The notes beneath the pieces were generated by a model that saw nothing but the letters and a program-made list of their open reading frames with translations, made no database searches and was not told where the DNA came from. Source: Eubacteriales bacterium (lineage in GTDB: Bacteria; Bacillota; Clostridia; Christensenellales; CAG-138). Taken from it: a stretch of DNA of 64,000 nt. Positions 1 to 64,000 of the stretch are shown piece by piece. How positions within the stretch are numbered: position 1 is the first letter of the stretch; the number at the start of each line of letters is the position of its first letter. The DNA lies in the NCBI GenBank assembly GCA_034933205.1, contig JAYFNY010000001.1, positions 79,920 to 143,919 on the forward strand. Reading direction: 5' to 3'. The position numbers and the translations under genes were made by a program.

Positions 1-2
1 GG

Positions 3-335
3 CTCGTCGGTGCGCTGGCGGATATCAAGCGGCTCTATTCCAAAGAGCCTACGGAGTTTTTTATTGCGGAGTACATTTCGCCGATCGTTGCGGCGACGCC
101 GCAAGCCGCGTTCTATGCCGATAAGGAATCCCTGCCGATTTGCGATTCGGTGGGCCGCGTTTGCAGCGAGTTTGTCATGTGCTATCCGCCGGGGATCCCG
201 ATTCTTTCGCCGGGCGAGGTCATCACGAAGGAGATCGTGGATTATATCCTCTACGCGCAGGCAAAGGGCAGCAGCATGCAGGGGCCGGAAGATCCGGATA
301 TCCGGCATTTAAACGTGCTCAGGCGCGGTGTGTAA
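3..335 (+). CDS. speA: Arginine decarboxylase (PLP-dependent Orn/Lys/Arg decarboxylase family), C-terminal fragment; 5' end outside the window
   Basis: Frame 3 is open from the window edge to TAA at 333-335. The tail ...SVGRVCSEFVMCYPPGIPILSPGEVITKEIVDYILYAQAKGSSMQGPEDPDIRHLNV is the conserved C-terminal domain of Orn/Lys/Arg decarboxylases. It heads a polyamine operon. Confidence 0.8.
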   Translation, partial: LVGALADIKRLYSKEPTEFFIAEYISPIVAATPQAAFYADKESLPICDSVGRVCSEFVMCYPPGIPILSPGEVITKEIVDYILYAQAKGSSMQGPEDPDIRHLNVLRRGV

Positions 336-416
336 TTCATGGAGCTCCGCTTTTGCGATTTGCGCGCGCGGTGTTCGCAGCCGTGTTTTCCGAATAAGAA
401 AAGGGGGTGTTGAAAA

Positions 417-1274
417 ATGGAATTCTGGTTTAACGATATGCACACGCAGAATGTGCAGCTCTCGATTCGGGTGGAGCAGCAGCTCTTTTCCGGCGAGAGC
501 GACTATCAGCGCATCGACGTGTTCGATTCCCCCGAGTTCGGGCGGTTCCTCGCCTCGGACGGCAGCGTGATCTTTTCGGAAAAGGACGAGTTCACCTATG
601 ACGAGATGATCGTCCACGTGCCTATGGCGGTGCACCCGAACGTGAAGCGCGTCCTTGTGATCGGCGGCGGGGACGGCGGCGTGGCGCGCGAGCTGACGCA
701 CTACGAGGAGGTCGAGTCCATCGACGTGGTGGAACAGGACAAACTCTTCGTGGACGTTTGCCGGAAGTTCTTTCCCGCCAACGCCTGCGGGCTCGACGAC
801 CCGCGCGTGAAGATTTACTATCAGGACGGTTTGCGGTTCCTGCGTTCCAAGCAGGACGATTACGACCTGATCATCAACGACGCGACCGATCCGCTGGGGC
901 ATACGGCGGGACTCTTTACGAAGGAGTTTTACGGCAGCTGCTATAAAGCGCTGCACGAGGACGGCATTATGGTGTATCAGCACGGCAGTCCGTTTTTTGA
1001 CGAGGACGAGGACCCCTGCCGCGCGATGCACAAGAAGGCATACCGTAGCTTTCCCATCAGCCGCGTGTATCAGGCGCACATTCCGACCTGCCCCGCGGGC
1101 TACTGGCTCTTTGGATTCGCTTCCAAGAAATACCATCCGCTGGAACATTTCGACAGGAAGCGCTGGGAAGAGCGAGGGATCAAAACCTGGTACTATACGG
1201 CAAACCTGCATGTCGGCGCGTTTATGCTGCCGCGCTATGTGGAAGACTTATTGGAGGAGGAAGAAAATTCATGA
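417..1274 (+). CDS. speE: Spermidine synthase-family aminopropyltransferase
   Basis: 285-aa ORF with the VLVIGGGDGGVAREL nucleotide-binding loop and IINDATDP motif typical of SpeE. AGGGGGTG RBS about 7 nt upstream of the ATG. Confidence 0.9.
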   Translation: MEFWFNDMHTQNVQLSIRVEQQLFSGESDYQRIDVFDSPEFGRFLASDGSVIFSEKDEFTYDEMIVHVPMAVHPNVKRVLVIGGGDGGVARELTHYEEVESIDVVEQDKLFVDVCRKFFPANACGLDDPRVKIYYQDGLRFLRSKQDDYDLIINDATDPLGHTAGLFTKEFYGSCYKALHEDGIMVYQHGSPFFDEDEDPCRAMHKKAYRSFPISRVYQAHIPTCPAGYWLFGFASKKYHPLEHFDRKRWEERGIKTWYYTANLHVGAFMLPRYVEDLLEEEENS

Positions 1275-2533
1275 ACAACAAACTGCTTGTGATCGGCTGC
1301 GGCGGCGTCGCCTCGGTCGCCATTCAAAAATGCTGCCAGAACAGCGCTCAGTTTCCCGAACTCGTGCTCGCGAGCCGCACGAAATCGAAGTGCGACGCGC
1401 TGATTGCCTCCCTGCTTGGGAAAACCAGCACGAAGCTTTCCTCCGCGCAGGTGGATGCGGACCACGCGGACGAGGTGGCCGAACTCATTCGCCGCGTGCA
1501 GCCGACGGCCGTGCTCAACGTCGCCCTGCCGTATCAGGATCTGGCGATCATGGAAGCGTGCCTTCGCTGCGGCGTGGATTACATCGATACCGCGAATTAC
1601 GAACCGGAACGCACGGATGATCCCGCCTGGCGCGCGCTTTACGAAAAACGGGTCGAGGAGGCGGGCTTTTCTGCGCTGTTCGACTACAGTTATCAGTGGG
1701 CGTATGCCAAAAAATTTGAGGAAGCGGGGCTGACCGCGCTGCTTGGGACGGGGTTTGATCCGGGCGTGACCAGCGTGTTCGTTTCCTACGCGAAGAAGCA
1801 TTTTTTCGACCGCATCGAATCGGTGGACATCCTCGACTGCAACGGCGGCGATCACGGCTACCCATTCGCCACGAACTTCAACCCGGAGATCAACCTGCGC
1901 GAGGTTTCCGCACCGGGCAGTTACTGGGAAAACGGCAGATGGATCGAAATCCCCGCCATGAGCGTCAAGCGCGAGTACGACTTTCCCGAAGTCGGGAAAA
2001 AGGACATGTACCTGCTGCACCACGAGGAGATCGAAGCGCTTGCGAAGCACTACCCGGAGATCAAGCGCATCCGCTTCTTTATGACCTTTGGCCAAAGCTA
2101 CCTGACGCATATGAAATGCCTGGAAAACGTCGGCATGCTCTCCACCGAGCCGGTCGAATTCCAGGGGCAGAAGATCGTGCCGATTCAGTTCCTAAAGGCG
2201 CTGCTGCCCGACCCCGCGTCGCTCGGTCCGCGCACGAAGGGCAAAACGAATATCGGCTGCGTGATCTCCGGCCTGAAGAACGGCAGACGGAAGACGATTT
2301 TTATCTACAACGTCTGCGACCACGAGGCGTGTTACCGCGAACTGGGCAGCCAGGCCATCAGCTATACCACGGGGGTGCCGGCGATGATCGGTGCGGCGCT
2401 CGTGACGAGCGGCGCATGGAAAAAGCCCGGCGTTTTCACCACGGACGAGTTCGATCCCGATCCCTATATGGAAATGCTGAACAAGTGGGGATTACCCTGG
2501 ATGGTAAACGAGAATCCGGAGACGGTAGAATAA
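1271..2533 (+). CDS. Carboxy(nor)spermidine dehydrogenase/synthase (saccharopine dehydrogenase-like)
   Basis: 420-aa ORF whose start overlaps the speE stop (ATGA). N-terminal Rossmann segment LLVIGCGGVASV. Length and the decarboxylase partner immediately downstream fit the CASDH/CANSDH step of the alternative spermidine route. Confidence 0.85.
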   Translation: MNNKLLVIGCGGVASVAIQKCCQNSAQFPELVLASRTKSKCDALIASLLGKTSTKLSSAQVDADHADEVAELIRRVQPTAVLNVALPYQDLAIMEACLRCGVDYIDTANYEPERTDDPAWRALYEKRVEEAGFSALFDYSYQWAYAKKFEEAGLTALLGTGFDPGVTSVFVSYAKKHFFDRIESVDILDCNGGDHGYPFATNFNPEINLREVSAPGSYWENGRWIEIPAMSVKREYDFPEVGKKDMYLLHHEEIEALAKHYPEIKRIRFFMTFGQSYLTHMKCLENVGMLSTEPVEFQGQKIVPIQFLKALLPDPASLGPRTKGKTNIGCVISGLKNGRRKTIFIYNVCDHEACYRELGSQAISYTTGVPAMIGAALVTSGAWKKPGVFTTDEFDPDPYMEMLNKWGLPWMVNENPETVE

Positions 2534-2603
2534 CGGGTAAAACAGGGCGTTTTCATATTATACCCCGCGTGGTAAACACGAAATTCGAAGTATGGAGCAG
2601 AGA

Positions 2604-3731
2604 ATGAAGCGTTCCGAACTGCCAACGCCGTGCTTTGTGGTCGGCGAAGCGGCTCTTAGAAAGAATCTGGAAATCCTTTCCGGCCTACAGCGGCGGACGG
2701 GCTGTAAAGTCCTGCTCGCGCAGAAGGCGTTTTCCATGTTTTCCGTTTACCCGCTTCTTGCGAAGTACCTTTCCGGCGCCTCCGCGAGCGGGCTGTATGA
2801 AGCGCGTCTTGCCAAGGAGGAGATGGGCGGCGAGAACCATGTGTTTTCACCCGCCTATACCGATGCGGAGATGGAGAAACTGGTCGGAATTTGCGACCAT
2901 ATCGTGTTCAACTCTTTTTCGCAGCTGGAGCGGCACCGGGCGCGCTGGCAAAAATCCGGCGCAAGCGTCGGCATCCGCGTGAACCCGGAATGCAGTACGC
3001 AGCAGGGGCATGAAATCTACGACCCCTGCGCGCCGTTTTCCCGCCTCGGCGTTACGCGGGCAAACTTCCGGCCGGATTTGCTGGACGGTGTGGAAGGGTT
3101 GCATTTCCATACCCTCTGCGAGCAGAACAGCGGCGACCTCGTGCGGACGTTCGAAGCGTTCGAGCGCGCGTTCGGCGAGTTTCTGCCGCGCATGAAATGG
3201 CTGAATCTCGGCGGCGGGCACCACATCACAAAACCGGACTACGACATTTCCGCGCTGGACGAACTGCTGTATTACATCCGCGCAAAATATGGTCTGCAGG
3301 TCTATCTGGAACCCGGCGAGGCGGTCGCGCTCAATGCCGGATGGCTCGATACCACCGTGCTGGACGTGGTGGAGAACGGCATGCCGATTCTGATTTTGGA
3401 TACGTCCGCCGCGTGCCATATGCCGGACGTTCTGGAGATGCCCTACCGTCCGCCGCTTCCGGGTGCGGGCGAGCCGGGCGAAAAGGCGGTCACCTGCCGC
3501 CTCGCGGCGCGGACGTGCCTTGCCGGCGACGTGATTGGCGACTACAGCCTCGACTCCCTGCCGCGGATCGGCGACCGGCTTACGTTCGGCGATATGGCGA
3601 TCTACAGCATGGTAAAGACGAACACCTTTAACGGCATGCCCCTGCCCGCCATTGCGCTCCTGCGCGAAGACGGGGACTGCGAACTGGTGAGAACGTTTGA
3701 TTACGAAGATTTTAAGGGGAGGCTGTCCTGA
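2604..3731 (+). CDS. nspC: Carboxy(nor)spermidine decarboxylase (PLP-dependent, alanine-racemase fold)
   Basis: ORF 2592-3731. ATG 2604 is preferred because GGAG lies about 6 nt upstream, while ATG 2592 has no RBS. About 375 aa with group IV decarboxylase-like sequence (KAFSMF..., NLGGGH, EPGEAV), directly downstream of CASDH. Confidence 0.85.
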   Translation: MKRSELPTPCFVVGEAALRKNLEILSGLQRRTGCKVLLAQKAFSMFSVYPLLAKYLSGASASGLYEARLAKEEMGGENHVFSPAYTDAEMEKLVGICDHIVFNSFSQLERHRARWQKSGASVGIRVNPECSTQQGHEIYDPCAPFSRLGVTRANFRPDLLDGVEGLHFHTLCEQNSGDLVRTFEAFERAFGEFLPRMKWLNLGGGHHITKPDYDISALDELLYYIRAKYGLQVYLEPGEAVALNAGWLDTTVLDVVENGMPILILDTSAACHMPDVLEMPYRPPLPGAGEPGEKAVTCRLAARTCLAGDVIGDYSLDSLPRIGDRLTFGDMAIYSMVKTNTFNGMPLPAIALLREDGDCELVRTFDYEDFKGRLS

Positions 3732-3732
3732 T

Positions 3733-4878
3733 ATGCTGCATACGTTGCCCGCAGACGAGGGATTCTTCATGCCTGCCGAGTTTTCTCCGCAGGGGGGCGT
3801 GCTGCTGGTCTGGCCCGTTCGGGCGGGCAGCTGGGGCGTCGATCCGCGGGGAGCGCAGGCCGTGTTCTGCGCGGTGATGCGCGCGGCAAGCGGGAGCGAG
3901 CGCGTCTTTCTGCTCGCAGACCGGAAGCATGTCGAAGAAGCGCGCGCGCAGGCGGGCGGTTTTGCGACGGTGATCGGGATCGAAACCGACGACGCGTGGG
4001 CGCGCGATATCGGGCCGACGTTTGTAACGAACGGCAGCGTCGTGCGCGGCGTGAACTGGCGATTCAACGCCTGGGGCGGCAGGGTGGACGGTCTCTACGC
4101 CGACTGGTCAAAGGACGACGCGGCGGCGGAATCGTTCTGCCGATCGATCGCTCTGGACTGCTACGACGCGGGCGATTTTGTTCTGGAAGGCGGCTCCATC
4201 TGTTCGGATGGCGAGGGAACGCTGCTTGTGACCGAAAGCTGCCTGCTCAGCGCCGGGCGCAATCCGGACTTGACGAAACCCCAGATCGAGCAAAAGCTGA
4301 AGGGGTATCTCGGCGCTGAAAAGGTGCTTTGGCTGCCGAGGGGCATTTACAACGACGAGACGAACGAGCACGTTGACAACGTCTGCGCGTTTATCGCGCC
4401 CGGCGAGGTCGTGCTCGCCTGGACGGACGACGAAACCGACCCGCAGTACCCGTTGAGCCGCGCGGACTACGACTATCTGGCCGCGCAAACCGACGCGCGG
4501 GGGCGGGCGCTCGTGATCCATAAGCTGCCGATTCCCGAGCATCCCGTCTGCGTAACGGCGAGGGACCTGGCAAACTTCACGTTTGAGGAAGGCGAGGACC
4601 CGCTGGAAGTCGGGCAGCGGCTTGCCGCAAGCTATGTGAATTTTTACTTTACCAACGATTCGGTCCTGCTGCCGCAGTTCGGCGGAGAAAACGCCGCGTC
4701 GGACGCGCGCGCGGTCGAAATCCTGCGCCGCCTCTGTCCCGCGCGAAAGATCGTGCCGGTCGAATCGCGCGTCCTTTTGCTCGGCGGCGGAAACATCCAC
4801 TGCATTACCCAGCAGATCCCGAAAGGATCGCATATAGAACGGAACAACGCGACGGTCCGGAGGATTCCGGAACGATAA
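3733..4878 (+). CDS. aguA: Agmatine deiminase
   Basis: ATG 3733 is 2 nt after the nspC stop, whereas the 3697 ATG lies inside nspC. Agmatine deiminase hallmarks: FFMPAEFSPQ, WARDIGPTFV, NAWGG, EGGSI..DGEGT, NEHVDN, and the C-terminal catalytic Cys motif GGGNIHCITQQ. Confidence 0.85.
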   Translation: MLHTLPADEGFFMPAEFSPQGGVLLVWPVRAGSWGVDPRGAQAVFCAVMRAASGSERVFLLADRKHVEEARAQAGGFATVIGIETDDAWARDIGPTFVTNGSVVRGVNWRFNAWGGRVDGLYADWSKDDAAAESFCRSIALDCYDAGDFVLEGGSICSDGEGTLLVTESCLLSAGRNPDLTKPQIEQKLKGYLGAEKVLWLPRGIYNDETNEHVDNVCAFIAPGEVVLAWTDDETDPQYPLSRADYDYLAAQTDARGRALVIHKLPIPEHPVCVTARDLANFTFEEGEDPLEVGQRLAASYVNFYFTNDSVLLPQFGGENAASDARAVEILRRLCPARKIVPVESRVLLLGGGNIHCITQQIPKGSHIERNNATVRRIPER

Positions 4879-4929
4879 ATTTCCGAAGAAGGACTGTGAT
4901 TTCCTGGAAATCCCGAAAGGAGTATGGAT

Positions 4930-5805
4930 ATGAGCGAAACCACCGTTGCCGCCATTCAGATGCGGATGACGGAAAACCCCGCCGAAAACCTTGCCCATGC
5001 CGAGGCTCTTGTGCGCGAGGCGGCGGCGCAGGGCGCGAATATCGCGCTGCTGCCGGAGCTGTTCGAACGGCCTTACTTCTGCCAGGAACGGCGATACGAA
5101 TTTCTGGAATACGCGCTGCCGGTTTCGGAAAATCCTGCGGTGCTGCGCATGCGGAAAGTGGCGAAGGAGCTTGGCGTCGTGCTGCCCGTCAGTTTTTATG
5201 AACGGGACGGAAACCGTCCGTATAATTCCGTCGCGATGATCGACGCGGACGGAAGCCTGCTCGGCGTCTACCGCAAAACGCATATTCCGGACGATCACTA
5301 CTACCAGGAAAAATTCTATTTTTCACCGGGGGACACGGGCTTTCGCGTATTCGAAACGCACTTTGGACGCGTCGGCGCGGGGATTTGCTGGGATCAGTGG
5401 TTCCCGGAAGCCGCGCGGGCCATGGCGCTGCTCGGCGCGGACGTGCTGCTCTATCCGACCGCCATCGGGTCCGAGCCGATCCTCAACCTCGACAGCATGC
5501 CGCACTGGCGGCGTGTGATGCAGGGACACGCGGCGGCAAACATCCTGCCCGTGGCCGCGGCCAACCGCGTGGGCGAGGAACGTGTTTCACCCTGTGTGGA
5601 AAACGGAATGCAACAGAGCGCGCTCAGCTTTTACGGTTCGTCGTTTCTGACCGATGAAACGGGCGCGGTGCTTTCGCAGGGCGACCGGGAAAACGAAACT
5701 GTGTTGATTGCGCGGTACGATTTTGAGCAGATCCGCAGGGAGCGCCGCAATTGGGGGCTGTTCCGCGACCGCCGCCCGGAGTGTTACGCGGCGCTGACGC
5801 GCTGA
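4930..5805 (+). CDS. aguB: N-carbamoylputrescine amidase (CN-hydrolase/nitrilase superfamily)
   Basis: ORF 4924-5805. The second ATG (4930) sits 7 nt from AAAGGAG. Glu-Lys-Cys triad contexts are LLPELF, YRKTHIP and GAGICWDQWFPE. It follows aguA. Confidence 0.85.
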   Translation: MSETTVAAIQMRMTENPAENLAHAEALVREAAAQGANIALLPELFERPYFCQERRYEFLEYALPVSENPAVLRMRKVAKELGVVLPVSFYERDGNRPYNSVAMIDADGSLLGVYRKTHIPDDHYYQEKFYFSPGDTGFRVFETHFGRVGAGICWDQWFPEAARAMALLGADVLLYPTAIGSEPILNLDSMPHWRRVMQGHAAANILPVAAANRVGEERVSPCVENGMQQSALSFYGSSFLTDETGAVLSQGDRENETVLIARYDFEQIRRERRNWGLFRDRRPECYAALTR

Positions 5806-5835
5806 CTGCGCAGGGCTTGTTTCGCATATCTATAA

Positions 5836-6050
5836 TACCGATCGTGCGAAACTTCTGGTGGGTTCACCTTTGCTTTATCCGAACACCGATCGCGTAAAAG
5901 CTTTTGGTTAACATTCTTTTGCTTTCTCCGAACACCGATCGTGCAAAAGCCTTTGGTTAACATTCTTCTGCTTTTTTCGAACACCGATCGCGTAAAAGCT
6001 TTGGTTAACATTCTTCTGCTTTATCCGAACACCGATCGCGTAAAAAAAAC
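5836..6050. repeat. Intergenic tandem repeat array, about 49-bp unit, about 4.5 copies
   Basis: Units at 5836-5879 (degenerate), 5880-5928, 5929-5977, 5978-6025 and 6026-~6050 (truncated). Consensus CGAACACCGATCGCGTAAAAGCTTTTGGTTAACATTCTTYTGCTTTNTY, read directly from the sequence. Confidence 0.9.
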
Positions 6051-6103
6051 GGAAAACGGGTATTGCTTTTGTAATTTACCCGTGATATGATCTCTTTGTC
6101 ACG

Positions 6104-6176
6104 AATGATAGCGCTAACATTTCAAATTGATCTGTTCACGCTTTTCTTTTTCCGGTATAATGATAGCGCTATCATT
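6104..6176 (+). promoter_or_regulatory. Two LacI-type palindromic operators flanking/overlapping a TATAAT -10 box
   Basis: AATGATAGCGCTAACATT at 6104-6121 is an imperfect palindrome. AATGATAGCGCTATCATT at 6159-6176 is a perfect 18-bp palindrome. TATAAT at 6156-6161 overlaps the second site. Both fit the TGnnAnCGnTnnCA LacI/CcpA-type operator pattern, just upstream of the LacI-family gene. Confidence 0.7.
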
Positions 6177-6194
6177 ACGTAAAGGCAGTTGATT

Positions 6195-7172
6195 ATGATG
6201 AGACTTGAAGACGTCGCCAAACTGGCGGGGGTATCCACGATCACCGTATCCAGGGTGATCAATTCCCCGGAACTCGTGAAACCTGCTACGCGCGAGAAAG
6301 TGGAGCATGCGCTCGCGGAACTCAACTATGTGCAGAACCCCGTCGCCCGCGCGCTGGCGTCCAACCGGATCGGCATCATCGCCGTCTACATTCCCGCATC
6401 CATCGATCTGACCAACCCGTTCGTTATGCACTTTGTCGCCGGCATCAGCGAGGTGCTCAGCAGACATGTGTATTCCTTCCTGATCCGGCGGGAGCTGAAC
6501 ACGGAGCACCTTTGCGACGGGTACATCGCGACCGGTCTTCTCAAGGACGAGGTCGGCGTGCTTTACCAGTACACAAAGGAACGCAGCCGTCCGCTGGTGC
6601 TTTTCGGACACACCGACCACCCGGATATCGACTGCATCGACGTGGACAACGTAGCCGGTGCGAGAAAGATAACGCAGCTGCTGCTGGAAAACGGCCACCG
6701 CGCGATTGCCATGATCAACGTCGACGAGGACAAGGACTATACCGCGGACCGTGCGCTCGGCTTTACCCGCGCGCTGGAAACGGCGGGCATCGATCCTGCC
6801 GGCTGCCCGCAGATCTCGGCGCAAAACAACGTGGACGGCGGATATCTCGCCATGAAGCGCATCCTCATGGAGCATCCCGGCTGCACGGGCGTATTCTGCG
6901 CGACGGATACCCTCGCCATCGGTGCGGCGAACGCCGTCGTCAAAGCGGGAAAGAAGATTCCCGCGGACGTTTCGCTCGTCGGGTTCGACGGCCTCGGCCA
7001 CGATCTGCTCGTGCGGCCCAACGTCACCACTGTGCATCAGCCGGTTTACGAAATCGGGATGCGGCTGGCGGAAACGCTCATTGCCCGTCTCAACGGCGAA
7101 AAGAAGCGCGTCAAAGCGCTGGTGGAGCCGGATCTCATCGAGCGCGAAAGCGTTCTGCGGCTTGGCGCGTAA
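6195..7172 (+). CDS. LacI-family transcriptional regulator
   Basis: N-terminal HTH MRLEDVAKLAGVSTITVSRVIN followed by a periplasmic-binding-protein-like sugar-binding core. The track ORF starts at TTG 6189, but ATG 6195/6198 is more likely (AAAGG about 9 nt upstream). Confidence 0.9.
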   Translation: MMRLEDVAKLAGVSTITVSRVINSPELVKPATREKVEHALAELNYVQNPVARALASNRIGIIAVYIPASIDLTNPFVMHFVAGISEVLSRHVYSFLIRRELNTEHLCDGYIATGLLKDEVGVLYQYTKERSRPLVLFGHTDHPDIDCIDVDNVAGARKITQLLLENGHRAIAMINVDEDKDYTADRALGFTRALETAGIDPAGCPQISAQNNVDGGYLAMKRILMEHPGCTGVFCATDTLAIGAANAVVKAGKKIPADVSLVGFDGLGHDLLVRPNVTTVHQPVYEIGMRLAETLIARLNGEKKRVKALVEPDLIERESVLRLGA

Positions 7173-7281
7173 AAAACGGCGAAACGGCGGCGGGCGGCAT
7201 CTACCTTTGGCTGAATTCGGAAACGATTTTCAGAATATGGAATGCAAAAGCATTTCAGCAGAATAAAGGAGGAGAGAATCC

Positions 7282-8610
7282 ATGAAAAAGACCCTTGCTA
7301 TGGTTCTTGCGCTGGCGCTGATGCTCGGCACGTTCGCCTGCGCGGGCACCCCCGCGGCTGAAACGACGCCAACGGACACGGCGGCTGCGGAAGCGACCGA
7401 ACCCGTTGCCGAAGCGACCGAAGCGCCCGTCGACCCGGCTACGCTGAGCGGCACCATTACCGTATGGTCCTCCGGCGAGGAACTGACCCGGTTCGTGGAA
7501 GGCTTTAACGCCGTCTACCCGAACATCAAGGTGGAAGTTACCGTCGTTCCGAACGCGGAGTTTTTGACCAAGCTGTCCACGGCGATCAGCGGCGGACAGG
7601 CGCCGGATCTGTTCACCGGCGAATCGGACTATGTCAAATACCTCGTCGAAACGCCCTACTGGGCCGATCTGAGCCAGTTTGGCGCCGACCAGTATAAGGA
7701 CAACGTTTGGGAATATGTGTGGAATATCGGCACCGACTCCAAGGGCGTAACCAAAGCCCTGAGCTGGCAGGCTTCCCCGGGCGGCGTCATCTACCGGCGC
7801 GATATCGCCAAGACCGTTCTTGGAACCGACGATCCGGCCGCCGTTGGCGAAATGCTGAATAGCAACGCCAAGATGATGGAAGTCGCCGCGAAGATGGCGC
7901 AAAACGGCGTAAAGATGTTCGCCACCTGGCAGGACATCATGAATATGGAGTTCACCAACCGCGCGGGTGCGTGGGTGACGGACGGCCAGCTTTCGATCGA
8001 CGCGAATCTGCTGGAATATATGGACATGGCGAAGTCGATTGTCGATAATGGATACGATAAGAACTGCGATCCGTGGAGCGGCGAATGGTATGCCGCCGTC
8101 GAGAGCAGCGACTGCTTCTGCTATATCCTGCCGACATGGGGATATCAGTTCCTCATCAAGCCTTCCGCGGTGACCACGAGCGGCCAGTGGGCCATGTGCG
8201 AAGCGCCGGTTCCCTACGTCAAGGGCGGCACATGGGTCGGCATTTACGACGGCAGCCAGAACAAGGAACTGGCGTGGCTCTTCCTGCAGTATTGCACGCT
8301 GAACGAGGATTCCGTGAAAGCCTACGCCAGCCAGTACGGCGAATACGTTGCGCTCAAGAGCGTGGATGAAGCGCTCGCCAAGGAGCAGGGCGACGCGGTT
8401 CTCGGCGGACAGAACCTCTACGAGTTCTACAACGGCGTAATGGCCAAGATCCCCGCGGACCTGATGACGCAGTACGACGGTACGCTCAACAATGCTTTCC
8501 TCTCCGCCGTGAAATCCTATGTTTCCGGCGCGATGACAAAGGACGAGGCGATCGCCCAGTTCAAGGCGGACGCGCTCAACGCTTACCCGGATCTGACGAT
8601 CGCGGAATAA
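7282..8610 (+). CDS. ABC transporter extracellular sugar-binding protein (family 1 SBP), probable lipoprotein
   Basis: AAAGGAGGAG RBS. Signal peptide MKKTLAMVLALALMLGTFAC followed by a low-complexity T/A/E/P linker. About 440 aa, typical for CUT1 SBPs, and followed by two permease genes. Confidence 0.85.
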   Translation: MKKTLAMVLALALMLGTFACAGTPAAETTPTDTAAAEATEPVAEATEAPVDPATLSGTITVWSSGEELTRFVEGFNAVYPNIKVEVTVVPNAEFLTKLSTAISGGQAPDLFTGESDYVKYLVETPYWADLSQFGADQYKDNVWEYVWNIGTDSKGVTKALSWQASPGGVIYRRDIAKTVLGTDDPAAVGEMLNSNAKMMEVAAKMAQNGVKMFATWQDIMNMEFTNRAGAWVTDGQLSIDANLLEYMDMAKSIVDNGYDKNCDPWSGEWYAAVESSDCFCYILPTWGYQFLIKPSAVTTSGQWAMCEAPVPYVKGGTWVGIYDGSQNKELAWLFLQYCTLNEDSVKAYASQYGEYVALKSVDEALAKEQGDAVLGGQNLYEFYNGVMAKIPADLMTQYDGTLNNAFLSAVKSYVSGAMTKDEAIAQFKADALNAYPDLTIAE

Positions 8611-8623
8611 CCGCACTGCTGCC

Positions 8624-8658
8624 GGGGCTGCCGCCTGACGGCGGCGGCCCCGCTTTTC
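8624..8658 (+). terminator. GC-rich hairpin after the SBP gene (partial terminator/attenuator within the operon)
   Basis: GGGGCTGCCGCC-tgac-GGCGGCGGCCCC followed by GCTTTTCGCC. The position between the SBP and permease genes is typical for differential-expression hairpins. Confidence 0.5.
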
Positions 8659-8728
8659 GCCGAAACGCGCAAAACGGCGCCGGAACTTTACCCGAAGACG
8701 ATCTTGACCGAAAGGGGGAAATCCCACC

Positions 8729-9661
8729 ATGCACCCTGCGACGAACCAAACAAACCGGCGGACGAAACGGAGCGCCCTGGACCGCGGCTGGTACGGGTAT
8801 CTGTTTATTGCGCCGTTTTTCGTCGTATTTCTGGTGTTTGGGCTGTATCCTATCGTCAGTACGTTTGAACTGAGCCTGCAGAAGTGGGACGGGCTGATGC
8901 CCGCCGTGCAGATCGGGCTGAAAAACTACGTGCGCATCTTCTCCGACAAGGTGTTTTACCTTTCGCTTTGGAATACGCTCCGCATCTGGATCGGCAATGC
9001 GATTCCGCAGTTTGGCATCGCCTTGGTTCTGACGGCGATCTTTACGTTTTCCCGCGTGCGGGGCAAAAACTTCTACCGGGCGGTATTCTATCTGCCGAAC
9101 CTGATCACCGCCACGTCCGTGGGCCTTTTGTTCAACCTGCTGCTGGACGGCGACAACTCGCCGGTCAACCAGCTTCTTGTCGCGCTCGGCGTGCAGGGCG
9201 CGCCCGTGAGTTTCTTCTTCAGCAAATCGCTCACGAGCGGACTTGTTTCGTTCGTGCAGTGGTGGATGTGGTTTGGTTATACTACGGTGATCATCCTCGC
9301 GGGGACCACCACCGTGGACAAAAGTATGTACGAAGCCGCCATGGTGGACGGCGCGAGCAAGGCGCAGACCTTTTGGCGAATCACGATTCCGCTGATCCGG
9401 CCGACGCTGATCTACCTTTTGATCACGTCGTTTATCGGCGGCATGCAGCTTTTTGACGTTCCGCTTACGCTCTCCAATAATCTGGGCGACCCGGGCAAGG
9501 CGGTGCTGACCGTTTCGATGTATCTTTACAATCAGGGGTTCAAGAATTTCAACTATGGATATTCCGCCACCATTTCCTGCGTGCTGTTCCTCTTTATCGC
9601 GGGAATGAGCGGCTTTGCCTATCGGGCCATGCGCAGAAAGGACGGGATGTATAAGCTATGA
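8729..9661 (+). CDS. ABC sugar transporter permease (MalF/BPD_transp_1 type)
   Basis: 310 aa with multiple hydrophobic helices and the EAA-loop region MYEAAMVDGASKAQTFWRITIPLIRP. RBS AAGGGGGAAA. Confidence 0.9.
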   Translation: MHPATNQTNRRTKRSALDRGWYGYLFIAPFFVVFLVFGLYPIVSTFELSLQKWDGLMPAVQIGLKNYVRIFSDKVFYLSLWNTLRIWIGNAIPQFGIALVLTAIFTFSRVRGKNFYRAVFYLPNLITATSVGLLFNLLLDGDNSPVNQLLVALGVQGAPVSFFFSKSLTSGLVSFVQWWMWFGYTTVIILAGTTTVDKSMYEAAMVDGASKAQTFWRITIPLIRPTLIYLLITSFIGGMQLFDVPLTLSNNLGDPGKAVLTVSMYLYNQGFKNFNYGYSATISCVLFLFIAGMSGFAYRAMRRKDGMYKL

Positions 9662-10485
9662 ACCGGCCGAAATTCCGCTTTTCCGCGCTGACGGTGCGCC
9701 TGCTGCTGATCTTTCTGACGCTGCTCTGCGCGGTGCCGTTTCTGATCGTATTTATCAACAGCACGCATTCCAGCCTGGATATCGTGAAAAAGTTCAACCT
9801 GCTGCCCGGCGACTCGCTGGCGGAGAACTACGCGACCATGCAGTCGCTCGTGGATATCTGGCGCGGGTTTCTCAACAGTATCCTCATTACGGTGCCCTAT
9901 ACGGCGCTGACCGGGTATTTCGGCGCGATGATCGCCTACGGGTTTGCCAAGTACCGTTTCCGGTTCAAAAACCTGCTCTATGCCGTCGTGCTGATCTCCA
10001 TGATGCTTCCCTCGCAGCTGAGCATTATCGGATTCTACCGGCTTTGCCTGAAGCTGCATATGACCAACAGCTACTGGCCGTTCATCCTGCCCGGTATCGC
10101 GAACGCGACGACGGTGTTCTTTCTGCGCGGCATGATCGAGCAGAGCATTTCGGATTCCATGATCGAGGCGCCGCGCATCGAGGGCTGTTCGGAATTCGGC
10201 ATCTTTAACCGCATCGTTCTGCCCTGCATCCTGCCGGGCGTGGCGACGATGTGCATCTTCAACTTCGTAGCCTCCTGGAACGCGTATATGGGGCCGCTGA
10301 TCATCATGCAGCAAAAGGAACTCTATACCATGCCGGTCATGATCTCCATGATCAAAGGGCTTTATGTTACGAATTACGGGGCGATGTATCTGGCGGTTGC
10401 GATCTCCGTGATCCCCATTATGATCGTATTTGCCGTTTTCTCGCGCTACATCATCGACGGTTTGACGACCGGTTCGGAAAAATAG
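9658..10485 (+). CDS. ABC sugar transporter permease (MalG type)
   Basis: 275 aa whose start overlaps the upstream stop (ATGA). EAA-loop-like MIEAPRIEGCSEFGIFNRIVLP, with six predicted hydrophobic helices. Confidence 0.9.
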   Translation: MNRPKFRFSALTVRLLLIFLTLLCAVPFLIVFINSTHSSLDIVKKFNLLPGDSLAENYATMQSLVDIWRGFLNSILITVPYTALTGYFGAMIAYGFAKYRFRFKNLLYAVVLISMMLPSQLSIIGFYRLCLKLHMTNSYWPFILPGIANATTVFFLRGMIEQSISDSMIEAPRIEGCSEFGIFNRIVLPCILPGVATMCIFNFVASWNAYMGPLIIMQQKELYTMPVMISMIKGLYVTNYGAMYLAVAISVIPIMIVFAVFSRYIIDGLTTGSEK

Positions 10486-10497
10486 GAGGGAGTTCCC

Positions 10498-11844
10498 TTG
10501 GCAAACATATCCTGGCATATTTCCGGAGAAAACGCGCGCTGGATGGCGAAACAGCCGGAAACGGTGAACGCTCCGGCTACGCTGGAACCCGACGGGCGCA
10601 CCTATCAGCGGATGGAAGGGTTCGGCGGATGCTTCAACGAGCTTGGTTTCCGCGCGCTTTCGCACCTCTCCGGCGCGGACCGCGCGGAACTCCTTTCCGA
10701 GTTGTTTTCGCCGCAGAGAGCGAACCTGAACCTTTGCCGGCTGCCGATCGGCGCGAACGATTATGCCGAAGACTGGTACAGCCTCGACGAGACGCCCGGC
10801 GATTTTTCGCTGGCGCATTTCAGCATCGAGCGCGACAGGCGCTGCCTGATTCCCTATATCAAAGAGGCGCTGGGATATCAGCCGGAGATGAAGCTGTTCG
10901 CTTCCCCCTGGAGCCCGCCGACCTGGATGAAGGACCCGCCCGTTTACAACTGGGGGAAGCTGATTTGGACGCCGGAAAACCTGTGCGCCTATGCGAACTA
11001 TTTCGTTCGGTTCGTGCAGGCTTACGCGAATGAGGGCGTGCGCGTGGATCAGGTCCACGTGCAGAACGAGCCGGTCGCGAACCAGAAATTTCCCTCCTGC
11101 ATGTGGACGGGCGAGGAGCTGCGCGATTTTATCCGCGACTACTTGGGGCCGGCGCTGCGCGAAGGCTCCCCGGAAACCGAGCTATGGCTCGGCACCATCA
11201 ATGCGCCGGGCTGCGACTATCGCAAGCTGATTTTCGATAAGTGGGCGACGGAGGACTACGACTATTTTGCCAACGTCGTGCTATCGGACGAGCGGGCGCT
11301 CTCGTTCATCACCGGCGTAAGCTATCAGTGGGGCGGAAAGATCGCCATCCAGCGAACCTTCGAAAGCTGGTGGCCGCGCGTACGGCTGATGCAGTCCGAA
11401 AACGAATGCGGGTTCGGCGACAATACCTGGGATTATGCGCTCTACGTCTGGACGATGCTGAAGCACTACATCGCCAACGGCGCGGAGAGTTACCTGTATT
11501 GGAACCTGATACTGGAGCCGGACGGACGCAGCACCTGGGGGGATCCGCAGAACGCGATGGTCACGGTCGATCCCGGAACGGGGCGGTACGAGCGAAACCC
11601 CGATTTTTACGTGATGAAGAGCTGCTCCGCCATTGTGCAGCGCGGCGCGGTGCGCCTCGGCATGAAGGGCGCGTGGGCGGCGGATACGCTCGCGTTTGCC
11701 AATCCCGACGGTTCGCTCGCGCTTTCCGTCCTGAATCCTTTCCGCGAAACGCGCCCGCTTACGCTTAACCATGCGGGAGAAACGCTCCGCTTTGCCCTGG
11801 AACCGCGCTCCGTCAGCAGCATACTGCTTGCGCCGGAGCAATAA
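10498..11844 (+). CDS. Glycoside hydrolase family 30 (glucosylceramidase-like), no signal peptide
   Basis: TTG start 5 nt after AGGAGGGAG. GH30 blocks: MEGFGGCFNELG, FASPWSPPTWMK, acid/base context VHVQNEP, and nucleophile context LMQSENE. Confidence 0.85.
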   Translation: MANISWHISGENARWMAKQPETVNAPATLEPDGRTYQRMEGFGGCFNELGFRALSHLSGADRAELLSELFSPQRANLNLCRLPIGANDYAEDWYSLDETPGDFSLAHFSIERDRRCLIPYIKEALGYQPEMKLFASPWSPPTWMKDPPVYNWGKLIWTPENLCAYANYFVRFVQAYANEGVRVDQVHVQNEPVANQKFPSCMWTGEELRDFIRDYLGPALREGSPETELWLGTINAPGCDYRKLIFDKWATEDYDYFANVVLSDERALSFITGVSYQWGGKIAIQRTFESWWPRVRLMQSENECGFGDNTWDYALYVWTMLKHYIANGAESYLYWNLILEPDGRSTWGDPQNAMVTVDPGTGRYERNPDFYVMKSCSAIVQRGAVRLGMKGAWAADTLAFANPDGSLALSVLNPFRETRPLTLNHAGETLRFALEPRSVSSILLAPEQ

Positions 11845-11864
11845 CGAATACCGAGGAACACGAC

Positions 11865-13196
11865 ATGCAAGCAACCGCGGCCACGACCGAATATCGCAAC
11901 AGGGCCATTCTCCACTCCAAAACCGACTGCGCCGTCTCGCTGGACGACGGCTCGCAGGAATGCGACGTGATCAATCTCTATCCCGATCGGCTCAACCAGA
12001 CCGTGCTCGGCTTTGGCGGAGCCGTTACCGAAGCGGCGGGCGATACGCTCCTGCGGCTGCCGCAAGAGAAGCGGCAGGAACTGCTGCGGGACTGTTTCGG
12101 CAGGGAAGGCCTTTGCTATACCCTCGCGCGCACGTCCATCGACAGCTGCGACTTTTCCCTTTCGCAGTATGAGGCGGCGCCGTATGCGGGCGCGCCGTTT
12201 CGCATTACGCGGGACGAGGCGAGCATTCTTCCCGTTTTACGCGAGGCGCAGGCGTTTTGTCCGGGACCGATCTCGCTGATGCTCACGCCCTGGTCTCCGC
12301 CGGCCTATATGAAGGATAACGGCGAGCGCAGTCACGGCGGGAAGCTCAAAGCGGAATACTACGGCGCGTGGGCGGACTATATTTGCCGTTATGTGGCGGA
12401 ATACCGCGCGCGCGGCGTCCGCGTTGACCGGCTCTCCATTCAAAACGAACCGAATGCCGTTCAGCGCTGGGACAGCTGCCTCTTTTCCGGCGCGGAGGAG
12501 AAGCGCTTTCTGCGCGACTTTCTTGCGCCGGCGCTGAAAAAAAACGGCCTGAACGACGTGGCCGTTTACATTTGGGACCATAATAAGGAGCGCCTTTTCG
12601 ACCGCGTATGCGAAGTAGTGGATGAAGAGACGCTTCCGCTGATCGCCGGCGCCGCGTTTCACTGGTACAGCGGCGACCATTTCGACGCGTTGCGGCTCGT
12701 GCGCAGGGAGTACCCGAAACTGGAACTGCTTTTTTCGGAAGGGTGCATCGAATACGGCCGGTTTGCCGCGGAGAACCAGCTGCAGAGCGCGCGGATTTAC
12801 GGCCGCGACCTGATTGGCAACTTCAACGCGGGCATGAACACTTTTATCGACTGGAATCTCGCGCTCAACGAATCGGGCGGGCCGAACCATGCGGAGAATT
12901 ACTGCGACGCGCCGATCCTCTGCGACACGCGCGCGGGCACGTACGAAAAACGTCTTTCCTACTATTATATCTGGCACTTCAGCCATTTTATCAAAACCGG
13001 CGCGCGGCACGTCAGTTCCACCCGGTTTGGCGGCGAGGTGAGCGCGGCGGCGTTTCAAAATCCGGATGGCGCGATCGTCGTCGTGCTCCTCAACACGACT
13101 CCGGCGCAAAGGAAGGTGTTCCTTCGCCTGAACGGGTCGGTCGTTGAAGCGACGCTCCCGCCGGATGCGATTGGCACCGTTACGATCCGAGAATGA
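11865..13196 (+). CDS. Glycoside hydrolase family 30, second paralog, no signal peptide
   Basis: GFGGAVTEAAG, LTPWSPPAYMK, LSIQNEP, LLFSEGC. Same block order as the upstream GH30. Confidence 0.85.
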   Translation: MQATAATTEYRNRAILHSKTDCAVSLDDGSQECDVINLYPDRLNQTVLGFGGAVTEAAGDTLLRLPQEKRQELLRDCFGREGLCYTLARTSIDSCDFSLSQYEAAPYAGAPFRITRDEASILPVLREAQAFCPGPISLMLTPWSPPAYMKDNGERSHGGKLKAEYYGAWADYICRYVAEYRARGVRVDRLSIQNEPNAVQRWDSCLFSGAEEKRFLRDFLAPALKKNGLNDVAVYIWDHNKERLFDRVCEVVDEETLPLIAGAAFHWYSGDHFDALRLVRREYPKLELLFSEGCIEYGRFAAENQLQSARIYGRDLIGNFNAGMNTFIDWNLALNESGGPNHAENYCDAPILCDTRAGTYEKRLSYYYIWHFSHFIKTGARHVSSTRFGGEVSAAAFQNPDGAIVVVLLNTTPAQRKVFLRLNGSVVEATLPPDAIGTVTIRE

Positions 13197-13198
13197 GC

Positions 13199-13232
13199 AA
13201 AGGCCGACGCGGAAAACCGCGTCGGCCTTTTC
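13199..13232. terminator. Rho-independent terminator between convergent genes
   Basis: Perfect 12-bp stem AGGCCGACGCGG-aaaa-CCGCGTCGGCCT, flanked by AAA on one side and TTTTCC on the other. Confidence 0.8.
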
Positions 13233-13286
13233 CGTGCATGCCGGGACAGGTTTAAAGAAGGAACCCGTTTTGCTGCAACCGGGAAA

Positions 13287-13994
13287 TTACGGCAGGAGCA
13301 GGCGGAGCAGCTCCGCATAACCATACACGGTGTAGGTGGGCAGATCGCTGACGCTTTGGGGTGAGTCGTCCTTGCGGAACCAGCATGTGTCGATTCCGGC
13401 GTTGACGCCGCCCTGAATATCGGCGGAAAGAGAATCGCCGATGACGAGGCACCGTTCCCGCCCGGGATCGCCCAGCGCGCCGAGCACGAAATCGAAGTAT
13501 TCCTTGCTGGGTTTCTGCACGCCCATCTCCTGCGAAATGAACACGCCGGAAAGATAGGGCAAAAAGCCGGAGCGTTTGAGCCGCTCGCGCTGCACGAGCG
13601 TCAGCCCGTTCGTAACGACCGCGAGCCGGTAGCAAGCGCTGAGCTTTTGCAGCGCGTCCAGCGAGCCGTCCAGCAGCACGGCCTGTCTGCCGAGATTTTC
13701 GACATAGCGGTCGTTGAGCGCGGGGCCTTCCGCCGGGTCGCGGTTGAGGTACGACGCGAATTCCTCGAAGCGGAGCCGCTGCACCGCTTTGCTGTCCAGC
13801 AATCCCGCTTCGAACTTGGTCCAGACGGACTGGTTGATTTCGACATACGTTTGGTAGTCGGGTTCCGAAATGGGAAGCCCGATCTGCTCCATCGTCTGAA
13901 ACAGAGCGGCTCTTTCGCCCGCGGAGAAGTCCAGCAGGGTATTGTCTACGTCGAACAGCAGATAGCGATAACGAAGGGCGTTTGAATTCGGCAT
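13287..13994 (-). CDS. HAD-superfamily hydrolase (YjjG/5'-nucleotidase-like subfamily IA)
   Basis: HAD motif I (LLFDVDNTLLDF) lies right after the Met chosen at 13994; the track ORF extends to 14072. Motif III/IV region is VIGDSLSADIQGGVNAGIDTCWF. Confidence 0.75.
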   Translation of the reverse strand: MPNSNALRYRYLLFDVDNTLLDFSAGERAALFQTMEQIGLPISEPDYQTYVEINQSVWTKFEAGLLDSKAVQRLRFEEFASYLNRDPAEGPALNDRYVENLGRQAVLLDGSLDALQKLSACYRLAVVTNGLTLVQRERLKRSGFLPYLSGVFISQEMGVQKPSKEYFDFVLGALGDPGRERCLVIGDSLSADIQGGVNAGIDTCWFRKDDSPQSVSDLPTYTVYGYAELLRLLLP

Positions 13995-14134
13995 GGATAC
14001 CAACCTTTTTACACGGTTTGGACGGCCGCGCATGTTTCTATCTACCTTACACGATTCTTGCGCGAAGTTCAACGGCCGATTGACGGCAAACCCGATCGAT
14101 CCCGCAGGACGCGCCGAAATCTAAATGGAATACG

Positions 14135-14158
14135 AAAAAAGCCGTATCGAATACGGCC
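14135..14158 (-). terminator. Rho-independent terminator downstream of the AraC-family gene
   Basis: Minus strand reads GCCGTAT-tcga-TACGGC followed by TTTTTT. Confidence 0.6.
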
Positions 14159-14164
14159 GGTCCG

Positions 14165-14266
14165 GAGGGCCTTTCGCGCAGGCGCGCAAAGGGCGCTTTC
14201 CTATTTACAACAATATGTTGACCTGACCGAGGGCCTTTTACGCAGGCGCGCAAAGGGCGCTTTTTT
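14165..14266. repeat. Pair of about 37-bp direct repeats (GAGGGCCTTT..CGCAGGCGCGCAAAGGGCGCTTT)
   Basis: Copies at 14165-14200 and 14229-14266 are nearly identical. Each can form an imperfect GGCCTTT/AAAGGGC hairpin, and the second is followed by TTTTTT. Confidence 0.8.
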
Positions 14267-14268
14267 GT

Positions 14269-15156
14269 TCAGTTCAGCTTGTACCAGCTTTGGCGGAACG
14301 CGTTCGGCGTGATCCCTTCCCGCTGCTTGAATTGATTGATGAAGTGGCTCGGGTTCTCGATGCCGACTTCGAACGCGATCTGATTGATCGTGTCGTTCGT
14401 GGTTCGAAGCAGCTCCTTGGCGCGGTTGAGACGCGTGAAAATTAGAAACTCGTTTGGCGTAAATCCGGTATATCGCTTGAAAAGCTTTTGAAAATAGAAT
14501 TTATTCATGGAAAACTGCTCCGCGAGGTCGTCCAGCGTAACGCGCGCGTTATAGTGGTCGAGCAGATAGGTGCGCGCTTCCTGAATACAGGCGGGAATCA
14601 GCTCGTGCTCCGGCAGCGTGCAGGTGCTCAGTACGCAGTCGCTCATGAGGTCCGTCAGCAGGCGCGCCGCGCGGATATCCCCCGCGAGCGTGCTTTGTCC
14701 GTGCTTATAGAGCTCCATCAATTCGCGCAGAATCGCGGGGGCGGCGGTGTTGGGAGGAAGCGTGGCCACGTTACGCCCGTCGTTCTGCGCAAGGAACAGG
14801 TCGTAATAGCGCGCGCAGCCGTGCCCGAAAAAGTGCACCCAAAGCATGTGCCATTCTTTTTTGACGGGGCTGGTCTGGTAATACTGCGGCTTCTGGCATT
14901 CGATCCAGAAGATCTGGCCAGGCCGGACGGCTTCCGTAACGCCGTTGTATTCCAGGGTGCCTTCTCCGGAGATGATATATTTGATCAGGTACGAAGTCAG
15001 ACCTGCGCGGCGCGTATAGTATTTCTCCCGCGCAAAGAAATCGCCGAGTTCCTGCACATACGGAAGGCTGCGTTTGACCTGCTGTCCCGGCGTAACGGTC
15101 AGCCACGTGGAGCTGGGCGTAATGTCCAGTTCGTAATTCAGTTGCACTCCGGCCAT
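14269..15156 (-). CDS. AraC-family transcriptional regulator (cupin sensor + C-terminal double HTH)
   Basis: 295 aa. The C-terminus ...VTLDDLAEQFSMNKFYFQKLFKRYTGFTPNEFLIFTRLNRAKELL...INQIAFEVGIENPSHFINQFK is a canonical AraC HTH. AGAGGAGAAA RBS. Divergent from the rhamnose genes. Confidence 0.9.
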   Translation of the reverse strand: MAGVQLNYELDITPSSTWLTVTPGQQVKRSLPYVQELGDFFAREKYYTRRAGLTSYLIKYIISGEGTLEYNGVTEAVRPGQIFWIECQKPQYYQTSPVKKEWHMLWVHFFGHGCARYYDLFLAQNDGRNVATLPPNTAAPAILRELMELYKHGQSTLAGDIRAARLLTDLMSDCVLSTCTLPEHELIPACIQEARTYLLDHYNARVTLDDLAEQFSMNKFYFQKLFKRYTGFTPNEFLIFTRLNRAKELLRTTNDTINQIAFEVGIENPSHFINQFKQREGITPNAFRQSWYKLN

Positions 15157-15460
15157 ATGATTTCTCCTCTAGCCAAGATAATTGGATGAATTGCCAACAT
15201 TAATCAGTGACAAAGGGACTATAATCTGCAATACTTAGTGCAGATCAAGTATATACCACTGTAATCCAACAATGCAACAATTCCAATAGTTCTTGCTTTT
15301 GTCCGTGAGAAAATACCGATGAGAGAGATGAAAACAGTCAGAGCCGGATTTCTGCTCTAAACCAAGATTCTGATATAAAAAGCCAACATTGTAACACAAG
15401 ATAGTTTGATATCCTGTGCTTAATAAAATTCTCCGCAACAGGACGGAGGGAGCGACTGAA

Positions 15461-15775
15461 ATGGAACGATATGCCTGGAAAGCCCGTATACTTCCCGGAA
15501 AGCTGGAAGAGTATGAGAAACGCCACAGCGAGATCTGGCCGGCTATGACGGAAGTGCTCAACGAGGCCGGAATCCACAATTATACCATCTGGAACGTCGG
15601 CGACGAAGTGTTTGGCTACTACGAGTGCGAGAGCGTTGCCCACGCCGCGCGCGTTCAGGCGGAGAGCCCCATCGTGGCCAAGTGGAACGAGTATATGAAG
15701 GACGTAATGGTCATGGAGATGGATCCGGTGACCGGCGCGCAGCCCCGGATGAAACAGGTGTTTTTCCACAAATAA
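15461..15775 (+). CDS. rhaM: L-rhamnose mutarotase
   Basis: 104 aa starting MERYAWKARILPGKLEEYEKRHSEIWPAM.., the typical RhaM/YiiL sequence. GGAGGGAG RBS about 9 nt upstream. The track ORF's earlier start (15416) lacks an RBS. Confidence 0.9.
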   Translation: MERYAWKARILPGKLEEYEKRHSEIWPAMTEVLNEAGIHNYTIWNVGDEVFGYYECESVAHAARVQAESPIVAKWNEYMKDVMVMEMDPVTGAQPRMKQVFFHK

Positions 15776-15892
15776 TCGCGATTCGGACAGGGTTGTCCCC
15801 ATATGCGGGATACTTACCGGTTCTTTGGAGGAAAGGCAGGATCCGGCGCCGGCTGGGCCGGCAGGGCAGGCAGGATCAGACAGCATCCGATC

Positions 15893-16037
15893 GATATATA
15901 AAACACAGAATAAAACAGACGGTTCAAAACAGACGATATAAAACAAGCAATATAAACAAGTAAAACACACCGTATAAAACAGACGATATCAATCAGTCGA
16001 AAAGACAGAGAAATAAAACAGTCAGTAAAATATAACA
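15893..16037 (+). repeat. A-rich tract with iterated (T)AAAACA motif in the rhaM-rhaA spacer
   Basis: Seven exact AAAACA plus three near copies within about 145 nt. Sub-repeats: ATAAAACAGACG at 15910-15921 and 15974-15985; CAGACGATAT at 15930-15939 and 15980-15989. Confidence 0.8.
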
Positions 16038-16078
16038 GGCGCGCATCCGCGCGCATCATGATCACGGGAGATTTCTAC

Positions 16079-17341
16079 ATGCAGCAAGATTCGATCGACC
16101 AGGCCTACGAAATAGCAAAGGCGCGATACGCCGAATTCGGCGTCGATACGGACGCCGCCATCCGGCGGGCGGACGCGATTGCCGTTTCGATGCACTGCTG
16201 GCAGGGGGACGACGTCATCGGTTACGACGGTTCGGATACGCTGACCGGCGGCATCCAGACAACCGGCAACTACAGGGGACGCGCGCGCACGCCGGACGAA
16301 CTGCGCGCCGATATTGAAAAAGCGCTGACCCTGATTCCCGGCAAGACCAAACTGAGCCTGCACGCCAGTTACGCCGAAAAAGCCGGCAGGACGATCGATC
16401 GGGACGCTTACACGATCGCCGAGTTTTCGAACTGGCTTGACTGGACGCGGAAAGTCGGCCTGGGGCTCGACTTTAATCCAACGTTCTTTTCCCACGCCAT
16501 GATGGACGGGGACTTTTCCCTGAGCAGCTTTGACGAAACGAAGCGCAGATTCTGGATAGAGCACGGCAAGCGCTGCCTCGAAATTGCGCAGGCGTTTGCC
16601 GAAGGAACCGGCCAGCCGTGCACGGTGAACTTCTGGATGCCGGACGGGTACAAGGACACCTGCGTGGACACGGTGCGCCACCGCGATTTGATGACGCGTT
16701 CTCTGGACGAGATCTTCGCGCATCCCGTGGACGATTCCAAGGTGCTCGCCGCCGTGGAAAGCAAACTCTTCGGCGTAGGGCTGGAAAGTTACACGGTCGC
16801 CAGCCACGAGTACGCCTTCGGGTATGCGGTCAGCCGCAGGAAGCTGTATACGCTCGATGCGGGCCATTTCCATCCGACCGAGGTCATCAGCGCGAAGATA
16901 TCCGCGGTGCTGCAGGTGCTCGACAAGATCCTGCTGCATGTCAGCCGGGGCGTGCGCTGGGACAGCGACCACGTGATTACGCTCGACGACGAGCTGCAGC
17001 GCATTATGGACGAAATCGTCTGGAACGGATTTGAGGACCGTGTCTTTATCGGTCTCGATTACTTTGACGCTTCGATCAACCGCATCGCCGCATGGGCCAT
17101 CGGAATGCGCAACGCCAGAAAGGCGATCCTCAACGCGTGCCTTGCGCCGATCGATCCGATCCGCGCGGCGGAACGCGCCGGGGACTACACGGAGAGATTC
17201 GCCCGCCTGGAAGACCGCAAGACGCTGCCGCTCGGCGCGGTCTGGGCGCATTACTGCGAAATGAAGGGGATTCCGCAGGACGGCGCGTGGCTGGACGAAG
17301 TCAAGGCATATGAACGCGACGTGCTTTCAGCACGCGGATAA
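16079..17341 (+). CDS. rhaA: L-rhamnose isomerase
   Basis: About 420 aa. MQQDSIDQAYEIAKARYAEFGVDTDAA...HCWQGDDV...LHASY... matches RhaA. GGGAGA RBS 7 nt upstream of ATG 16079. Confidence 0.9.
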   Translation: MQQDSIDQAYEIAKARYAEFGVDTDAAIRRADAIAVSMHCWQGDDVIGYDGSDTLTGGIQTTGNYRGRARTPDELRADIEKALTLIPGKTKLSLHASYAEKAGRTIDRDAYTIAEFSNWLDWTRKVGLGLDFNPTFFSHAMMDGDFSLSSFDETKRRFWIEHGKRCLEIAQAFAEGTGQPCTVNFWMPDGYKDTCVDTVRHRDLMTRSLDEIFAHPVDDSKVLAAVESKLFGVGLESYTVASHEYAFGYAVSRRKLYTLDAGHFHPTEVISAKISAVLQVLDKILLHVSRGVRWDSDHVITLDDELQRIMDEIVWNGFEDRVFIGLDYFDASINRIAAWAIGMRNARKAILNACLAPIDPIRAAERAGDYTERFARLEDRKTLPLGAVWAHYCEMKGIPQDGAWLDEVKAYERDVLSARG

Positions 17342-17350
17342 GGAGGCTGC

Positions 17351-18859
17351 ATGTCGGAGTATCGTTTGGAATTGCGGGGCATCACCAAGATTTTCCCCGG
17401 CGTAAAAGCGCTGAACCGCGTCAGCTTCCAGCTGCTGCCGGGAGAGATCCACGCCATCATGGGGGAAAACGGCGCCGGAAAGTCCACCTTTATCAAGGTG
17501 ATTACAGGCGTGCATCAGCCGGACGAGGGCGAGATCTTCATGGACGGCAAGCCCGTGGAATTTAAAAACCCGCTGGATGCGCAGCGTCACGGGATCGCCG
17601 CCATCTACCAGCATGTAACGAGTTATCCGCACCTTTCGGTCGCGGAAAACATCTTTATGGGGCACGAAGCGGTGAAACACGGCGTGCTCCAGTGGAAGGA
17701 AATGAACCGCCGCGCGGCGCAGCTGCTGGAGCCGCTGCACGTTTCCTTCAGCCCGACGGCGCTGATGAGCTCGCTTTCCGTCGCGCAGCAGCAGATGGTC
17801 GAAATCGCAAAAGCGCTCTCGATGAACGCGAACATCATCATCATGGACGAACCGACCGCCGCGCTGACCAAGAGCGAATCCGAGGAGCTCTACCAGATTA
17901 CGGAATCCCTTCGGGACGAGGGGAAGAGCATCATTTTCATCTCCCATCGTCTGGAGGACATGTACCGGTTGGCCTCGCGGGTTACGGTCTTCCGGGACAG
18001 CAACTATATCGGCACATATGACGCGAAGACGATCACGGAACCGGAGCTGATTAAGGCGATGGTCGGCCGTGAGATCAAGGAACTATTCCCCAAACCCGAT
18101 ATCAAGCCGGGCGAAGAGGTTCTGCGCGTGGAAGGCTTGAGCCGGACGGGGTATTTCCGGGACGTTTCCTTTGACGTGCGCCGCGGGGAGATCGTCGCTC
18201 TGACGGGACTGGTCGGAGCGGGGCGCACGGAAGTGGTGCAGACGCTCTTCGGCGTGGAGCGCTACGATTCGGGAAAGGTCTTTCTGGAAGGAAAACCGGT
18301 ATCGATCCGCAAGCCGCAGGACGCGCAGCGCCTCGGCATCGGACTGTTAACGGAAGACCGCCAGCAGCAGGGGCTGATCCTCGACTGGGGGATTGGCAGA
18401 AATATCACGCTGCCGGAGATCAAGCGGTACGAGAAATACGGCGTGCTTCTGGAGGACAAGGAGTGCGCGGACGCAAAACGCCAGGCGGAGCGCGTGGACG
18501 TGAAGGCGGTTTCCCTGTTTGACAAGGGGAGTTCGCTTTCCGGCGGCAACCAGCAGAAAGTGGTTGTGGCCAAGGCGCTCAACAGCAACCTCAAGGTACT
18601 CATCATGGACGAACCCACCAAGGGCGTGGACGTCGGCGCGAAGGCCGCAATTTACGAGATCATGGGCGATCTTGCCCGGCAGGGTCTTGCGATCATCATG
18701 ATCTCCTCCGAAATGCCGGAGATCCTCGGTATGTGCGACCGCATCTTCGTGATGTCCGACGGGCGCGTGACCGGGGAGCTGGACCGCCCGCTCGCCTCGC
18801 AGGAACGCATACTGGAATTCGCCATGCGCAAGCACGTTTCCGGCTCGCAGGGTGCCTAA
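17351..18859 (+). CDS. Sugar ABC transporter ATP-binding protein, duplicated ATPase (CUT2; RhaT-like)
   Basis: 502 aa with two ABC cassettes: Walker A GENGAGKST in the first, and signature LSVAQQQ / LSGGNQQK. AAGGAGG RBS. Confidence 0.9.
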   Translation: MSEYRLELRGITKIFPGVKALNRVSFQLLPGEIHAIMGENGAGKSTFIKVITGVHQPDEGEIFMDGKPVEFKNPLDAQRHGIAAIYQHVTSYPHLSVAENIFMGHEAVKHGVLQWKEMNRRAAQLLEPLHVSFSPTALMSSLSVAQQQMVEIAKALSMNANIIIMDEPTAALTKSESEELYQITESLRDEGKSIIFISHRLEDMYRLASRVTVFRDSNYIGTYDAKTITEPELIKAMVGREIKELFPKPDIKPGEEVLRVEGLSRTGYFRDVSFDVRRGEIVALTGLVGAGRTEVVQTLFGVERYDSGKVFLEGKPVSIRKPQDAQRLGIGLLTEDRQQQGLILDWGIGRNITLPEIKRYEKYGVLLEDKECADAKRQAERVDVKAVSLFDKGSSLSGGNQQKVVVAKALNSNLKVLIMDEPTKGVDVGAKAAIYEIMGDLARQGLAIIMISSEMPEILGMCDRIFVMSDGRVTGELDRPLASQERILEFAMRKHVSGSQGA

Positions 18860-18874
18860 GGAGGAATGAACAGC

Positions 18875-19888
18875 ATGTCAAAAACGACCGGATTTCGCAC
18901 CTTCTGGAAACGGCTCACCAATTCGCGGGAGACGACGCTGTTTCTTGTTTTAGCGCTGATCTGCGTAATTATTCAGCTTCGTAATCACTCGTTCCTCACC
19001 GCCAAGACGATTGAGGATATGCTCAAGAACTACTCTACGACCATCACACTGTCGCTGGGTATGATGAGCGTGCTGCTGATTGGCGGAATCGACATCTCCG
19101 TTGCGTCCTCGCTGGCTTTCTCCGGTATGTGTGCATCGTTGCTCATGCGAGAGGGCGTTTACTCCTCCACTCTCGTCATGTTCCTCGTGAGCATTGCCAT
19201 CGGTACGTTCTGCGGATTGATTGTCGGTTCCGTCATCGCCTATGGCGACGTGATTCCCATCATAGCGACGCTGGGTCTGACCAATATTTTCCGCGGCGCG
19301 ACGTACCTCGTTTCGGACAGCCAGTGGGTCTCCGCCTACCAGTTCCAAAGCGCGTTCAAGCAGTTCGCGCAGACGAAGACACTTTCCTTCGGGCTCATGA
19401 ACAACCTGATCTTCATTGCGCTGATCTGCTACGTCGTGTTCTTTTTCCTGATGCGCTGGACGCGCTTCGGCAGGCGCATCTACGCCGTCGGCAGCAATCC
19501 GGAGGCGGCGGCGATCAGCGGGATCAACATCAAGCGGATCAAACTGGTCGTCTACATGATGGCGGGCAGTTTCGCGGGTCTGGTGGGAGCGATGTACACC
19601 TCGCTCTACGCCTCCGCGCAGAACGACATGGCGCTGGGCATGGAGATGGACGTCATCGCCGCCTGCGTACTTGGCGGCGTCAGCCTCAGCGGCGGACAGG
19701 GTTCCGTAGCCGGTGTGCTGCTCGGTGCGCTGACGATGGCGGTCATCAGCAAGGCGCTGCCGCTGATCGGTATTTCGCAGTTCTGGCAGCGGGCGATCAA
19801 AGGGCTGATCATCCTGCTCGCGATCATTATGAATATTCTCGCGCAGCGTGCGCTTCAGAAAAACCAGCTGAAAGCGAGGGAGATCTAA
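18875..19888 (+). CDS. CUT2 ABC transporter permease (RhaP-like)
   Basis: Highly hydrophobic, about 337 aa, RbsC-like. ATG 18875 lies 10 nt from AGGAGG, and the alternative ATG 18866 only 1 nt. Confidence 0.85.
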   Translation: MSKTTGFRTFWKRLTNSRETTLFLVLALICVIIQLRNHSFLTAKTIEDMLKNYSTTITLSLGMMSVLLIGGIDISVASSLAFSGMCASLLMREGVYSSTLVMFLVSIAIGTFCGLIVGSVIAYGDVIPIIATLGLTNIFRGATYLVSDSQWVSAYQFQSAFKQFAQTKTLSFGLMNNLIFIALICYVVFFFLMRWTRFGRRIYAVGSNPEAAAISGINIKRIKLVVYMMAGSFAGLVGAMYTSLYASAQNDMALGMEMDVIAACVLGGVSLSGGQGSVAGVLLGALTMAVISKALPLIGISQFWQRAIKGLIILLAIIMNILAQRALQKNQLKAREI

Positions 19889-19890
19889 GC

Positions 19891-20913
19891 ATGGCCGAAC
19901 AAGTTAAGCGCAATATTGTCGCAAAGCAAACCAAAACCCTCCGCACGGTGCTGCTTCGCTGGGAAACGCTGCTGATCGTCCTGTTCGTTGCGGTTAATAT
20001 AATGAACGCTTCGATCTCGACGAACTACCTCAACGTGGACAATCTCTTTACGGCTATCAGCACGTTTCTCGTGCGCGGGTTCATCGCCCTCCCGATGGCG
20101 TATATCCTGGTTCTGGGCGAGATCGACCTCTCCGTCGGCTCCACCGTCGCGCTTTCGGCAACGCTGCTCGGCGTAAGCTATAACGCCGGTCTGCCGATGG
20201 GTGTTTCCGTCGTCATCGCGCTCGTTTGCGGCACGCTTTGCGGTCTGATCAACGGGCTGATCCTCGTGCGGTTCACCGAACTCGCCCCGATGATCGTAAC
20301 GCTGGGCACCATGACGCTCTACCGCGGCATTGCGGAAATCATCCTCGGAAGCCAGAGCACAGGCAACCTGCATAACAGCACGTGGTTCTATAACCTCTAC
20401 TATGCAAAGCTCGGCTCCGTGCCGTACATATTCCTCGTCTTCTGCCTGTTTGCCGTCGTGTTCGGTTTCACGCTGCACAAAACGGTCTTCGGCCGGCAGA
20501 TTTACGCGATCGGCTCCAACCGGGTCGCCGCCCGTTACGCCTGCGTTCCCGTGCAGCGCGTTCGGCTGATCTGCTACACGTTGGTCGGGCTGGTCTGCGG
20601 CATATCCGCGATCTACTACAGCTCCTGGATGGGAACCATCCGCAGCGACATTGCAACCGGTTACGAACTGGAAGCGATCAGCATGGTTGTTCTCGGCGGC
20701 ATCTCGACCGCGGGCGGCAAGGGGAATTTTCCGGGGACGGTCATCTCTATCTTCACGATCGGGCTTCTGCGCTACGGCCTCGGCCTGGCGAACGTGAACA
20801 CGCAGACCATCCTCATGATCATCGGCGGAATCCTGATCCTCATGGTCATGCTGCCGAACGTGATTGCGGCGTCGTCCGTGAAACGCCCGAGAGCCGCGCA
20901 CGCGGCGCACTGA
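19891..20913 (+). CDS. CUT2 ABC transporter permease (RhaQ-like)
   Basis: True start MAEQVKRNIV... at 19891 with a GAGGGAG RBS. The track ORF 19129-20913 is a frame run-on through the previous gene. Confidence 0.85.
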   Translation: MAEQVKRNIVAKQTKTLRTVLLRWETLLIVLFVAVNIMNASISTNYLNVDNLFTAISTFLVRGFIALPMAYILVLGEIDLSVGSTVALSATLLGVSYNAGLPMGVSVVIALVCGTLCGLINGLILVRFTELAPMIVTLGTMTLYRGIAEIILGSQSTGNLHNSTWFYNLYYAKLGSVPYIFLVFCLFAVVFGFTLHKTVFGRQIYAIGSNRVAARYACVPVQRVRLICYTLVGLVCGISAIYYSSWMGTIRSDIATGYELEAISMVVLGGISTAGGKGNFPGTVISIFTIGLLRYGLGLANVNTQTILMIIGGILILMVMLPNVIAASSVKRPRAAHAAH

Positions 20914-21009
20914 ACCTCGAAGGAAACGAAGCGCGGCCCGAACTGACCCGTAAGATCCGATATGAACACGAGATGTGTTTATATAAAAACAATAAGGAAG
21001 GGGAAAACA

Positions 21010-22101
21010 ATGAAAAAACTACTCGCACTTGCTCTTTGCCTCGTAATGGTGCTGGCGACGTTTGCCTGCGCGCAGACCACTGCGCCTGCGGCGACCGAAA
21101 CCGCCGCGGAAACGGCGACCGAAGCTCCCGCTGCGGAAGCGGCAACCGAAGCTCCTGCTGCCGCTGCGGCATCCTACGCGATTATCGCGAAATCCGCCGG
21201 TAACCCCTACATGGAGAGAATGGCATCCGGTTTTGAAGAAGTCATCAAAGCCGCCGGTGCGGAAGCCATCGTGAAGTACCCCGCTGAAATCACCGCCGAA
21301 GCGCAGATCACCCTGATCAACGAGCTTGTGGCGCAGGGCGTGAGCGGCATCGCCGTTGCGGCGAACGACGCCGACGCTCTGGAAACCTCCCTCAAAGCGG
21401 CTATGGACAAGGGCATCAAGGTCGTGTCTTTGGACTCCTCCGTGAATCCCGCGAGCCGTATGACGCACATCAACCAGGCGGGCGTGCAGCAGGTTGCACA
21501 GTGCCTCGTGGACGCGGTGTATGATCTCACCGGCGGCACCGGCGACTGGGCCATCCTTTCGGCAACCTCCACCGCGACGAACCAGAACGCCTGGATCGCC
21601 GCTATGCAGGAAATCCTCAAGGACAGCAAATATGCCGGCATGAACCTCGTTGAAGTTGCCTATGGCGACGACCAGTTCCAGAAGTCCGTCGACCAGACCC
21701 AGGCTCTGATCGCGAACTATCCGAACCTGAAGGTCATCTGCGCGCCGACCACCGTTGGCATCGCGGCGGCCAGCAAGGTTGTTACGGATAACGGCCTGCA
21801 GGGCAAGCTGATCATCACCGGCCTTGGCCTCCCCTCGGAGATGGCGGAATTCATGGGCGAAGGCACCGTTGCCTGCCCGTACATGTTCCTCTGGAACCCG
21901 ATCGACGTTGGCAAGGTTGCCGCTTACACGCTGCTTGAGATGGTCAACAACGGCCTCAAGGGCGAAGTTGGCGAATCCTTCACGGCGGATGGCAACACCT
22001 ACACCGTAACCGAAGCGGGCGACGGCGGCACCGAAATCATCATTGGGCCTCCGTTCCAGTTTGACGCAACCAACATTGCCGACTGGAAGACCGTGTATTA
22101 A
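21010..22101 (+). CDS. CUT2 sugar-binding lipoprotein (RhaS-like rhamnose-binding protein)
   Basis: MKKLLALALCLVMVLATFAC signal/lipobox, then an A/T/E-rich linker and a periplasmic-binding-protein type I core. AAGGAAGGGGA RBS. Confidence 0.85.
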   Translation: MKKLLALALCLVMVLATFACAQTTAPAATETAAETATEAPAAEAATEAPAAAAASYAIIAKSAGNPYMERMASGFEEVIKAAGAEAIVKYPAEITAEAQITLINELVAQGVSGIAVAANDADALETSLKAAMDKGIKVVSLDSSVNPASRMTHINQAGVQQVAQCLVDAVYDLTGGTGDWAILSATSTATNQNAWIAAMQEILKDSKYAGMNLVEVAYGDDQFQKSVDQTQALIANYPNLKVICAPTTVGIAAASKVVTDNGLQGKLIITGLGLPSEMAEFMGEGTVACPYMFLWNPIDVGKVAAYTLLEMVNNGLKGEVGESFTADGNTYTVTEAGDGGTEIIIGPPFQFDATNIADWKTVY

Positions 22102-22133
22102 TCCCTGTTCCATTTTATGAAACGAACCTGAAG

Positions 22134-22160
22134 AAAGGGCGGGCATCACGCCCGCCCTTT
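22134..22160 (+). terminator. Hairpin after the SBP gene (weak or bidirectional terminator)
   Basis: AAAGGGCGGGC-atca-CGCCCGCCCTTT. The A and T runs are part of the stem and there is no separate U tract. Confidence 0.45.
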
Positions 22161-22292
22161 CCGATTGCACCCCGCGAATTTCCGGAAAAACCGCAGCGGC
22201 CGGTCTGCGGCTGGCTGATGGAAGAGCAACAAAAACAAAGTTTACGAACCTGCGCGGCATCGGTCGCGGCAGGGAATTCCGACAGGAGAAAT

Positions 22293-23357
22293 CATATGAA
22301 TCTGTTTTTTGAACAAAACGAAGCCGCGCTGGAGGAATTTACCCGCGTCTCAAACGCGATCGGCGCGCGCAGCGATTATGTGCAGGGCGGCGGCGGCAAT
22401 ACGTCCGTCAAGCTGGACGGAGGACGGATGGCGATTAAAGCTTCCGGTTACCGCCTCTGCGATATTACGCCCAAAACCGCCTATGCCGTGCTGGATTACG
22501 AAACGCTCCGCGCGTTTTATGAGTCGCACGAAACGGCCGGTCTGGAGGATGTGGAAAAAGCGGGCGCCGCTCAGGCGAAAGCCGTCACCCAAGAGATCGA
22601 AGGGCTTGCGGCGCTTCGTCCTTCGGTGGAGGCGGGGTTCCACTCGCTGCTGAGCCGCTATGTGGCGCACAGCCACAGCGTTTACGCAAACCTGGTCGCC
22701 TGCGCGAAGGACGCGAAAAAGCTGCTTTCCCAGGCGCTGGAAGGCGCGGACTACGCCTTCGGGTTCGTGCCTTACGTCGATCCCGGTGCGCGGCTGACGT
22801 TTTCCATTCGGGACGAGCTTTCTCGCGTACGGCGCGAAACCGGCAGGACGCCCGCGGTGATTCTCATGGAGAATCACGGCCTGATTGCGCATCACGACGA
22901 TCCCGACGAGGTTCTGCGCATCCATTCGGACGCGAACGAGCGGTTCGCGCGATTCTTCGGCCTGACGGGCGAATCGTTTCCCAAGGTGAAAATTTCCGTT
23001 CAGCCGGACGGCAGTTTTGCTTCCGCAACGCCTTTCGTGACGGAGACGCTGAAAACAAAGGATTATTCGGACGAATTCTTACTCACCGAGCCGCTTTATC
23101 CCGATCAGATGGTCTTCTTTACCGGAACGCTGGGCGATACGGCGCGGATCGACCGTTCGACCGGGCGGGTACAATACAAAATGGGCGAAAGCGCGGCGCT
23201 GACCATGGAAGAAACGCTCTGCGCCGTACTGTTCATTCTGGAGACGCTCAAGGCGCGCGGCTTTGCGGTTTCGACCATGGGCGAACAGGCGAAACGGTTT
23301 ATTGCCAACTGGGAAAGCGAAAAATACAGAAAATCGCTGGCTGGAGGAAAGGCGTGA
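22293..23357 (+). CDS. Class II aldolase-domain protein (RhaE-like, putative rhamnulose-1-phosphate aldolase)
   Basis: Starts MNLFFEQNEAALEEF with an AGGAGA RBS. YVQGGGGNTSVKLDGGRMAIKASG is the class II aldolase/adducin N-terminal signature, as in the aldolase half of bifunctional RhaEW (YuxG). Confidence 0.7.
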   Translation, partial: HMNLFFEQNEAALEEFTRVSNAIGARSDYVQGGGGNTSVKLDGGRMAIKASGYRLCDITPKTAYAVLDYETLRAFYESHETAGLEDVEKAGAAQAKAVTQEIEGLAALRPSVEAGFHSLLSRYVAHSHSVYANLVACAKDAKKLLSQALEGADYAFGFVPYVDPGARLTFSIRDELSRVRRETGRTPAVILMENHGLIAHHDDPDEVLRIHSDANERFARFFGLTGESFPKVKISVQPDGSFASATPFVTETLKTKDYSDEFLLTEPLYPDQMVFFTGTLGDTARIDRSTGRVQYKMGESAALTMEETLCAVLFILETLKARGFAVSTMGEQAKRFIANWESEKYRKSLAGGKA

Positions 23358-24874
23358 AGGAACTCAGACTGCTGGCTTTTGATCTCGGCGCTTCGAACGG
23401 CCGCGCGATGCTCGCGCGGTTCGACGGCGAGAGAATTCATCTTTCCGAACTGCATCGGTTCGAAAACGCGTTTCTCGCGGACGGAGCGGCGCATCGCTGG
23501 GACGTGCCCAATCTGATGCAGCAGCTCCGGAAGGGCTTTTTTGCCTGCAAGCGCGAAACCGGCGCCGACCCGGACTGTTTTGGCATCGATACCTGGGGCG
23601 TGGATTTCGGCCTGCTCGACGCGGGCGGCAACCTGATCGAGAACCCGCGCTGTTATCGCGACGCGACGGATGAAGAGATGCTTGCCGCATGGGAAAAGGT
23701 CCCCAAACGGGAGCTGTTCGAGCGCACCGGTATCGCGGCGATGAATTTCAACACCGTCTATCAGCTGGTCCGCCGCGTACGCGAGGGCGACAGGGCGCTT
23801 TCGCAGGCGAGCATGCTGCTTCTCATACCGGATCTGCTGGGGTACCTTTTGACCGGCGAGAAAGCCAGCGAATATACGAACGTCAGCACCACCAACCTTT
23901 ACCATGCCGGGAAGCGGGAGTGGGATTTTGAGCTGATCCGCGCGCTCGGCATCCCGGAGCGGATCTTTACCCGCATCGACTGCGCGGGGAGCCTCCGCGG
24001 ACGCCTGCTGGCGGACGCTGCGCAGGAGGCGGGCGTTTCGCGGATTCCGTTTGCGGCGGTCGGCACGCACGACACGGCTTCCGCCGTTGCGGCCATTCCC
24101 GGGGAGGGGAGCTTTGCGTTTTGCTCGAGCGGCACATGGTCGCTCTTTGGTGTGGAAACGGAAAAGCCGCTGATCAACGACGTTGTATTTCACGCGAACT
24201 TTTCCAACGAGGGGACCGTTCAGGGCGGGTATCGCCCGCTGAAAAATATCATGGGTCAGTGGATCATGCAGGAGTGCCGCAGGGAGTGGGCTCGGCTTGG
24301 CACGCATTATAACTGGAAGGAAATCGATGCGCTGACGGCGCGGGAGCAGCCGTTTTCCGCACTGATCGATCCCGACGACGCGCCGTTTTTCTCGGCGGGG
24401 GATATGTGCGGCAAGATTACCCGCTACTGTGAGCGGACGGGACAGAAGCCGCCGGAGACGCCGGGCGCGGTTTCCCGCTGCGTTTACGAAAGCCTTGCGC
24501 TCAAGTATCGCTGGGCACTAGAATGGCTGGAGAGGATGAAGGGCGAGCGGATCGATACGCTCAATATTACGGGCGGCGGTATTGGAAACGCGCTGCTTTG
24601 CCAGATGACGGCGGATGTGCTCGACCGCCGCGTCGTGGCAGGTCCCGGCGAAGGTTCCGCAATGGGCAACGCGCTTTTACAGGCGATCGCGCTCGGCGAG
24701 ATCAAGGACGTGATGCAGGGACGGGAAATCGTTCGACGTTCCATTCAGCCGCGCGTCTACGAACCGCACCATACGCAGGCATGGGAAGACGCATACGGGC
24801 GATTACTCGGATATATGGAGAAGAAAAAATCCGGATCGATGGATCAAAGCGGGAGCGGATCGCTGCTCGGATAG
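23354..24874 (+). CDS. rhaB: Rhamnulokinase (FGGY carbohydrate kinase)
   Basis: GTG start overlaps the upstream stop (GTGA), with a GGAGGAAAG RBS. LLAFDLGASNGRAM, GIDTWGVDFGLLD, and a C-terminal ITGGG..N FGGY motif. Confidence 0.85.
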   Translation: MKELRLLAFDLGASNGRAMLARFDGERIHLSELHRFENAFLADGAAHRWDVPNLMQQLRKGFFACKRETGADPDCFGIDTWGVDFGLLDAGGNLIENPRCYRDATDEEMLAAWEKVPKRELFERTGIAAMNFNTVYQLVRRVREGDRALSQASMLLLIPDLLGYLLTGEKASEYTNVSTTNLYHAGKREWDFELIRALGIPERIFTRIDCAGSLRGRLLADAAQEAGVSRIPFAAVGTHDTASAVAAIPGEGSFAFCSSGTWSLFGVETEKPLINDVVFHANFSNEGTVQGGYRPLKNIMGQWIMQECRREWARLGTHYNWKEIDALTAREQPFSALIDPDDAPFFSAGDMCGKITRYCERTGQKPPETPGAVSRCVYESLALKYRWALEWLERMKGERIDTLNITGGGIGNALLCQMTADVLDRRVVAGPGEGSAMGNALLQAIALGEIKDVMQGREIVRRSIQPRVYEPHHTQAWEDAYGRLLGYMEKKKSGSMDQSGSGSLLG

Positions 24875-24896
24875 GGTATATGGAGAAGAAAAAATC

Positions 24897-25772
24897 ATGA
24901 TCGATGTATCAAAGTGGGAGCAGATTGCTGCTCAGAATGTAAAAAACCGCAGGCTCGCGGAAGGCCGGCTTGGCGGGAGAATTGCCGTGGTGACCGGCAG
25001 CGCGCAGGGCTTCGGCAAAGGAATTGCCGAGGAACTCTATCGCGAAGGCGCCTGCGTGGTGATTGCGGACCTGAACGAACCGCTGGCGAAGAGCGTCGCC
25101 GGATCGCTCGGCGAACGCGCGGTTGCGGTGAAGGTGGACGTGTCGAACGAAGAGAGCGTGGCGGGCATGATGGCCGCGTGCGTGGACGCGTTCGGCGGGC
25201 TGGACCTGTTCGTGTCCAACGCGGGCGTGCTCAAGGCGGGTTCGCTGGACGAGCTGGAAAAAAAGGATTTCGAGTTCGTAACCAGCATCAACTACACGGC
25301 GTTCTTTACCTGCGTAAAGTACGCGCAGAGGATCATGCGGGCCGAGTTTTCCGCCGATCCCGCGTGGATGGGCGATATCGTTGAGATCAACAGCAAATCG
25401 GGTCTGGAGGGCAGCAACAAGAACTTCGCCTATGCGGGCGGCAAGTTCGGCGGCATCGGGCTGGTGCAGAGCTTTGCGCTGGAGCTTGCCCCGTATAACA
25501 TCAAGGTCAACGCGATCTGCCCCGGCAATTACTACGACGGTCCGCTCTGGAGCGATCCCGAACGCGGATTGTTCGTGCAGTATCTGCACGCGGGCAAGGT
25601 TCCGGGCGCGAAAACGGTTGAGGACGTGAAACAGTTTTATCTGGGCAAGTCGCTGATCAAGCGCGGCTGCCTGCCTTCCGACGTGGCGAAGGCAATCTTC
25701 TACGCCGTGGAGCAAACCTATGAAACGGGACAGGCGATCGCCGTCACCGGCGGTCAGGTGATGCTAAGATGA
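24897..25772 (+). CDS. Short-chain dehydrogenase/reductase (RhaW-like, putative lactaldehyde dehydrogenase half)
   Basis: IAVVTGSAQGFGKGIA (TGxxxGxG), NAG, and the S...YxxxK context FAYAGGKFG. Corresponds to the SDR half of bifunctional RhaEW. Confidence 0.75.
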   Translation: MIDVSKWEQIAAQNVKNRRLAEGRLGGRIAVVTGSAQGFGKGIAEELYREGACVVIADLNEPLAKSVAGSLGERAVAVKVDVSNEESVAGMMAACVDAFGGLDLFVSNAGVLKAGSLDELEKKDFEFVTSINYTAFFTCVKYAQRIMRAEFSADPAWMGDIVEINSKSGLEGSNKNFAYAGGKFGGIGLVQSFALELAPYNIKVNAICPGNYYDGPLWSDPERGLFVQYLHAGKVPGAKTVEDVKQFYLGKSLIKRGCLPSDVAKAIFYAVEQTYETGQAIAVTGGQVMLR

Positions 25773-26887
25773 TCGACCTTTCGTTGCTGCGTTCGCTCGG
25801 CGCGGCGGAGAAAAGCGAGCGGCTGGAAGCGCTCAAACGCGCGGTGGAAGGGGCGGAGTTTCCGCCGACCGACGCGCGCATGGTCAACAACCATATCCAT
25901 ACGACGTATTCGTTTTCTCCGTATTCGCCGTCGGCGGCGGTGTACGCCGCGCGGGCGGAGGGGCTAGCCACCTGCGGCATCGTGGATCACGACAGTATCG
26001 GCGGCGCGGAGGAGTTTCTTGCGGCGGGGAAGATCGCCGGAATTCCGACCACGGTCGGCATCGAGACGCGGGTCTCGTTCGCCGAAACGCCGCTGTCTCG
26101 CCGCAGGACGAACAATCCCGATCAGGTCGGCGTCAGCTATATGGTGCTGCACGCCGTTCCGCACGCGAATATCGGACGGGTGCAGGCGTACTTTGCGCCG
26201 CTTCGCGAGCACAGGAACGTCCGAAACCGCGCCATGGTGGAACGAATCAACGCGCTGTACCGGGCGGACGGCGTTTCGCTCGATTTCGAGCGGGACGTGC
26301 TTCCGCTTTCGCAGTATCGCGACGGCGGCAGCGTGACCGAGCGGCACCTGATGCTCGCGCTGGCTAAACGGCTGATCGCGCTGGGAAAAGCCAGACTGCC
26401 CGAAGGCGCGGGCGAATACGAAACCATGCTGGCTGAGTACGATCTCGTGGGCGCGCTCAAGAAGGACTGCATCCCAAAGGTGTTTCTCGACGCGACAAAC
26501 GAGTGTCCGAAGCTGGAGGAGTTTGTCCGGTTTGCCGCCGAAGTGGACGGTATTCTGGCCTACGCGTACCTTGGCGACGTGACGGCCAGCGTGACCGGCG
26601 ATAAAAAGGCGCAGAAATTCGAGGACGATTATCTTGACGAACTGTTTGAGGTGATCGACCGCTCGGGCGTCCGCGCGGTCACCTATATGCCGACGCGCAA
26701 TACGCAGGAACAGATATTGCGTCTGCGCGCGCTTTGCGAACGCCACGGCATGCTGCAGATCAGCGGAGAGGATATCAATTCGCCGAGACAAAAATTCGTC
26801 ATTGAAAAGATGAAGGAAGCACAGTTTGCGAACCTGATTGAGAACACCTGGCGGCTGATTCGACACGAGAACGGAGAAAAGGAGTAA
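25769..26887 (+). CDS. PHP-domain (polymerase/histidinol phosphatase-like) metal-dependent phosphoesterase
   Basis: Start overlaps the SDR stop (ATGA). NNHIHTTYSFSPYS (HxH) and GIVDHDSIGG are motifs of the PHP fold. Confidence 0.7.
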   Translation: MIDLSLLRSLGAAEKSERLEALKRAVEGAEFPPTDARMVNNHIHTTYSFSPYSPSAAVYAARAEGLATCGIVDHDSIGGAEEFLAAGKIAGIPTTVGIETRVSFAETPLSRRRTNNPDQVGVSYMVLHAVPHANIGRVQAYFAPLREHRNVRNRAMVERINALYRADGVSLDFERDVLPLSQYRDGGSVTERHLMLALAKRLIALGKARLPEGAGEYETMLAEYDLVGALKKDCIPKVFLDATNECPKLEEFVRFAAEVDGILAYAYLGDVTASVTGDKKAQKFEDDYLDELFEVIDRSGVRAVTYMPTRNTQEQILRLRALCERHGMLQISGEDINSPRQKFVIEKMKEAQFANLIENTWRLIRHENGEKE

Positions 26888-26893
26888 TCGCAT

Positions 26894-28150
26894 ATGAAAA
26901 CGAGAGCGGTGCGCCTCTATGGCGCGCATGACCTGCGGTTGGAGGAGTTCGAGCTAAGCCCGGTCGGAGACGACGGCGTACGCTGCAAGGTGATTTCGGA
27001 CAGCCTTTGCATGTCGTCGTTCAAGGCGCTGGAACAGGGCGCGGCGCATAAGCGCGTGCCAAACGACGTTGCGCAGAATCCCGTGATCATCGGCCACGAG
27101 TTTTGCGGCGTGATTGACGAGGTGGGCAAAAATTGGACGCACAAATTCAAGAAGGGCGACGGTTTCGTGATTCAGCCCGCGCATTCCTACAAGGGTTCTC
27201 TGGAAGCGCCGGGTTATTCCTACCGCGAATGCGGCGGAGACGCGACGTACGTCAACATCCCCTGGGAAACGCTGCATATGGATTGTCTGCTGCCCTACAA
27301 CAGCAGCGTCTATTTTTACGGGTCGCTGGCGGAACCGATGAGCTGCATAATCGCGACGTTCCACGCGATGTATCACACGCGGGACGGCGAGTACGTGCAC
27401 GACATGGGCATTGTGGAGGGCGGCAAGATGGCGCTGCTTGCCGGCGTCGGACCGATGGGACTCGGCGCGATCGACTACGCGCTGCACTGCGACCGCAAGC
27501 CGAGCCTGCTTGTGGTAACGGATATCGACGACGCGCGGCTTAAGCGCGCGGAGAGCATCTACAGCGTGGCGCACGCAAAGGAATGCGGCGTGGAGCTGCA
27601 CTACGTGAATACCGGAAAGGTCGAATCCCCCGTTTCAACGCTGCGCGAACTTTCCGGCGGGACGGGCTATCAAGACGTGATCTGTTTTGCGCCGGTGAAG
27701 CCGGTGGTGGAGCAGAGCGACGCGATCCTTGCAGTGGACGGCTGCCTGAATTTCTTTGCGGGTCCCGCGGACCAGCAGTTTTCCGCCATGATGAACTTCT
27801 ACAATGTGCATTATAGTCGCACGCACGTGGCCGCGACGAGCCACGGCAACACGGATGACATGCGCGAAGCGATCCGCATGATGAACGAAGGCAAGCTCAA
27901 CCCGGCAGCGATGATCACGCATATCGGCGGGCTGGACTGCGTGCCGGAAACGACGGCGAATCTGCCGAAGATCCCAGGCGGAAAGAAGCTGATCTATACG
28001 CAGATCAACCTGCCGCTGACCGCGCTTGCCGATTTTGCCGAGAAGGGCAAAACGCAGCCGCTGTTTGCCGAGCTGGACAGACTCGTCAAGCAGCACAACG
28101 GGCTTTGGAATGCCGAGGCGGAGCGTTACCTGCTGGATCATATCCAGTAA
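26894..28150 (+). CDS. Zinc-type medium-chain alcohol/polyol(-phosphate) dehydrogenase (MDR family)
   Basis: 418 aa. GHEFCGVIDEVG is a catalytic Zn ligand context, and LLAGVGPMGLGAIDY is the Rossmann GxGxxG. AAAGGAG RBS. Confidence 0.8.
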   Translation: MKTRAVRLYGAHDLRLEEFELSPVGDDGVRCKVISDSLCMSSFKALEQGAAHKRVPNDVAQNPVIIGHEFCGVIDEVGKNWTHKFKKGDGFVIQPAHSYKGSLEAPGYSYRECGGDATYVNIPWETLHMDCLLPYNSSVYFYGSLAEPMSCIIATFHAMYHTRDGEYVHDMGIVEGGKMALLAGVGPMGLGAIDYALHCDRKPSLLVVTDIDDARLKRAESIYSVAHAKECGVELHYVNTGKVESPVSTLRELSGGTGYQDVICFAPVKPVVEQSDAILAVDGCLNFFAGPADQQFSAMMNFYNVHYSRTHVAATSHGNTDDMREAIRMMNEGKLNPAAMITHIGGLDCVPETTANLPKIPGGKKLIYTQINLPLTALADFAEKGKTQPLFAELDRLVKQHNGLWNAEAERYLLDHIQ

Positions 28151-28166
28151 AGAAGAATCGCATATG

Positions 28167-28210
28167 GAACGAACAGCGCCGGATCGACCGATCCGGCGCT
28201 GTTCGTATTC
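28167..28210. terminator. Bidirectional terminator hairpin between convergent operons
   Basis: 16-bp inverted repeat GAACAGCGCCGGATCG / CGATCCGGCGCTGTTC, followed by GTATTC. Confidence 0.7.
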
Positions 28211-28227
28211 CGCTTTGAAAGGCAGGG

Positions 28228-29646
28228 TTATTTCTTTTCGGAAAATTTCTTGCGCTGCAGTTCGCCCCAGCGGCTCTTGTTCTTCTGAAAGCCGAACATC
28301 GCCTCGACTTTATAGACCGTGTTGAGCTGGCGGTATCCGAAGTTATCCACAAACGAGTAAAAGAACAGCTGAAGAAGCTGGCGGAAATTAGGATACTTCT
28401 TGAACGTGTTTTCTTCCAGCAGCAGGGCGCCGACGGACAGGATCGTTCCATACAGGACGGCGACGAGAAAGAAGGAAAGCATGAACCAAACGTTCACGAC
28501 GCCAAGCAGGAATGAAATCGGGATAAAGATGTAACCGAATGTTTCAATCACGGGGCCGGCCAGCTCGAAGATCCAGTAATATGGCAGGCATATGGTCCCG
28601 ATACGGCCGTACTTGGGCTGAAAGAGCATCCGTTTGTGCCGTAACAGCGTGTCGATCAGCCCGATGTGCCAGCGTTTGCGCTGTTTCTTCAGGTCCGAGA
28701 GCCGCTCCGGAGGCTGCGTCCAGCAGATGGGGTCCGGCAGGAAACGGACGGAGTATTTTCTCTTCTTATCGTGCATCAGCTGGTGCAGCTTGACTACAAG
28801 CTCCATATCCTCGCCGACGCAATGGCGCGTGTATCCGCCGACTTCGATGACGGCGGCTTTGCTGAACGCGCCGAACGCGCCGGAGATAATGAGGAGCATC
28901 CCCATAACGTCGAACCCGATGCGCCCGGTCAGAAAAGCGCGCAGGTATTCGGTTGTCTGCAGCGCGACGAGCGGTTTCTTTGAAAGGCCGACCTCCTTGA
29001 GTTGACCGTCCTCGATATCGCAGCCGCTGCCGATGCGCACGATCCCGCCGACGGCAATGCAGGTCGGGTCGCTGACGAAGGAGTAGATGATCTTGATGAG
29101 GGAACTCTTTTCGAGGATGGAGTCCGCGTCGATCGTGACGATAACGGGGTAGGAAGCGAGATTGATTCCGGCGTTCAGCGCGTCCGCCTTGCCGCCGTTC
29201 TTCTTGTTGACCACGATGAGCTTTTCATCCACGGCGGAACGGTAGATTTCCAGGATCTCCTCCGTTTCCAGCGATTTTTTGTAGGGCTGGTGAAAGGGGA
29301 GCAGCTGATAGGCGTCGATCAGCAGCTGAAGCGTATCGTCCTTCGACCCGTCGTTGACGACGACGACCTCGTATTCCGGAAAATCGAGCGAAATCAGGTT
29401 GCGTACGGAGTCCACGATGGTTGCGGATTCATTATAAGCCGGAACCAGCAGTGAGATCGGCACCATATGCTCCGAATCGAGAAAGCGGCGATAGTCGATA
29501 TACCGAAGGGACCGGACGTAGCGGTGCAGGCCGATGGAAGCGGAAATCAGCTGGATCAGATAGATCGTGCTGACCGTTATAACGTAGAACAGCGAGAAAT
29601 AATTGATCCATAGAACGATCTGATAGAGGACGTCGTGCGTGGACAT
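28228..29646 (-). CDS. Membrane-embedded processive family-2 glycosyltransferase (PgaC/IcaA/BcsA-like beta-glycan synthase)
   Basis: 472 aa with two N-terminal and several C-terminal hydrophobic helices. Motifs in order: LLVPAYNES, VVVVNDGSKDDT, GKADALNAG, TIDADSIL, VGEDMELV, QRKRWHIG (D,D,D,QxxRW). ATG overlaps the upstream stop by 1 nt (TAATG). Confidence 0.85.
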   Translation of the reverse strand: MSTHDVLYQIVLWINYFSLFYVITVSTIYLIQLISASIGLHRYVRSLRYIDYRRFLDSEHMVPISLLVPAYNESATIVDSVRNLISLDFPEYEVVVVNDGSKDDTLQLLIDAYQLLPFHQPYKKSLETEEILEIYRSAVDEKLIVVNKKNGGKADALNAGINLASYPVIVTIDADSILEKSSLIKIIYSFVSDPTCIAVGGIVRIGSGCDIEDGQLKEVGLSKKPLVALQTTEYLRAFLTGRIGFDVMGMLLIISGAFGAFSKAAVIEVGGYTRHCVGEDMELVVKLHQLMHDKKRKYSVRFLPDPICWTQPPERLSDLKKQRKRWHIGLIDTLLRHKRMLFQPKYGRIGTICLPYYWIFELAGPVIETFGYIFIPISFLLGVVNVWFMLSFFLVAVLYGTILSVGALLLEENTFKKYPNFRQLLQLFFYSFVDNFGYRQLNTVYKVEAMFGFQKNKSRWGELQRKKFSEKK

Positions 29647-30761
29647 TACGCCACCCCCCTTTTGCTGCGAAGCGCCTTTTTATCCAGAGCGAACTGCATC
29701 ATTTCCAGCGCGTAGCGATCCTTGCGCGCGGCGACGCGCCGGAGGATCTCCGCACAGTCCGCGCAGTGCTGCAGCGACTCCGCGGCGCGGTAGCGCACCC
29801 ACCATTCGGAATCGCAGAGTAAATCGATCAGGGTTTCGGAATTCTCGTCGGGGCCGTATGCGGCAAGCGCCGTGGCGACGACTGCGCGCAGTTCCCAGCG
29901 GTCGCTGCGCGCCAGCGCGAGAATCGCGTTGTAAGCCGGCGGATACGCCAGCATGCCGAGCGTCCGGACCGCGTCGATGCGCATATTCAGCTGCGGGCTT
30001 TCCAGCAGCGGAAGAACCAGACCGGCCAGCGAGAAATACCGGTTTTCACCGATCGCTTTTACGCAGGTGCGGCGGATATATTGATCCGCAGCGGTGCTGA
30101 TCAGGCGTTTGCACAGCTCTTCCCGGCTGCCGCGGTACGTGTTGAAGAGCTCTTCCAGCGTTCGGAAGGAGAGCAGCGAAGCAAGGGCCGCGTCCCGGCA
30201 GATGGAGACCAGCGCCTGTTCCGCGCCGAGCAGGCACAAGGAAAGCAAGCCGATATGCTGCATTTGCGGATTTGTCTTGTGGCAGTAAATCTGGTGCGTG
30301 ACGTCCGAAACATACTGCTGGAGCCCCAGCGTGCCGACGAGTTTTACGACCAGCAGGACGGAATCGACGCCGCCGTTATCGAACTGGCTCTGCAGATATT
30401 TTGCGTACCATGCGCTTTCGGCCTCCCGCCGGAGAACGGCCAGACCTTCGGGGTCCAGCTCGTCCGCAATCTCGGAGATCACGAGCAGGCCGCGCAGGGA
30501 GCGGATCCCCTGAATTTCGGAAATGCTGTCGACGCAGCCATCCGGCTGAATCATTTCGTAGATCTTGCTCTTGAGCCGGGTGGAGGCCGCTTCGCCGGAA
30601 ATCAGGCAGATCAGCTGTTCGCGGATCGCCTGGATACGCTTGTTCTTGATCGAGTTCGTAATGTGCAGCAAAAAGAGAAGCAACGTGATCAGAACGAGCA
30701 CGGAGCCCATAACGATGATCAGCCAGTTGACGATGGTTTGCACGATTAACAAATGGTTCAC
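29646..30761 (-). CDS. N-terminally membrane-anchored HEAT/PBS-lyase-repeat protein
   Basis: GTG start at 30761 with AGGAG immediately upstream (spacing is short). TM segment LIVQTIVNWLIIVMGSVLVLITLLLFLL. C-terminal HEAT-like repeats: LLESPQLNMRIDAVRTLGML, LARSDRWELRAVVATALAAYG, LLCDSEWWVRYRAAESLQHC. Confidence 0.75.
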   Translation of the reverse strand: MNHLLIVQTIVNWLIIVMGSVLVLITLLLFLLHITNSIKNKRIQAIREQLICLISGEAASTRLKSKIYEMIQPDGCVDSISEIQGIRSLRGLLVISEIADELDPEGLAVLRREAESAWYAKYLQSQFDNGGVDSVLLVVKLVGTLGLQQYVSDVTHQIYCHKTNPQMQHIGLLSLCLLGAEQALVSICRDAALASLLSFRTLEELFNTYRGSREELCKRLISTAADQYIRRTCVKAIGENRYFSLAGLVLPLLESPQLNMRIDAVRTLGMLAYPPAYNAILALARSDRWELRAVVATALAAYGPDENSETLIDLLCDSEWWVRYRAAESLQHCADCAEILRRVAARKDRYALEMMQFALDKKALRSKRGVA

Positions 30762-30830
30762 GCTCCTCTGATGGCGAGGTTGAATTTGCTTGCCTTCGCG
30801 GCCGATACCGCGCGATTCCGGACCGTCCGG

Positions 30831-33008
30831 TTACATAAGATCGGCGAAATACGCCGCGACGATCGGATAACTCTTTTTCAGCCGCTCGTGGCTGGTGGGC
30901 AGATCCCAGGAATCCCAGCGGTATTCGGCAAAAGGCACCGTGCCGCTTTGCTCGTTTGTAAAGATTCCAAAAGCGAACGAGTCCACGGTTTGCCCGGTGA
31001 TCGAGCCGGTAACGTTCCAGTTAGCGATGACGTTTTTGGTTCCGGGATCGCGCACGTTGAACAGCATCCAGGGGATGCGCAGTTCCACGATGCCGCCCGT
31101 TCCATAGAAATCGGCCAGCGAATTGTAAAAAACGCTCTGCGGATCGGTTATGCCAAAAGCCAGTTTTCCCGCGTCGAACCTGGAGAACGGAATGGTCGTT
31201 CCGGATTCCGGCAGGGTGATCCCGCGGCTCAGCGCCGCGTAGATGGGAACGAATTCGCCGGAGTTCTTCTCGGATTGGTGTTCGATTGGTTCCAGAAGTT
31301 TGGATTGCACCGAATACTGATACTGGAACACATCGTAGTACGGATCGGTCAGCACGGCGCTTGCGTCCCTGCCGTCGATGACAACGAGAAAGTCCGCCGC
31401 GTGGCTGAGCGGGACTCCTTCGGCCGTGGTATTCCCCTGACCGGAAATGGTATCCACCGCGATGCAGAACTTGCCGGTCTCAAAGTCGGGTCCGTCGGAA
31501 CGGATCAGAAAGTAGAGGTAAGCTTCGTCGCTTTTGACGGAAAGCGAAACGGAACCGTTCACGAGCAGCGTGTCCGCGCCGCTCCATTCCTCCGCCGAAC
31601 CGTCGATCGTTACGGCGGTCGATTCGCCCGGGTCGAAGGCAAGCAGGCCGAAGTTTTTCTCCGGGCTTTCCACATTGAGCCAGTAGGGACGGCGCTCCGT
31701 CTCCTCCTGATCCTTGGTGTTCCAGGTGCGCTTGAACCATTCGTCCTGCCAGGAGAAGATCAGCCCGCCCATGCAGCCCGTTTCGTGGATATCGCCCATC
31801 ATGGAAACCAGCATTTCGCCCTGCGCGGTTTCCTCCACATTGCCCTGGTTGAATCCGGAAACGATGTTTTCATGCGTCTTGCCGCGGGAGGTTGGAATGC
31901 CGAACTCCGCGACCAGCACCGGCATGGTATGGTATGCGTTGAGCTCGGTCAGGTAAGCGCGATAGGGATTCGGATTTTTCGCGTCGATATACTTGGTTTC
32001 GTAACTCATCAGGTCGGGATAATAGGGGTACACGTGGTAGGAGGCAAAGAATCCGGCGGTATAGGCGTCTGTCGCCTTGATGTGCTCCACGTCCACGCTG
32101 ACGGCGTCCTCCGTCTCGGGGTACGGTTCGCCGGGATGGGAAAGCGGATCGGTCGTTACCCAGTTGGTGATGGCGATCGGGCGCTGAACGCTGTATTTCA
32201 CCGTTTCATAGCCGATCATGTAGTCCTGCGCTTCGGCGAGGAACACTTCGAAGGGCGACGCGTCCTGCGTAGATACATACGTACCGGAAAAGGATGTTTT
32301 CTCCGGATTCTTCTCGTTCGTGCCCAGAACGAAATCGGCGGTGAATTCAATGCCCGGCAGGTAACCGATCACATATTCGGACACATCGCAGGTGTATTCG
32401 CCGCCCGCGTTTCCGGGCAGCTTCTCAACGGACGCGTTTCCATGCACAATGTCGATCGTGTTTTTCAGATCCCGATAGAAGAGATCCTTCAATTCGCCGT
32501 TGTTGCAGTATGCGTCGTGATAGGTTTCGATCAGATCCTCGTTCATATAGATGCCCTGCAAAAGATACAGCGGGGTTTCGGCGCTGCGGTTATACGTCAG
32601 AAGCGCCTCATAGAACGCGGGCATCAGGGGAACGTATACGCGGATGGTATTCGCGTGCATTTCGCCGATCCAGTGAAACCAGCGAAGGTAATCCTCCTTC
32701 GTAATGCCGAATTCGCCGGGCCAGTACCCCGGTTTCGCCGCGCCGATATTCACGCCTTTGACAAAGAACGGTTTGAACGTGCCATCCGCCGAGCGGACCA
32801 GGAAGGACTTGCCTTCCACGCGGGAAACCGGCCCCTGCACGGTGGCCGTGGGGCAGGGTGAAGCGGTCGGAACCGCGGTTTGCGGTGCGGTCGCGGTTGC
32901 TGCTGCGGCGTCGGCTGTATCCGCCGGGCGTGCGCAGCCGGACAGCAGAGAAACGCTTAGGATGCAAAGCAACACCGCCAGCTCAGGCAACGTTGGTTTA
33001 CGGCGCAT
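30831..33008 (-). CDS. Lipoprotein with glycoside-hydrolase-like TIM-barrel region and C-terminal beta-rich domain
   Basis: Start chosen at MRRKPTLPELAVLLCILSVSLLSGC (lipobox LLSGC); the track ORF extends to 33122. Barrel-like blocks: FVKGVNIG...MHANTIRVYV, VLVAEFGIPTSRG, GGLIFSWQDEWFKRTWN. AAAGGGGA RBS. Confidence 0.75.
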   Translation of the reverse strand: MRRKPTLPELAVLLCILSVSLLSGCARPADTADAAAATATAPQTAVPTASPCPTATVQGPVSRVEGKSFLVRSADGTFKPFFVKGVNIGAAKPGYWPGEFGITKEDYLRWFHWIGEMHANTIRVYVPLMPAFYEALLTYNRSAETPLYLLQGIYMNEDLIETYHDAYCNNGELKDLFYRDLKNTIDIVHGNASVEKLPGNAGGEYTCDVSEYVIGYLPGIEFTADFVLGTNEKNPEKTSFSGTYVSTQDASPFEVFLAEAQDYMIGYETVKYSVQRPIAITNWVTTDPLSHPGEPYPETEDAVSVDVEHIKATDAYTAGFFASYHVYPYYPDLMSYETKYIDAKNPNPYRAYLTELNAYHTMPVLVAEFGIPTSRGKTHENIVSGFNQGNVEETAQGEMLVSMMGDIHETGCMGGLIFSWQDEWFKRTWNTKDQEETERRPYWLNVESPEKNFGLLAFDPGESTAVTIDGSAEEWSGADTLLVNGSVSLSVKSDEAYLYFLIRSDGPDFETGKFCIAVDTISGQGNTTAEGVPLSHAADFLVVIDGRDASAVLTDPYYDVFQYQYSVQSKLLEPIEHQSEKNSGEFVPIYAALSRGITLPESGTTIPFSRFDAGKLAFGITDPQSVFYNSLADFYGTGGIVELRIPWMLFNVRDPGTKNVIANWNVTGSITGQTVDSFAFGIFTNEQSGTVPFAEYRWDSWDLPTSHERLKKSYPIVAAYFADLM

Positions 33009-33129
33009 TGCGAAATCCCCTTTCGGCTGCTTGCGAGGCAGTAATCGAACACGCCGGCAACCGGCGGAATCGTGTTTGCGGGAGTTGCCAATCGAAATGG
33101 AGCGGTTCCGCAACGGAACCATGCGAGGC

Positions 33130-33221
33130 GTATGGAGCGTTGCATGCTCTTGATACTCTGTATTCTATTCAAGGTGTATGGAACGCTGAATACTCTTGAT
33201 ACTCTGTATTCTATTGTTCGA
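33130..33221. repeat. 46-bp tandem duplication upstream of the exopolysaccharide triad
   Basis: 33130-33175 and 33176-33221 share about 37/46 positions, including an identical 23-mer CTCTTGATACTCTGTATTCTATT (33147-33169 and 33193-33215). Confidence 0.9.
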
Positions 33222-33286
33222 AAAGAGTTCCGTCAATGAGCGTTTTTTCGATGGAAAACGCAAAAAAATGACAGTGTGCCGCTCGG

Positions 33287-34249
33287 TCAGAATTCGCTGC
33301 TTTGCCGGCCTGCATCCGTGTAATAACGGACGTAATCGACCGCCATCCGCTGCGGAAACGCCTCCGCATCGACCCCTTTTACGCCGCCCCAGCTTCCCCC
33401 GACAGCGAGATTGAGGATCAGGTGAAACGGAACGTCGAACGGCCAGGAATCCGGCGTGGAATCTTCCGGACGGGGATACGCAAGCGTCGGGATCCCGTCC
33501 ATGGAGATTTCGATAACGTCCTGCGTCCAGAGCAGGCCGTAAACATGGTACCCGGCGTCCTTCCGTGTCAGGCGGGTATACGCGGTGATTGCGTTGTCGC
33601 TGACCGAATTATTTTGGTAGGTATGGAGGGAGGCGTGGACGAGTTTCGAATCGTACCCGACGCGCTCCGCAACGTCGATTTCGCCGGAGTTCAGGTATCC
33701 GCCGTAACGCAGATCGGTCGGGAGCAGCCAGACGGCGGACCAGGTTCCGCGGCCGGTCGGGAGCGCGGCGCGCACTTCCAGATATCCGTAGGTAAAGTCG
33801 AACTTGCCCTGCGTGGTCAGTCGCGCGGAGGTATATTCACAGGATTCGGCCGCTTCCCTGCGCGCTTCGATGATCAGCTGGCCGTCCTCCAGCCAGGCGT
33901 TTTCGCGCGTATAGCACTCCAATTCTTTGTTATACGGCCAGGGACCGGTTTCGAACCCCCAGACGGATTCGTCGATCTCCGCGGCGTCGAATTCGTCGGC
34001 AAAGCGCAACTCGTAACCTTCCGGCGGTCCGATATACGGGGTCGGGGAGGGCGTTGGCGCGGGGGTTGCCGTTGGAGATGCCGTTGGAGATGCCGTCGGG
34101 GCGGCCGCGGACGGGATTGCTTCCCGGTAGGCGGAAACAGCGGGTTCCGCGCGCAGCTGCGGTGCGCATGCGGTAACAAACGGCAAAGTGCAGAGCAGCG
34201 CCGCGAGCAGACGGCGGCCGGCCGGCCGGCGCATGGAACAGCGTTTCAT
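33287..34249 (-). CDS. GH16 beta-glucanase (laminarinase/lichenase-like) lipoprotein
   Basis: MKRCSMRRPAGRRLLAALLCTLPFVTAC signal, then an A/P/T/S linker. GH16 core with the catalytic ExDxxE-type motif (NSGEIDVAER) and WPFDVPFHLILNLAVGG. Confidence 0.85.
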   Translation of the reverse strand: MKRCSMRRPAGRRLLAALLCTLPFVTACAPQLRAEPAVSAYREAIPSAAAPTASPTASPTATPAPTPSPTPYIGPPEGYELRFADEFDAAEIDESVWGFETGPWPYNKELECYTRENAWLEDGQLIIEARREAAESCEYTSARLTTQGKFDFTYGYLEVRAALPTGRGTWSAVWLLPTDLRYGGYLNSGEIDVAERVGYDSKLVHASLHTYQNNSVSDNAITAYTRLTRKDAGYHVYGLLWTQDVIEISMDGIPTLAYPRPEDSTPDSWPFDVPFHLILNLAVGGSWGGVKGVDAEAFPQRMAVDYVRYYTDAGRQSSEF

Positions 34250-34412
34250 AATCGCCTCCAATGGATAGGGGGTGGAGCTTCCGTATCATAAAAGGACAAA
34301 TGTCAATTTCAGTATAATATACGCACGCGCGGCGGGTCAAATATCGTTTGTACGGCCGGGGATAAACGGGGCGTGCCGGCTCGGGTCACAAGGAACGCTG
34401 AACGCGGGAGCC

Positions 34413-34450
34413 AAAAAACGAAACCCGCGCGTCTTTTCCGCGCGGGTTGG
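34413..34450 (-). terminator. Rho-independent terminator of the module-A lipoprotein operon
   Basis: Minus strand reads AACCCGCGCG-gaaaaga-CGCGCGGGTT followed by TCGTTTTTTGG. Confidence 0.8.
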
Positions 34451-34573
34451 AGGAACGATTGGTTTGCCGCATGGCTTTATGGACTTGCCGGGCGGAAATC
34501 GTCGTTTTGAAACAAACTCACTTCGCAGCGATTCCGCTTCCGGCCGTTCTTATGCGGCGTTTCGCCGCGCCGT

Positions 34574-36049
34574 TCAGCTCGGTTCGACGACCGTGCCGTC
34601 GATGGCGTTGATGGTTAGAAGCGCCCTTTGCCCGTTTGTTCCGAGCGCTTCCGGCTCACCGTCGTTGACGCAACCGACCTCGTAGCCGAGAAAAGTCCAG
34701 ACGGGGATCAGCAGCCGGGTATCCGCGTCGCTCGATTCCGCCACGCTGGAGAGCCCCAGCCGAACGCTGGATACGTAGTAATCCGTCGTGAGTTTGGGCG
34801 TTCCGTCCTTGTTCCAGGCTTCGGATTCCGTTGGATTGTCGACCACGAGAATCATCTTTTCAAACACGGACTGAATCTGCGAAAACGGCAGAAGATCCGC
34901 CGCAGGGGTCATTTCGCCGAGAAGATCCTGCGGGTTGTCATAGGTCACCTGAAAGATGCCTTCGTTGTCCACGCAGACCTGAATCAGCTCGAAGTTCTCG
35001 TCCGCATAAGAGCTGCTGTTCCAGTAAAGCACCTGCGCGTCTTGGATCTGTCGCAGAAAGAAGAAACGATAGTAGGCAAAATCCCGGTTGTCGCTCAGGC
35101 ACGCCTGCCGGTATGCACAGACGAACTGCGGATACCCCAGCGCGTCCACAACCGCCCGCGCCTGCGCTTCGGCGTCTTCCTGCGTTACGCTCAGAAGGCC
35201 TTTTACGTCCTCCAGATCGGAATTCATTGCGCCAACGGTGTGCTGGATGTCCCGCGCGTATTCAAAGAAACAGCTGGAGAGCACCTCCGGGCAATTATGG
35301 AAGGCCAGCCGCGAAACCGTCGCGTCATCGGGCATGGCAAAGTGCGCCTGGTAGCAATCCGTCGTTTCGATCGAACCCTGATCGTTTGAAGCGGCGATCG
35401 GCTTCCAGCCCGAAAAGTCCGGCTGTATCGCGGGGAGCGAGTCCGGCAGCGAAGGAAGCAATGCCTGCATTTCGGAAAGCGCCTGCTCCGCCTCGCTCTT
35501 TGTGTAGTAGCGCAGGTCGTATTTTATGTTGCCATAAGCGTCCCAGTGCGCAATCGAATCGCTCAAATCCTCGATTTCACGCTGTAAATAGGCTTTCGTG
35601 AAGTGGGCGTCTGCGCGTGTGTCGTCAATGTAGTGCGCATCCTTCCCCAGCAGTACGTTTGCGATCCGCGCGGCTTCCTCGCCGGTAAACGAATGCAGCC
35701 TCGTGCGTATGACCGGCAGATCCGCGTTCGGAAGCTCGACGGCGGCGCTGACATGCACCTTGAGGTAGCCGGACGCGCTTTGCAGCTCTGCGGTATATGT
35801 TTCCGGCGCACCAAGACGCGCATATCGATCGACGGACGCGGGTTTTGCCGTGTTCGAACCGGCGGTGGGGTTCGCCGAAGTCTGCGACTGCGACGCGGAT
35901 TCCACCATCTGCGCGGTATCGAGCGGAATCGGATTCGCCTTGGCGGCGTTACCGGGCGCGCCGCACCCGCAGAAGGCGAGGAGTATGCCGGCTGCGCCGA
36001 TCCAGCAGAGAAAGCGGTGAAACGACTGCCTGAATTTCCTCCAGTTCAT
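34574..36049 (-). CDS. Uncharacterised lipoprotein, family member A1 (C-terminal PVW..G / INAIDG module)
   Basis: 491 aa. Signal MNWRKFRQSFHRFLCWIGAAGILLAFCGC. C-terminus ...LLIPVWTFLGYEV...LLTINAIDGTVVEPS. N-terminus is paralogous to B3 (50328-51830). Confidence 0.85.
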   Translation of the reverse strand: MNWRKFRQSFHRFLCWIGAAGILLAFCGCGAPGNAAKANPIPLDTAQMVESASQSQTSANPTAGSNTAKPASVDRYARLGAPETYTAELQSASGYLKVHVSAAVELPNADLPVIRTRLHSFTGEEAARIANVLLGKDAHYIDDTRADAHFTKAYLQREIEDLSDSIAHWDAYGNIKYDLRYYTKSEAEQALSEMQALLPSLPDSLPAIQPDFSGWKPIAASNDQGSIETTDCYQAHFAMPDDATVSRLAFHNCPEVLSSCFFEYARDIQHTVGAMNSDLEDVKGLLSVTQEDAEAQARAVVDALGYPQFVCAYRQACLSDNRDFAYYRFFFLRQIQDAQVLYWNSSSYADENFELIQVCVDNEGIFQVTYDNPQDLLGEMTPAADLLPFSQIQSVFEKMILVVDNPTESEAWNKDGTPKLTTDYYVSSVRLGLSSVAESSDADTRLLIPVWTFLGYEVGCVNDGEPEALGTNGQRALLTINAIDGTVVEPS

Positions 36050-36064
36050 CTTCGCTCCGCCTCC

Positions 36065-37546
36065 TTAAAATCCCTGCGTCTTGCTTACGACGCTGCCGTC
36101 GATCGCGTTGACGGAGAGATACGGTTCCTCCCGAAGGCCGACCGGCTCGCTCACGGTGCGCTGCACTTCGGTTCCGCCGGATAAAAAGTAATGTTCCTGT
36201 CCGTAGAAGTTCCAAACGGGGACCAGAAGGCCGGTTTCCACCGAATTTGCGTCGGGGATTCGCTGGAGCGAGAGCGTAATATGATCGATTACGATCGTAT
36301 ATGCGCTGTAGGTTTCGAGGTCGGATTCCAGCGGCTCGTTCACGACGCCCAGCAAGGATTTCGCAACCGTGAGGATCGAGGAAAAGGGGAGAAGGCTGGC
36401 GCGCTCGACCTCCGTATCCCCGACGGAAAGCGGGGAAACCCAGCTGAATCCCAGAAATCCGCCGTCGTCCAGCCGGACTTCCAGCGTTTCGTAGGCCCAC
36501 TCTTTTCCGCTGTCGATGCTGCCGAAATAGGAGCGGTTGAACGGACTCTGAATTTCCACGCCGCCGACGGTACGCCGGGCTTCCACAAAGTAAGCGTAGT
36601 GTCCCGCGTCCGCCGCCTCGGAATCGCTGGCCAGATACACGCGAAACGGCCGCATGTTGGCGATTTCAAGCGTTTCAAACAGGGCCGCGACACGGTCCAG
36701 CGCTTCCTGCGGCGTCGTGTCGAGCTCGGAAATCCGCGCTTCCCCTGTGACGTCGCGCAGTCGATACAGCCCGACTGCGACGCGGCTGCTGTCGAAATAG
36801 GAAAGGCTGGCTTCGCTGCGCAGTATGGCCGTGGTTTCGCCGCCGGCTTCGGACGCCGCCGTGGGATAAGAAATGTTATTCCGGGCGTAAAACTCCTTCG
36901 TCCAGGGCTGCTCCGGCGCGTTTACCGCCTCGAATATCTCCTGCGTGCCGCCGTCCGAGACGGTCGTTTTCGAAAGCCGGGCGGAAGAAACCGGGTCGCC
37001 GAGATCGTCTCTTGCGGTCAGAAGGTCAATTTTGAGTTTGGCGATTTCCGCCTGATAGTCCGCGCGCCAGGCGTCGTCGCCCGTGCCATCCGGAGAATCG
37101 TTGTTATCCAGATCGTTTTGCATGGAGTCGATGCGGTCCTGAAGGGTCCGCTTCGTCCGGAACAGATTGCTATAGTCGTACATCGCGGTGCCGCCGCAAA
37201 AATAGTCGTATGCGCGCTCGACCATATCCTGCGAAAACTCGGCGGCCGAGACGCGGTAGATCGAAAGATGGTCCGTCGCCGGGACCGTAACGTCCGCCGA
37301 GATCCGGACCGTGAATCTTTCGCTTTGCGTCGGAAGGGCGGTTTCCTCCACCCGGTCCGGCACGCCGAGGCTCTCCTGCAGCGTTTGCTCCGCCGTGCTG
37401 ACGGGCGGCTGCGCGGCGGTTGCGATCATCTGCTCGGTATCCTTGCTCACCAAAGGAGCGGCGGATTCGTTTGCCGCTCCGCAGGCGGAAAGCGCGCCGG
37501 CAAGCAGCGCGCAAACCGCGAGCGAAGCGATCGTTCTTTTCAGCAT
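36065..37546 (-). CDS. Uncharacterised lipoprotein, family member A2
   Basis: Start MLKRTIASLAVCALLAGALSAC (lipobox LSAC) with a GAGGG RBS; the track ORF extends to 37795. C-terminus ...GLLVPVWNFYGQE...YLSVNAIDGSVVSKTQGF. Confidence 0.85.
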   Translation of the reverse strand: MLKRTIASLAVCALLAGALSACGAANESAAPLVSKDTEQMIATAAQPPVSTAEQTLQESLGVPDRVEETALPTQSERFTVRISADVTVPATDHLSIYRVSAAEFSQDMVERAYDYFCGGTAMYDYSNLFRTKRTLQDRIDSMQNDLDNNDSPDGTGDDAWRADYQAEIAKLKIDLLTARDDLGDPVSSARLSKTTVSDGGTQEIFEAVNAPEQPWTKEFYARNNISYPTAASEAGGETTAILRSEASLSYFDSSRVAVGLYRLRDVTGEARISELDTTPQEALDRVAALFETLEIANMRPFRVYLASDSEAADAGHYAYFVEARRTVGGVEIQSPFNRSYFGSIDSGKEWAYETLEVRLDDGGFLGFSWVSPLSVGDTEVERASLLPFSSILTVAKSLLGVVNEPLESDLETYSAYTIVIDHITLSLQRIPDANSVETGLLVPVWNFYGQEHYFLSGGTEVQRTVSEPVGLREEPYLSVNAIDGSVVSKTQGF

Positions 37547-37601
37547 TCCATAACCCTCGCTTTCTGTTTTCCGCAGTTTCTGCTGCGGTTTCCTGGAAAC
37601 A

Positions 37602-37654
37602 ACGATAATGGAAAAACCGCATCGAGTCTTCATCAAGTCGTTAACGGAATGTAA
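37602..37654 (-). promoter_or_regulatory. Degenerate copy of the TTACA direct-repeat promoter upstream of A2
   Basis: Minus strand reads TTACATT-ccg-TTAACGA (37638-37654), then TATCGT at 37602-37607, the same -10 hexamer as upstream of B2. The third repeat is not recognisable. Confidence 0.35.
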
Positions 37655-37668
37655 TTTGTCGCTTTCGT

Positions 37669-37902
37669 TCAGGAAGCGGGTTCGAGCGTAATAATCTGGC
37701 CGCGCGAACGCTCGACAACCGAAACGGCAATTTTCGGCACGGCGAAGACCGAGAACAGGATCAGCGCCGCAAGGACGAGGTACAGAAGATTCCACTTGGA
37801 CCGGGTGAGTTTCGATCCAAAAAACTTTAAACCGGATAACTTTAATCCGGAAGGTTTTGATCCGGAAAGCTCCGATTCGGAAAATATGGACTTACGAAAC
37901 AT
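37669..37902 (-). CDS. Possible small single-pass membrane protein (77 aa) with a pentapeptide-repeat N-terminus
   Basis: ATG overlaps the HK stop by 11 nt, with AAGGTGGTG upstream. SGSKP/SGLKL/SGLKF/FGSKL is encoded by 15-bp tandem units (37816-37890), then the TM segment WNLLYLVLAALILFSVFAV. No homology recognised. Confidence 0.4.
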   Translation of the reverse strand: MFRKSIFSESELSGSKPSGLKLSGLKFFGSKLTRSKWNLLYLVLAALILFSVFAVPKIAVSVVERSRGQIITLEPAS

Positions 37903-39271
37903 TTTGGAACACCACCTTTACCGTCGTTCCGGCGCCCGGCTCGCTGAGAAACTCCAGCCGCGCATGGTGCAGCCGCGCGATCTCCTCCGCGAGCGCAAGC
38001 CCCAGCCCGATTCCGCCGGCCTTTTTGGAACGGGAACGGTCGATCCGGTAAAACGGCTGCGTGATTTTATCCAGCTCTTCCTTCGGCATGCCGCAGCCAT
38101 GGTCGCGGACAAAAAGGGTGTTTCCGCGCGCGGAAAGCTCGATTGTGTCGCCCGGACGGGAAGCTTTGCCCGCGTTGTCGATCAGGTTGAGAAGCAAACT
38201 CGCCATCAGGTCCGGCTCCATCGGCATCGTATCCATTTCGTTTTGTATGGAAAGCGTTACCCCGCGCCGGTGCAGCAGCTCGGCGGAGGAGGCGCGGACG
38301 GTCTCCAGCAAAAGGGCGACGCTTGCCGGCCGCAGTACCAGTTCGCCGTCCTGCTTTAGGACAATCAGCTGCATGAGCTTTTGCGAGAGGCGCTCGATGC
38401 GCAGACATTCGCTGTTGATGCCGAGAAGCGCGTCCTCGCGCTCTTCCTCGGTCATTTTTGTGGCTAGAAGCGTCTGCGCAATGCCGGATATGCCGGTGAC
38501 CGGCGTCTTCATTTCGTGCGTCAGCGCGGACATGAACATCGTTCGCCGCTCCGCTTCCTGCTTCAGGGCGTCCACATGCGTTTCCACCGCGTCGGCCATG
38601 CGGTTGAAGTCCGCGGCGAGCTCGCCGATTTCGTCGTCCTGCGTGATCCGTATGCGCTTGTCGTAAACGCCGCCGGCGAGGTACGCCGTGTTCTTCTGCA
38701 GCGTCCGGATGGGGCGCAGAACGGCACGCAGCAGCAGGATGAGCAAGCCGCCCGCCAGCGCGATCACGCCAAAGTTGACGAGCGCGAACTGGTGCGCCAT
38801 CGTTTCAACGCTCGTATAAACGGAGGTGATGTCGCTGATGACATAGAGCAGATAATCCGTGCTGTCGACCGTGACCCGGCTCCCGGCGAGCAGCAGGGAA
38901 CGCCCGCCGATTTCGGCGACGACATACTGCTGCGTATCCGCCGTGATCGGCAGGTAATTGGTCGGGTCGATCGACGTGCCGTTATAGATGGTATCGTCGC
39001 CGGAAAGGAGAATGGTCGTCCCCTCCGCAAATTTCGCGATCAGGTACCGCGCCAGACTGCGCTTGGCAACGGCGGTATACTGGCTGTCCAGTTCGGAAGT
39101 CATCGCCGTGGACCAGGAGGCGGCGCGCACCTGCTGGTTGGTCAAGGTGTTTTGAACCGAGAGCGCAAGGTTGCTTTCCCCGCTGCGCACGAGCATGATC
39201 AGCGAACACGCCCCGGTCGCGAAGACGACCAGGATCAGCGCAAGAAGGGAGACTTTGAGCCAAAGCTTCAT
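37892..39271 (-). CDS. Sensor histidine kinase (2 TM, extracytoplasmic loop, HAMP, HisKA, HATPase_c), module A
   Basis: 459 aa. H-box MFMSALTHEMKTPVT. N/G boxes LLLNLIDNAGKAS, DHGCGMP, GGIGLGLALA. Confidence 0.9.
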   Translation of the reverse strand: MKLWLKVSLLALILVVFATGACSLIMLVRSGESNLALSVQNTLTNQQVRAASWSTAMTSELDSQYTAVAKRSLARYLIAKFAEGTTILLSGDDTIYNGTSIDPTNYLPITADTQQYVVAEIGGRSLLLAGSRVTVDSTDYLLYVISDITSVYTSVETMAHQFALVNFGVIALAGGLLILLLRAVLRPIRTLQKNTAYLAGGVYDKRIRITQDDEIGELAADFNRMADAVETHVDALKQEAERRTMFMSALTHEMKTPVTGISGIAQTLLATKMTEEEREDALLGINSECLRIERLSQKLMQLIVLKQDGELVLRPASVALLLETVRASSAELLHRRGVTLSIQNEMDTMPMEPDLMASLLLNLIDNAGKASRPGDTIELSARGNTLFVRDHGCGMPKEELDKITQPFYRIDRSRSKKAGGIGLGLALAEEIARLHHARLEFLSEPGAGTTVKVVFQNVS

Positions 39272-39318
39272 ATATCGTACCCGTATTGTACCCGTTTTTC
39301 TTGCGGGCCTGCGTCGCG

Positions 39319-39981
39319 TCAGTCCTCCAGCCGGTAGCCGAGTTTGGAGACGGTTTTAATCTGCTCGTTCAGACCGAGCTTCTTGCGGATCTGCGCGATG
39401 TGGACGTCCACGGTGCGCGTTTCGCCCTGATAGTCCACGCCCCATACGCCGTGCAGCAGCCGCTCGCGGGAGAGCGCGATGTTTTTGTTTTTCGCAAGCA
39501 TCACAAGAAGGTCGAATTCCATCGGCTTAAGCGGGATCTCCTCGCCGTTTTGCCGCACGGAGCGTTCCAGAAGATTGATCGTCAGCGGACCGACCTCAAG
39601 CACCTGCCGCAGTTTTCCCGCGCGCTCGAGAACCTTTTCGATCCGTACAAGCAGTTCGAGCACCTCGAACGGTTTCACAATGTAGTCGTCCGCGCCGTCC
39701 CGCAGCCCGCGAACCTTGCTCTCCACGTCGTTTCGCGCGGTCAGGAAGATCACCGGGATCTGCGCGTGCCTGAGGACGCCGAGCAGCGCGAATCCGTCGA
39801 TTCCCGGCAGCATCACGTCCAGCAGGGCGAGATCGAAGTCCGTATCCCTTGCGATAGTCTTCGCGGCCTGCTCCCCGTCGAAACACGGCAAAACGGCGTA
39901 ACCCGCCGCCGTCAGGTTTTTCACGATTACTTTATGGATGCTTTCGTCGTCCTCGACCACAAGAATTCTATTTCGCGCCAT
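39319..39981 (-). CDS. OmpR/PhoB-family response regulator, module A
   Basis: Start MARNRILVVEDDE with a GGAGG RBS. Receiver domain (LLDVMLPGIDG, FLTARN, KPF) plus a winged-helix C-terminus (RTVDVHIAQIRKKL...GYRL). Confidence 0.9.
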   Translation of the reverse strand: MARNRILVVEDDESIHKVIVKNLTAAGYAVLPCFDGEQAAKTIARDTDFDLALLDVMLPGIDGFALLGVLRHAQIPVIFLTARNDVESKVRGLRDGADDYIVKPFEVLELLVRIEKVLERAGKLRQVLEVGPLTINLLERSVRQNGEEIPLKPMEFDLLVMLAKNKNIALSRERLLHGVWGVDYQGETRTVDVHIAQIRKKLGLNEQIKTVSKLGYRLED

Positions 39982-40004
39982 CGATCCATTCCTCCGATGG
40001 ATCC

Positions 40005-40058
40005 ATTCTATCATGGTATTTGTAAACGCGTCCGCATCAAGATGTAAACAAGATGTAA
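40005..40058 (-). promoter_or_regulatory. Triple direct-repeat (TTACA-type) promoter of the module-A RR-HK operon
   Basis: Minus strand reads TTACATC-ttgt-TTACATC-N15-TTACAAA-N8-TAGAAT. Repeat starts are spaced 11 and 22 nt, and the -10 lies 15 nt after the third repeat start. The spacing matches three other sites exactly. Confidence 0.6.
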
Positions 40059-40296
40059 TGTTATGCCGGCAAAGAGCGAACCGGCATGGAACGGTCGGGG
40101 GAAATCCGCAGGAAGCGCGTCGATTTACGGTATAATTGGACGGAGCGGCATAAAAGCCGGATCGTGCGCGCGGCTTGCAGAGAACCCGGCGCGAATCGGC
40201 GAAGCGCTCCCCGAATCGGTATTATTTTGGAAAAGAAGGAAGATTTCTTCGCCCTGCCGTGTCTTATAGTCAGAACCACAGCAAAAAGGAGGGCAA

Positions 40297-40800
40297 ATGG
40301 AACACAACACGCAACAAGCGCCAAGGCCGGATATCCGCTCGGCGGATGGATTCGCCGCGGCGGTGAGATCGATGGAACGGCTTTTGTTCGCGGCGAGTTA
40401 CTCCATACTGGGCAACAGCGACGCCTGCGCGGATGCGGTGCAGAACGCGCTCACGAAGGCTTGGGAGAACCGCGTGAATCTGCGCAACCCCGCGCAGTTC
40501 AAGAGCTGGGTGGTGCAGATCGTTCAGAACGAGAGCCGGAACTACCTGCGAAAACGGCCGAACCTTCCGCTGGATGAGAACATCCCGGCAACCGAGGCGG
40601 ATGCGAATCACATTGATGTAAAGCGGGCGGTCAACGCCCTGCCGGAATCCGCGCGGCTTGTCGTGATGCTCTATTACTTTGAGCGGTATTCGGTAAAGGA
40701 CATCTGCGCGCTGCTGAACCTGCCGGAGGGGACGGTGCATTCGCGCCTTTCCCGCGCACGCGAACAACTCAGAAAGGAGCTGCCGGACTATGAACGGTAA
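40297..40800 (+). CDS. ECF-type sigma-70 family RNA polymerase sigma factor, module A
   Basis: 167 aa. Region 2 (AVQNALTKAWEN...FKSWVVQIVQNESRNYLRK) and region 4 HTH (LVVMLYYFERYSVKDICALLNLPEGTVHSRLSRAREQL). AAAGGAGGG RBS. Confidence 0.9.
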   Translation: MEHNTQQAPRPDIRSADGFAAAVRSMERLLFAASYSILGNSDACADAVQNALTKAWENRVNLRNPAQFKSWVVQIVQNESRNYLRKRPNLPLDENIPATEADANHIDVKRAVNALPESARLVVMLYYFERYSVKDICALLNLPEGTVHSRLSRAREQLRKELPDYER

Positions 40801-42358
40801 CGAAAAAACACTGGATCAGTTTTTGCTTGAAAACCGGGTCTCGCCCCCGCCGGAATTCTCCGCGCGCATCGACGCGTTCTGCGGGCAGGTACAGCGGCGA
40901 ACGGGAGCAAGGGGCGCAAGAAAGCGCAAGGCGCGCACCGTCGCGAGGCGGGCTGCGTTTCTCGCAGCGTGCTTTGTGATTCTGCTCGCGCTTTCGGTGC
41001 TGGCGATTCCTACGGCCAGGGCCGCGGTGAGCGACTGGATCAGCGGTTGGTTCAACGCGCAGGACTATCTGGGGCAGGAGAGCGAAAACCGTACGCCGGA
41101 ACCCGCGATGGACGCCGTGATCACAAAAGTTGGCGACGACGAAAGAGAGATCGTGATTTCGGACGTCTACGACAGCGAGGAGGCCAGATCGCTGGCCGAA
41201 AACTTCGGTATTCGGCTGGACGAGGTGACCTATACGGGAGATACGATCTATATTACCGGCTGGTTTATGGGTACTTCCGGCAAGTTCCTGCTCGATCCCC
41301 GCACCGGCGGGGATACCGTGCACGAGAATAGCGAGTTCACCGAGGGCAGCATGGAGCTGACGCTGCCGGACGGCACGGTCTACTACGGCGCTTTGAATGC
41401 CTGCTATGACGAGCAGATGGAACAGATTGCGAGCGACAGCCTCGGCAAAGGACAGTTGGCGTATGACGAAAACGGCAATCTCGAGACCACCAACGCTGCT
41501 GCGGACGCACTCTGGTACGACTGGCTGGAGACGCATGAAGTACGCTTTACCTATACGGCGACGCCGGAGTCGGCCGTTCCCGCCGCCAAGCCGCTTTCCG
41601 GCCGGGTGGAAGCAGCGCTCTCGTTTCGGCAGTATTATCACGATGCAAAAAGTGATTCGGTCATTCCGCTGTTTCGGGCCGATCTGGGCACGGTGACGAT
41701 CGATGCGGACGCATACGCCGCCGTGACCAGCGGAAAGGAAGGCGGTCCGTCGGTTGCGCTCTCCGGTACGCATCGGATGCTCGTGGAAGAATGGGAGCAT
41801 ACCCAAAACGCGGCATACATACATTCCTCCGTTCACGATCTGGACTTTTCGGGCGTAACCGTCGCGGTGGAGTCGGTGTTCTTTACGCCGGACGGGCTGG
41901 ATGTTACCCTTCGAATGGATCTGCCGCAGAGCTGGACGCGGGCGGAACGCATCGCGGCGATACAGGGCGGCGAAACAGGCGGCATCGGGTTTGCCGTGTT
42001 TCTAGACGGAGAGGAAGTGCAGCATCCGTTCCTTTCGATCGGCACGAAATCGAATGCCGACACCGAAAACAAGGACGATCCATTCCTGACTTCGCAGATT
42101 ACCTTCTCCAACTCCACCCTCTCGCGCAGCCAGTGGGGCGGAGTAAAGACCATCACCTTCCTGCCGTATTGCAATGTTCCGGCGGAGGCTTCCGTTGTGG
42201 AGGTTGGCAGCGAGCGAACGCTTGTCGCGCCGACGCGGCTCGATCCGGGTGTGGTGGTGACCATGCTGGTGAACGAGGAGAGCACGCAGTACGCCGGCTG
42301 GCAGGAGGAGCGCCTGAACGATGCCGCGTTGACCATTCAACTGGACGATTACCGGTAA
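40790..42358 (+). CDS. Putative anti-sigma factor: short cytoplasmic N-terminus, 1 TM, about 440-aa extracytoplasmic domain, module A
   Basis: Start overlaps the sigma gene stop by 11 nt. TM segment AAFLAACFVILLALSVLAI. Paralog of 42644-44197: AIPTARAAVSDWISGWFNAQDYLGQE vs AIPSARAAVEEWINDWFSAREYFGQE, and both end LTI(Q/N)LDDYR. Confidence 0.65.
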   Translation: MNGNEKTLDQFLLENRVSPPPEFSARIDAFCGQVQRRTGARGARKRKARTVARRAAFLAACFVILLALSVLAIPTARAAVSDWISGWFNAQDYLGQESENRTPEPAMDAVITKVGDDEREIVISDVYDSEEARSLAENFGIRLDEVTYTGDTIYITGWFMGTSGKFLLDPRTGGDTVHENSEFTEGSMELTLPDGTVYYGALNACYDEQMEQIASDSLGKGQLAYDENGNLETTNAAADALWYDWLETHEVRFTYTATPESAVPAAKPLSGRVEAALSFRQYYHDAKSDSVIPLFRADLGTVTIDADAYAAVTSGKEGGPSVALSGTHRMLVEEWEHTQNAAYIHSSVHDLDFSGVTVAVESVFFTPDGLDVTLRMDLPQSWTRAERIAAIQGGETGGIGFAVFLDGEEVQHPFLSIGTKSNADTENKDDPFLTSQITFSNSTLSRSQWGGVKTITFLPYCNVPAEASVVEVGSERTLVAPTRLDPGVVVTMLVNEESTQYAGWQEERLNDAALTIQLDDYR

Positions 42359-42373
42359 ACGGAACTTCGGCAG

Positions 42374-42623
42374 CAAGGGCGCGCCCGAAACGACGCGCCC
42401 TGAGACCGTCAAAAAACTCGTTTTTTGACGGGACAACCGCTCTTTTCCTTTCGGCCTTCTGCCTTACGGGCGGAAAAGAGCACAAGGAACCCGCCCTAAC
42501 GGGCGCTCCGTTGCGCCGGATGAACCGGCACAGCCGGAAAAAACGGGTTAAGGGCTACGGCCCTTAACAATCCTAGAAACTTTTTTGACGGCCTGAGGGC
42601 GCGCCCGAAACGGCGCGCCCTTG
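42374..42623. repeat. About 250-bp intergenic element bounded by about 43-bp inverted repeats, each containing a GC hairpin
   Basis: Left arm CAAGGGCGCGCCCGAAACGACGCGCCCTGAGACCGTCAAAAAA (42374-42416). Right arm TTTTTTGACGGCCTGAGGGCGCGCCCGAAACGGCGCGCCCTTG (42581-42623). Internal hairpins include CCGTCAAAAAA-ctcg-TTTTTTGACGG and GTTAAGGGC-tac-GGCCCTTAAC. Confidence 0.75.
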
Positions 42624-42643
42624 TTTGTTTGTTCGTGGTTGGT

Positions 42644-44197
42644 TTATCGGTAGTCGTCGAGATTGATGGTCAGCGCGTATTCCGACATCACATCATATTG
42701 CGGGTCGGTTTGAAAAGCAGTGCCGTGTCCGTTTGGTTTGCTGCTGTCATATACGATTTCCGTATAGACTGCGTCATCCCGAAGAGAGATATCCTGCTGT
42801 GGTCCGTCATCAACGGTTACCTTCATATCCCACCAATAGGTCGTAGTTGGCAAGATTGTCAACGTTTTGATGCTCGCCCATTGGCTCGGGGAGAGCGAAC
42901 TGCTAAACAGTTCAAAATCATATTCCAGCTTCTTGCCTGTCTTGTCTGCCGTTCCCATTGGCCCATACGCGTTAAACGGGCAACTGGTCCAACTTTCCGG
43001 AGCCTCACCATCCAGCAGGAAACGGAACGAGAGATCGCAGTAACAGCGTTCCGCCGCCGTCCAGCTTTCCGGCAGCACAACATGCAGCGTAATCTTTGTG
43101 TCGGTCGGAGTAAAGGTGATCTCCCTGAGGGAGTAGGAAGCGCCGGTGAAATCGAGCTCATGGGTATAGGTATACGTCTCGACGGTGTCCCCGGTTCGTT
43201 CTTCCTCCGGCTGCCATTCCAGAATGGTGACGGGGTGGGTGCCGCCGAGCTGCACGCTCGAAGCGTCTTTCGCCTGCGTGGTTTTCGTCCCGGCCTTGTA
43301 GGCGTCCGCGTCGAACGTGATCTCGCCAAAGCTCGCGTTGAGTACCTGCACGGGATCCTTTGATTCAACGTTGTCGTAACGCATAAGAATAGACAGTTCG
43401 CCGGTTACCTGCCCGGACAGCGGCTGCGCTTCCGGCCCGATATTTTGCAATTCTATCGAGAAGCGCACGTCGTGGTCGGCAAGGTATTTATCCCAGAATT
43501 CGTCCGCTGCCGGGTTTGTGGTAACAAGCTCTCCGTCCTGGAAAACGTCGTCTGCCGAGTTTTCGGAAAGCGACTGGCAGAACTCGTCCATCTCCGGCGT
43601 AAAGGTTGGAACCAGTTCCCCGCTGTATTGACTGCCATCCGGGGCTTCAAACGATACGATGTTCTCGCAGAAGAGATAGTAATATTCGCAGTCGGGGTTG
43701 CCGCCGAGCGAACCGTCGTTAGGTACCGCGCGGAAGGTGTCCCCGCCTGTATACGCCTCAACAAACGGGCGCGCCGTCGCGCCGGACATCGTGCCGGAGA
43801 CATAAATCGAGCTGCCGTCGTAGGCAATCTCGTCCAGCGTCATGTCAAATGCTTTGGCATACGCCTCGTAGCCCGCTCCCACACTGGATAACGTTATTCC
43901 CGCGTTGTTTGCGCTGCTGGTAATCGCGACAATCGATGGCTCCTCCGTCCGCTCGCTCTTCTCCTGCCCGAAATATTCTCTCGCGCTGAACCAATCGTTG
44001 ATCCATTCCTCCACCGCCGCCCTTGCGCTCGGAATCGCAAACACGGTTACGCTGAACAGAACCAGTAAACACGCCGCGGCGAACAACACCCGCCGCACGG
44101 CGTGGTGCGTCTTTTTTACCTTGCTCGCGCGCTTCACCCGCGCGTCGTCAATCATATACTGCATAACAGCCTCCTTGAACAATTCTCGTTCCGTCAT
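42644..44197 (-). CDS. Putative anti-sigma factor, module B (paralog of 40790-42358)
   Basis: 517 aa. Start overlaps the sigma stop (ATGA). TM segment VLFAAACLLVLFSVTVFAI. Large extracytoplasmic domain ending LTINLDDYR. Confidence 0.65.
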   Translation of the reverse strand: MTERELFKEAVMQYMIDDARVKRASKVKKTHHAVRRVLFAAACLLVLFSVTVFAIPSARAAVEEWINDWFSAREYFGQEKSERTEEPSIVAITSSANNAGITLSSVGAGYEAYAKAFDMTLDEIAYDGSSIYVSGTMSGATARPFVEAYTGGDTFRAVPNDGSLGGNPDCEYYYLFCENIVSFEAPDGSQYSGELVPTFTPEMDEFCQSLSENSADDVFQDGELVTTNPAADEFWDKYLADHDVRFSIELQNIGPEAQPLSGQVTGELSILMRYDNVESKDPVQVLNASFGEITFDADAYKAGTKTTQAKDASSVQLGGTHPVTILEWQPEEERTGDTVETYTYTHELDFTGASYSLREITFTPTDTKITLHVVLPESWTAAERCYCDLSFRFLLDGEAPESWTSCPFNAYGPMGTADKTGKKLEYDFELFSSSLSPSQWASIKTLTILPTTTYWWDMKVTVDDGPQQDISLRDDAVYTEIVYDSSKPNGHGTAFQTDPQYDVMSEYALTINLDDYR

Positions 44198-44703
44198 TGC
44201 TCATCGGCTCCTTTCCACTGTGTCCGGATGCGTTCCCTTGTTCGGTAAAGCCTCGCCTTTACCGCGTCTTCGCTGATCTTGAGGGAAGAGGCGATCTGCC
44301 GCACCGACTGGTCGAAGCCGTAATAAAGCACGAACGTCTGGTAGGACAGCAGCGGTTCTTCCCGGACGATTCGCCAGACGTCGGCGGCGTCCATCCGATC
44401 CAGCAGCGCCGGCTCAAACGGAGCCTGCGAATCCGGAATCGTTTCGTCAAACGGTTCTTCGTGCTCGTTTTTTCGGCTCTGATTGCGATAACGCTTGGAT
44501 AACTCGCCCTTGGCGATCGTCACCAGGTATCGAAACGGCTCCTGCGGACGGAGCAGAGCCGTCCGCTCGTAGAACCTTTGCCAGGACTCCTGATAGACGT
44601 CCTCCATATCGGCCGCGGAGCGAATCCGCACGACGAGAAAGCGCTTCAGCTTTGCCGCGCACTCGTCGTAGATCCTGTCAAAATAGGCGTTTCTGGATTC
44701 CAT
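44194..44703 (-). CDS. ECF-type sigma-70 family sigma factor, module B
   Basis: 169 aa. Region 2 (DVYQESWQRFYERTALL...FRYLVTIAKGELSKRYR) and region 4 (FVLYYGFDQSVRQIASSLKISEDAVKARLYRTRERI). Confidence 0.9.
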   Translation of the reverse strand: MESRNAYFDRIYDECAAKLKRFLVVRIRSAADMEDVYQESWQRFYERTALLRPQEPFRYLVTIAKGELSKRYRNQSRKNEHEEPFDETIPDSQAPFEPALLDRMDAADVWRIVREEPLLSYQTFVLYYGFDQSVRQIASSLKISEDAVKARLYRTRERIRTQWKGADEQ

Positions 44704-44810
44704 GCTGTCCCTCGTTTCCTCAACCGGTTTGCCTTATATGCGTATCATAACAGGCGTTTGGTGTCAAATCTTTGCAAAAAAAAGAAAGAACGCTTCCGAA
44801 AGGCAAATTC

Positions 44811-44864
44811 TTACAACTTATTTACATCGCTGCGTCGATCTGTTCACACAGTTTCCTGTAGAAT
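44811..44864 (+). promoter_or_regulatory. Triple direct-repeat promoter of the module-B RR-HK operon
   Basis: TTACAAC-ttat-TTACATC-N15-TCACACA-N8-TAGAAT, with spacing identical to the other three sites. 53 nt upstream of the RR start codon. Confidence 0.6.
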
Positions 44865-44917
44865 ACAGAGGAGGCGGTGAACAAAAGCCGCTTGCAATTC
44901 AAAAAGGGGGCGAACGC

Positions 44918-45568
44918 GTGAAACAAATCCTGGTGGTTGAGGACGACGAAGCGATCAATAAACTGATCTGTATGAACCTCTCCGTCGCGGGATACCGGCC
45001 TACGCCCGTTTACGACGGGACGGAAGCGCTCGCGCGAATGGAAAACGGCGAGGGGTTCGATCTTGCGCTTCTGGATATCATGCTGCCCGGCGCGGACGGG
45101 TTCCAGCTGCTGCCGCATATCCGCGCGCGCGGCGTCCCGGTCATCTTTCTGACCGCGAAAAACGATCTGGAGAGCAAGGTGCAGGGGCTGCGGGAAGGCG
45201 CGGAGGACTATATCGTCAAGCCGTTCGAAATTCTGGAACTGCTCGTGCGTATGGAAAAAGTGCTCGCCCGAAACGGCGCCGAGGAGCGCGTGATCCTCGT
45301 GGGAGACGTGGAGATCCATACCGACGAACACAGCGTCCTGCGCGGCGAAACGCCCGTTCCCCTGACGCCGATCCTGTTTGATCTTCTGCTGCTTTTTGCG
45401 AAAAACCGGAATATCGCCATGTCCCGCGAGAAAATCCTCGCGGACGTATGGGGCGATTCCTTCCTGGGGGAGAGCCGCACGGTGGACATCCACATTTCCC
45501 AGCTGCGCAAGAAGACCGGCCTGAATATCGTGTCCCTGCCGAAGATCGGTTACCGGCTGGAGGTGTAG
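44918..45568 (+). CDS. OmpR/PhoB-family response regulator, module B
   Basis: GTG start (VKQILVVEDDE) 7 nt after AAAGGGGG; the track ORF's upstream extension has no receiver homology. Closely similar to the module-A RR along its whole length. Confidence 0.9.
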   Translation: MKQILVVEDDEAINKLICMNLSVAGYRPTPVYDGTEALARMENGEGFDLALLDIMLPGADGFQLLPHIRARGVPVIFLTAKNDLESKVQGLREGAEDYIVKPFEILELLVRMEKVLARNGAEERVILVGDVEIHTDEHSVLRGETPVPLTPILFDLLLLFAKNRNIAMSREKILADVWGDSFLGESRTVDIHISQLRKKTGLNIVSLPKIGYRLEV

Positions 45569-45574
45569 CAAAAA

Positions 45575-46939
45575 ATGAAGATCCGCCAGCGCCTCGCGCT
45601 GATTTCCATTCTGCTGATCGCCGTTTCGCTCGCGGTCTGCGGCACGCTGCTTCTTGGTGCCTCCGCGAAGAGCAGCATCGGCGCCGCCGAAGAGGGGGCG
45701 CTCACGGAGCTGAACCTGCTGAGGACGTCCTACCAGAGCGTACTGCAGGACGTTTCCGATCCGACGCTTTCCGAAACCGCCCAGCGCTCGCTTGCGCTCT
45801 ATTTATTCCGGCAGTATATCTCCATCAATTCGCAGTTCATTCTGATTCGCAACGGGGAAACGCTGTATAACAACTCCGATTATGCCGTGGACCAGCTGCT
45901 CAACGGGGAAACCGAAAAAACGATCGATCGTGACGGGAAAAAGCTGTTTCTGGCGGCGGCGCAGGAGGACGAGTACCAGTCCGGCAGTTATCAGATTTTT
46001 CTTGTGCGCGACGTTTCAAGCGTGTATACGGAGATCCGTTCGCTGACGCTGAAATTCGTTCTCATCTGTACGGCGGCGTTTCTGCTCTCCGCCGCGGTGG
46101 TCATGTTCAGCACGTTTCGTGCGCTGCGGCCGCTGAAACTGCTGCAGCGAAGCGCCGCCGCGATAGCCGACGGGGTATACGACCGGCGCATCGAGGTGCG
46201 CGGCAAGGACGAGATTGCGGAGCTGGCCGCCAGCTTCAATAAGATGGCGGACGCGGTTTCGCGCCATATCGACGAAGTGACCGCTACCGCCGAGGAGCGC
46301 AAGCTCCTGCTCGGCGCGCTGACGCACGAGCTGAAAACGCCCATGACCAGCATTATCGGTTACTCGGAATCGCTGCAGAAAACGAAGCTTTCCTCCGCGC
46401 AGAAAACGGAGGCTGTTTCCTATATCAACCGGGAATGCGGGAGGCTGGAACGGCTCACGCAGAAGATGATGCGTCTGATCACGCTGACGGGCGGGGAAGA
46501 GATCGAGCGAGTGCCGATTTCCGCCGCTGCGCTGTTTTCCGCCGTGGAGCCGACCCTTCGGGACGCGGCATCGCGGCAGGGCGCGAATCTTACGTTTACC
46601 GACTCCGGCGCCTGCTACCGGGTGGACGCCGACCTGATGGCGAGCGTGCTGATCAACCTGGTGGACAACGCCTGCTCGGCGGGCGCAAAACACATTCGGA
46701 TCACGGCAGCCTCCCGTTCCATCGCGGTCGCGGACGACGGGTGCGGCATCGCGCCGGAACTGGTGCGGCGGGTGACGCAGCCCTTCTTTCGCGCGGATAA
46801 GGCGCGCAGCCGCAGGCAGGGGCACGCGGGCCTCGGACTTGCGCTGGTCAGCCGGATTGTGGAGCTCCACAACGGCGTGCTTGCGATCGAGAGCGAGGTC
46901 GGCAGCGGGACGACAATGACCATCCGGTTTTCGGACTGA
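45575..46939 (+). CDS. Sensor histidine kinase, module B
   Basis: 454 aa with 2 TM + HAMP. H-box LLGALTHELKTPMT. LINLVDNACSAG, DDGCGIA, GHAGLGLALV. Confidence 0.9.
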   Translation: MKIRQRLALISILLIAVSLAVCGTLLLGASAKSSIGAAEEGALTELNLLRTSYQSVLQDVSDPTLSETAQRSLALYLFRQYISINSQFILIRNGETLYNNSDYAVDQLLNGETEKTIDRDGKKLFLAAAQEDEYQSGSYQIFLVRDVSSVYTEIRSLTLKFVLICTAAFLLSAAVVMFSTFRALRPLKLLQRSAAAIADGVYDRRIEVRGKDEIAELAASFNKMADAVSRHIDEVTATAEERKLLLGALTHELKTPMTSIIGYSESLQKTKLSSAQKTEAVSYINRECGRLERLTQKMMRLITLTGGEEIERVPISAAALFSAVEPTLRDAASRQGANLTFTDSGACYRVDADLMASVLINLVDNACSAGAKHIRITAASRSIAVADDGCGIAPELVRRVTQPFFRADKARSRRQGHAGLGLALVSRIVELHNGVLAIESEVGSGTTMTIRFSD

Positions 46940-46943
46940 ATCC

Positions 46944-46997
46944 TTACAACTCTTTTACAACTTGGCGCGGATTTGTTTACACGCCGTATTCTATGCT
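46944..46997 (+). promoter_or_regulatory. Triple direct-repeat promoter upstream of lipoprotein B1
   Basis: TTACAAC-tctt-TTACAAC-N15-TTACACG-N8-TATGCT. Shares the identical 21-mer CCTTACAACTCTTTTACAACT with the B2 promoter. Confidence 0.6.
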
Positions 46998-47029
46998 GAA
47001 TGGAGCAAGGACGAAGGAGACGGAACAAA

Positions 47030-48580
47030 ATGAGAAGAATCCTCGCGTTCGGGCTGGCGGCGGCGCTGGCGTTTACCGCAGCGGCCTGCCGGCCGGAACC
47101 GGCGTACGAAGCGGATGCGGCTGAGACGAGCCGGGAAAAGCTGCTGGAAACCGCGGCGCAAAGCGGGAACGACAATGCTTCCGGGTCGGCGCTGCGGGAG
47201 CGCCTTGGCGCGCCCGAGCATGTGACCCAGCGGTTTTCCAGCGGGAGCGGAATCCAGACGGTGGAGATCGACGCGGACGTTGTGATTCCGGACGCGGCGA
47301 AAATCCCCGTCGTCGAAGTGACCCGCGGCAAGCTGACGCAGGAAATGGCGGACCAGGTCGTGAACGCGCTCGTTCGTGGACAGTTGCTTGCCTACGACCA
47401 GCAAACGGAGCACTTCTACGGAAGCAATCGCGTGCAGAAGCACATTGCCGCGCTGGACGCTTTGATTGCGGGCGCCGGCGCGTCCAAAAGCGCCGAGTGG
47501 AAGGCAAATATGCAATCCGAGCGCGATTACTGGGCGGAGGTGCTGGCAAACTCCACGGAGGATTCCGCCCCCATCGGCAGCCGCCTGACGCATCCTTCCT
47601 GGTCGGACGGGGAAACCGGCAGCGGATATGTGATCCATGATTCCGATTCTCTTCAACTGGTCGGCATGGCGCAGTCGGAGGCGGGATGTGAAACACTGTC
47701 CATCCGAAAAGGCACGGACGAAAGCGTCGTTATCTGCTACGTGCGGGAGCCAAACGAATGCGTCAGCCCCGGCGCGCAGATCGGCGGCTATAAAAACGAA
47801 GAGGAATTGATTCTGGAGGAGAAGGTAAACCATGAAAACCCGTCCGGGGCGATCCGGCTGGCGGACGTAGCGAGCATCCCTCCGATTCAAACGACGCAGG
47901 AGGAAGCGCTCGCCATCGGAAACAGCCTGATGCAGACGCTTGGCGTTTCGAATGTTTCCTGCGTCTCGGCGGATCGATGCTGGGGCGGCAGTTTTGATGC
48001 GGACGCGAGCGGCGTTCGCGGCCTTCCGACCGCCGCCTACGGGGTGACCAACCCGTTCCGGTGCGTCTGGCGGCTTCGCTATACGCGCACGTTCAACGGC
48101 GTTTTTACAACCTTTGACCGGACCCAATGCACGCCCTACATCGATCCGGAGGACGACAAAGAGGTGCTCCCCTCCGCCGATTACGAAAGAATCGAAGTAT
48201 ATGTGGATGATACCGGCATTGTAGGCTTCCGCTGGGCGTCGCCGCAGGACGTTGGCAACGTGGCTCTGGAGGATGCGTCCGTGTTGTCGTTCGACGAGAT
48301 GATGAAGGTGTTTACCGGCACATTCTGCGTGGCAAACCAGTGGACAAATCCATCTGCGGCGCTCGTTTTCCGAATCAACAAGATCTGCTTGGGCTATACG
48401 CGCGTTCGGGAAGAGGGCGTCTACGATACGGGACTTCTGGTTCCCGCCTGGGATTTTTACGGAGAAGTCGTCTACGATCCGGACGCAGAGACGCCGGAGT
48501 ACCGTTCCATGTATGACGAGAGCATGTTCACCATCAATGCGATCGACGGTTCGCTGATCGACCGGCAGCAGGGGTATTGA
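47030..48580 (+). CDS. Uncharacterised lipoprotein, family member B1
   Basis: Start MRRILAFGLAAALAFTAAAC with an AAGGAGA RBS. The earlier ATG 47000 would lie upstream of the predicted TSS. C-terminus ...GLLVPAWDFYGEV...MFTINAIDGSLIDRQQGY. Confidence 0.85.
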   Translation: MRRILAFGLAAALAFTAAACRPEPAYEADAAETSREKLLETAAQSGNDNASGSALRERLGAPEHVTQRFSSGSGIQTVEIDADVVIPDAAKIPVVEVTRGKLTQEMADQVVNALVRGQLLAYDQQTEHFYGSNRVQKHIAALDALIAGAGASKSAEWKANMQSERDYWAEVLANSTEDSAPIGSRLTHPSWSDGETGSGYVIHDSDSLQLVGMAQSEAGCETLSIRKGTDESVVICYVREPNECVSPGAQIGGYKNEEELILEEKVNHENPSGAIRLADVASIPPIQTTQEEALAIGNSLMQTLGVSNVSCVSADRCWGGSFDADASGVRGLPTAAYGVTNPFRCVWRLRYTRTFNGVFTTFDRTQCTPYIDPEDDKEVLPSADYERIEVYVDDTGIVGFRWASPQDVGNVALEDASVLSFDEMMKVFTGTFCVANQWTNPSAALVFRINKICLGYTRVREEGVYDTGLLVPAWDFYGEVVYDPDAETPEYRSMYDESMFTINAIDGSLIDRQQGY

Positions 48581-48716
48581 GCGGGGCCGATCGCGAAAAA
48601 AAAGGATTTTTCCATTCTATACACGACGAGAGCATGTTCACCATCCATGCGATCGACGGTTCGCTGATCGACCGGCAGCAGGGGTATTGAGCGGGGCCGA
48701 TCGCGAAAAAAGGATT
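48505..48716. repeat. Tandem duplication (about 105-110 bp unit) of the B1 3' end plus its downstream sequence
   Basis: GACGAGAGCATGTTCACCATCAATGCGATCGACGGTTCGCTGATCGACCGGCAGCAGGGGTATTGAGCGGGGCCGATCGCGAAAAAA starts at 48515 and recurs from 48625 with one substitution (CAATGC to CCATGC). Flanks are also related. Confidence 0.9.
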
Positions 48717-48733
48717 ATTCCGGGACGGAACCC

Positions 48734-48787
48734 TTACAACTCTTTTACAACTCTTTGGGGATTTCCTTACACAGGCCGCGCTATCGT
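48734..48787 (+). promoter_or_regulatory. Triple direct-repeat promoter upstream of lipoprotein B2
   Basis: TTACAAC-tctt-TTACAAC-N15-TTACACA-N8-TATCGT. AAAGGAGGGGG RBS and ATG 48815 follow. Confidence 0.6.
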
Positions 48788-48814
48788 ATAGGAAAGCAAA
48801 GGAGGGGGAACCCA

Positions 48815-50311
48815 ATGAAACGATTGTTTACGGTTTTGCTCGCGGCTCTGCTGCTGACGGCGGGCTGCGCGAATACGAAGGAAGAAACCGCCGCTGGGCG
48901 GAAGAATACTGACCAGATCGTGCGGATCGCCACCACCGGGATGGAACCCGCGGCGGCCGCGGATACGGAACCGGCGGAACAGACCCAAACGCCCGCCGCA
49001 AGCCCGCTTTATGAGAAGCTGGGCGCGCCGGCAAGATATCAAACGGAGCTGACGCCAAATACGGATAAGCTGGAGATCACCGTTGACGCGGACGTGATCC
49101 TGCCGAATGTGGAAGCCGTGCCGACGGTCCGCATCCAGGCGCGGGACTTTACGCAGGACGAGGTCACAAGGTTCTTTCATGTGTTTTGCGGCGATACGCC
49201 CATGTACCTTATCCGAACGCAATCCACCCGCGCGGATATCGGGGAGAAACTCGAAAAGTTCCGCGAGGAGGCGAAGACGGCCGAAGGGGCGCGGCTGGAA
49301 AAGGTGAAGCAGAATATCGCCTATTATGAAGCCGAATATGAGAAAGCGCCGGAAACCATCGTGGACGTGCCGACCGACGGCACGATGTTTGAACAGCAGT
49401 ACGGCGATCCGGTCTATCTGGCCAAATACATGGGGGTCAGCGCGCGGGAATTCCCCGAAAGAAATTACGGCGGCAAAACGTTCGGCGTGCGCAACAACTA
49501 CTACGATCGCAGCACCAAGTCCGGCTACGATTTTAATGTCGGCGCGGGGCTGGGATATACGCGGGATTCGAGATGGGGCAGCCTGTTCAGCGTCAACCCG
49601 CTCGAATATATCCGGGACGAAACCACGGTTCCCGCGGCGGCGGCCGGTGAACTGACCAGCACGCCGCTGGAAGCAAGGCAACTCGTTGAAACGTTCTGGA
49701 AGGAAAACGGGTTTTCCGATATGGGCATATCGGGCGTTTACCTGGCCTATAACGGGAACAAGGAAACGATGAAAATCGACGAGCACGATACCTACGGGCA
49801 GAAACACGCCTATGTCGTCGCGTGCGGCAAGAGCATAAACGGGGTCGTGCCCGTCAGCGACGACGCGATTTGGGACGGCCAGGTTTGGTTTCATGAAAGC
49901 TGCAACTTCATCGTCAGCGACGCCGGTATCGAAACGTTCAGCTGGCGCTCGCCCAATTCCTATACCGAGGTCGTCACCGCCGACACCGCGATGCTGCCGT
50001 TCGACAGAATCGACGAAATTTTCCGGAAAATGATTCTGGTGCAATACGAAAGCAACGCCGCAGGAAATATAACCGGGAAACTGTTCTCCTACCATGTGGA
50101 CCGCGTTTCGCTGGATTTGCAGCGCGTGCTGGAACAGGGGTCGCAGGACACGGGGCTTCTGATCCCCGTGTGGGATTTCTACGGAACCTTCGAGTATTGG
50201 TATACGAACGGGGATCATTACGGCAGCGAGATCGAGCAGGGATTCCGAAAACCGCTGCTGTCGATCAACGCGATCGACGGCTCGATCATCGACCCGCGGG
50301 AAGGTTACTGA
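48815..50311 (+). CDS. Uncharacterised lipoprotein, family member B2
   Basis: MKRLFTVLLAALLLTAGC (lipobox LTAGC). C-terminus ...GLLIPVWDFYGTF...LLSINAIDGSIIDPREGY. N-terminal half is most similar to A2 (VFCGDTPMY vs YFCGGTAMY). Confidence 0.85.
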   Translation: MKRLFTVLLAALLLTAGCANTKEETAAGRKNTDQIVRIATTGMEPAAAADTEPAEQTQTPAASPLYEKLGAPARYQTELTPNTDKLEITVDADVILPNVEAVPTVRIQARDFTQDEVTRFFHVFCGDTPMYLIRTQSTRADIGEKLEKFREEAKTAEGARLEKVKQNIAYYEAEYEKAPETIVDVPTDGTMFEQQYGDPVYLAKYMGVSAREFPERNYGGKTFGVRNNYYDRSTKSGYDFNVGAGLGYTRDSRWGSLFSVNPLEYIRDETTVPAAAAGELTSTPLEARQLVETFWKENGFSDMGISGVYLAYNGNKETMKIDEHDTYGQKHAYVVACGKSINGVVPVSDDAIWDGQVWFHESCNFIVSDAGIETFSWRSPNSYTEVVTADTAMLPFDRIDEIFRKMILVQYESNAAGNITGKLFSYHVDRVSLDLQRVLEQGSQDTGLLIPVWDFYGTFEYWYTNGDHYGSEIEQGFRKPLLSINAIDGSIIDPREGY

Positions 50312-50327
50312 GGGGAGGCGAACGGTG

Positions 50328-51830
50328 ATGCAGAAATGGAAGCAATTCATCAAGCGCTTTCTGGTTTGGATCGGCGCGGCGCTTTTTTTATCCGGCGCGC
50401 TGGCCTGCGGCCAAACGAAGAGCGACGCCTACGGTATGCCGACGGACGTGGAACGGCTCTTTACCACGGCTTCGCAGCTTGAGGCTGCCGCTCCCGCCGC
50501 GAACGATTCCGCTTTGCCGGACGGAAATTATACCTGGAGCACGGCGAGCGACGACGGGCATTTGCTCGTTACCGCAGACGCGCCGGTAACCGCGCCGGGA
50601 TCGACCATGACCATGACGCATGTTTCCGGCGAAGGATTTACCCAGGCGCAGGTTACGGGGATCTTCCGATATCTGTTTACAGGGCGGACGGTTACGGAAC
50701 TGGCCGGACAAAACTCGCAGACCAAGGCCGAAATTCAGGCGCAGCTCGACCGGATGAACCGGGACCTGGAGGACGGAACGTATGAAAATTATGGTTTCAG
50801 CAGGGAAGAATACGAAGAAGCGATAGCGCAATGCGAGCAGGCTTACCGGAACGCGCCGCAGACGGCGGGCGGCGAAGAGACCGAAACGGACGGCACGATG
50901 CGATTCGTGCAGGACGGCGAACAGGACGGATACCGGGAGCTCTCGGTCCGGACGGACTCGATGGATGCGCTCGTCGTGCGTTCCTATCCTTCCGGCAGCC
51001 GTGCACAGCTTCCAAGCAGCTGCCGTTACGACCGGTACGATTCGCCCGAGTACAGCATGCTGGACGCCGTTTCGCTCCAGCCGGGCGACGCGCTGCCGAG
51101 CGGCGCGCAGGCAAAGCTGACGCGTACCTACGACGAGGCAAAGGCGATGGGCGACGAGCTTTTCGCGTCCGCGGGCGTGGACGTTTCCCTGCTTGCGGCG
51201 TACGTCGTCGGCGACCGCCAGACGGGCAGTACGGACGGAATCGTTCGGGAGGCGGAACATTACGCCTACGAATTTCTGTATACGAGGAGCGTTCGCGGCG
51301 TTCCTGTTGCGACGGACGTCTGGTCGGACGACGATGGAACGAGCGGATTTCCCTTCCGGTATGAGCAGATCAGTGTAACCGTGGATGACGAAGGGATCGC
51401 GCGGTTTCTCTGGAACGAGCCGATCACGCTGCAGGACGATGCGACTAACTGCACGTCCCTGCTGACGTTTCCCCAGGCGCAGGAGATCTTCGAGAAAATG
51501 GTTCCCATCGTGTATGGTTCGCTGACAACGTCGGTCAACCCGAAGCTCGATTACGTAAAGATCGGGATCGGCATCAACCGGGTTCAGCTCTGTCTGCTGC
51601 GCGTGAAGGAACCGACCGCCGAGCAGAAAAGCGGCTTATTGGTTCCGGCGTGGGTTTTCTACGGGGACGTCGTCGAACAGGCGTTCTGGAAGGACGGTTC
51701 CCGCGACGCTCCGCTCTACCGGCAGGGAATGAACGGAAGCAGCGGTTGCGCGTATTCTTTGGGCCCCGCCATCGTGTTTGCCGTAAATGCGCTGGACGGC
51801 AGCGTCATCGACACAAGCAAGGGATATTAA
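50328..51830 (+). CDS. Uncharacterised lipoprotein, family member B3
   Basis: ATG 50328 lies 8 nt after GAGGGGAGG. MQKWKQFIKRFLVWIGAALFLSGALAC. C-terminus ...GLLVPAWVFYGDV...VFAVNALDGSVIDTSKGY. Confidence 0.85.
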   Translation: MQKWKQFIKRFLVWIGAALFLSGALACGQTKSDAYGMPTDVERLFTTASQLEAAAPAANDSALPDGNYTWSTASDDGHLLVTADAPVTAPGSTMTMTHVSGEGFTQAQVTGIFRYLFTGRTVTELAGQNSQTKAEIQAQLDRMNRDLEDGTYENYGFSREEYEEAIAQCEQAYRNAPQTAGGEETETDGTMRFVQDGEQDGYRELSVRTDSMDALVVRSYPSGSRAQLPSSCRYDRYDSPEYSMLDAVSLQPGDALPSGAQAKLTRTYDEAKAMGDELFASAGVDVSLLAAYVVGDRQTGSTDGIVREAEHYAYEFLYTRSVRGVPVATDVWSDDDGTSGFPFRYEQISVTVDDEGIARFLWNEPITLQDDATNCTSLLTFPQAQEIFEKMVPIVYGSLTTSVNPKLDYVKIGIGINRVQLCLLRVKEPTAEQKSGLLVPAWVFYGDVVEQAFWKDGSRDAPLYRQGMNGSSGCAYSLGPAIVFAVNALDGSVIDTSKGY

Positions 51831-51900
51831 GGTACCCGCGGCGAACCGGGGTGGACGCCGCGTTTCACGGCGCGAAACAGAAAAGCAAACAAAAATAAAG

Positions 51901-51950
51901 CAGCGCTTCACCGATGCGAATTGAATCGTCCGGTGAAGCGCTGTTTCCTG
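51901..51950 (+). terminator. Probable terminator of the module-B operon
   Basis: 13-bp stem CAGCGCTTCACCG / CGGTGAAGCGCTG with a 17-nt loop, followed by TTTCCTGTT (weak U tract). Confidence 0.5.
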
Positions 51951-52086
51951 TTATGCGGTGGACAAAGGAGCCTTTCGGCGGGAGATTCTTCGCGAGCGGG
52001 CGAACATGGTTTCGCTGCCTTTGCGCGGCGTCACAGGGCGGTTTTCAAGGTTTCCTCCCGCGTTGCTTTTGCCTTCGTCTGTCCCG

Positions 52087-52911
52087 TCAGCGCGCCGCGG
52101 CAACGCGCTTGGCGGAAGCGGATCTCTTCCACACGAAACACGCGAAAACGACGATACAGGCGGTAATCACGTAGGTTGCGCCCAGCGCGATCCAGATACT
52201 GGAAGCGTAGCTCGCCGTTATGACCGCCGCCGCGTCGACGAGCGCGTGCAGCAGAATGGCGAGAGGGAAGTACCAAAGCTTCTTTCCGCGTTCCTTGACG
52301 GCAAACCAAACCAGAACCGAAAGGGAGATATGGAGCGCCACGGCCGAAATCCGTTCCACGATACTGACCAGATACATGGTGGACGGGATGGACGAAAGGG
52401 TTGTCAGAGTGGCGCGGATCGTTTGCAGCGTAGCCGGATCGGTAACGCCGGCGGTCAGCGCGTCGCCCCTTCCGCTGTTCAGCATAAAAGCGAAATAGAG
52501 ATTCGTGACCATGCTGGTAACGAGCAGATAGAACACTTCGACTCCGCCGTGCCCGGCGCCGTACATCAGAGCGTTGCTGTCGTTGCCCAGTTTCTTTTTC
52601 AATATGGTTTGAAAAGCGACAAAACGGCCGGTTTCCTCAAAAAGGCCCGCCATCAGTCCGAAGAAGGCGCTGTAGAGCCAAACGCTGCTCTGCAGTACCG
52701 TTCCCGCGTCCGACAAAAGAATGTAGCGGTTGATCGTATGTTCGATCAACGACGCGAACAGGAGGAAGACCGCGCAGCCGACGAAGAACGGCAGAATGTC
52801 GGCCCGATACTTCTTTCGGAATACGAGAAAGAGCGCGGCTGGTATCGCGATCCCCGCAAGGGCGCTGATTGCGATGCAAACGATGGAAAATGTTGGGACG
52901 GTGGGATTCAT
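52087..52911 (-). CDS. YhfC/CPBP-like intramembrane metalloprotease family protein
   Basis: 274 aa, polytopic. GLFEETGRFVAF (EExxR motif), YGAGHGGVE, and a later conserved His (AVALHISLS) resemble the glutamic-type intramembrane protease family. Confidence 0.6.
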   Translation of the reverse strand: MNPTVPTFSIVCIAISALAGIAIPAALFLVFRKKYRADILPFFVGCAVFLLFASLIEHTINRYILLSDAGTVLQSSVWLYSAFFGLMAGLFEETGRFVAFQTILKKKLGNDSNALMYGAGHGGVEVFYLLVTSMVTNLYFAFMLNSGRGDALTAGVTDPATLQTIRATLTTLSSIPSTMYLVSIVERISAVALHISLSVLVWFAVKERGKKLWYFPLAILLHALVDAAAVITASYASSIWIALGATYVITACIVVFACFVWKRSASAKRVAAAR

Positions 52912-52979
52912 ATGGGTTTTCTCCTTTTATTATCATGAAATGGGGTCATGCGTGGAATGGGGTCATGCGTGGAATGGGG

Positions 52980-53843
52980 TTACGCAGGGTATGGATCTGC
53001 GCTTATCAAGCCGGTTCCGTTGAAATACACCAGATCGCCTTCGTCATAATGCCATATGGCTTTGAAAACGGTCGGCCGTTTCACGCCGTTTGTCTTCGCG
53101 TATTGTTCAAAGGCAACGGACCAGCCGACTTGCCGGCTCGTGCCGTCGGATGCGACGGCAGATCGGTCGCCGGTTTCAAACGACAGCAGCTCGCCGTTCG
53201 CGTCGAAGGTGAACACGCCGCTTACGGTTCGGCCGCAATCGGTCATCGTTGCTTTCGCGTGCAGATCGTCGACGGTTTCCCACTCGACGTATTCCTGCAA
53301 AGCGGCGGATGGAAAGAGCAGGATCTCCGAGAGGAACGTTGCCTGCCCCGACTGGTCCATGACGTTCCCCGTCTGGCAAAACAGCGTGAAAATCCGTGCG
53401 ATTACGCCTTCCATGCGGCCGGTTCCGTCCAGATATGTATCGATCCCTTCAAAGGGAATGCCGAACATCGAGCTGTCGATGTAGGCGATCCGACCCGGCC
53501 GATCGACAAAGTCGTATTGCGTATAGTCGATTTTGATCGGCTTTTTCCCGCGAAACACGAAGTCGACATTCCGGTAGTCGATTCGGATACAGGACATCTT
53601 CGGTGTGCCGAGATAGCCGCAATACCGGAGGTACCGCTGAACCGGCGCGGGCAGCCCGGCAATGTCGTTTTCCGTAAACACGGCGTCCGACGGATCGGCT
53701 TGCGCGAGGGAATCCGCTGCGACTGCGGAAAACTCCCGTTCGGTCCTGGACCCGGGAATGCTGAAAAGGGCCAGGGCGGCGCCTGCCGCAAAGAGGAGAA
53801 CCCCGATGAGAATGAGCATGGTCTTTCCGATTTTCCTTTTCAT
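52980..53843 (-). CDS. Hypothetical N-terminally anchored protein
   Basis: 287 aa. MKRKIGKTMLILIGVLLFAAGAALALF anchor. No motif recognised. Coding-like composition and operon context. Confidence 0.6.
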   Translation of the reverse strand: MKRKIGKTMLILIGVLLFAAGAALALFSIPGSRTEREFSAVAADSLAQADPSDAVFTENDIAGLPAPVQRYLRYCGYLGTPKMSCIRIDYRNVDFVFRGKKPIKIDYTQYDFVDRPGRIAYIDSSMFGIPFEGIDTYLDGTGRMEGVIARIFTLFCQTGNVMDQSGQATFLSEILLFPSAALQEYVEWETVDDLHAKATMTDCGRTVSGVFTFDANGELLSFETGDRSAVASDGTSRQVGWSVAFEQYAKTNGVKRPTVFKAIWHYDEGDLVYFNGTGLISADPYPA

Positions 53844-53889
53844 GTCCGTCGCCCTCCGGTGGCGATGTTCTGCGAGGATGCCGGCGGCG

Positions 53890-55068
53890 CTAGCCGATAT
53901 CGCTCAGGTCGTTTTTTCCCGAGAGCACATCCTCCAGCAGGATGCGCAGCGCTTTTTCCGGTTCCTCGAAAACGGGACTGTGCGCGGATTGCCGGAACAG
54001 GTAGAACCCTTTGACGGGGGCGATCAGCCGCCGGAAATAGGACTCCGCCAGTTCGCGGGATACGGTGTAGTCAAAGGCGCCGCTGAAGAAGTAGACCGGC
54101 AGGCTTAATTCGGGGACGGTTTCCATCAGATCCGCGTCCTCCATCCTTCGCCGGAGATCCGTTTTGCCGCCCGACGCCGCTTTGCCGCGCCAAACGCCGA
54201 TTTTTTCCGGCAATCGATACGAGCGGCTGAACATCACCGGCAGAAAAATGCCGGTGAAAACGGATTTCATGGCGTGCGTCGTTCCAACGCCGAGATCGTG
54301 CATCGCCCGATCCCGAAGGAGCGGGTCGGCCCGGTAAGTCGTGTAGTCTCTCATCTTTTTCAGCATGGCCCGGTCTTTGCGCGCTTCGTATTGCTCCGTC
54401 AGATACCGGTATGCCATCCGTTCGGATTCGTCTTGCCGCGCGACCTGCGCCATGCCGATATAGGCGTGAAAGAGTTCGGGAGCGCGCGCGGCGGCCTGGA
54501 TGCCGAGGAAGGTGCCCCAGGAATGCGCCATCAGATAGATTTTTTTCTGCTGGAAACGCAGACACAGGTAGTTGGCTGCGGTGATCACGTCGGCAACCAT
54601 CTGTTCCACGGTCAGGCCCTCGTATTCTTCGCCGGAAAGGCGGGAAAGACCGCTTCCGCGCTGTTCCCAGTAACAAACGGTGAATCGCTGCTCGAGTTGG
54701 GCCATGCACTTTTCCGCGAGAAAGAATTCCGGCATTCCCGGTCCGCCGTGTACGAACAGGATCACCGGATTCGATTTGTCGATTCCGCGAAGAAACATTC
54801 CCTGGCGCGCGCCGTTGATCTTTACCAGAAACTTTTCACAGATGCTCCCTGCGATTCGCTTTCCTTTTGCATCGCGAAATGGCTTCGGCCTGCCGGGGCT
54901 GAAGAAGAATACGATAGCGATCGGGACCAACAGCACTACGGCCAATCCCGTAAAAACAACGCTTATCAACGCGGTCGCCGCCTTTCCTTTGTTTTGGTGG
55001 GAAGGGGAGGGCGACCGCCGCTGCGCGCGATGCCCGCTATCCCCTCGTATTACGAATGAGGTCCTCAA
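53890..55068 (-). CDS. Alpha/beta hydrolase (proline iminopeptidase-like), N-terminal TM anchor
   Basis: ILFVHGGPGMPEF (HGGPG oxyanion motif) and the nucleophile elbow LMAHSWGT. The ATG at 55068 overlaps the TetR gene end by 32 nt, so the true start is uncertain. Confidence 0.75.
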   Translation of the reverse strand: MRTSFVIRGDSGHRAQRRSPSPSHQNKGKAATALISVVFTGLAVVLLVPIAIVFFFSPGRPKPFRDAKGKRIAGSICEKFLVKINGARQGMFLRGIDKSNPVILFVHGGPGMPEFFLAEKCMAQLEQRFTVCYWEQRGSGLSRLSGEEYEGLTVEQMVADVITAANYLCLRFQQKKIYLMAHSWGTFLGIQAAARAPELFHAYIGMAQVARQDESERMAYRYLTEQYEARKDRAMLKKMRDYTTYRADPLLRDRAMHDLGVGTTHAMKSVFTGIFLPVMFSRSYRLPEKIGVWRGKAASGGKTDLRRRMEDADLMETVPELSLPVYFFSGAFDYTVSRELAESYFRRLIAPVKGFYLFRQSAHSPVFEEPEKALRILLEDVLSGKNDLSDIG

Positions 55069-55624
55069 TTTTCAGTTCCCAATCCTGATCGTAGCGAACG
55101 TGTTTCATCGTTACGATGGAGGAAAGGCCGTGCACCAGCGCCCACATGGAGAGAATTGCGTCCTGCATGCCGCTTTCCGGGTATCCCATTTTTGTAAGCG
55201 CACGCCGCGCGATATCGCTAAAAAGGCGATACGGGGGGAAGTCTTCTTTCCCGGTTCCGTTCAGGGACAGATCGATCGTCATGCACGGCTGGGAGAAGAG
55301 GAACGGGAAATACTGCGGGTGATGCAGAAAAAACAGCACATAGGATTTTCCGATCTGGACAAGCTGCTCCGCATCGCCCAGACGCGCGGTTGTCCGAACG
55401 GTTTCTTCCAGCGTTTCCATGAACTGCGTCGTTACGTAGGACTGCATTTCCCGGAGCAGATCGTCCTTGTTCTGAAAGTGGCTGTAGGGCGCGGCGTGGC
55501 TTACTCCGCAGAGCGCTGCTACTTTGCGAAGCGAAAAGCTTTCCTCGCCTTCCTGATTGATCAGGCGGATACCGGCTTCCAGCAATTCGTTTTTCAGATT
55601 GCCATGGTGATAGGGCTTTTCCAT
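55037..55624 (-). CDS. TetR/AcrR-family transcriptional regulator
   Basis: Start MEKPYHHGNLKNELLEAGIRLINQEGEESFSLRKVAALCGVSHAAPYSHF is a canonical TetR N-terminal HTH. AAAGGGG RBS. Confidence 0.9.
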   Translation of the reverse strand: MEKPYHHGNLKNELLEAGIRLINQEGEESFSLRKVAALCGVSHAAPYSHFQNKDDLLREMQSYVTTQFMETLEETVRTTARLGDAEQLVQIGKSYVLFFLHHPQYFPFLFSQPCMTIDLSLNGTGKEDFPPYRLFSDIARRALTKMGYPESGMQDAILSMWALVHGLSSIVTMKHVRYDQDWELKIEDLIRNTRG

Positions 55625-55641
55625 TTGCTGTACCCCTTTCA

Positions 55642-55690
55642 ATCTTGACACTGGAAAGATTATATTGCGCAATCTAGACAGTGTCAAGAT
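55642..55690 (-). promoter_or_regulatory. Consensus sigma-A promoter embedded in a 12-bp inverted repeat (probable TetR operator)
   Basis: Minus strand reads TTGACA (55682-55687) - 17 nt - TATAAT (55659-55664). A perfect inverted repeat ATCTTGACACTG (55642-55653) / CAGTGTCAAGAT (55679-55690) covers the -35 and the start region. Confidence 0.75.
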
Positions 55691-55697
55691 ACTTGAG

Positions 55698-55734
55698 AAA
55701 ATATATTAAAACGGAGCGTTGTTCAAACGCTCCG
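55698..55734 (-). terminator. Rho-independent terminator of the lipoprotein/ABC operon
   Basis: Minus strand reads CGGAGCG-tttgaacaa-CGCTCCG followed by TTTTAATATATTTT. Confidence 0.65.
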
Positions 55735-55792
55735 CCGGGTTCGTTAAAAAACTCGTTTCCAGATGGGATAACCGCTCTTTGCCTTTCTTTTG

Positions 55793-56452
55793 TTATGAAT
55801 CCCTTTCCGGCGCAATCATCGTCATCACGCCCGCGTCCATCTCGCACACCGTGTCGCAGAGCACCTCGATATCCTGAATGTTGTGGCTCGCGAGCAGAAT
55901 CGTGCGCCCGTCCTTTGCCAACGATTGGAAGAGAGACCGCATCTGCGCAACGCCGTGTTTATCGAGCCCGTTCATCGGCTCGTCGAGGATCATCAGGTTC
56001 GGCTCCTCCATAATCGCCTGCGCAATGCCGAGACGCTGCCGCATACCGAGGGAGTATTTCCCGACGGGCTTCGTCGCCAGAGGGTCGAGTCCTACGCGCC
56101 GGATCGCGGCGGCCACCTGCTTTCGGCTGATTTTACGTTTCAGCCCGGCGAGGATTTCCAGATTCTTCAACCCGGAAAACTGCGGTAAGAACCCCGGCGA
56201 CTCGATGATGATGCCGATGTCCTCCGGAAAGTCGACGTCTTTTCCGATCTGTTTGCCGTTCACGATCACGCGGCCCTGCGTTGGCTGCAGAAACCCGCAG
56301 ATGCATTTGAATAGGGCCGTTTTGCCGGAGCCGTTGTTGCCGACGATACCGTGGATCTTTCCGCGTGCAAAATCGCGGGTAACCCCCTTCAGCACCGTGT
56401 CCTGCCCGAAGGTTTTCGTGAGATTTTCGACTTGTATGATGGGATCGTTCAT
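55793..56452 (-). CDS. ABC transporter ATP-binding protein (ABC-2/bacitracin-lantibiotic-immunity-like ATPase)
   Basis: 219 aa. Walker A GNNGSGKT, signature YSLGMRQRL, Walker B LMILDEP. Start overlaps the permease stop (ATGA). Confidence 0.9.
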   Translation of the reverse strand: MNDPIIQVENLTKTFGQDTVLKGVTRDFARGKIHGIVGNNGSGKTALFKCICGFLQPTQGRVIVNGKQIGKDVDFPEDIGIIIESPGFLPQFSGLKNLEILAGLKRKISRKQVAAAIRRVGLDPLATKPVGKYSLGMRQRLGIAQAIMEEPNLMILDEPMNGLDKHGVAQMRSLFQSLAKDGRTILLASHNIQDIEVLCDTVCEMDAGVMTMIAPERDS

Positions 56453-58239
56453 TGTTCTCCTCCCAGGAAGTGGAAATTGTATCTGCGCAGCGCGCGCAGA
56501 GCCAGCACAAACAGCAGCACAATCGCAATTCCGAAGATCGCGTATGTTTGCCAGAGCCGCGGCAGCAGGTCATAGCCGAAGTTATGCATGTGGTAGGTTG
56601 CCTGATTCAGCGGCGAAAGCCACCCGACCGCGACGTTCGCCTTATAGAGCAGCTCGTCCGGCAGCTCGAAAATCTGTCTGAACAACTGTGGGTTGAGCAG
56701 GAAACCGAACAGGCTGAACGCGAACGCCGCCGCGATGCCGGCGGATTTGCCGCGCCGGATATTGACGTAAAGCATGAGAAACACCAACACGAGCGTGTAA
56801 AGCAGCATGAGCAGCAGGATTGTCGAGGCGCATTGATACGGGCGGCTCAGCTCGAGCGTTTTGACCAGCGCCGGCAGCGCGACCGCCTTGCCCGCGCCGG
56901 AATAGCCGAGGATCGCAGCCGTTTCCGACCACATGTTGCCGATGAAGCTGTTTGCCATGCAGAGGATCGAGGTCGCGGCGAAGAGGAAAAGGATGTACAA
57001 TGCCGTAGCGAGAGCCACGTAGGCCGCCTGACCAACGAGCCACGTGCGCCGCTTCATGCGGATGAGGTAATACGGCACGCCCGCGCCGAGAAACGGCATG
57101 TCGGCGAACAGCAGAATGAGCAATAGTGAGATCAGCAGAACGGAGTTCGCGTCGCCAAATGTCCAGACGAACGGCTCGAATGCCTGCAGAATCGTGCCCA
57201 TGTCGTAGGCAAACGACGCGGCCTTGTCCGAGAGAAGAAAGCACAAGATGAATGCCAGCGCAAACGTCAGCAGCACGCGCGCGTTGCCGCGCCACATACG
57301 AAAGTTATAGGCTATCACGGAGCGCACCTGCCGGAGCTCGTTCAACAGGGGGACGTTCTTTGCCGCGCGAAATAGCTTCTCCAGCGAAACGCTTTTCTGC
57401 CGGAACAGCGGCCGGGTTGATTTTCGGCCGTTGTCGTCCCGCAGATGTTTCCGCGCGATGAAGTAGAAACCCAGCATCGCGCCAACGAGCAGCAACGCCA
57501 TGGCGATGCCCGCGCTCCACCCGCCAAACGGCCATGCGCCGTTCAGCGTAAGATAATTCTGTGGATTGAGCAGAAAGAAGTTTCGTGCATACCGCTCCTG
57601 CAGGATGATCAGTACATAGTAGAGGATGAACGGCGCGGCGTACGCCATGTAAGCGTTCATGGTCACGGTGGAGAGCAGCATACCGAGCATCGCCCAAAGC
57701 GCGCCCGCTAAGCCGAAGAGCAACAGCTTGCCGGCCAGCTCGCCCAGCTGCGATTGCGCCGCCGTTTCGCCGATCCTTTCCGTTGGCACAACGAGGAACG
57801 AAACGAGGACATACCCGGCGAGGATGCCGAGCGTGAGCGTCAGAAAGCCGGAGATCGCGCAGGCCAACTCCTTGCCGAGAATATAGCGCGATACGGTCGT
57901 CCTCGGCAGAATCTGCTTGAGGTAGCCGCTCTTTCCATCTTCCACAAACGCGCCGGAAAAGGGAATCGTCGCCAAAATCGGCGCGGCGAAGAGAATCGCG
58001 CTGCCAGAGAGCGCTTTGAGCGTGATGGCCTGATGCGCAAGCTGCGCCGAGGCCGGATTTTCCAGCATATAGATCGCCAGCACATCGGAGAACGCGCCGA
58101 ACAGCACGCAAAGCATCGTGCCAAGAACGCTGAACACGAATGCTTTGGATAACGCTCGGCTGAGGTCGGAGTGGAGTTCGTGCAAGGGAATATTCTCCTT
58201 ATTTGCAGAGTTTTTTCGCACAGATGCAAAATAGCCCAA
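56449..58239 (-). CDS. Large polytopic ABC-transporter permease (596 aa)
   Basis: More than 10 hydrophobic helices along its whole length, coupled to the ATPase gene. No family-specific motif recognised. Confidence 0.8.
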   Translation of the reverse strand: MGYFASVRKNSANKENIPLHELHSDLSRALSKAFVFSVLGTMLCVLFGAFSDVLAIYMLENPASAQLAHQAITLKALSGSAILFAAPILATIPFSGAFVEDGKSGYLKQILPRTTVSRYILGKELACAISGFLTLTLGILAGYVLVSFLVVPTERIGETAAQSQLGELAGKLLLFGLAGALWAMLGMLLSTVTMNAYMAYAAPFILYYVLIILQERYARNFFLLNPQNYLTLNGAWPFGGWSAGIAMALLLVGAMLGFYFIARKHLRDDNGRKSTRPLFRQKSVSLEKLFRAAKNVPLLNELRQVRSVIAYNFRMWRGNARVLLTFALAFILCFLLSDKAASFAYDMGTILQAFEPFVWTFGDANSVLLISLLLILLFADMPFLGAGVPYYLIRMKRRTWLVGQAAYVALATALYILFLFAATSILCMANSFIGNMWSETAAILGYSGAGKAVALPALVKTLELSRPYQCASTILLLMLLYTLVLVFLMLYVNIRRGKSAGIAAAFAFSLFGFLLNPQLFRQIFELPDELLYKANVAVGWLSPLNQATYHMHNFGYDLLPRLWQTYAIFGIAIVLLFVLALRALRRYNFHFLGGEQ

Positions 58240-58257
58240 ATACCAGCGAACGGGTGA

Positions 58258-59688
58258 TTAATATCCCGCTTCGGGATGGATGATCGTTCCGTCGATTGCA
58301 TTGATGACAAGAATTGGGTTCGCTTCCACTTTCGTATCGCAGGTTTGGACAGAACCGTCGGAATAGCGCGACTCCTCGGTGCCAAAAAAGCACCAGACCG
58401 GGACCAGAAGACCGGAATCCGCCGAGCCTTGTTCCAGTATCCGCTGCATCCCCAAATATACGTCCGTGATTTCGATGGTCTGGTTCCGGATGTCCGGGCT
58501 GTCGTAAGCCGACTGCTTTTCATACCGAATTGCGCGGTTAAATATATCGACGACGTCCTCATACGGCAGCAGGGACGCTTTTTTCACCAAGGTTTTTTGC
58601 ACTTCATAGGGGGATACCCAATCGATTCGATAAATTCCATTCTTATCCATTGTTATGTTCAACTGTTCGTATGCCCATGAACCGGTGTAATCATCGTTTG
58701 AAACGAGTGAAAGCACCGAAAAAAGAACAGTCCCTGTACCACGTACATCCCTGGAACACCTTACTCGATATGAGTATTCCGAAGGTGTATCAGGGTAAGA
58801 ACCATCGCCTTCTCTTATGCTGTCCGCAACAAGCAGTACGTCAAAAACACTGTAAGGAAGCGAAAGCTGATCCAGTAAAGATTCCGCTCTGGTTTGTGCT
58901 TCTTGAGGCGTGTAACTCAACTGATTTACAGCCATTGCATCTATCGAGTTCATGCCTGTCACATCTTTCAGAATGTTCTCCCCCCTGTCGGGAGCCTTTA
59001 TCCTGCGATTATCGCAATACATGAATTCCGCGCCTTTAACCGATGATGACGACCAATTATTTCGGACATATAGACATCGACCATTGTTCAATATAGGGCT
59101 GCTTTCACCGACATCGATCCCGCTATAGCGGTATTCAGCGCCTCCCGCCTGAACTTTCATCTCACGCAACACAGCTTTTACCGGTTCCGGGTCGGTTGTT
59201 TCCGGCGCTGAATCATATTTGTTTTCAAGATGGAATAACGATTCATCATATTCCTCGCGCATCCCCATCTGCTCGTATTGAGCCTCCTGCTGTTTCAGGG
59301 AAACGATCTCCTGCGCCACTTCGGCTTTGGACAGAACATAGTTTTGCTGGTCATATAACGTCGCGTCAGAAAGGAACGCATTTGCGATTTTGTCCACCAT
59401 TTCCTGTGAAAAATCAATCGGTATCACTCTGCAGATTGGGAATGAAGTTCCTAATACATGGATACGCGCGTTTGCATGGACATGAACGCTTTTGTCCTCA
59501 TTGCAAAAGTCGCAGGTAAACCGCGCGGGGAGTCTCCCAACATCCAGCCTGGACGAACCGGCGGCGATTTTTAACAGACTATCAAGGTTTTTTGGTATAA
59601 CGGCATTCTCCTCGGGCGTTTTTTGACATCCGCCAAGGCTGCAAAAAACCAGGAGAGCAACTGTCAGAGAAATCGCTTTTCTACCCAC
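58258..59688 (-). CDS. Uncharacterised lipoprotein, family member C1
   Basis: GTG start (VGRKAISLTVALLVFCSLGGC, lipobox LGGC) 5 nt after GGAGGAAA; the track ORF extends to 59814. C-terminus ...GLLVPVWCFFGTE...ILVINAIDGTIIHPEAGY. Confidence 0.8.
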   Translation of the reverse strand: MGRKAISLTVALLVFCSLGGCQKTPEENAVIPKNLDSLLKIAAGSSRLDVGRLPARFTCDFCNEDKSVHVHANARIHVLGTSFPICRVIPIDFSQEMVDKIANAFLSDATLYDQQNYVLSKAEVAQEIVSLKQQEAQYEQMGMREEYDESLFHLENKYDSAPETTDPEPVKAVLREMKVQAGGAEYRYSGIDVGESSPILNNGRCLYVRNNWSSSSVKGAEFMYCDNRRIKAPDRGENILKDVTGMNSIDAMAVNQLSYTPQEAQTRAESLLDQLSLPYSVFDVLLVADSIREGDGSYPDTPSEYSYRVRCSRDVRGTGTVLFSVLSLVSNDDYTGSWAYEQLNITMDKNGIYRIDWVSPYEVQKTLVKKASLLPYEDVVDIFNRAIRYEKQSAYDSPDIRNQTIEITDVYLGMQRILEQGSADSGLLVPVWCFFGTEESRYSDGSVQTCDTKVEANPILVINAIDGTIIHPEAGY

Positions 59689-59839
59689 TGTTTCCTCCGA
59701 TTGATATTGATTTGCGCACAACGGGTTCCATTGTTCCTTGCTGGAAGGCGCTTTGCGGCCTTTGCGGCGGGACTTGCGGAGCCGGAATTCACGCGCCGTG
59801 CAGTTTCCCCGCACGAATGCCGGAAAATTCGCCCAAAGC

Positions 59840-61258
59840 TCAATAGCCCAGCCGCCGGTCGATGATGCTTCCGTCGATGGCGTTGATGGTAAAGAGACTT
59901 CCTACGCCGCCGCGTTCGTCAATCTTGGCGTCGTTGTTCGAATCCAGTACATACGAACTCGTATCCTGGGATGCGTAATGATCGATCAAGTACCCGAAGC
60001 AATCCCACACCGGAAGTAGGACGTAGCCGTCGGCGGAGTCCGCCGCCTTCACGCGCATCATGCCGAGAACGATTCGTTCCATCACAAACGTACGATGCTG
60101 AACGCCTTCCCACAAAGGAAAATCCGGTACGTAGTATCGCAAAGTGTCCCGCACAATATCCTGCACCTGCTCAAACGGAAGCAAGGCGGTATTCTCGTTT
60201 ACGGTATTCCCCACGGCGGATGGATGAAGCCAATCGATAAAACGGACGTGATATCCTTCATCCAAATACACTTCGATCCATTCCGGTTCCCAAGAAACTC
60301 CATACTCGGATTGCTTCACGGCATTGATCGGTATGGCATAGGTTTCCGGAACTCCGCAATATGTCCTGGTAAACACGGCCGCCTCCCCGGTAGGGTCGCC
60401 CTGCACCTGCCGGATCCTATTGAAGTGAAATTCATCCGACAAGCCGATTCGCTGCATCAATGCCGTCGCAACTTCTTCAACCCGCGTATCGTCCAAGTCG
60501 TTATATGGGGAATATCTCTTGACCTGCGGTACAAAAGCGGCCTGGGCCACGTCATATGAGCCGCGGAAACCGGTCCGGAAAGCCGCCTCACGAGGATCGT
60601 TTTTCGGATCGCTCAAGGAGAGCTGATAGCTGGCACTTCCATCTTCGCTGTACACGATAACACTCCAAATATATTCTCCGCTTTGGTTGCGCATCTCTGC
60701 AAGGCTCAAAATAGGCGCGGACGGAGGCTTATCCGGCGCAGCATTGTACAGATCGGTCAGGGACTCTATCTCCCGCTGCAATTGTTTGACGTAAGCGGCT
60801 TTTTGCTCCTCAGAGAAGTCCGTGAGATTGGTGTCCACGTTTTTTATGCCGTTTTGCCGCATGTTGATCTCATCCTGATAGCTGGCTTTCGTCATAACTT
60901 TCGTATCTTCTATGCACATCGTGCCGTTGGGCACAATTTGCTGCACAATCGAATCCAGCACAGGATAATTGAAATAGGTGGGTTTCACTTCAATGACCGG
61001 ATATTTTGAAACGTTCGGAACCTCGATGGTTGCATCGATACGATAAGTGGTATCGCCGTTTTCAATCGTTTCCGACCAGGCGGCCGGAGCATCGTATGCG
61101 GCGGTATCGGCCGGTTCGCTCTCACTTTGCCAATCCGCCTCTCCTTTATTGACCACGATATCCTCGGATGGCGTCGGCTGGCAGGCCGCAAGCGCAAAAG
61201 CGGCTGCGAGGAGTAAACCAACAAAGACGAACAGATGAAGGGCATGTTTTGGATTCAT
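59840..61258 (-). CDS. Uncharacterised lipoprotein, family member C2
   Basis: MNPKHALHLFVFVGLLLAAAFALAAC (lipobox LAAC). C-terminus ...YVLLPVWDCFGYL...LFTINAIDGSIIDRRLGY. Confidence 0.85.
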   Translation of the reverse strand: MNPKHALHLFVFVGLLLAAAFALAACQPTPSEDIVVNKGEADWQSESEPADTAAYDAPAAWSETIENGDTTYRIDATIEVPNVSKYPVIEVKPTYFNYPVLDSIVQQIVPNGTMCIEDTKVMTKASYQDEINMRQNGIKNVDTNLTDFSEEQKAAYVKQLQREIESLTDLYNAAPDKPPSAPILSLAEMRNQSGEYIWSVIVYSEDGSASYQLSLSDPKNDPREAAFRTGFRGSYDVAQAAFVPQVKRYSPYNDLDDTRVEEVATALMQRIGLSDEFHFNRIRQVQGDPTGEAAVFTRTYCGVPETYAIPINAVKQSEYGVSWEPEWIEVYLDEGYHVRFIDWLHPSAVGNTVNENTALLPFEQVQDIVRDTLRYYVPDFPLWEGVQHRTFVMERIVLGMMRVKAADSADGYVLLPVWDCFGYLIDHYASQDTSSYVLDSNNDAKIDERGGVGSLFTINAIDGSIIDRRLGY

Positions 61259-61286
61259 TGGTTTCCTTTCATATGCCGGGACAGGC
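61170..61286. repeat. 117-bp segment identical to 62691-62807 (5' end + RBS region of C2)
   Basis: Base-for-base identity read from the sequence. Covers 28 nt upstream of the ATG plus the first about 30 codons (the signal peptide). Confidence 0.95.
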
Positions 61287-61342
61287 GTTGCCTTGCCCTG
61301 AAAAGCGGCGTCAATTCGGGATGGAGCCATCCTGTGGGTGCC

Positions 61343-62779
61343 TTAGTATCCGAGCGCTCGGTTCAGAATGCTTCCGTCGATCGCGTTGATCGTGAGTATG
61401 CCGGCGGTTTGATTCATATCATCTGTGATAAGTTCGTTGTTCGCGTTCAGCAGGTATCCTCCGGCGTCTTCTGCCGAAGCATACCGGTCGATCGTATATC
61501 CAAACAAATCCCAAACAGGAACCACAAGGTATGAACTTTGCGTGTTCAATTCCCTGATACACATGAGCCCTAGTTGAACTTTGGTTACAACAACCGTTCT
61601 TTCATCAATTCCTGCCCAGCGCGTTTCCATGGGCGCGACAAACGAGAGATTCCTGCGGCAGATTTCCTGGATCTGTTCAAACGAAATCAGCGCAACGTTA
61701 TCATTCCTGACGCCTACCTGTTCCGAAGGGGATTTCCAAATGACCTGCCTGATACCATCGTTCTCAACCTGCACACATACGTACTCCGCTCCCCAGGCTT
61801 TCGCATATTCCTCGGGATTCGCCGTATTGAGGGAAAAATCCGTATTGCAGTTTGCGTAAGTTATCGGAATCCCGTTGTACTGCTTTGTAAATAGGACGTC
61901 AACGCATCCTGCCATTTGATTCTTATAGATGCAATTGTACTGGTATTCCCCAAGACCGATTCGGGCAACCAAGGTTTCAGCCATACGTTTTGCGTCGTCG
62001 AAATTTCGGTTTGTATCTCCGCTGGTATCCCATGTTCCGATCTCGCTCGTGTCTGTGTTATAAGGGCCTAAAGTGGAACGGAACCAGCAGGTTGCAAGAG
62101 GGGTATCCCGGTCGGTATCGGGGGCGGCGTTAAAATGGAGACGCGCAAATGGAGAATCTGTTACAGGGTCTGTCGCAAGGATATCCGTAATCCAGTTCTG
62201 CCCGGTTGCATCTTCGATCCGCGTTAATTTCCTCTGTATATTACTATCCGGTGCGCCGGCATACTGCTCCTGCAGCTCCTGCATTTCCTCGTTTCGATCC
62301 TGAAGATACGCTTGGATCTCTTCGCTTGTCATATTCGGATAGTTCACTTGAACGGATTCCATCTGTTCTGAAATTACGTCCATTGCTTCTTGTATTTGGT
62401 TTTTCGTCATGTAAGAGGAATCAATCTCAAGATACAAATTGAAATTTTGCTGGAATATTTGAAAGAACGCGGAGAAGACGCGCATGTCAAAATCAGACGG
62501 CCGGATCTGCAAGACCGGGTATGCCGTTGCGTCCGGCAATACCACCGCGGCGTCAAACCGGTAGGTCGTATCGCCGTTGCTTATTTCTTCTTTCCAAATA
62601 GAAGGAGCTTCATATTGTGCAGTGGATGGATTTTTGTCAACAGCGTCTTGCAAAGCGCCTTCGCTTTTATTGATAATCAAATCGTCTTTGGGCGTCGGCT
62701 GGCAGGCCGCAAGCGCAAAAGCGGCTGCGAGGAGTAAACCAACAAAGACGAACAGATGAAGGGCATGTTTTGGATTCAT
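61343..62779 (-). CDS. Uncharacterised lipoprotein, family member C3
   Basis: Same signal peptide as C2. C-terminus ...YLVVPVWDLFGYT...ILTINAIDGSILNRALGY. Confidence 0.85.
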   Translation of the reverse strand: MNPKHALHLFVFVGLLLAAAFALAACQPTPKDDLIINKSEGALQDAVDKNPSTAQYEAPSIWKEEISNGDTTYRFDAAVVLPDATAYPVLQIRPSDFDMRVFSAFFQIFQQNFNLYLEIDSSYMTKNQIQEAMDVISEQMESVQVNYPNMTSEEIQAYLQDRNEEMQELQEQYAGAPDSNIQRKLTRIEDATGQNWITDILATDPVTDSPFARLHFNAAPDTDRDTPLATCWFRSTLGPYNTDTSEIGTWDTSGDTNRNFDDAKRMAETLVARIGLGEYQYNCIYKNQMAGCVDVLFTKQYNGIPITYANCNTDFSLNTANPEEYAKAWGAEYVCVQVENDGIRQVIWKSPSEQVGVRNDNVALISFEQIQEICRRNLSFVAPMETRWAGIDERTVVVTKVQLGLMCIRELNTQSSYLVVPVWDLFGYTIDRYASAEDAGGYLLNANNELITDDMNQTAGILTINAIDGSILNRALGY

Positions 62780-62807
62780 TGGTTTCCTTTCATATGCCGG
62801 GACAGGC
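62691..62807. repeat. 117-bp segment identical to 61170-61286 (5' end + RBS region of C3)
   Basis: See the partner copy. The offset is exactly 1521 bp. Confidence 0.95.
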
Positions 62808-62900
62808 ATTTCCTTGTCCTTGTAAGCAGTTTAATTTATGATGACGCCACCCGCTCGTTGTTTGCGGGGACCTTTCGCAATCAATGGTTTTCGGTTTGGG

Positions 62901-64000
62901 TTAGGAGAGGATACTGCCATTAGCAGCGTTGACGGACAGATGGCAGATGTCCTCTCTTCCATCGTAGAATTCTTCCGTGGTGCCATCCTCATATTTACAG
63001 AGTATTCCGCCATAGAAATCCCAAGCCGGGACAATCAAAAATGCTCCGGCCTCATCGCGCATGGGGGTTATTGTGTACTCGAGGACGATTCGATCCACAT
63101 GAACTTCGGTTTGATACGAAATATTCTCGTTCCAGGCATATTTGTTTTTTAGCTGTTGTCTCGCGATTTCCATGATATTTTGGAAATCCATCATCTCTGT
63201 CTGTTCGGGCGATGCGGCAAGGATACCTTTATTGTTCCACTCGATTGCCGAGATTCCCTGATCGTCAAACTTTATTCTGAGCTCATCGCCGGGCCATGCT
63301 GCTGCAAGGTCCTGCTTCGTACCGGAAAAATCGAGTATCTGCGGTTTTGCAACGGCTGAACCATGCAAGCCCGGACGATAGATCGCGATATATCCCTGCG
63401 CGGTCTGATCCTCGGTCATGCCTGTCCGGACGTCGAACAATTCCAGGTTCGACAGATTCAGCTCCTGCTTATAGGCAAGCGCTTTTTCTTTCGCCATTTC
63501 CAGGGTCAGCGCTTGTCCGGCGGCATCTTTCCCGGAAAGAAACTTACTCGATAAAAAGATCTTGTCGTAATTAAGGTACAGCACGAGAAAATTCCGAAGA
63601 CTTCCGTCCCGAAAATTGACAACGTCCAGACTGGATGCCTCGTGAAAACCCAGGTCTGCCGTGACATAGAGCGATTCGTTCTTCGACTCCGAATCGATCG
63701 CGAGCAATGCCGACGCAGGCTCTCCCGATAGCTGCTCGGGTGCCGTTGGATATTGCTCCTGCAATTGCTTTTGCGCATATTCCATGCCGGAAATATCGTC
63801 TTCCGTCAAGTCTTCGGGGTGTGACAGGTACTCCTTGATTTTTTCTATTTCAGTGGCTATCTGCTCCTTCGTTTTCTCCGCGGAAGCCTTGTACAGCCGC
63901 TTTTCCGGGAAGAATGTTGAAATCATAAAATCAACGTCGGATTGCGAGAAGACGTCGGGCAGGACTTTTTGGATGAAAGCGCCATCGGTAATTCGTGACA
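62901..64000 (-). CDS. Uncharacterised lipoprotein family member C4, N-terminus outside the window
   Basis: The frame stays open from 63926 to the window edge (...TDGAFIQKVLPDVFSQSDVDFMISTFF...), matching the family FSQ(D/E)xV block. C-terminus ...FLIVPAWDFYGGI...HLSVNAANGSILS. Confidence 0.8.
   Translation of the reverse strand, partial: SRITDGAFIQKVLPDVFSQSDVDFMISTFFPEKRLYKASAEKTKEQIATEIEKIKEYLSHPEDLTEDDISGMEYAQKQLQEQYPTAPEQLSGEPASALLAIDSESKNESLYVTADLGFHEASSLDVVNFRDGSLRNFLVLYLNYDKIFLSSKFLSGKDAAGQALTLEMAKEKALAYKQELNLSNLELFDVRTGMTEDQTAQGYIAIYRPGLHGSAVAKPQILDFSGTKQDLAAAWPGDELRIKFDDQGISAIEWNNKGILAASPEQTEMMDFQNIMEIARQQLKNKYAWNENISYQTEVHVDRIVLEYTITPMRDEAGAFLIVPAWDFYGGILCKYEDGTTEEFYDGREDICHLSVNAANGSILS

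Follow-up and report, generated by a model that had tools for sequence, protein, structure and literature searches.

Predicted TTACA-box operator-promoters connect OmpR/PhoB-family two-component systems with DUF6034 lipoprotein genes in Clostridia

The 64-kb stretch of DNA analysed here (hereafter, the window) carries five sites, S1–S5, that we consider likely to be activator-dependent sigma-A promoters, the upstream halves of which would act as operators for two adjacent response regulators, RR-A and RR-B (Table 1). In dozens of other Clostridia, genes for this regulator and these lipoproteins are preceded by the same boxes and, judged by this comparison, the regulon is real and mechanistically ordinary. 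The mechanism would be a textbook one, with direct repeats of the OmpR/PhoB type standing in for the −35; of more interest is what they link, as they give a specific predicted regulon to the DUF6034 family, on which we found no literature. The core reading of an earlier note on this DNA—that these are predicted operator-promoters for the adjacent OmpR/PhoB-family regulators, from which autoregulation and direct control of the lipoprotein genes would follow—gains support from independent comparative evidence.

Sites and genes in the window

Modules A and B are paralogous OmpR-family two-component systems. Their regulators, which are 58% identical, both combine a PF00072 receiver with a PF00486 OmpR-type winged helix; RR-A falls under the cut-off of every named equivalog model, and the GTG start of RR-B was picked to match the length of its homologs (216–217 aa). 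The kinases are 34% identical, and a domain search found no PAS domain in either; HK-A has two transmembrane (TM) helices and an extracytoplasmic loop of ~140 aa. Nine open reading frames in the window match DUF6034 (PF19499) at 84–245 bits, against a gathering cut-off of 27, and the lipoprotein paralogs are only 21–28% identical. A2, A3 and B1–B3 each carry a signal peptide and a lipobox cysteine; A3 is probably co-transcribed with A2 (gap 15 nt) and B3 with B2 (gap 13 nt), and the AF2 model of B2 has a pLDDT of 88. Domain matches and lipoboxes bear out the two-component systems and lipoproteins called in the earlier note, and both regulators are indeed of OmpR type. The small open reading frame between HK-A and S5 is also called as a gene in two related loci (L001 and L002), and its C-terminal 43 aa recur in the corresponding place in L007 (65%, E 6e-14), L016, L013 and L088.

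Table 1. Predicted sites and genes of modules A and B and cluster C, with positions in the window. The −10 hexamers are predicted. Scores in bits are from a weight matrix trained on sites from other genomes only.
Feature	Position	Strand	Assignment	Details
S1	40005..40058	minus	Predicted operator-promoter of RR-A/HK-A operon	Boxes TTACATC (offset 0), TTACATC (11), TGCGGAC (22), TTACAAA (33); first spacer TTGT; extended −10 TGaTAGAAT, offset 48; 25.9 bits
S2	44811..44864	plus	Predicted operator-promoter of RR-B/HK-B operon	Boxes TTACAAC, TTACATC, CGTCGAT, TCACACA; first spacer TTAT; −10 TAGAAT; 24.8 bits
S3	46944..46997	plus	Predicted operator-promoter of lipoprotein gene B1	Boxes TTACAAC, TTACAAC, CGCGGAT, TTACACG; first spacer TCTT; −10 TATGCT; 31.1 bits
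S4	48734..48787	plus	Predicted operator-promoter of lipoprotein genes B2-B3	Boxes TTACAAC, TTACAAC, TGGGGAT, TTACACA; first spacer TCTT; −10 TATCGT; 32.8 bits
S5	37602..37654	minus	Predicted operator-promoter of lipoprotein genes A2-A3	Boxes TTACATT, TAACGAC (weak), TGAAGAC, TGCGGTT; −10 TATCGT, offset 47; 24.5 bits
RR-A	39319..39981	minus	OmpR/PhoB-family response regulator, 220 aa	Response_reg + Trans_reg_C
RR-B	44918..45568	plus	OmpR/PhoB-family response regulator, 216 aa	Response_reg + Trans_reg_C
HK-A	37892..39271	minus	Sensor histidine kinase	HAMP, HisKA, HATPase_c
HK-B	45575..46939	plus	Sensor histidine kinase	HAMP, HisKA, HATPase_c
Small ORF	37669..37902	minus	Single-TM ORF, 77 aa	Overlaps HK-A stop codon, ends just before S5
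A2	36065..37546	minus	DUF6034 lipoprotein	PF19499 E 1e-55; lipobox LSAC
A3	34574..36049	minus	DUF6034 lipoprotein	PF19499 E 5e-45; lipobox
B1	47030..48580	plus	DUF6034 lipoprotein	PF19499 E 4e-59; lipobox
B2	48815..50311	plus	DUF6034 lipoprotein	PF19499 E 1e-71
B3	50325..51830	plus	DUF6034 lipoprotein	PF19499 E 2e-72
Cluster C	55793..63926	minus	Four DUF6034 genes (C4-C1), permease and ABC ATPase	
Cluster C permease	56449-58239	minus	Permease	12 TM
Cluster C ATPase	55793-56452	minus	ABC ATPase	

The repeats in S1–S4 are direct and spaced by 11 nt, about one helical turn; 15 nt separate repeat 2 from the repeat at offset 33, a further 8 nt lead to the −10, and the −10-like hexamer lies 48 nt after repeat 1. 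Each of the five sites is oriented towards its downstream gene, with a start codon and Shine-Dalgarno sequence 24–60 nt further on, and S3 begins 5 nt past the HK-B stop codon. A consensus scan found no sigma-70-type −35/−10 pair at any site, and the −10 hexamers at S3, S4 and S5 (TATGCT, TATCGT) are weak. The coordinates and sequences claimed for the first four sites proved correct throughout. The triple repeat of the earlier note stands in its 11-nt phasing, but the repeat at offset 33 that it took as the third is lineage-specific; the element generally found third lies at offset 22 and reads TGAAKAY, which makes four phased operator positions. S5 is likewise present as described, but hardly merits the label ‘degenerate’, as its score is level with that of S2 and it is kept in the closest relative.

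Chance origin of S1–S4 is ruled out. The pattern TTACAWC-N4-TTACAWC has four matches in the 64 kb against 0.00 expected (100 shuffles), and allowing two mismatches yields no extra match in the window (0.34 expected). Although TTACA occurs 58 times on the two strands, pairs at 11-nt spacing are found solely at S1–S4, and none at 10- or 12-nt spacing is found on either strand. The foreign-trained matrix ranks S4, S3, S1, S2 and S5 as the top five matches in the window (24.5–32.8 bits), with the next best at 10.3 bits.

Conservation of the boxes in other genomes

For comparison, we drew on 80 loci from other genomes (979 kb) encoding homologous regulators. In these, TTACA-N6-TTACA occurs 32 times against about three expected, 11 nt is the sole peak in the spacing histogram (32 versus 1–8 at other spacings), and nearly all pairs are placed either immediately before the regulator gene or in the gap from the kinase gene to a lipoprotein gene. 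A site of ≥20 bits directly precedes a DUF6034 gene in 26 of the 35 DUF6034-bearing loci, a count that is partly circular because the 22 sites used to train the matrix came from this same set; three quarters of all matches at this threshold (36/48) precede a DUF6034 or regulator gene. The window test and new loci are independent of the training set: loci reached via DUF6034, rather than via the regulator, have the same sites (L087 at 7891; L088 at 1096 and 3368). Of the 120 stretches that a motif-first metagenome scan retrieved, 63 were followed by a DUF6034 gene, as were 19 of the 61 distinct sites. The arrangement of regulator, kinase, box and DUF6034 gene is kept in Lachnospiraceae, Oscillospiraceae and Christensenellaceae. 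The autoregulatory site, found before the regulator gene in 12 of the 35 loci, is less widespread than the lipoprotein-promoter site, and in many relatives it is absent or cut to about half an operator.

Phasing is conserved along with sequence. Across genomes the −10-like hexamer lies at offset 47/48, often with an upstream TG, and the distance from box to −10 is either this or, when shifted by one turn, 36/37. In the closest relative, L007 (regulator 76% identical), conservation with the window is confined to the 54-bp site (67–81% identity), while the upstream flank drops to 20–33%: S1 and its ortholog are 67% identical (flank 20%), S2 81% (flank 33%) and S3, compared with the site at 9049, 74% (flank 28%). 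For S5 the figure is 72% with flanks at 23–24%, and TGAAGAC-TCGA-TG and TATCGT are kept. That the repeats are merely non-functional leftovers of the duplication behind the two modules and the lipoprotein paralogs is thus barely credible and, given this footprint and the conservation across families, effectively refuted: the modules are indeed paralogous, with similar regulators and lipoproteins of one family, but the duplications are old, as the divergence of lipoproteins and kinases attests, the boxes have nonetheless stayed almost the same whereas identity in the intergenic DNA around them is no better than random, and the same element recurs in distant families.

As far as sequence comparison goes, box type follows regulator clade and recognition helix. 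Regulators of the TTACA-box clade have the helix RTVDVHI[GAS]Q[LI]RKK, in a neighbouring clade, with RTVDLHVQRLRKK, GATGCA repeats replace TTACA, and TAACCA-type boxes mark the second module of L088, a module found again in L089 and L090. This bears on whether some other regulator, such as PhoP of the phosphate-starvation response, might read the boxes, with the two-component systems and lipoproteins belonging to a Pho regulon. The pattern resembles the published Bacillus PHO box, with four TT(A/T/C)ACA-like repeats at an 11-bp period (PMC11870197), a homolog of RR-B is labelled PhoP in one source, and the same pattern, in the form TTACAct-N4-TTACAaa-N4-TGAATAC-N4-TTACggg, was found on three metagenome contigs ahead of a Na/Pi-cotransporter-PhoU gene; as the half-sites are of the same type as those of Bacillus-type PhoP, and given this metagenome match, another regulator could in principle read them. 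We nonetheless consider this distinctly improbable. The boxes go with the regulator clade and adjacent DUF6034 genes in those 26 of 35 loci, spread over several families, and change when the linked regulator diverges; none of these modules contains a phosphate-acquisition gene; the spacers TTGT and TTGA, conserved in DUF6034 boxes, set them apart from the phosphate-transporter box; and RR-A and RR-B score 165–181 bits against a PhoB equivalog cut-off of 296, and no PAS domain was found in the kinases. RR-A and RR-B, encoded next to them, are the likeliest readers of S1–S5. As for the cross-talk between modules A and B that, according to the earlier note, the near-identical sites would allow, the comparisons speak neither for it nor against it.

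Predicted mechanism and the DUF6034 family

In the model that we favour, the cognate kinase would phosphorylate the regulator before DNA binding, and the operator would comprise four half-sites in 11-bp phase, from about −60 to −21 relative to the most likely start of transcription: TTACAWC at −60 and −49, YGNSGAY (TGAAKAY in relatives) at −38 and TYACA at −27, followed by the −10 hexamer, sometimes TG-extended, with no −35 hexamer. The phosphorylated regulator would most likely bind head-to-tail, as one or two tandem dimers on a single helix face, replace the contact between −35 and sigma region 4 and recruit RNA polymerase. At S1 and S2 this would switch on the regulator’s own operon with its kinase, amounting to positive autoregulation, and at S3, S4 and S5 the DUF6034 lipoprotein genes.

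The sign of this control is most likely positive. Were binding instead to repress, the regulator would cover the −35 region and the spacer and so shut out RNA polymerase; autoregulation would then be negative, and the lipoprotein genes would stay off until the signal is lost. The boxes do reach to about −21, with the fourth (−27) between −35 and −10, where it could occlude polymerase, and proteins of the OmpR/PhoB family can repress from overlapping sites, as in the PhoP repression complex (PMC11825685). However, a recognisable −35 hexamer is absent from every site, and without an activator such promoters should fire only weakly. The boxes precede the −10 on the coding strand and span −60 to −20, like those of promoters that PhoB and PhoP activate. 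Their fixed helical phase to the −10 is conserved, which counts for activation because protein–protein contact requires phasing and occlusion does not. Repression therefore strikes us as unlikely.

As for what activation would deliver, the box-controlled operon in relatives runs on into an ABC-2-type exporter homologous to that of cluster C, so the output would be a set of envelope lipoprotein and exporter. The order of regulator, kinase, box, DUF6034 gene, permease and ATPase is kept in at least 14 loci. The earlier note had remarked that cluster C lacks the motif, and we too found no box for it within the window, where its operon begins at the edge; it is a probable member of the same system by synteny elsewhere, because homologs of its permease and ATPase follow a box-controlled DUF6034 gene in relatives.

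DUF6034 is widely found among Lachnospiraceae, Oscillospiraceae and Christensenellaceae, and its carriers include abundant taxa of the human gut. Its single solved relative, 5coz, is unannotated; nine of 73 DUF6034 proteins have a short match to YycI (~40 residues) that stays under the gathering score; and the domain also occurs in BlaR1-type fusions. Together, these fusions and the conserved unit of two-component system, box, lipoprotein and ABC-2 exporter point to an inducible function in envelope sensing or protection. A broader proposal, which we make tentatively and with more doubt than confidence, is that, in Clostridia of the gut and of digesters, DUF6034 could be a hitherto overlooked extracytoplasmic domain for sensing or protection, with two routes into signalling. 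One would be as a free lipoprotein behind a dedicated OmpR-type two-component system, TTACA-box-induced and usually with an ABC-2 exporter; the other, found in tandem arrays, would be as the extracellular part of BlaR1-type (Peptidase_M56) transducers that pair with BlaI-type repressors. Paralog arrays, such as the nine copies in the window, might then be a repertoire diversified to recognise envelope-active compounds, with the boxes marking a new inducible defence regulon. Cultured carriers are available for direct probing—Murimonas intestini DSM 26524, Eisenbergiella tayi DSM 26961, Eubacterium ruminantium ATCC 17233 and [Clostridium] symbiosum ATCC 14940—and the box consensus is specific enough for promoter annotation in metagenomes.

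Comparison with known systems

A close architectural parallel is the PHO box of Bacillus subtilis PhoP, in which four TT(A/T/C)ACA-like repeats have 11-bp periodicity (PMC11870197): both have four 11-bp-phased positions on the coding strand, no −35 and an OmpR-family regulator, and the positions lie upstream of a −10, a predicted one in S1–S5. Positions 1, 2 and 4 of S1, S3 and S4 fit the PHO box, but position 3 (YGNSGAY) does not, the third position being TGAAKAY here rather than TTACA. The targets also differ from the PhoPR regulon, comprising the system’s own two-component genes, DUF6034 lipoproteins and an ABC-2 exporter and no phosphate acquisition, and RR-A and RR-B were rejected as PhoP/PhoB orthologues (TIGR02154, 165.5 and 180.8 bits versus a cut-off of 296.2). 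The E. coli pho box consists of two 11-bp direct repeats (PMC11870197) with a different half-site, CTGTCAT, although the plan of a 7-bp box plus 4-bp spacer is shared with E. coli PhoB and Mycobacterium tuberculosis PhoP. The activation complexes of these two proteins may serve by analogy as a mechanistic template for the proposed model; tandem PhoP dimers seen by cryo-EM displace the contact between −35 and sigma R4 (PMC11825685).

The WalR (YycF) box, TGTWAH-N5-TGTWAH (PMC9210968), reads DTWACA-N5-DTWACA in reverse complement; on that opposite strand S1 (ATTACA-N5-TTTACA) is an exact fit and S2–S4 have one mismatch, with C in place of D in the first hexamer. As with WalA in Clostridioides difficile and LpqB in mycobacteria (PMC9210968), a lipoprotein gene adjoins the two-component system here. 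Unlike the accessory proteins of WalRK and MtrAB (YycH/YycI, WalA, LpqB), however, the DUF6034 lipoproteins have their own predicted regulator-dependent promoters and come in arrays of 2–7 paralogs, and they therefore look like output rather than a fixed accessory subunit. Identity with WalRK was rejected (NF040534 YycF, 140 and 148 bits versus 340; NF033092 WalK, 163.5 for HK-B versus 725), as was identity with MtrAB-LpqB (NF040689 MtrA, 173 and 182 bits versus 300; the lipoproteins match DUF6034 only).

Lantibiotic protection modules comprise a LanRK two-component system, a LanI lipoprotein and a LanFEG ABC-2 exporter, as in NisRK/NisI/NisFEG for nisin. ‘Lantibiotic protection ABC transporter ATP-binding subunit’ is the best NCBIfam model for the cluster C ATPase, but membership was rejected (TIGR03740, 173.9 bits versus a cut-off of 309.75), and the Pfam matches in the window included none for lantibiotic biosynthesis. 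The DUF6034 proteins, about 500 aa long, showed no similarity to LanI in the searches made here, and the box sequences differ too. What the systems share is their kind: an OmpR-type two-component system, a lipoprotein and an ABC-2-type exporter.

Sites and genes in the window

Modules A and B are paralogous two-component systems, each with an OmpR/PhoB-family response regulator (RR), a sensor histidine kinase (HK) and DUF6034 (PF19499) lipoproteins. Both kinases have two transmembrane (TM) helices flanking a loop of ~140 residues, and all lipoproteins of the two modules carry a signal peptide with a lipobox cysteine. Identity is 58% between the two regulators, 34% between the kinases and only 21–28% among the lipoprotein paralogs, and the last figure indicates that the duplications are old. 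RR-A, RR-B and HK-B (the kinase tested) reached the cut-off of none of the named NCBIfam equivalogs, and the names MtrA, PhoB, YycF and WalK were rejected, as scores fell far below their cut-offs. The source organism is represented by metagenome assemblies only.

Repeat sites, genes and gene clusters in the window (TM, transmembrane)
Feature	Coordinates	Strand	Description
S1	40005-40058	minus	Repeat site before RR-A
S2	44811-44864	plus	Repeat site before RR-B
S3	46944-46997	plus	Repeat site before B1
S4	48734-48787	plus	Repeat site before B2
S5	37602-37654	minus	Repeat site before A2
RR-A	39319-39981	minus	Response_reg + Trans_reg_C (Pfam)
HK-A	37892-39271	minus	HAMP, HisKA, HATPase_c (Pfam)
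77-aa ORF	37669-37902	minus	One TM helix
A2	36065-37546	minus	DUF6034 lipoprotein
A3	34574-36049	minus	DUF6034 lipoprotein
Genes 3′ of module A	28228-34261	minus	GH16 glycoside hydrolase; 763-aa ORF without Pfam match; HEAT-repeat protein; family-2 glycosyltransferase
ECF pairs	40297-44703		Two ECF sigma factors with their anti-sigma proteins, between the two modules
RR-B	44918-45568	plus	Response_reg + Trans_reg_C (Pfam)
HK-B	45575-46939	plus	HAMP, HisKA, HATPase_c (Pfam)
B1	47030-48580	plus	DUF6034 lipoprotein
B2	48815-50311	plus	DUF6034 lipoprotein
B3	50325-51830	plus	DUF6034 lipoprotein
Cluster C	55793-63926	minus	Four DUF6034 genes, 12-TM permease, ABC ATPase
C4	62901-63926	minus	DUF6034 gene lacking the N-terminal part of the family profile

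Direct reading of the four regions bore out the sequences, coordinates and strands reported in the earlier note for S1–S4, each of which contains TTACAWC-N4-TTACAWC. This pattern had four matches in the 64-kb window against none expected (100 dinucleotide-preserving shuffles), and allowing up to two mismatches added no further site in the window (0.34 expected). TTACA occurs 58 times on both strands of the window, forming 11-nt pairs only at S1–S4, and no pairs at 10- or 12-nt spacing were found there. The four sites share an ungapped register, with boxes 1 and 2 at offsets 0 and 11 and a −10-like hexamer at offset 48; a semi-conserved YGNSGAY lies at offset 22 and T(T/C)ACA at offset 33.

The window was then scanned with a weight matrix derived from 22 foreign sites, none taken from the window. 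The top five matches were S4 (32.8 bits), S3 (31.1), S1 (25.9), S2 (24.8) and S5 (24.5), followed by a sixth at 10.3 bits; the 99.99th percentile of all positions was 4.8. S5, previously described as degenerate, is a full member of the set, because its score lies so far from that of the sixth match, and the total of confirmed sites is therefore five. Nothing scored within cluster C, which agrees with the earlier statement that the cluster lacks the motif inside the window; its promoter would lie beyond 63926.

Several neighbouring features were recorded. The 77-aa ORF runs across the stop codon of HK-A and terminates a little short of S5; in L007 (65%), L016, L013 and L088 its C-terminal 43 residues are conserved in the same place, and its product may be a small membrane protein, transcribed together with the kinase. 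The gene order 3′ of module A recurs in L002. The two ECF pairs face each other, each divergent from one regulator promoter, and their anti-sigma proteins (522 and 517 aa) have one TM helix each and large extracytoplasmic parts of unknown family; a DUF6034-like domain in these proteins was rejected (hhalign probability 0.2–0.3%). The matrix scan found no box before the ECF sigma genes in the window, and an identity of the sites as ECF sigma promoters was discarded because the pairs are not box-adjacent in other genomes, except for sig2 in L007.

Conservation and specificity of the sites

Duplication might have left such sites behind as neutral remnants, an explanation that was excluded by comparison with L007, an Oscillospiraceae metagenome-assembled genome that has both modules (regulator 76% identical) and was aligned to the window in the same register. 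Identity is 67–81% over the 54-bp sites, against 20–33% for the 60 nt upstream and 24–35% for non-coding sequence downstream, so that conservation is confined to the boxes and the −10 hexamer.

Searching species-representative genomes with a profile built on RR-B, RR-A and eleven homologs gave 80 loci (979 kb), mostly of Lachnospiraceae, Oscillospiraceae and Christensenellaceae; DUF6034 was present in 35 of them, almost always right behind the RR-HK pair. TTACA-N6-TTACA occurred 32 times in these related loci against ~3 expected, and the histogram of TTACA-TTACA spacings had one peak, at 11 nt (32, against 1–8 at other spacings). Nearly all matches were on the coding strand, either between the genes for kinase and lipoprotein or a short distance 5′ of the regulator gene. 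The consensus of the 22 foreign sites is TTACAA(n)-tcgT-TTACAa(n)-N4-TGAa.a.-TT.., then a TAnnnT hexamer at offset 47/48, often with an upstream TG. Among the 35 DUF6034-bearing loci, a site of ≥20 bits immediately preceded a DUF6034 ORF in 26 and a site preceded the regulator gene in 12, so that the autoregulatory site predicted in the earlier note is the rarer one, and 36 of 48 matches of ≥20 bits preceded either gene; all three counts are partly circular, as they include the 22 training sites. The same sites are present in L087 and L088, which were reached via DUF6034 homologs instead of the regulator.

A metagenome collection was also scanned for TTACA-N6-TTACA-N6-TGAATAC, which matched at least 120 stretches. 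Among the matches listed, the next ORF encoded a DUF6034 protein in 63 of 120 stretches and at 19 of 61 distinct sites, and the larger groups of identical sites were all DUF6034-linked; the others listed were mostly singletons that lack the conserved TTGT and TTGA spacers and apparently match by chance. Separately, in L122, L162, L176 and L203, a box-like site (TTACAyT-N4-TTACATy-N4-TGAATAC-TyTG-AAACAsC followed by TATsCT) precedes genes for large secreted proteins (419–1319 aa) that contain internal repeats and match no Pfam family; these may be further targets of related regulators.

The boxes might instead be read by a PhoP-type regulator. In L108, L139 and L167, a Na/Pi-cotransporter-PhoU gene is preceded by TTACAct-N4-TTACAaa-N4-TGAATAC-N4-TTACggg and then CATAAT; this four-box array is probably a true PHO box, and it shows that Pho boxes in these bacteria closely resemble the DUF6034 boxes. 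The type of box changes with the linked regulator, however, which favours that regulator as the reader of the box. Across the 80 loci, the recognition helix reads RTVDVHI[G/A/S]Q[L/I]RKK in regulators that go with TTACA boxes and DUF6034; in a neighbouring clade, where the helix is RTVDLHVQRLRKK, the upstream elements are instead (A/T)GATGCA-N5-GATGCA-N5-GATGTA direct repeats, and the second module of L088, which recurs in L089 and L090, has TAACCA-type boxes. The GATGCA repeats, found ~60–130 nt upstream of the clade's own regulator gene in L062, L064, L069, L071, L074, L075, L078, L079 and L086, are presumably akin to the WTGAT-N6-WTGAT ‘spa-box’ of SpaR. A module-specific signature at offset 22 (A-type TGNNGAC, B-type ..GAT) would, if true, argue for insulation of RR-A from RR-B; it was rejected, since the L007 module-B lipoprotein site reads TGCGGAC. 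RR-A and RR-B may or may not cross-talk in the way the earlier note allowed.

DUF6034 proteins and the ABC exporter

Homologs of the cluster C permease (44–64% identical) and ATPase (58–69%) lie right 3′ of a box-controlled DUF6034 gene in at least 14 loci (L019–L025, L031, L034, L036, L037, L040, L067 and L087), and in two metagenome contigs (L112 and L184) a full box stands right before a permease homolog (41%, E 5e-49). Because this order is kept so widely, the ancestral unit appears to have been RR-HK, box, lipoprotein, ABC-2 exporter permease and ATPase. In the window this unit is split over three clusters, A and B holding the two-component systems with lipoproteins and C holding lipoproteins with the exporter. 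Of the NCBIfam models, the ATPase scores highest with a lantibiotic-protection ABC subfamily (174 bits, against a cut-off of 310), and an inducible role in envelope protection or sensing is a reasonable inference for the DUF6034 system. C2 and C3 do not differ in their N-terminal signal region, pointing to a recent duplication or acquisition, and C4 may be truncated. At 58000–64000, cluster C has a G+C of 0.49–0.51 against 0.55–0.62 elsewhere in the window.

We found no literature on DUF6034. A confident AlphaFold model (pLDDT 88, pTM 0.84), computed for B2 with 73 aligned sequences, had one significant match in the PDB, 5coz, an uncharacterised Eubacterium rectale protein. Similarity to YycI in 9 of 73 members was rejected as evidence of membership, being short (~40 residues) and sub-threshold (29.5 bits against a cut-off of 29.7), and serves as a lead only. 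Some DUF6034 domains occur as C-terminal fusions to Peptidase_M56 (BlaR1-like) transducers (P0191, P0194, P0218, P0231 and P0237). In L089 and L090 (~4757–18556) a Penicillinase_R (BlaI-like) repressor accompanies each such fusion, and the pairs, at least five to an array, stand in tandem beside RR-HK-DUF6034 modules. Other genomes too have large arrays of paralogs comparable to the nine copies in the window: L088 (3450–14061) has seven DUF6034 paralogs behind one RR-HK pair, then a second RR-HK-DUF6034 module.

Predicted promoter layout and comparison with known operators

Conservation, footprinting and covariation support the promoter/operator reading of the earlier note, and its 11-nt-phased repeats stand; its three repeats become four phased positions. 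With the −10 hexamer set at −12 to −7, these start at about −60, −49, −38 and −27. The third, TGAAKAY at offset 22, is the element conserved across families, and the offset-33 repeat was seen only in this organism, L007 and some Christensenellaceae-type regulator promoters. In some regulator promoters the whole array lies one helical turn nearer the −10 hexamer (offset 36/37), with helical phase unchanged. Consensus scanning and sequence inspection found no −35 hexamer at a workable distance at any site: repeat 3 or the TTTACA in repeat 2 would leave spacers of 11 or 32 nt to the −10 hexamer, and TGAATA at offset 22 would need an unlikely spacer of 19–21 nt.

As described in PMC11870197, the Bacillus PHO box comprises four TT(A/T/C)ACA-like repeats recurring every 11 bp, and the pho box of E. 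coli comprises two direct repeats of 11 bp; in cryo-EM structures, tandem PhoP dimers displace the −35/sigma region 4 contact (PMC11825685). The regulator might alternatively repress from the boxes; because the site layout matches these precedents, activation is preferred. Most likely, then, the phosphorylated regulator would bind as one or two tandem dimers and, once bound, would activate the promoters. The sites also resemble, on the opposite strand, the WalR box TGTWAH-N5-TGTWAH (PMC9210968), but membership of the Wal, Pho or Mtr systems fails the protein tests for RR-A, RR-B and HK-B. Judged by its sequence, the cis-element is an ordinary operator of the OmpR/PhoB class; the novelty lies in the predicted regulon around an uncharacterised, widespread lipoprotein family.
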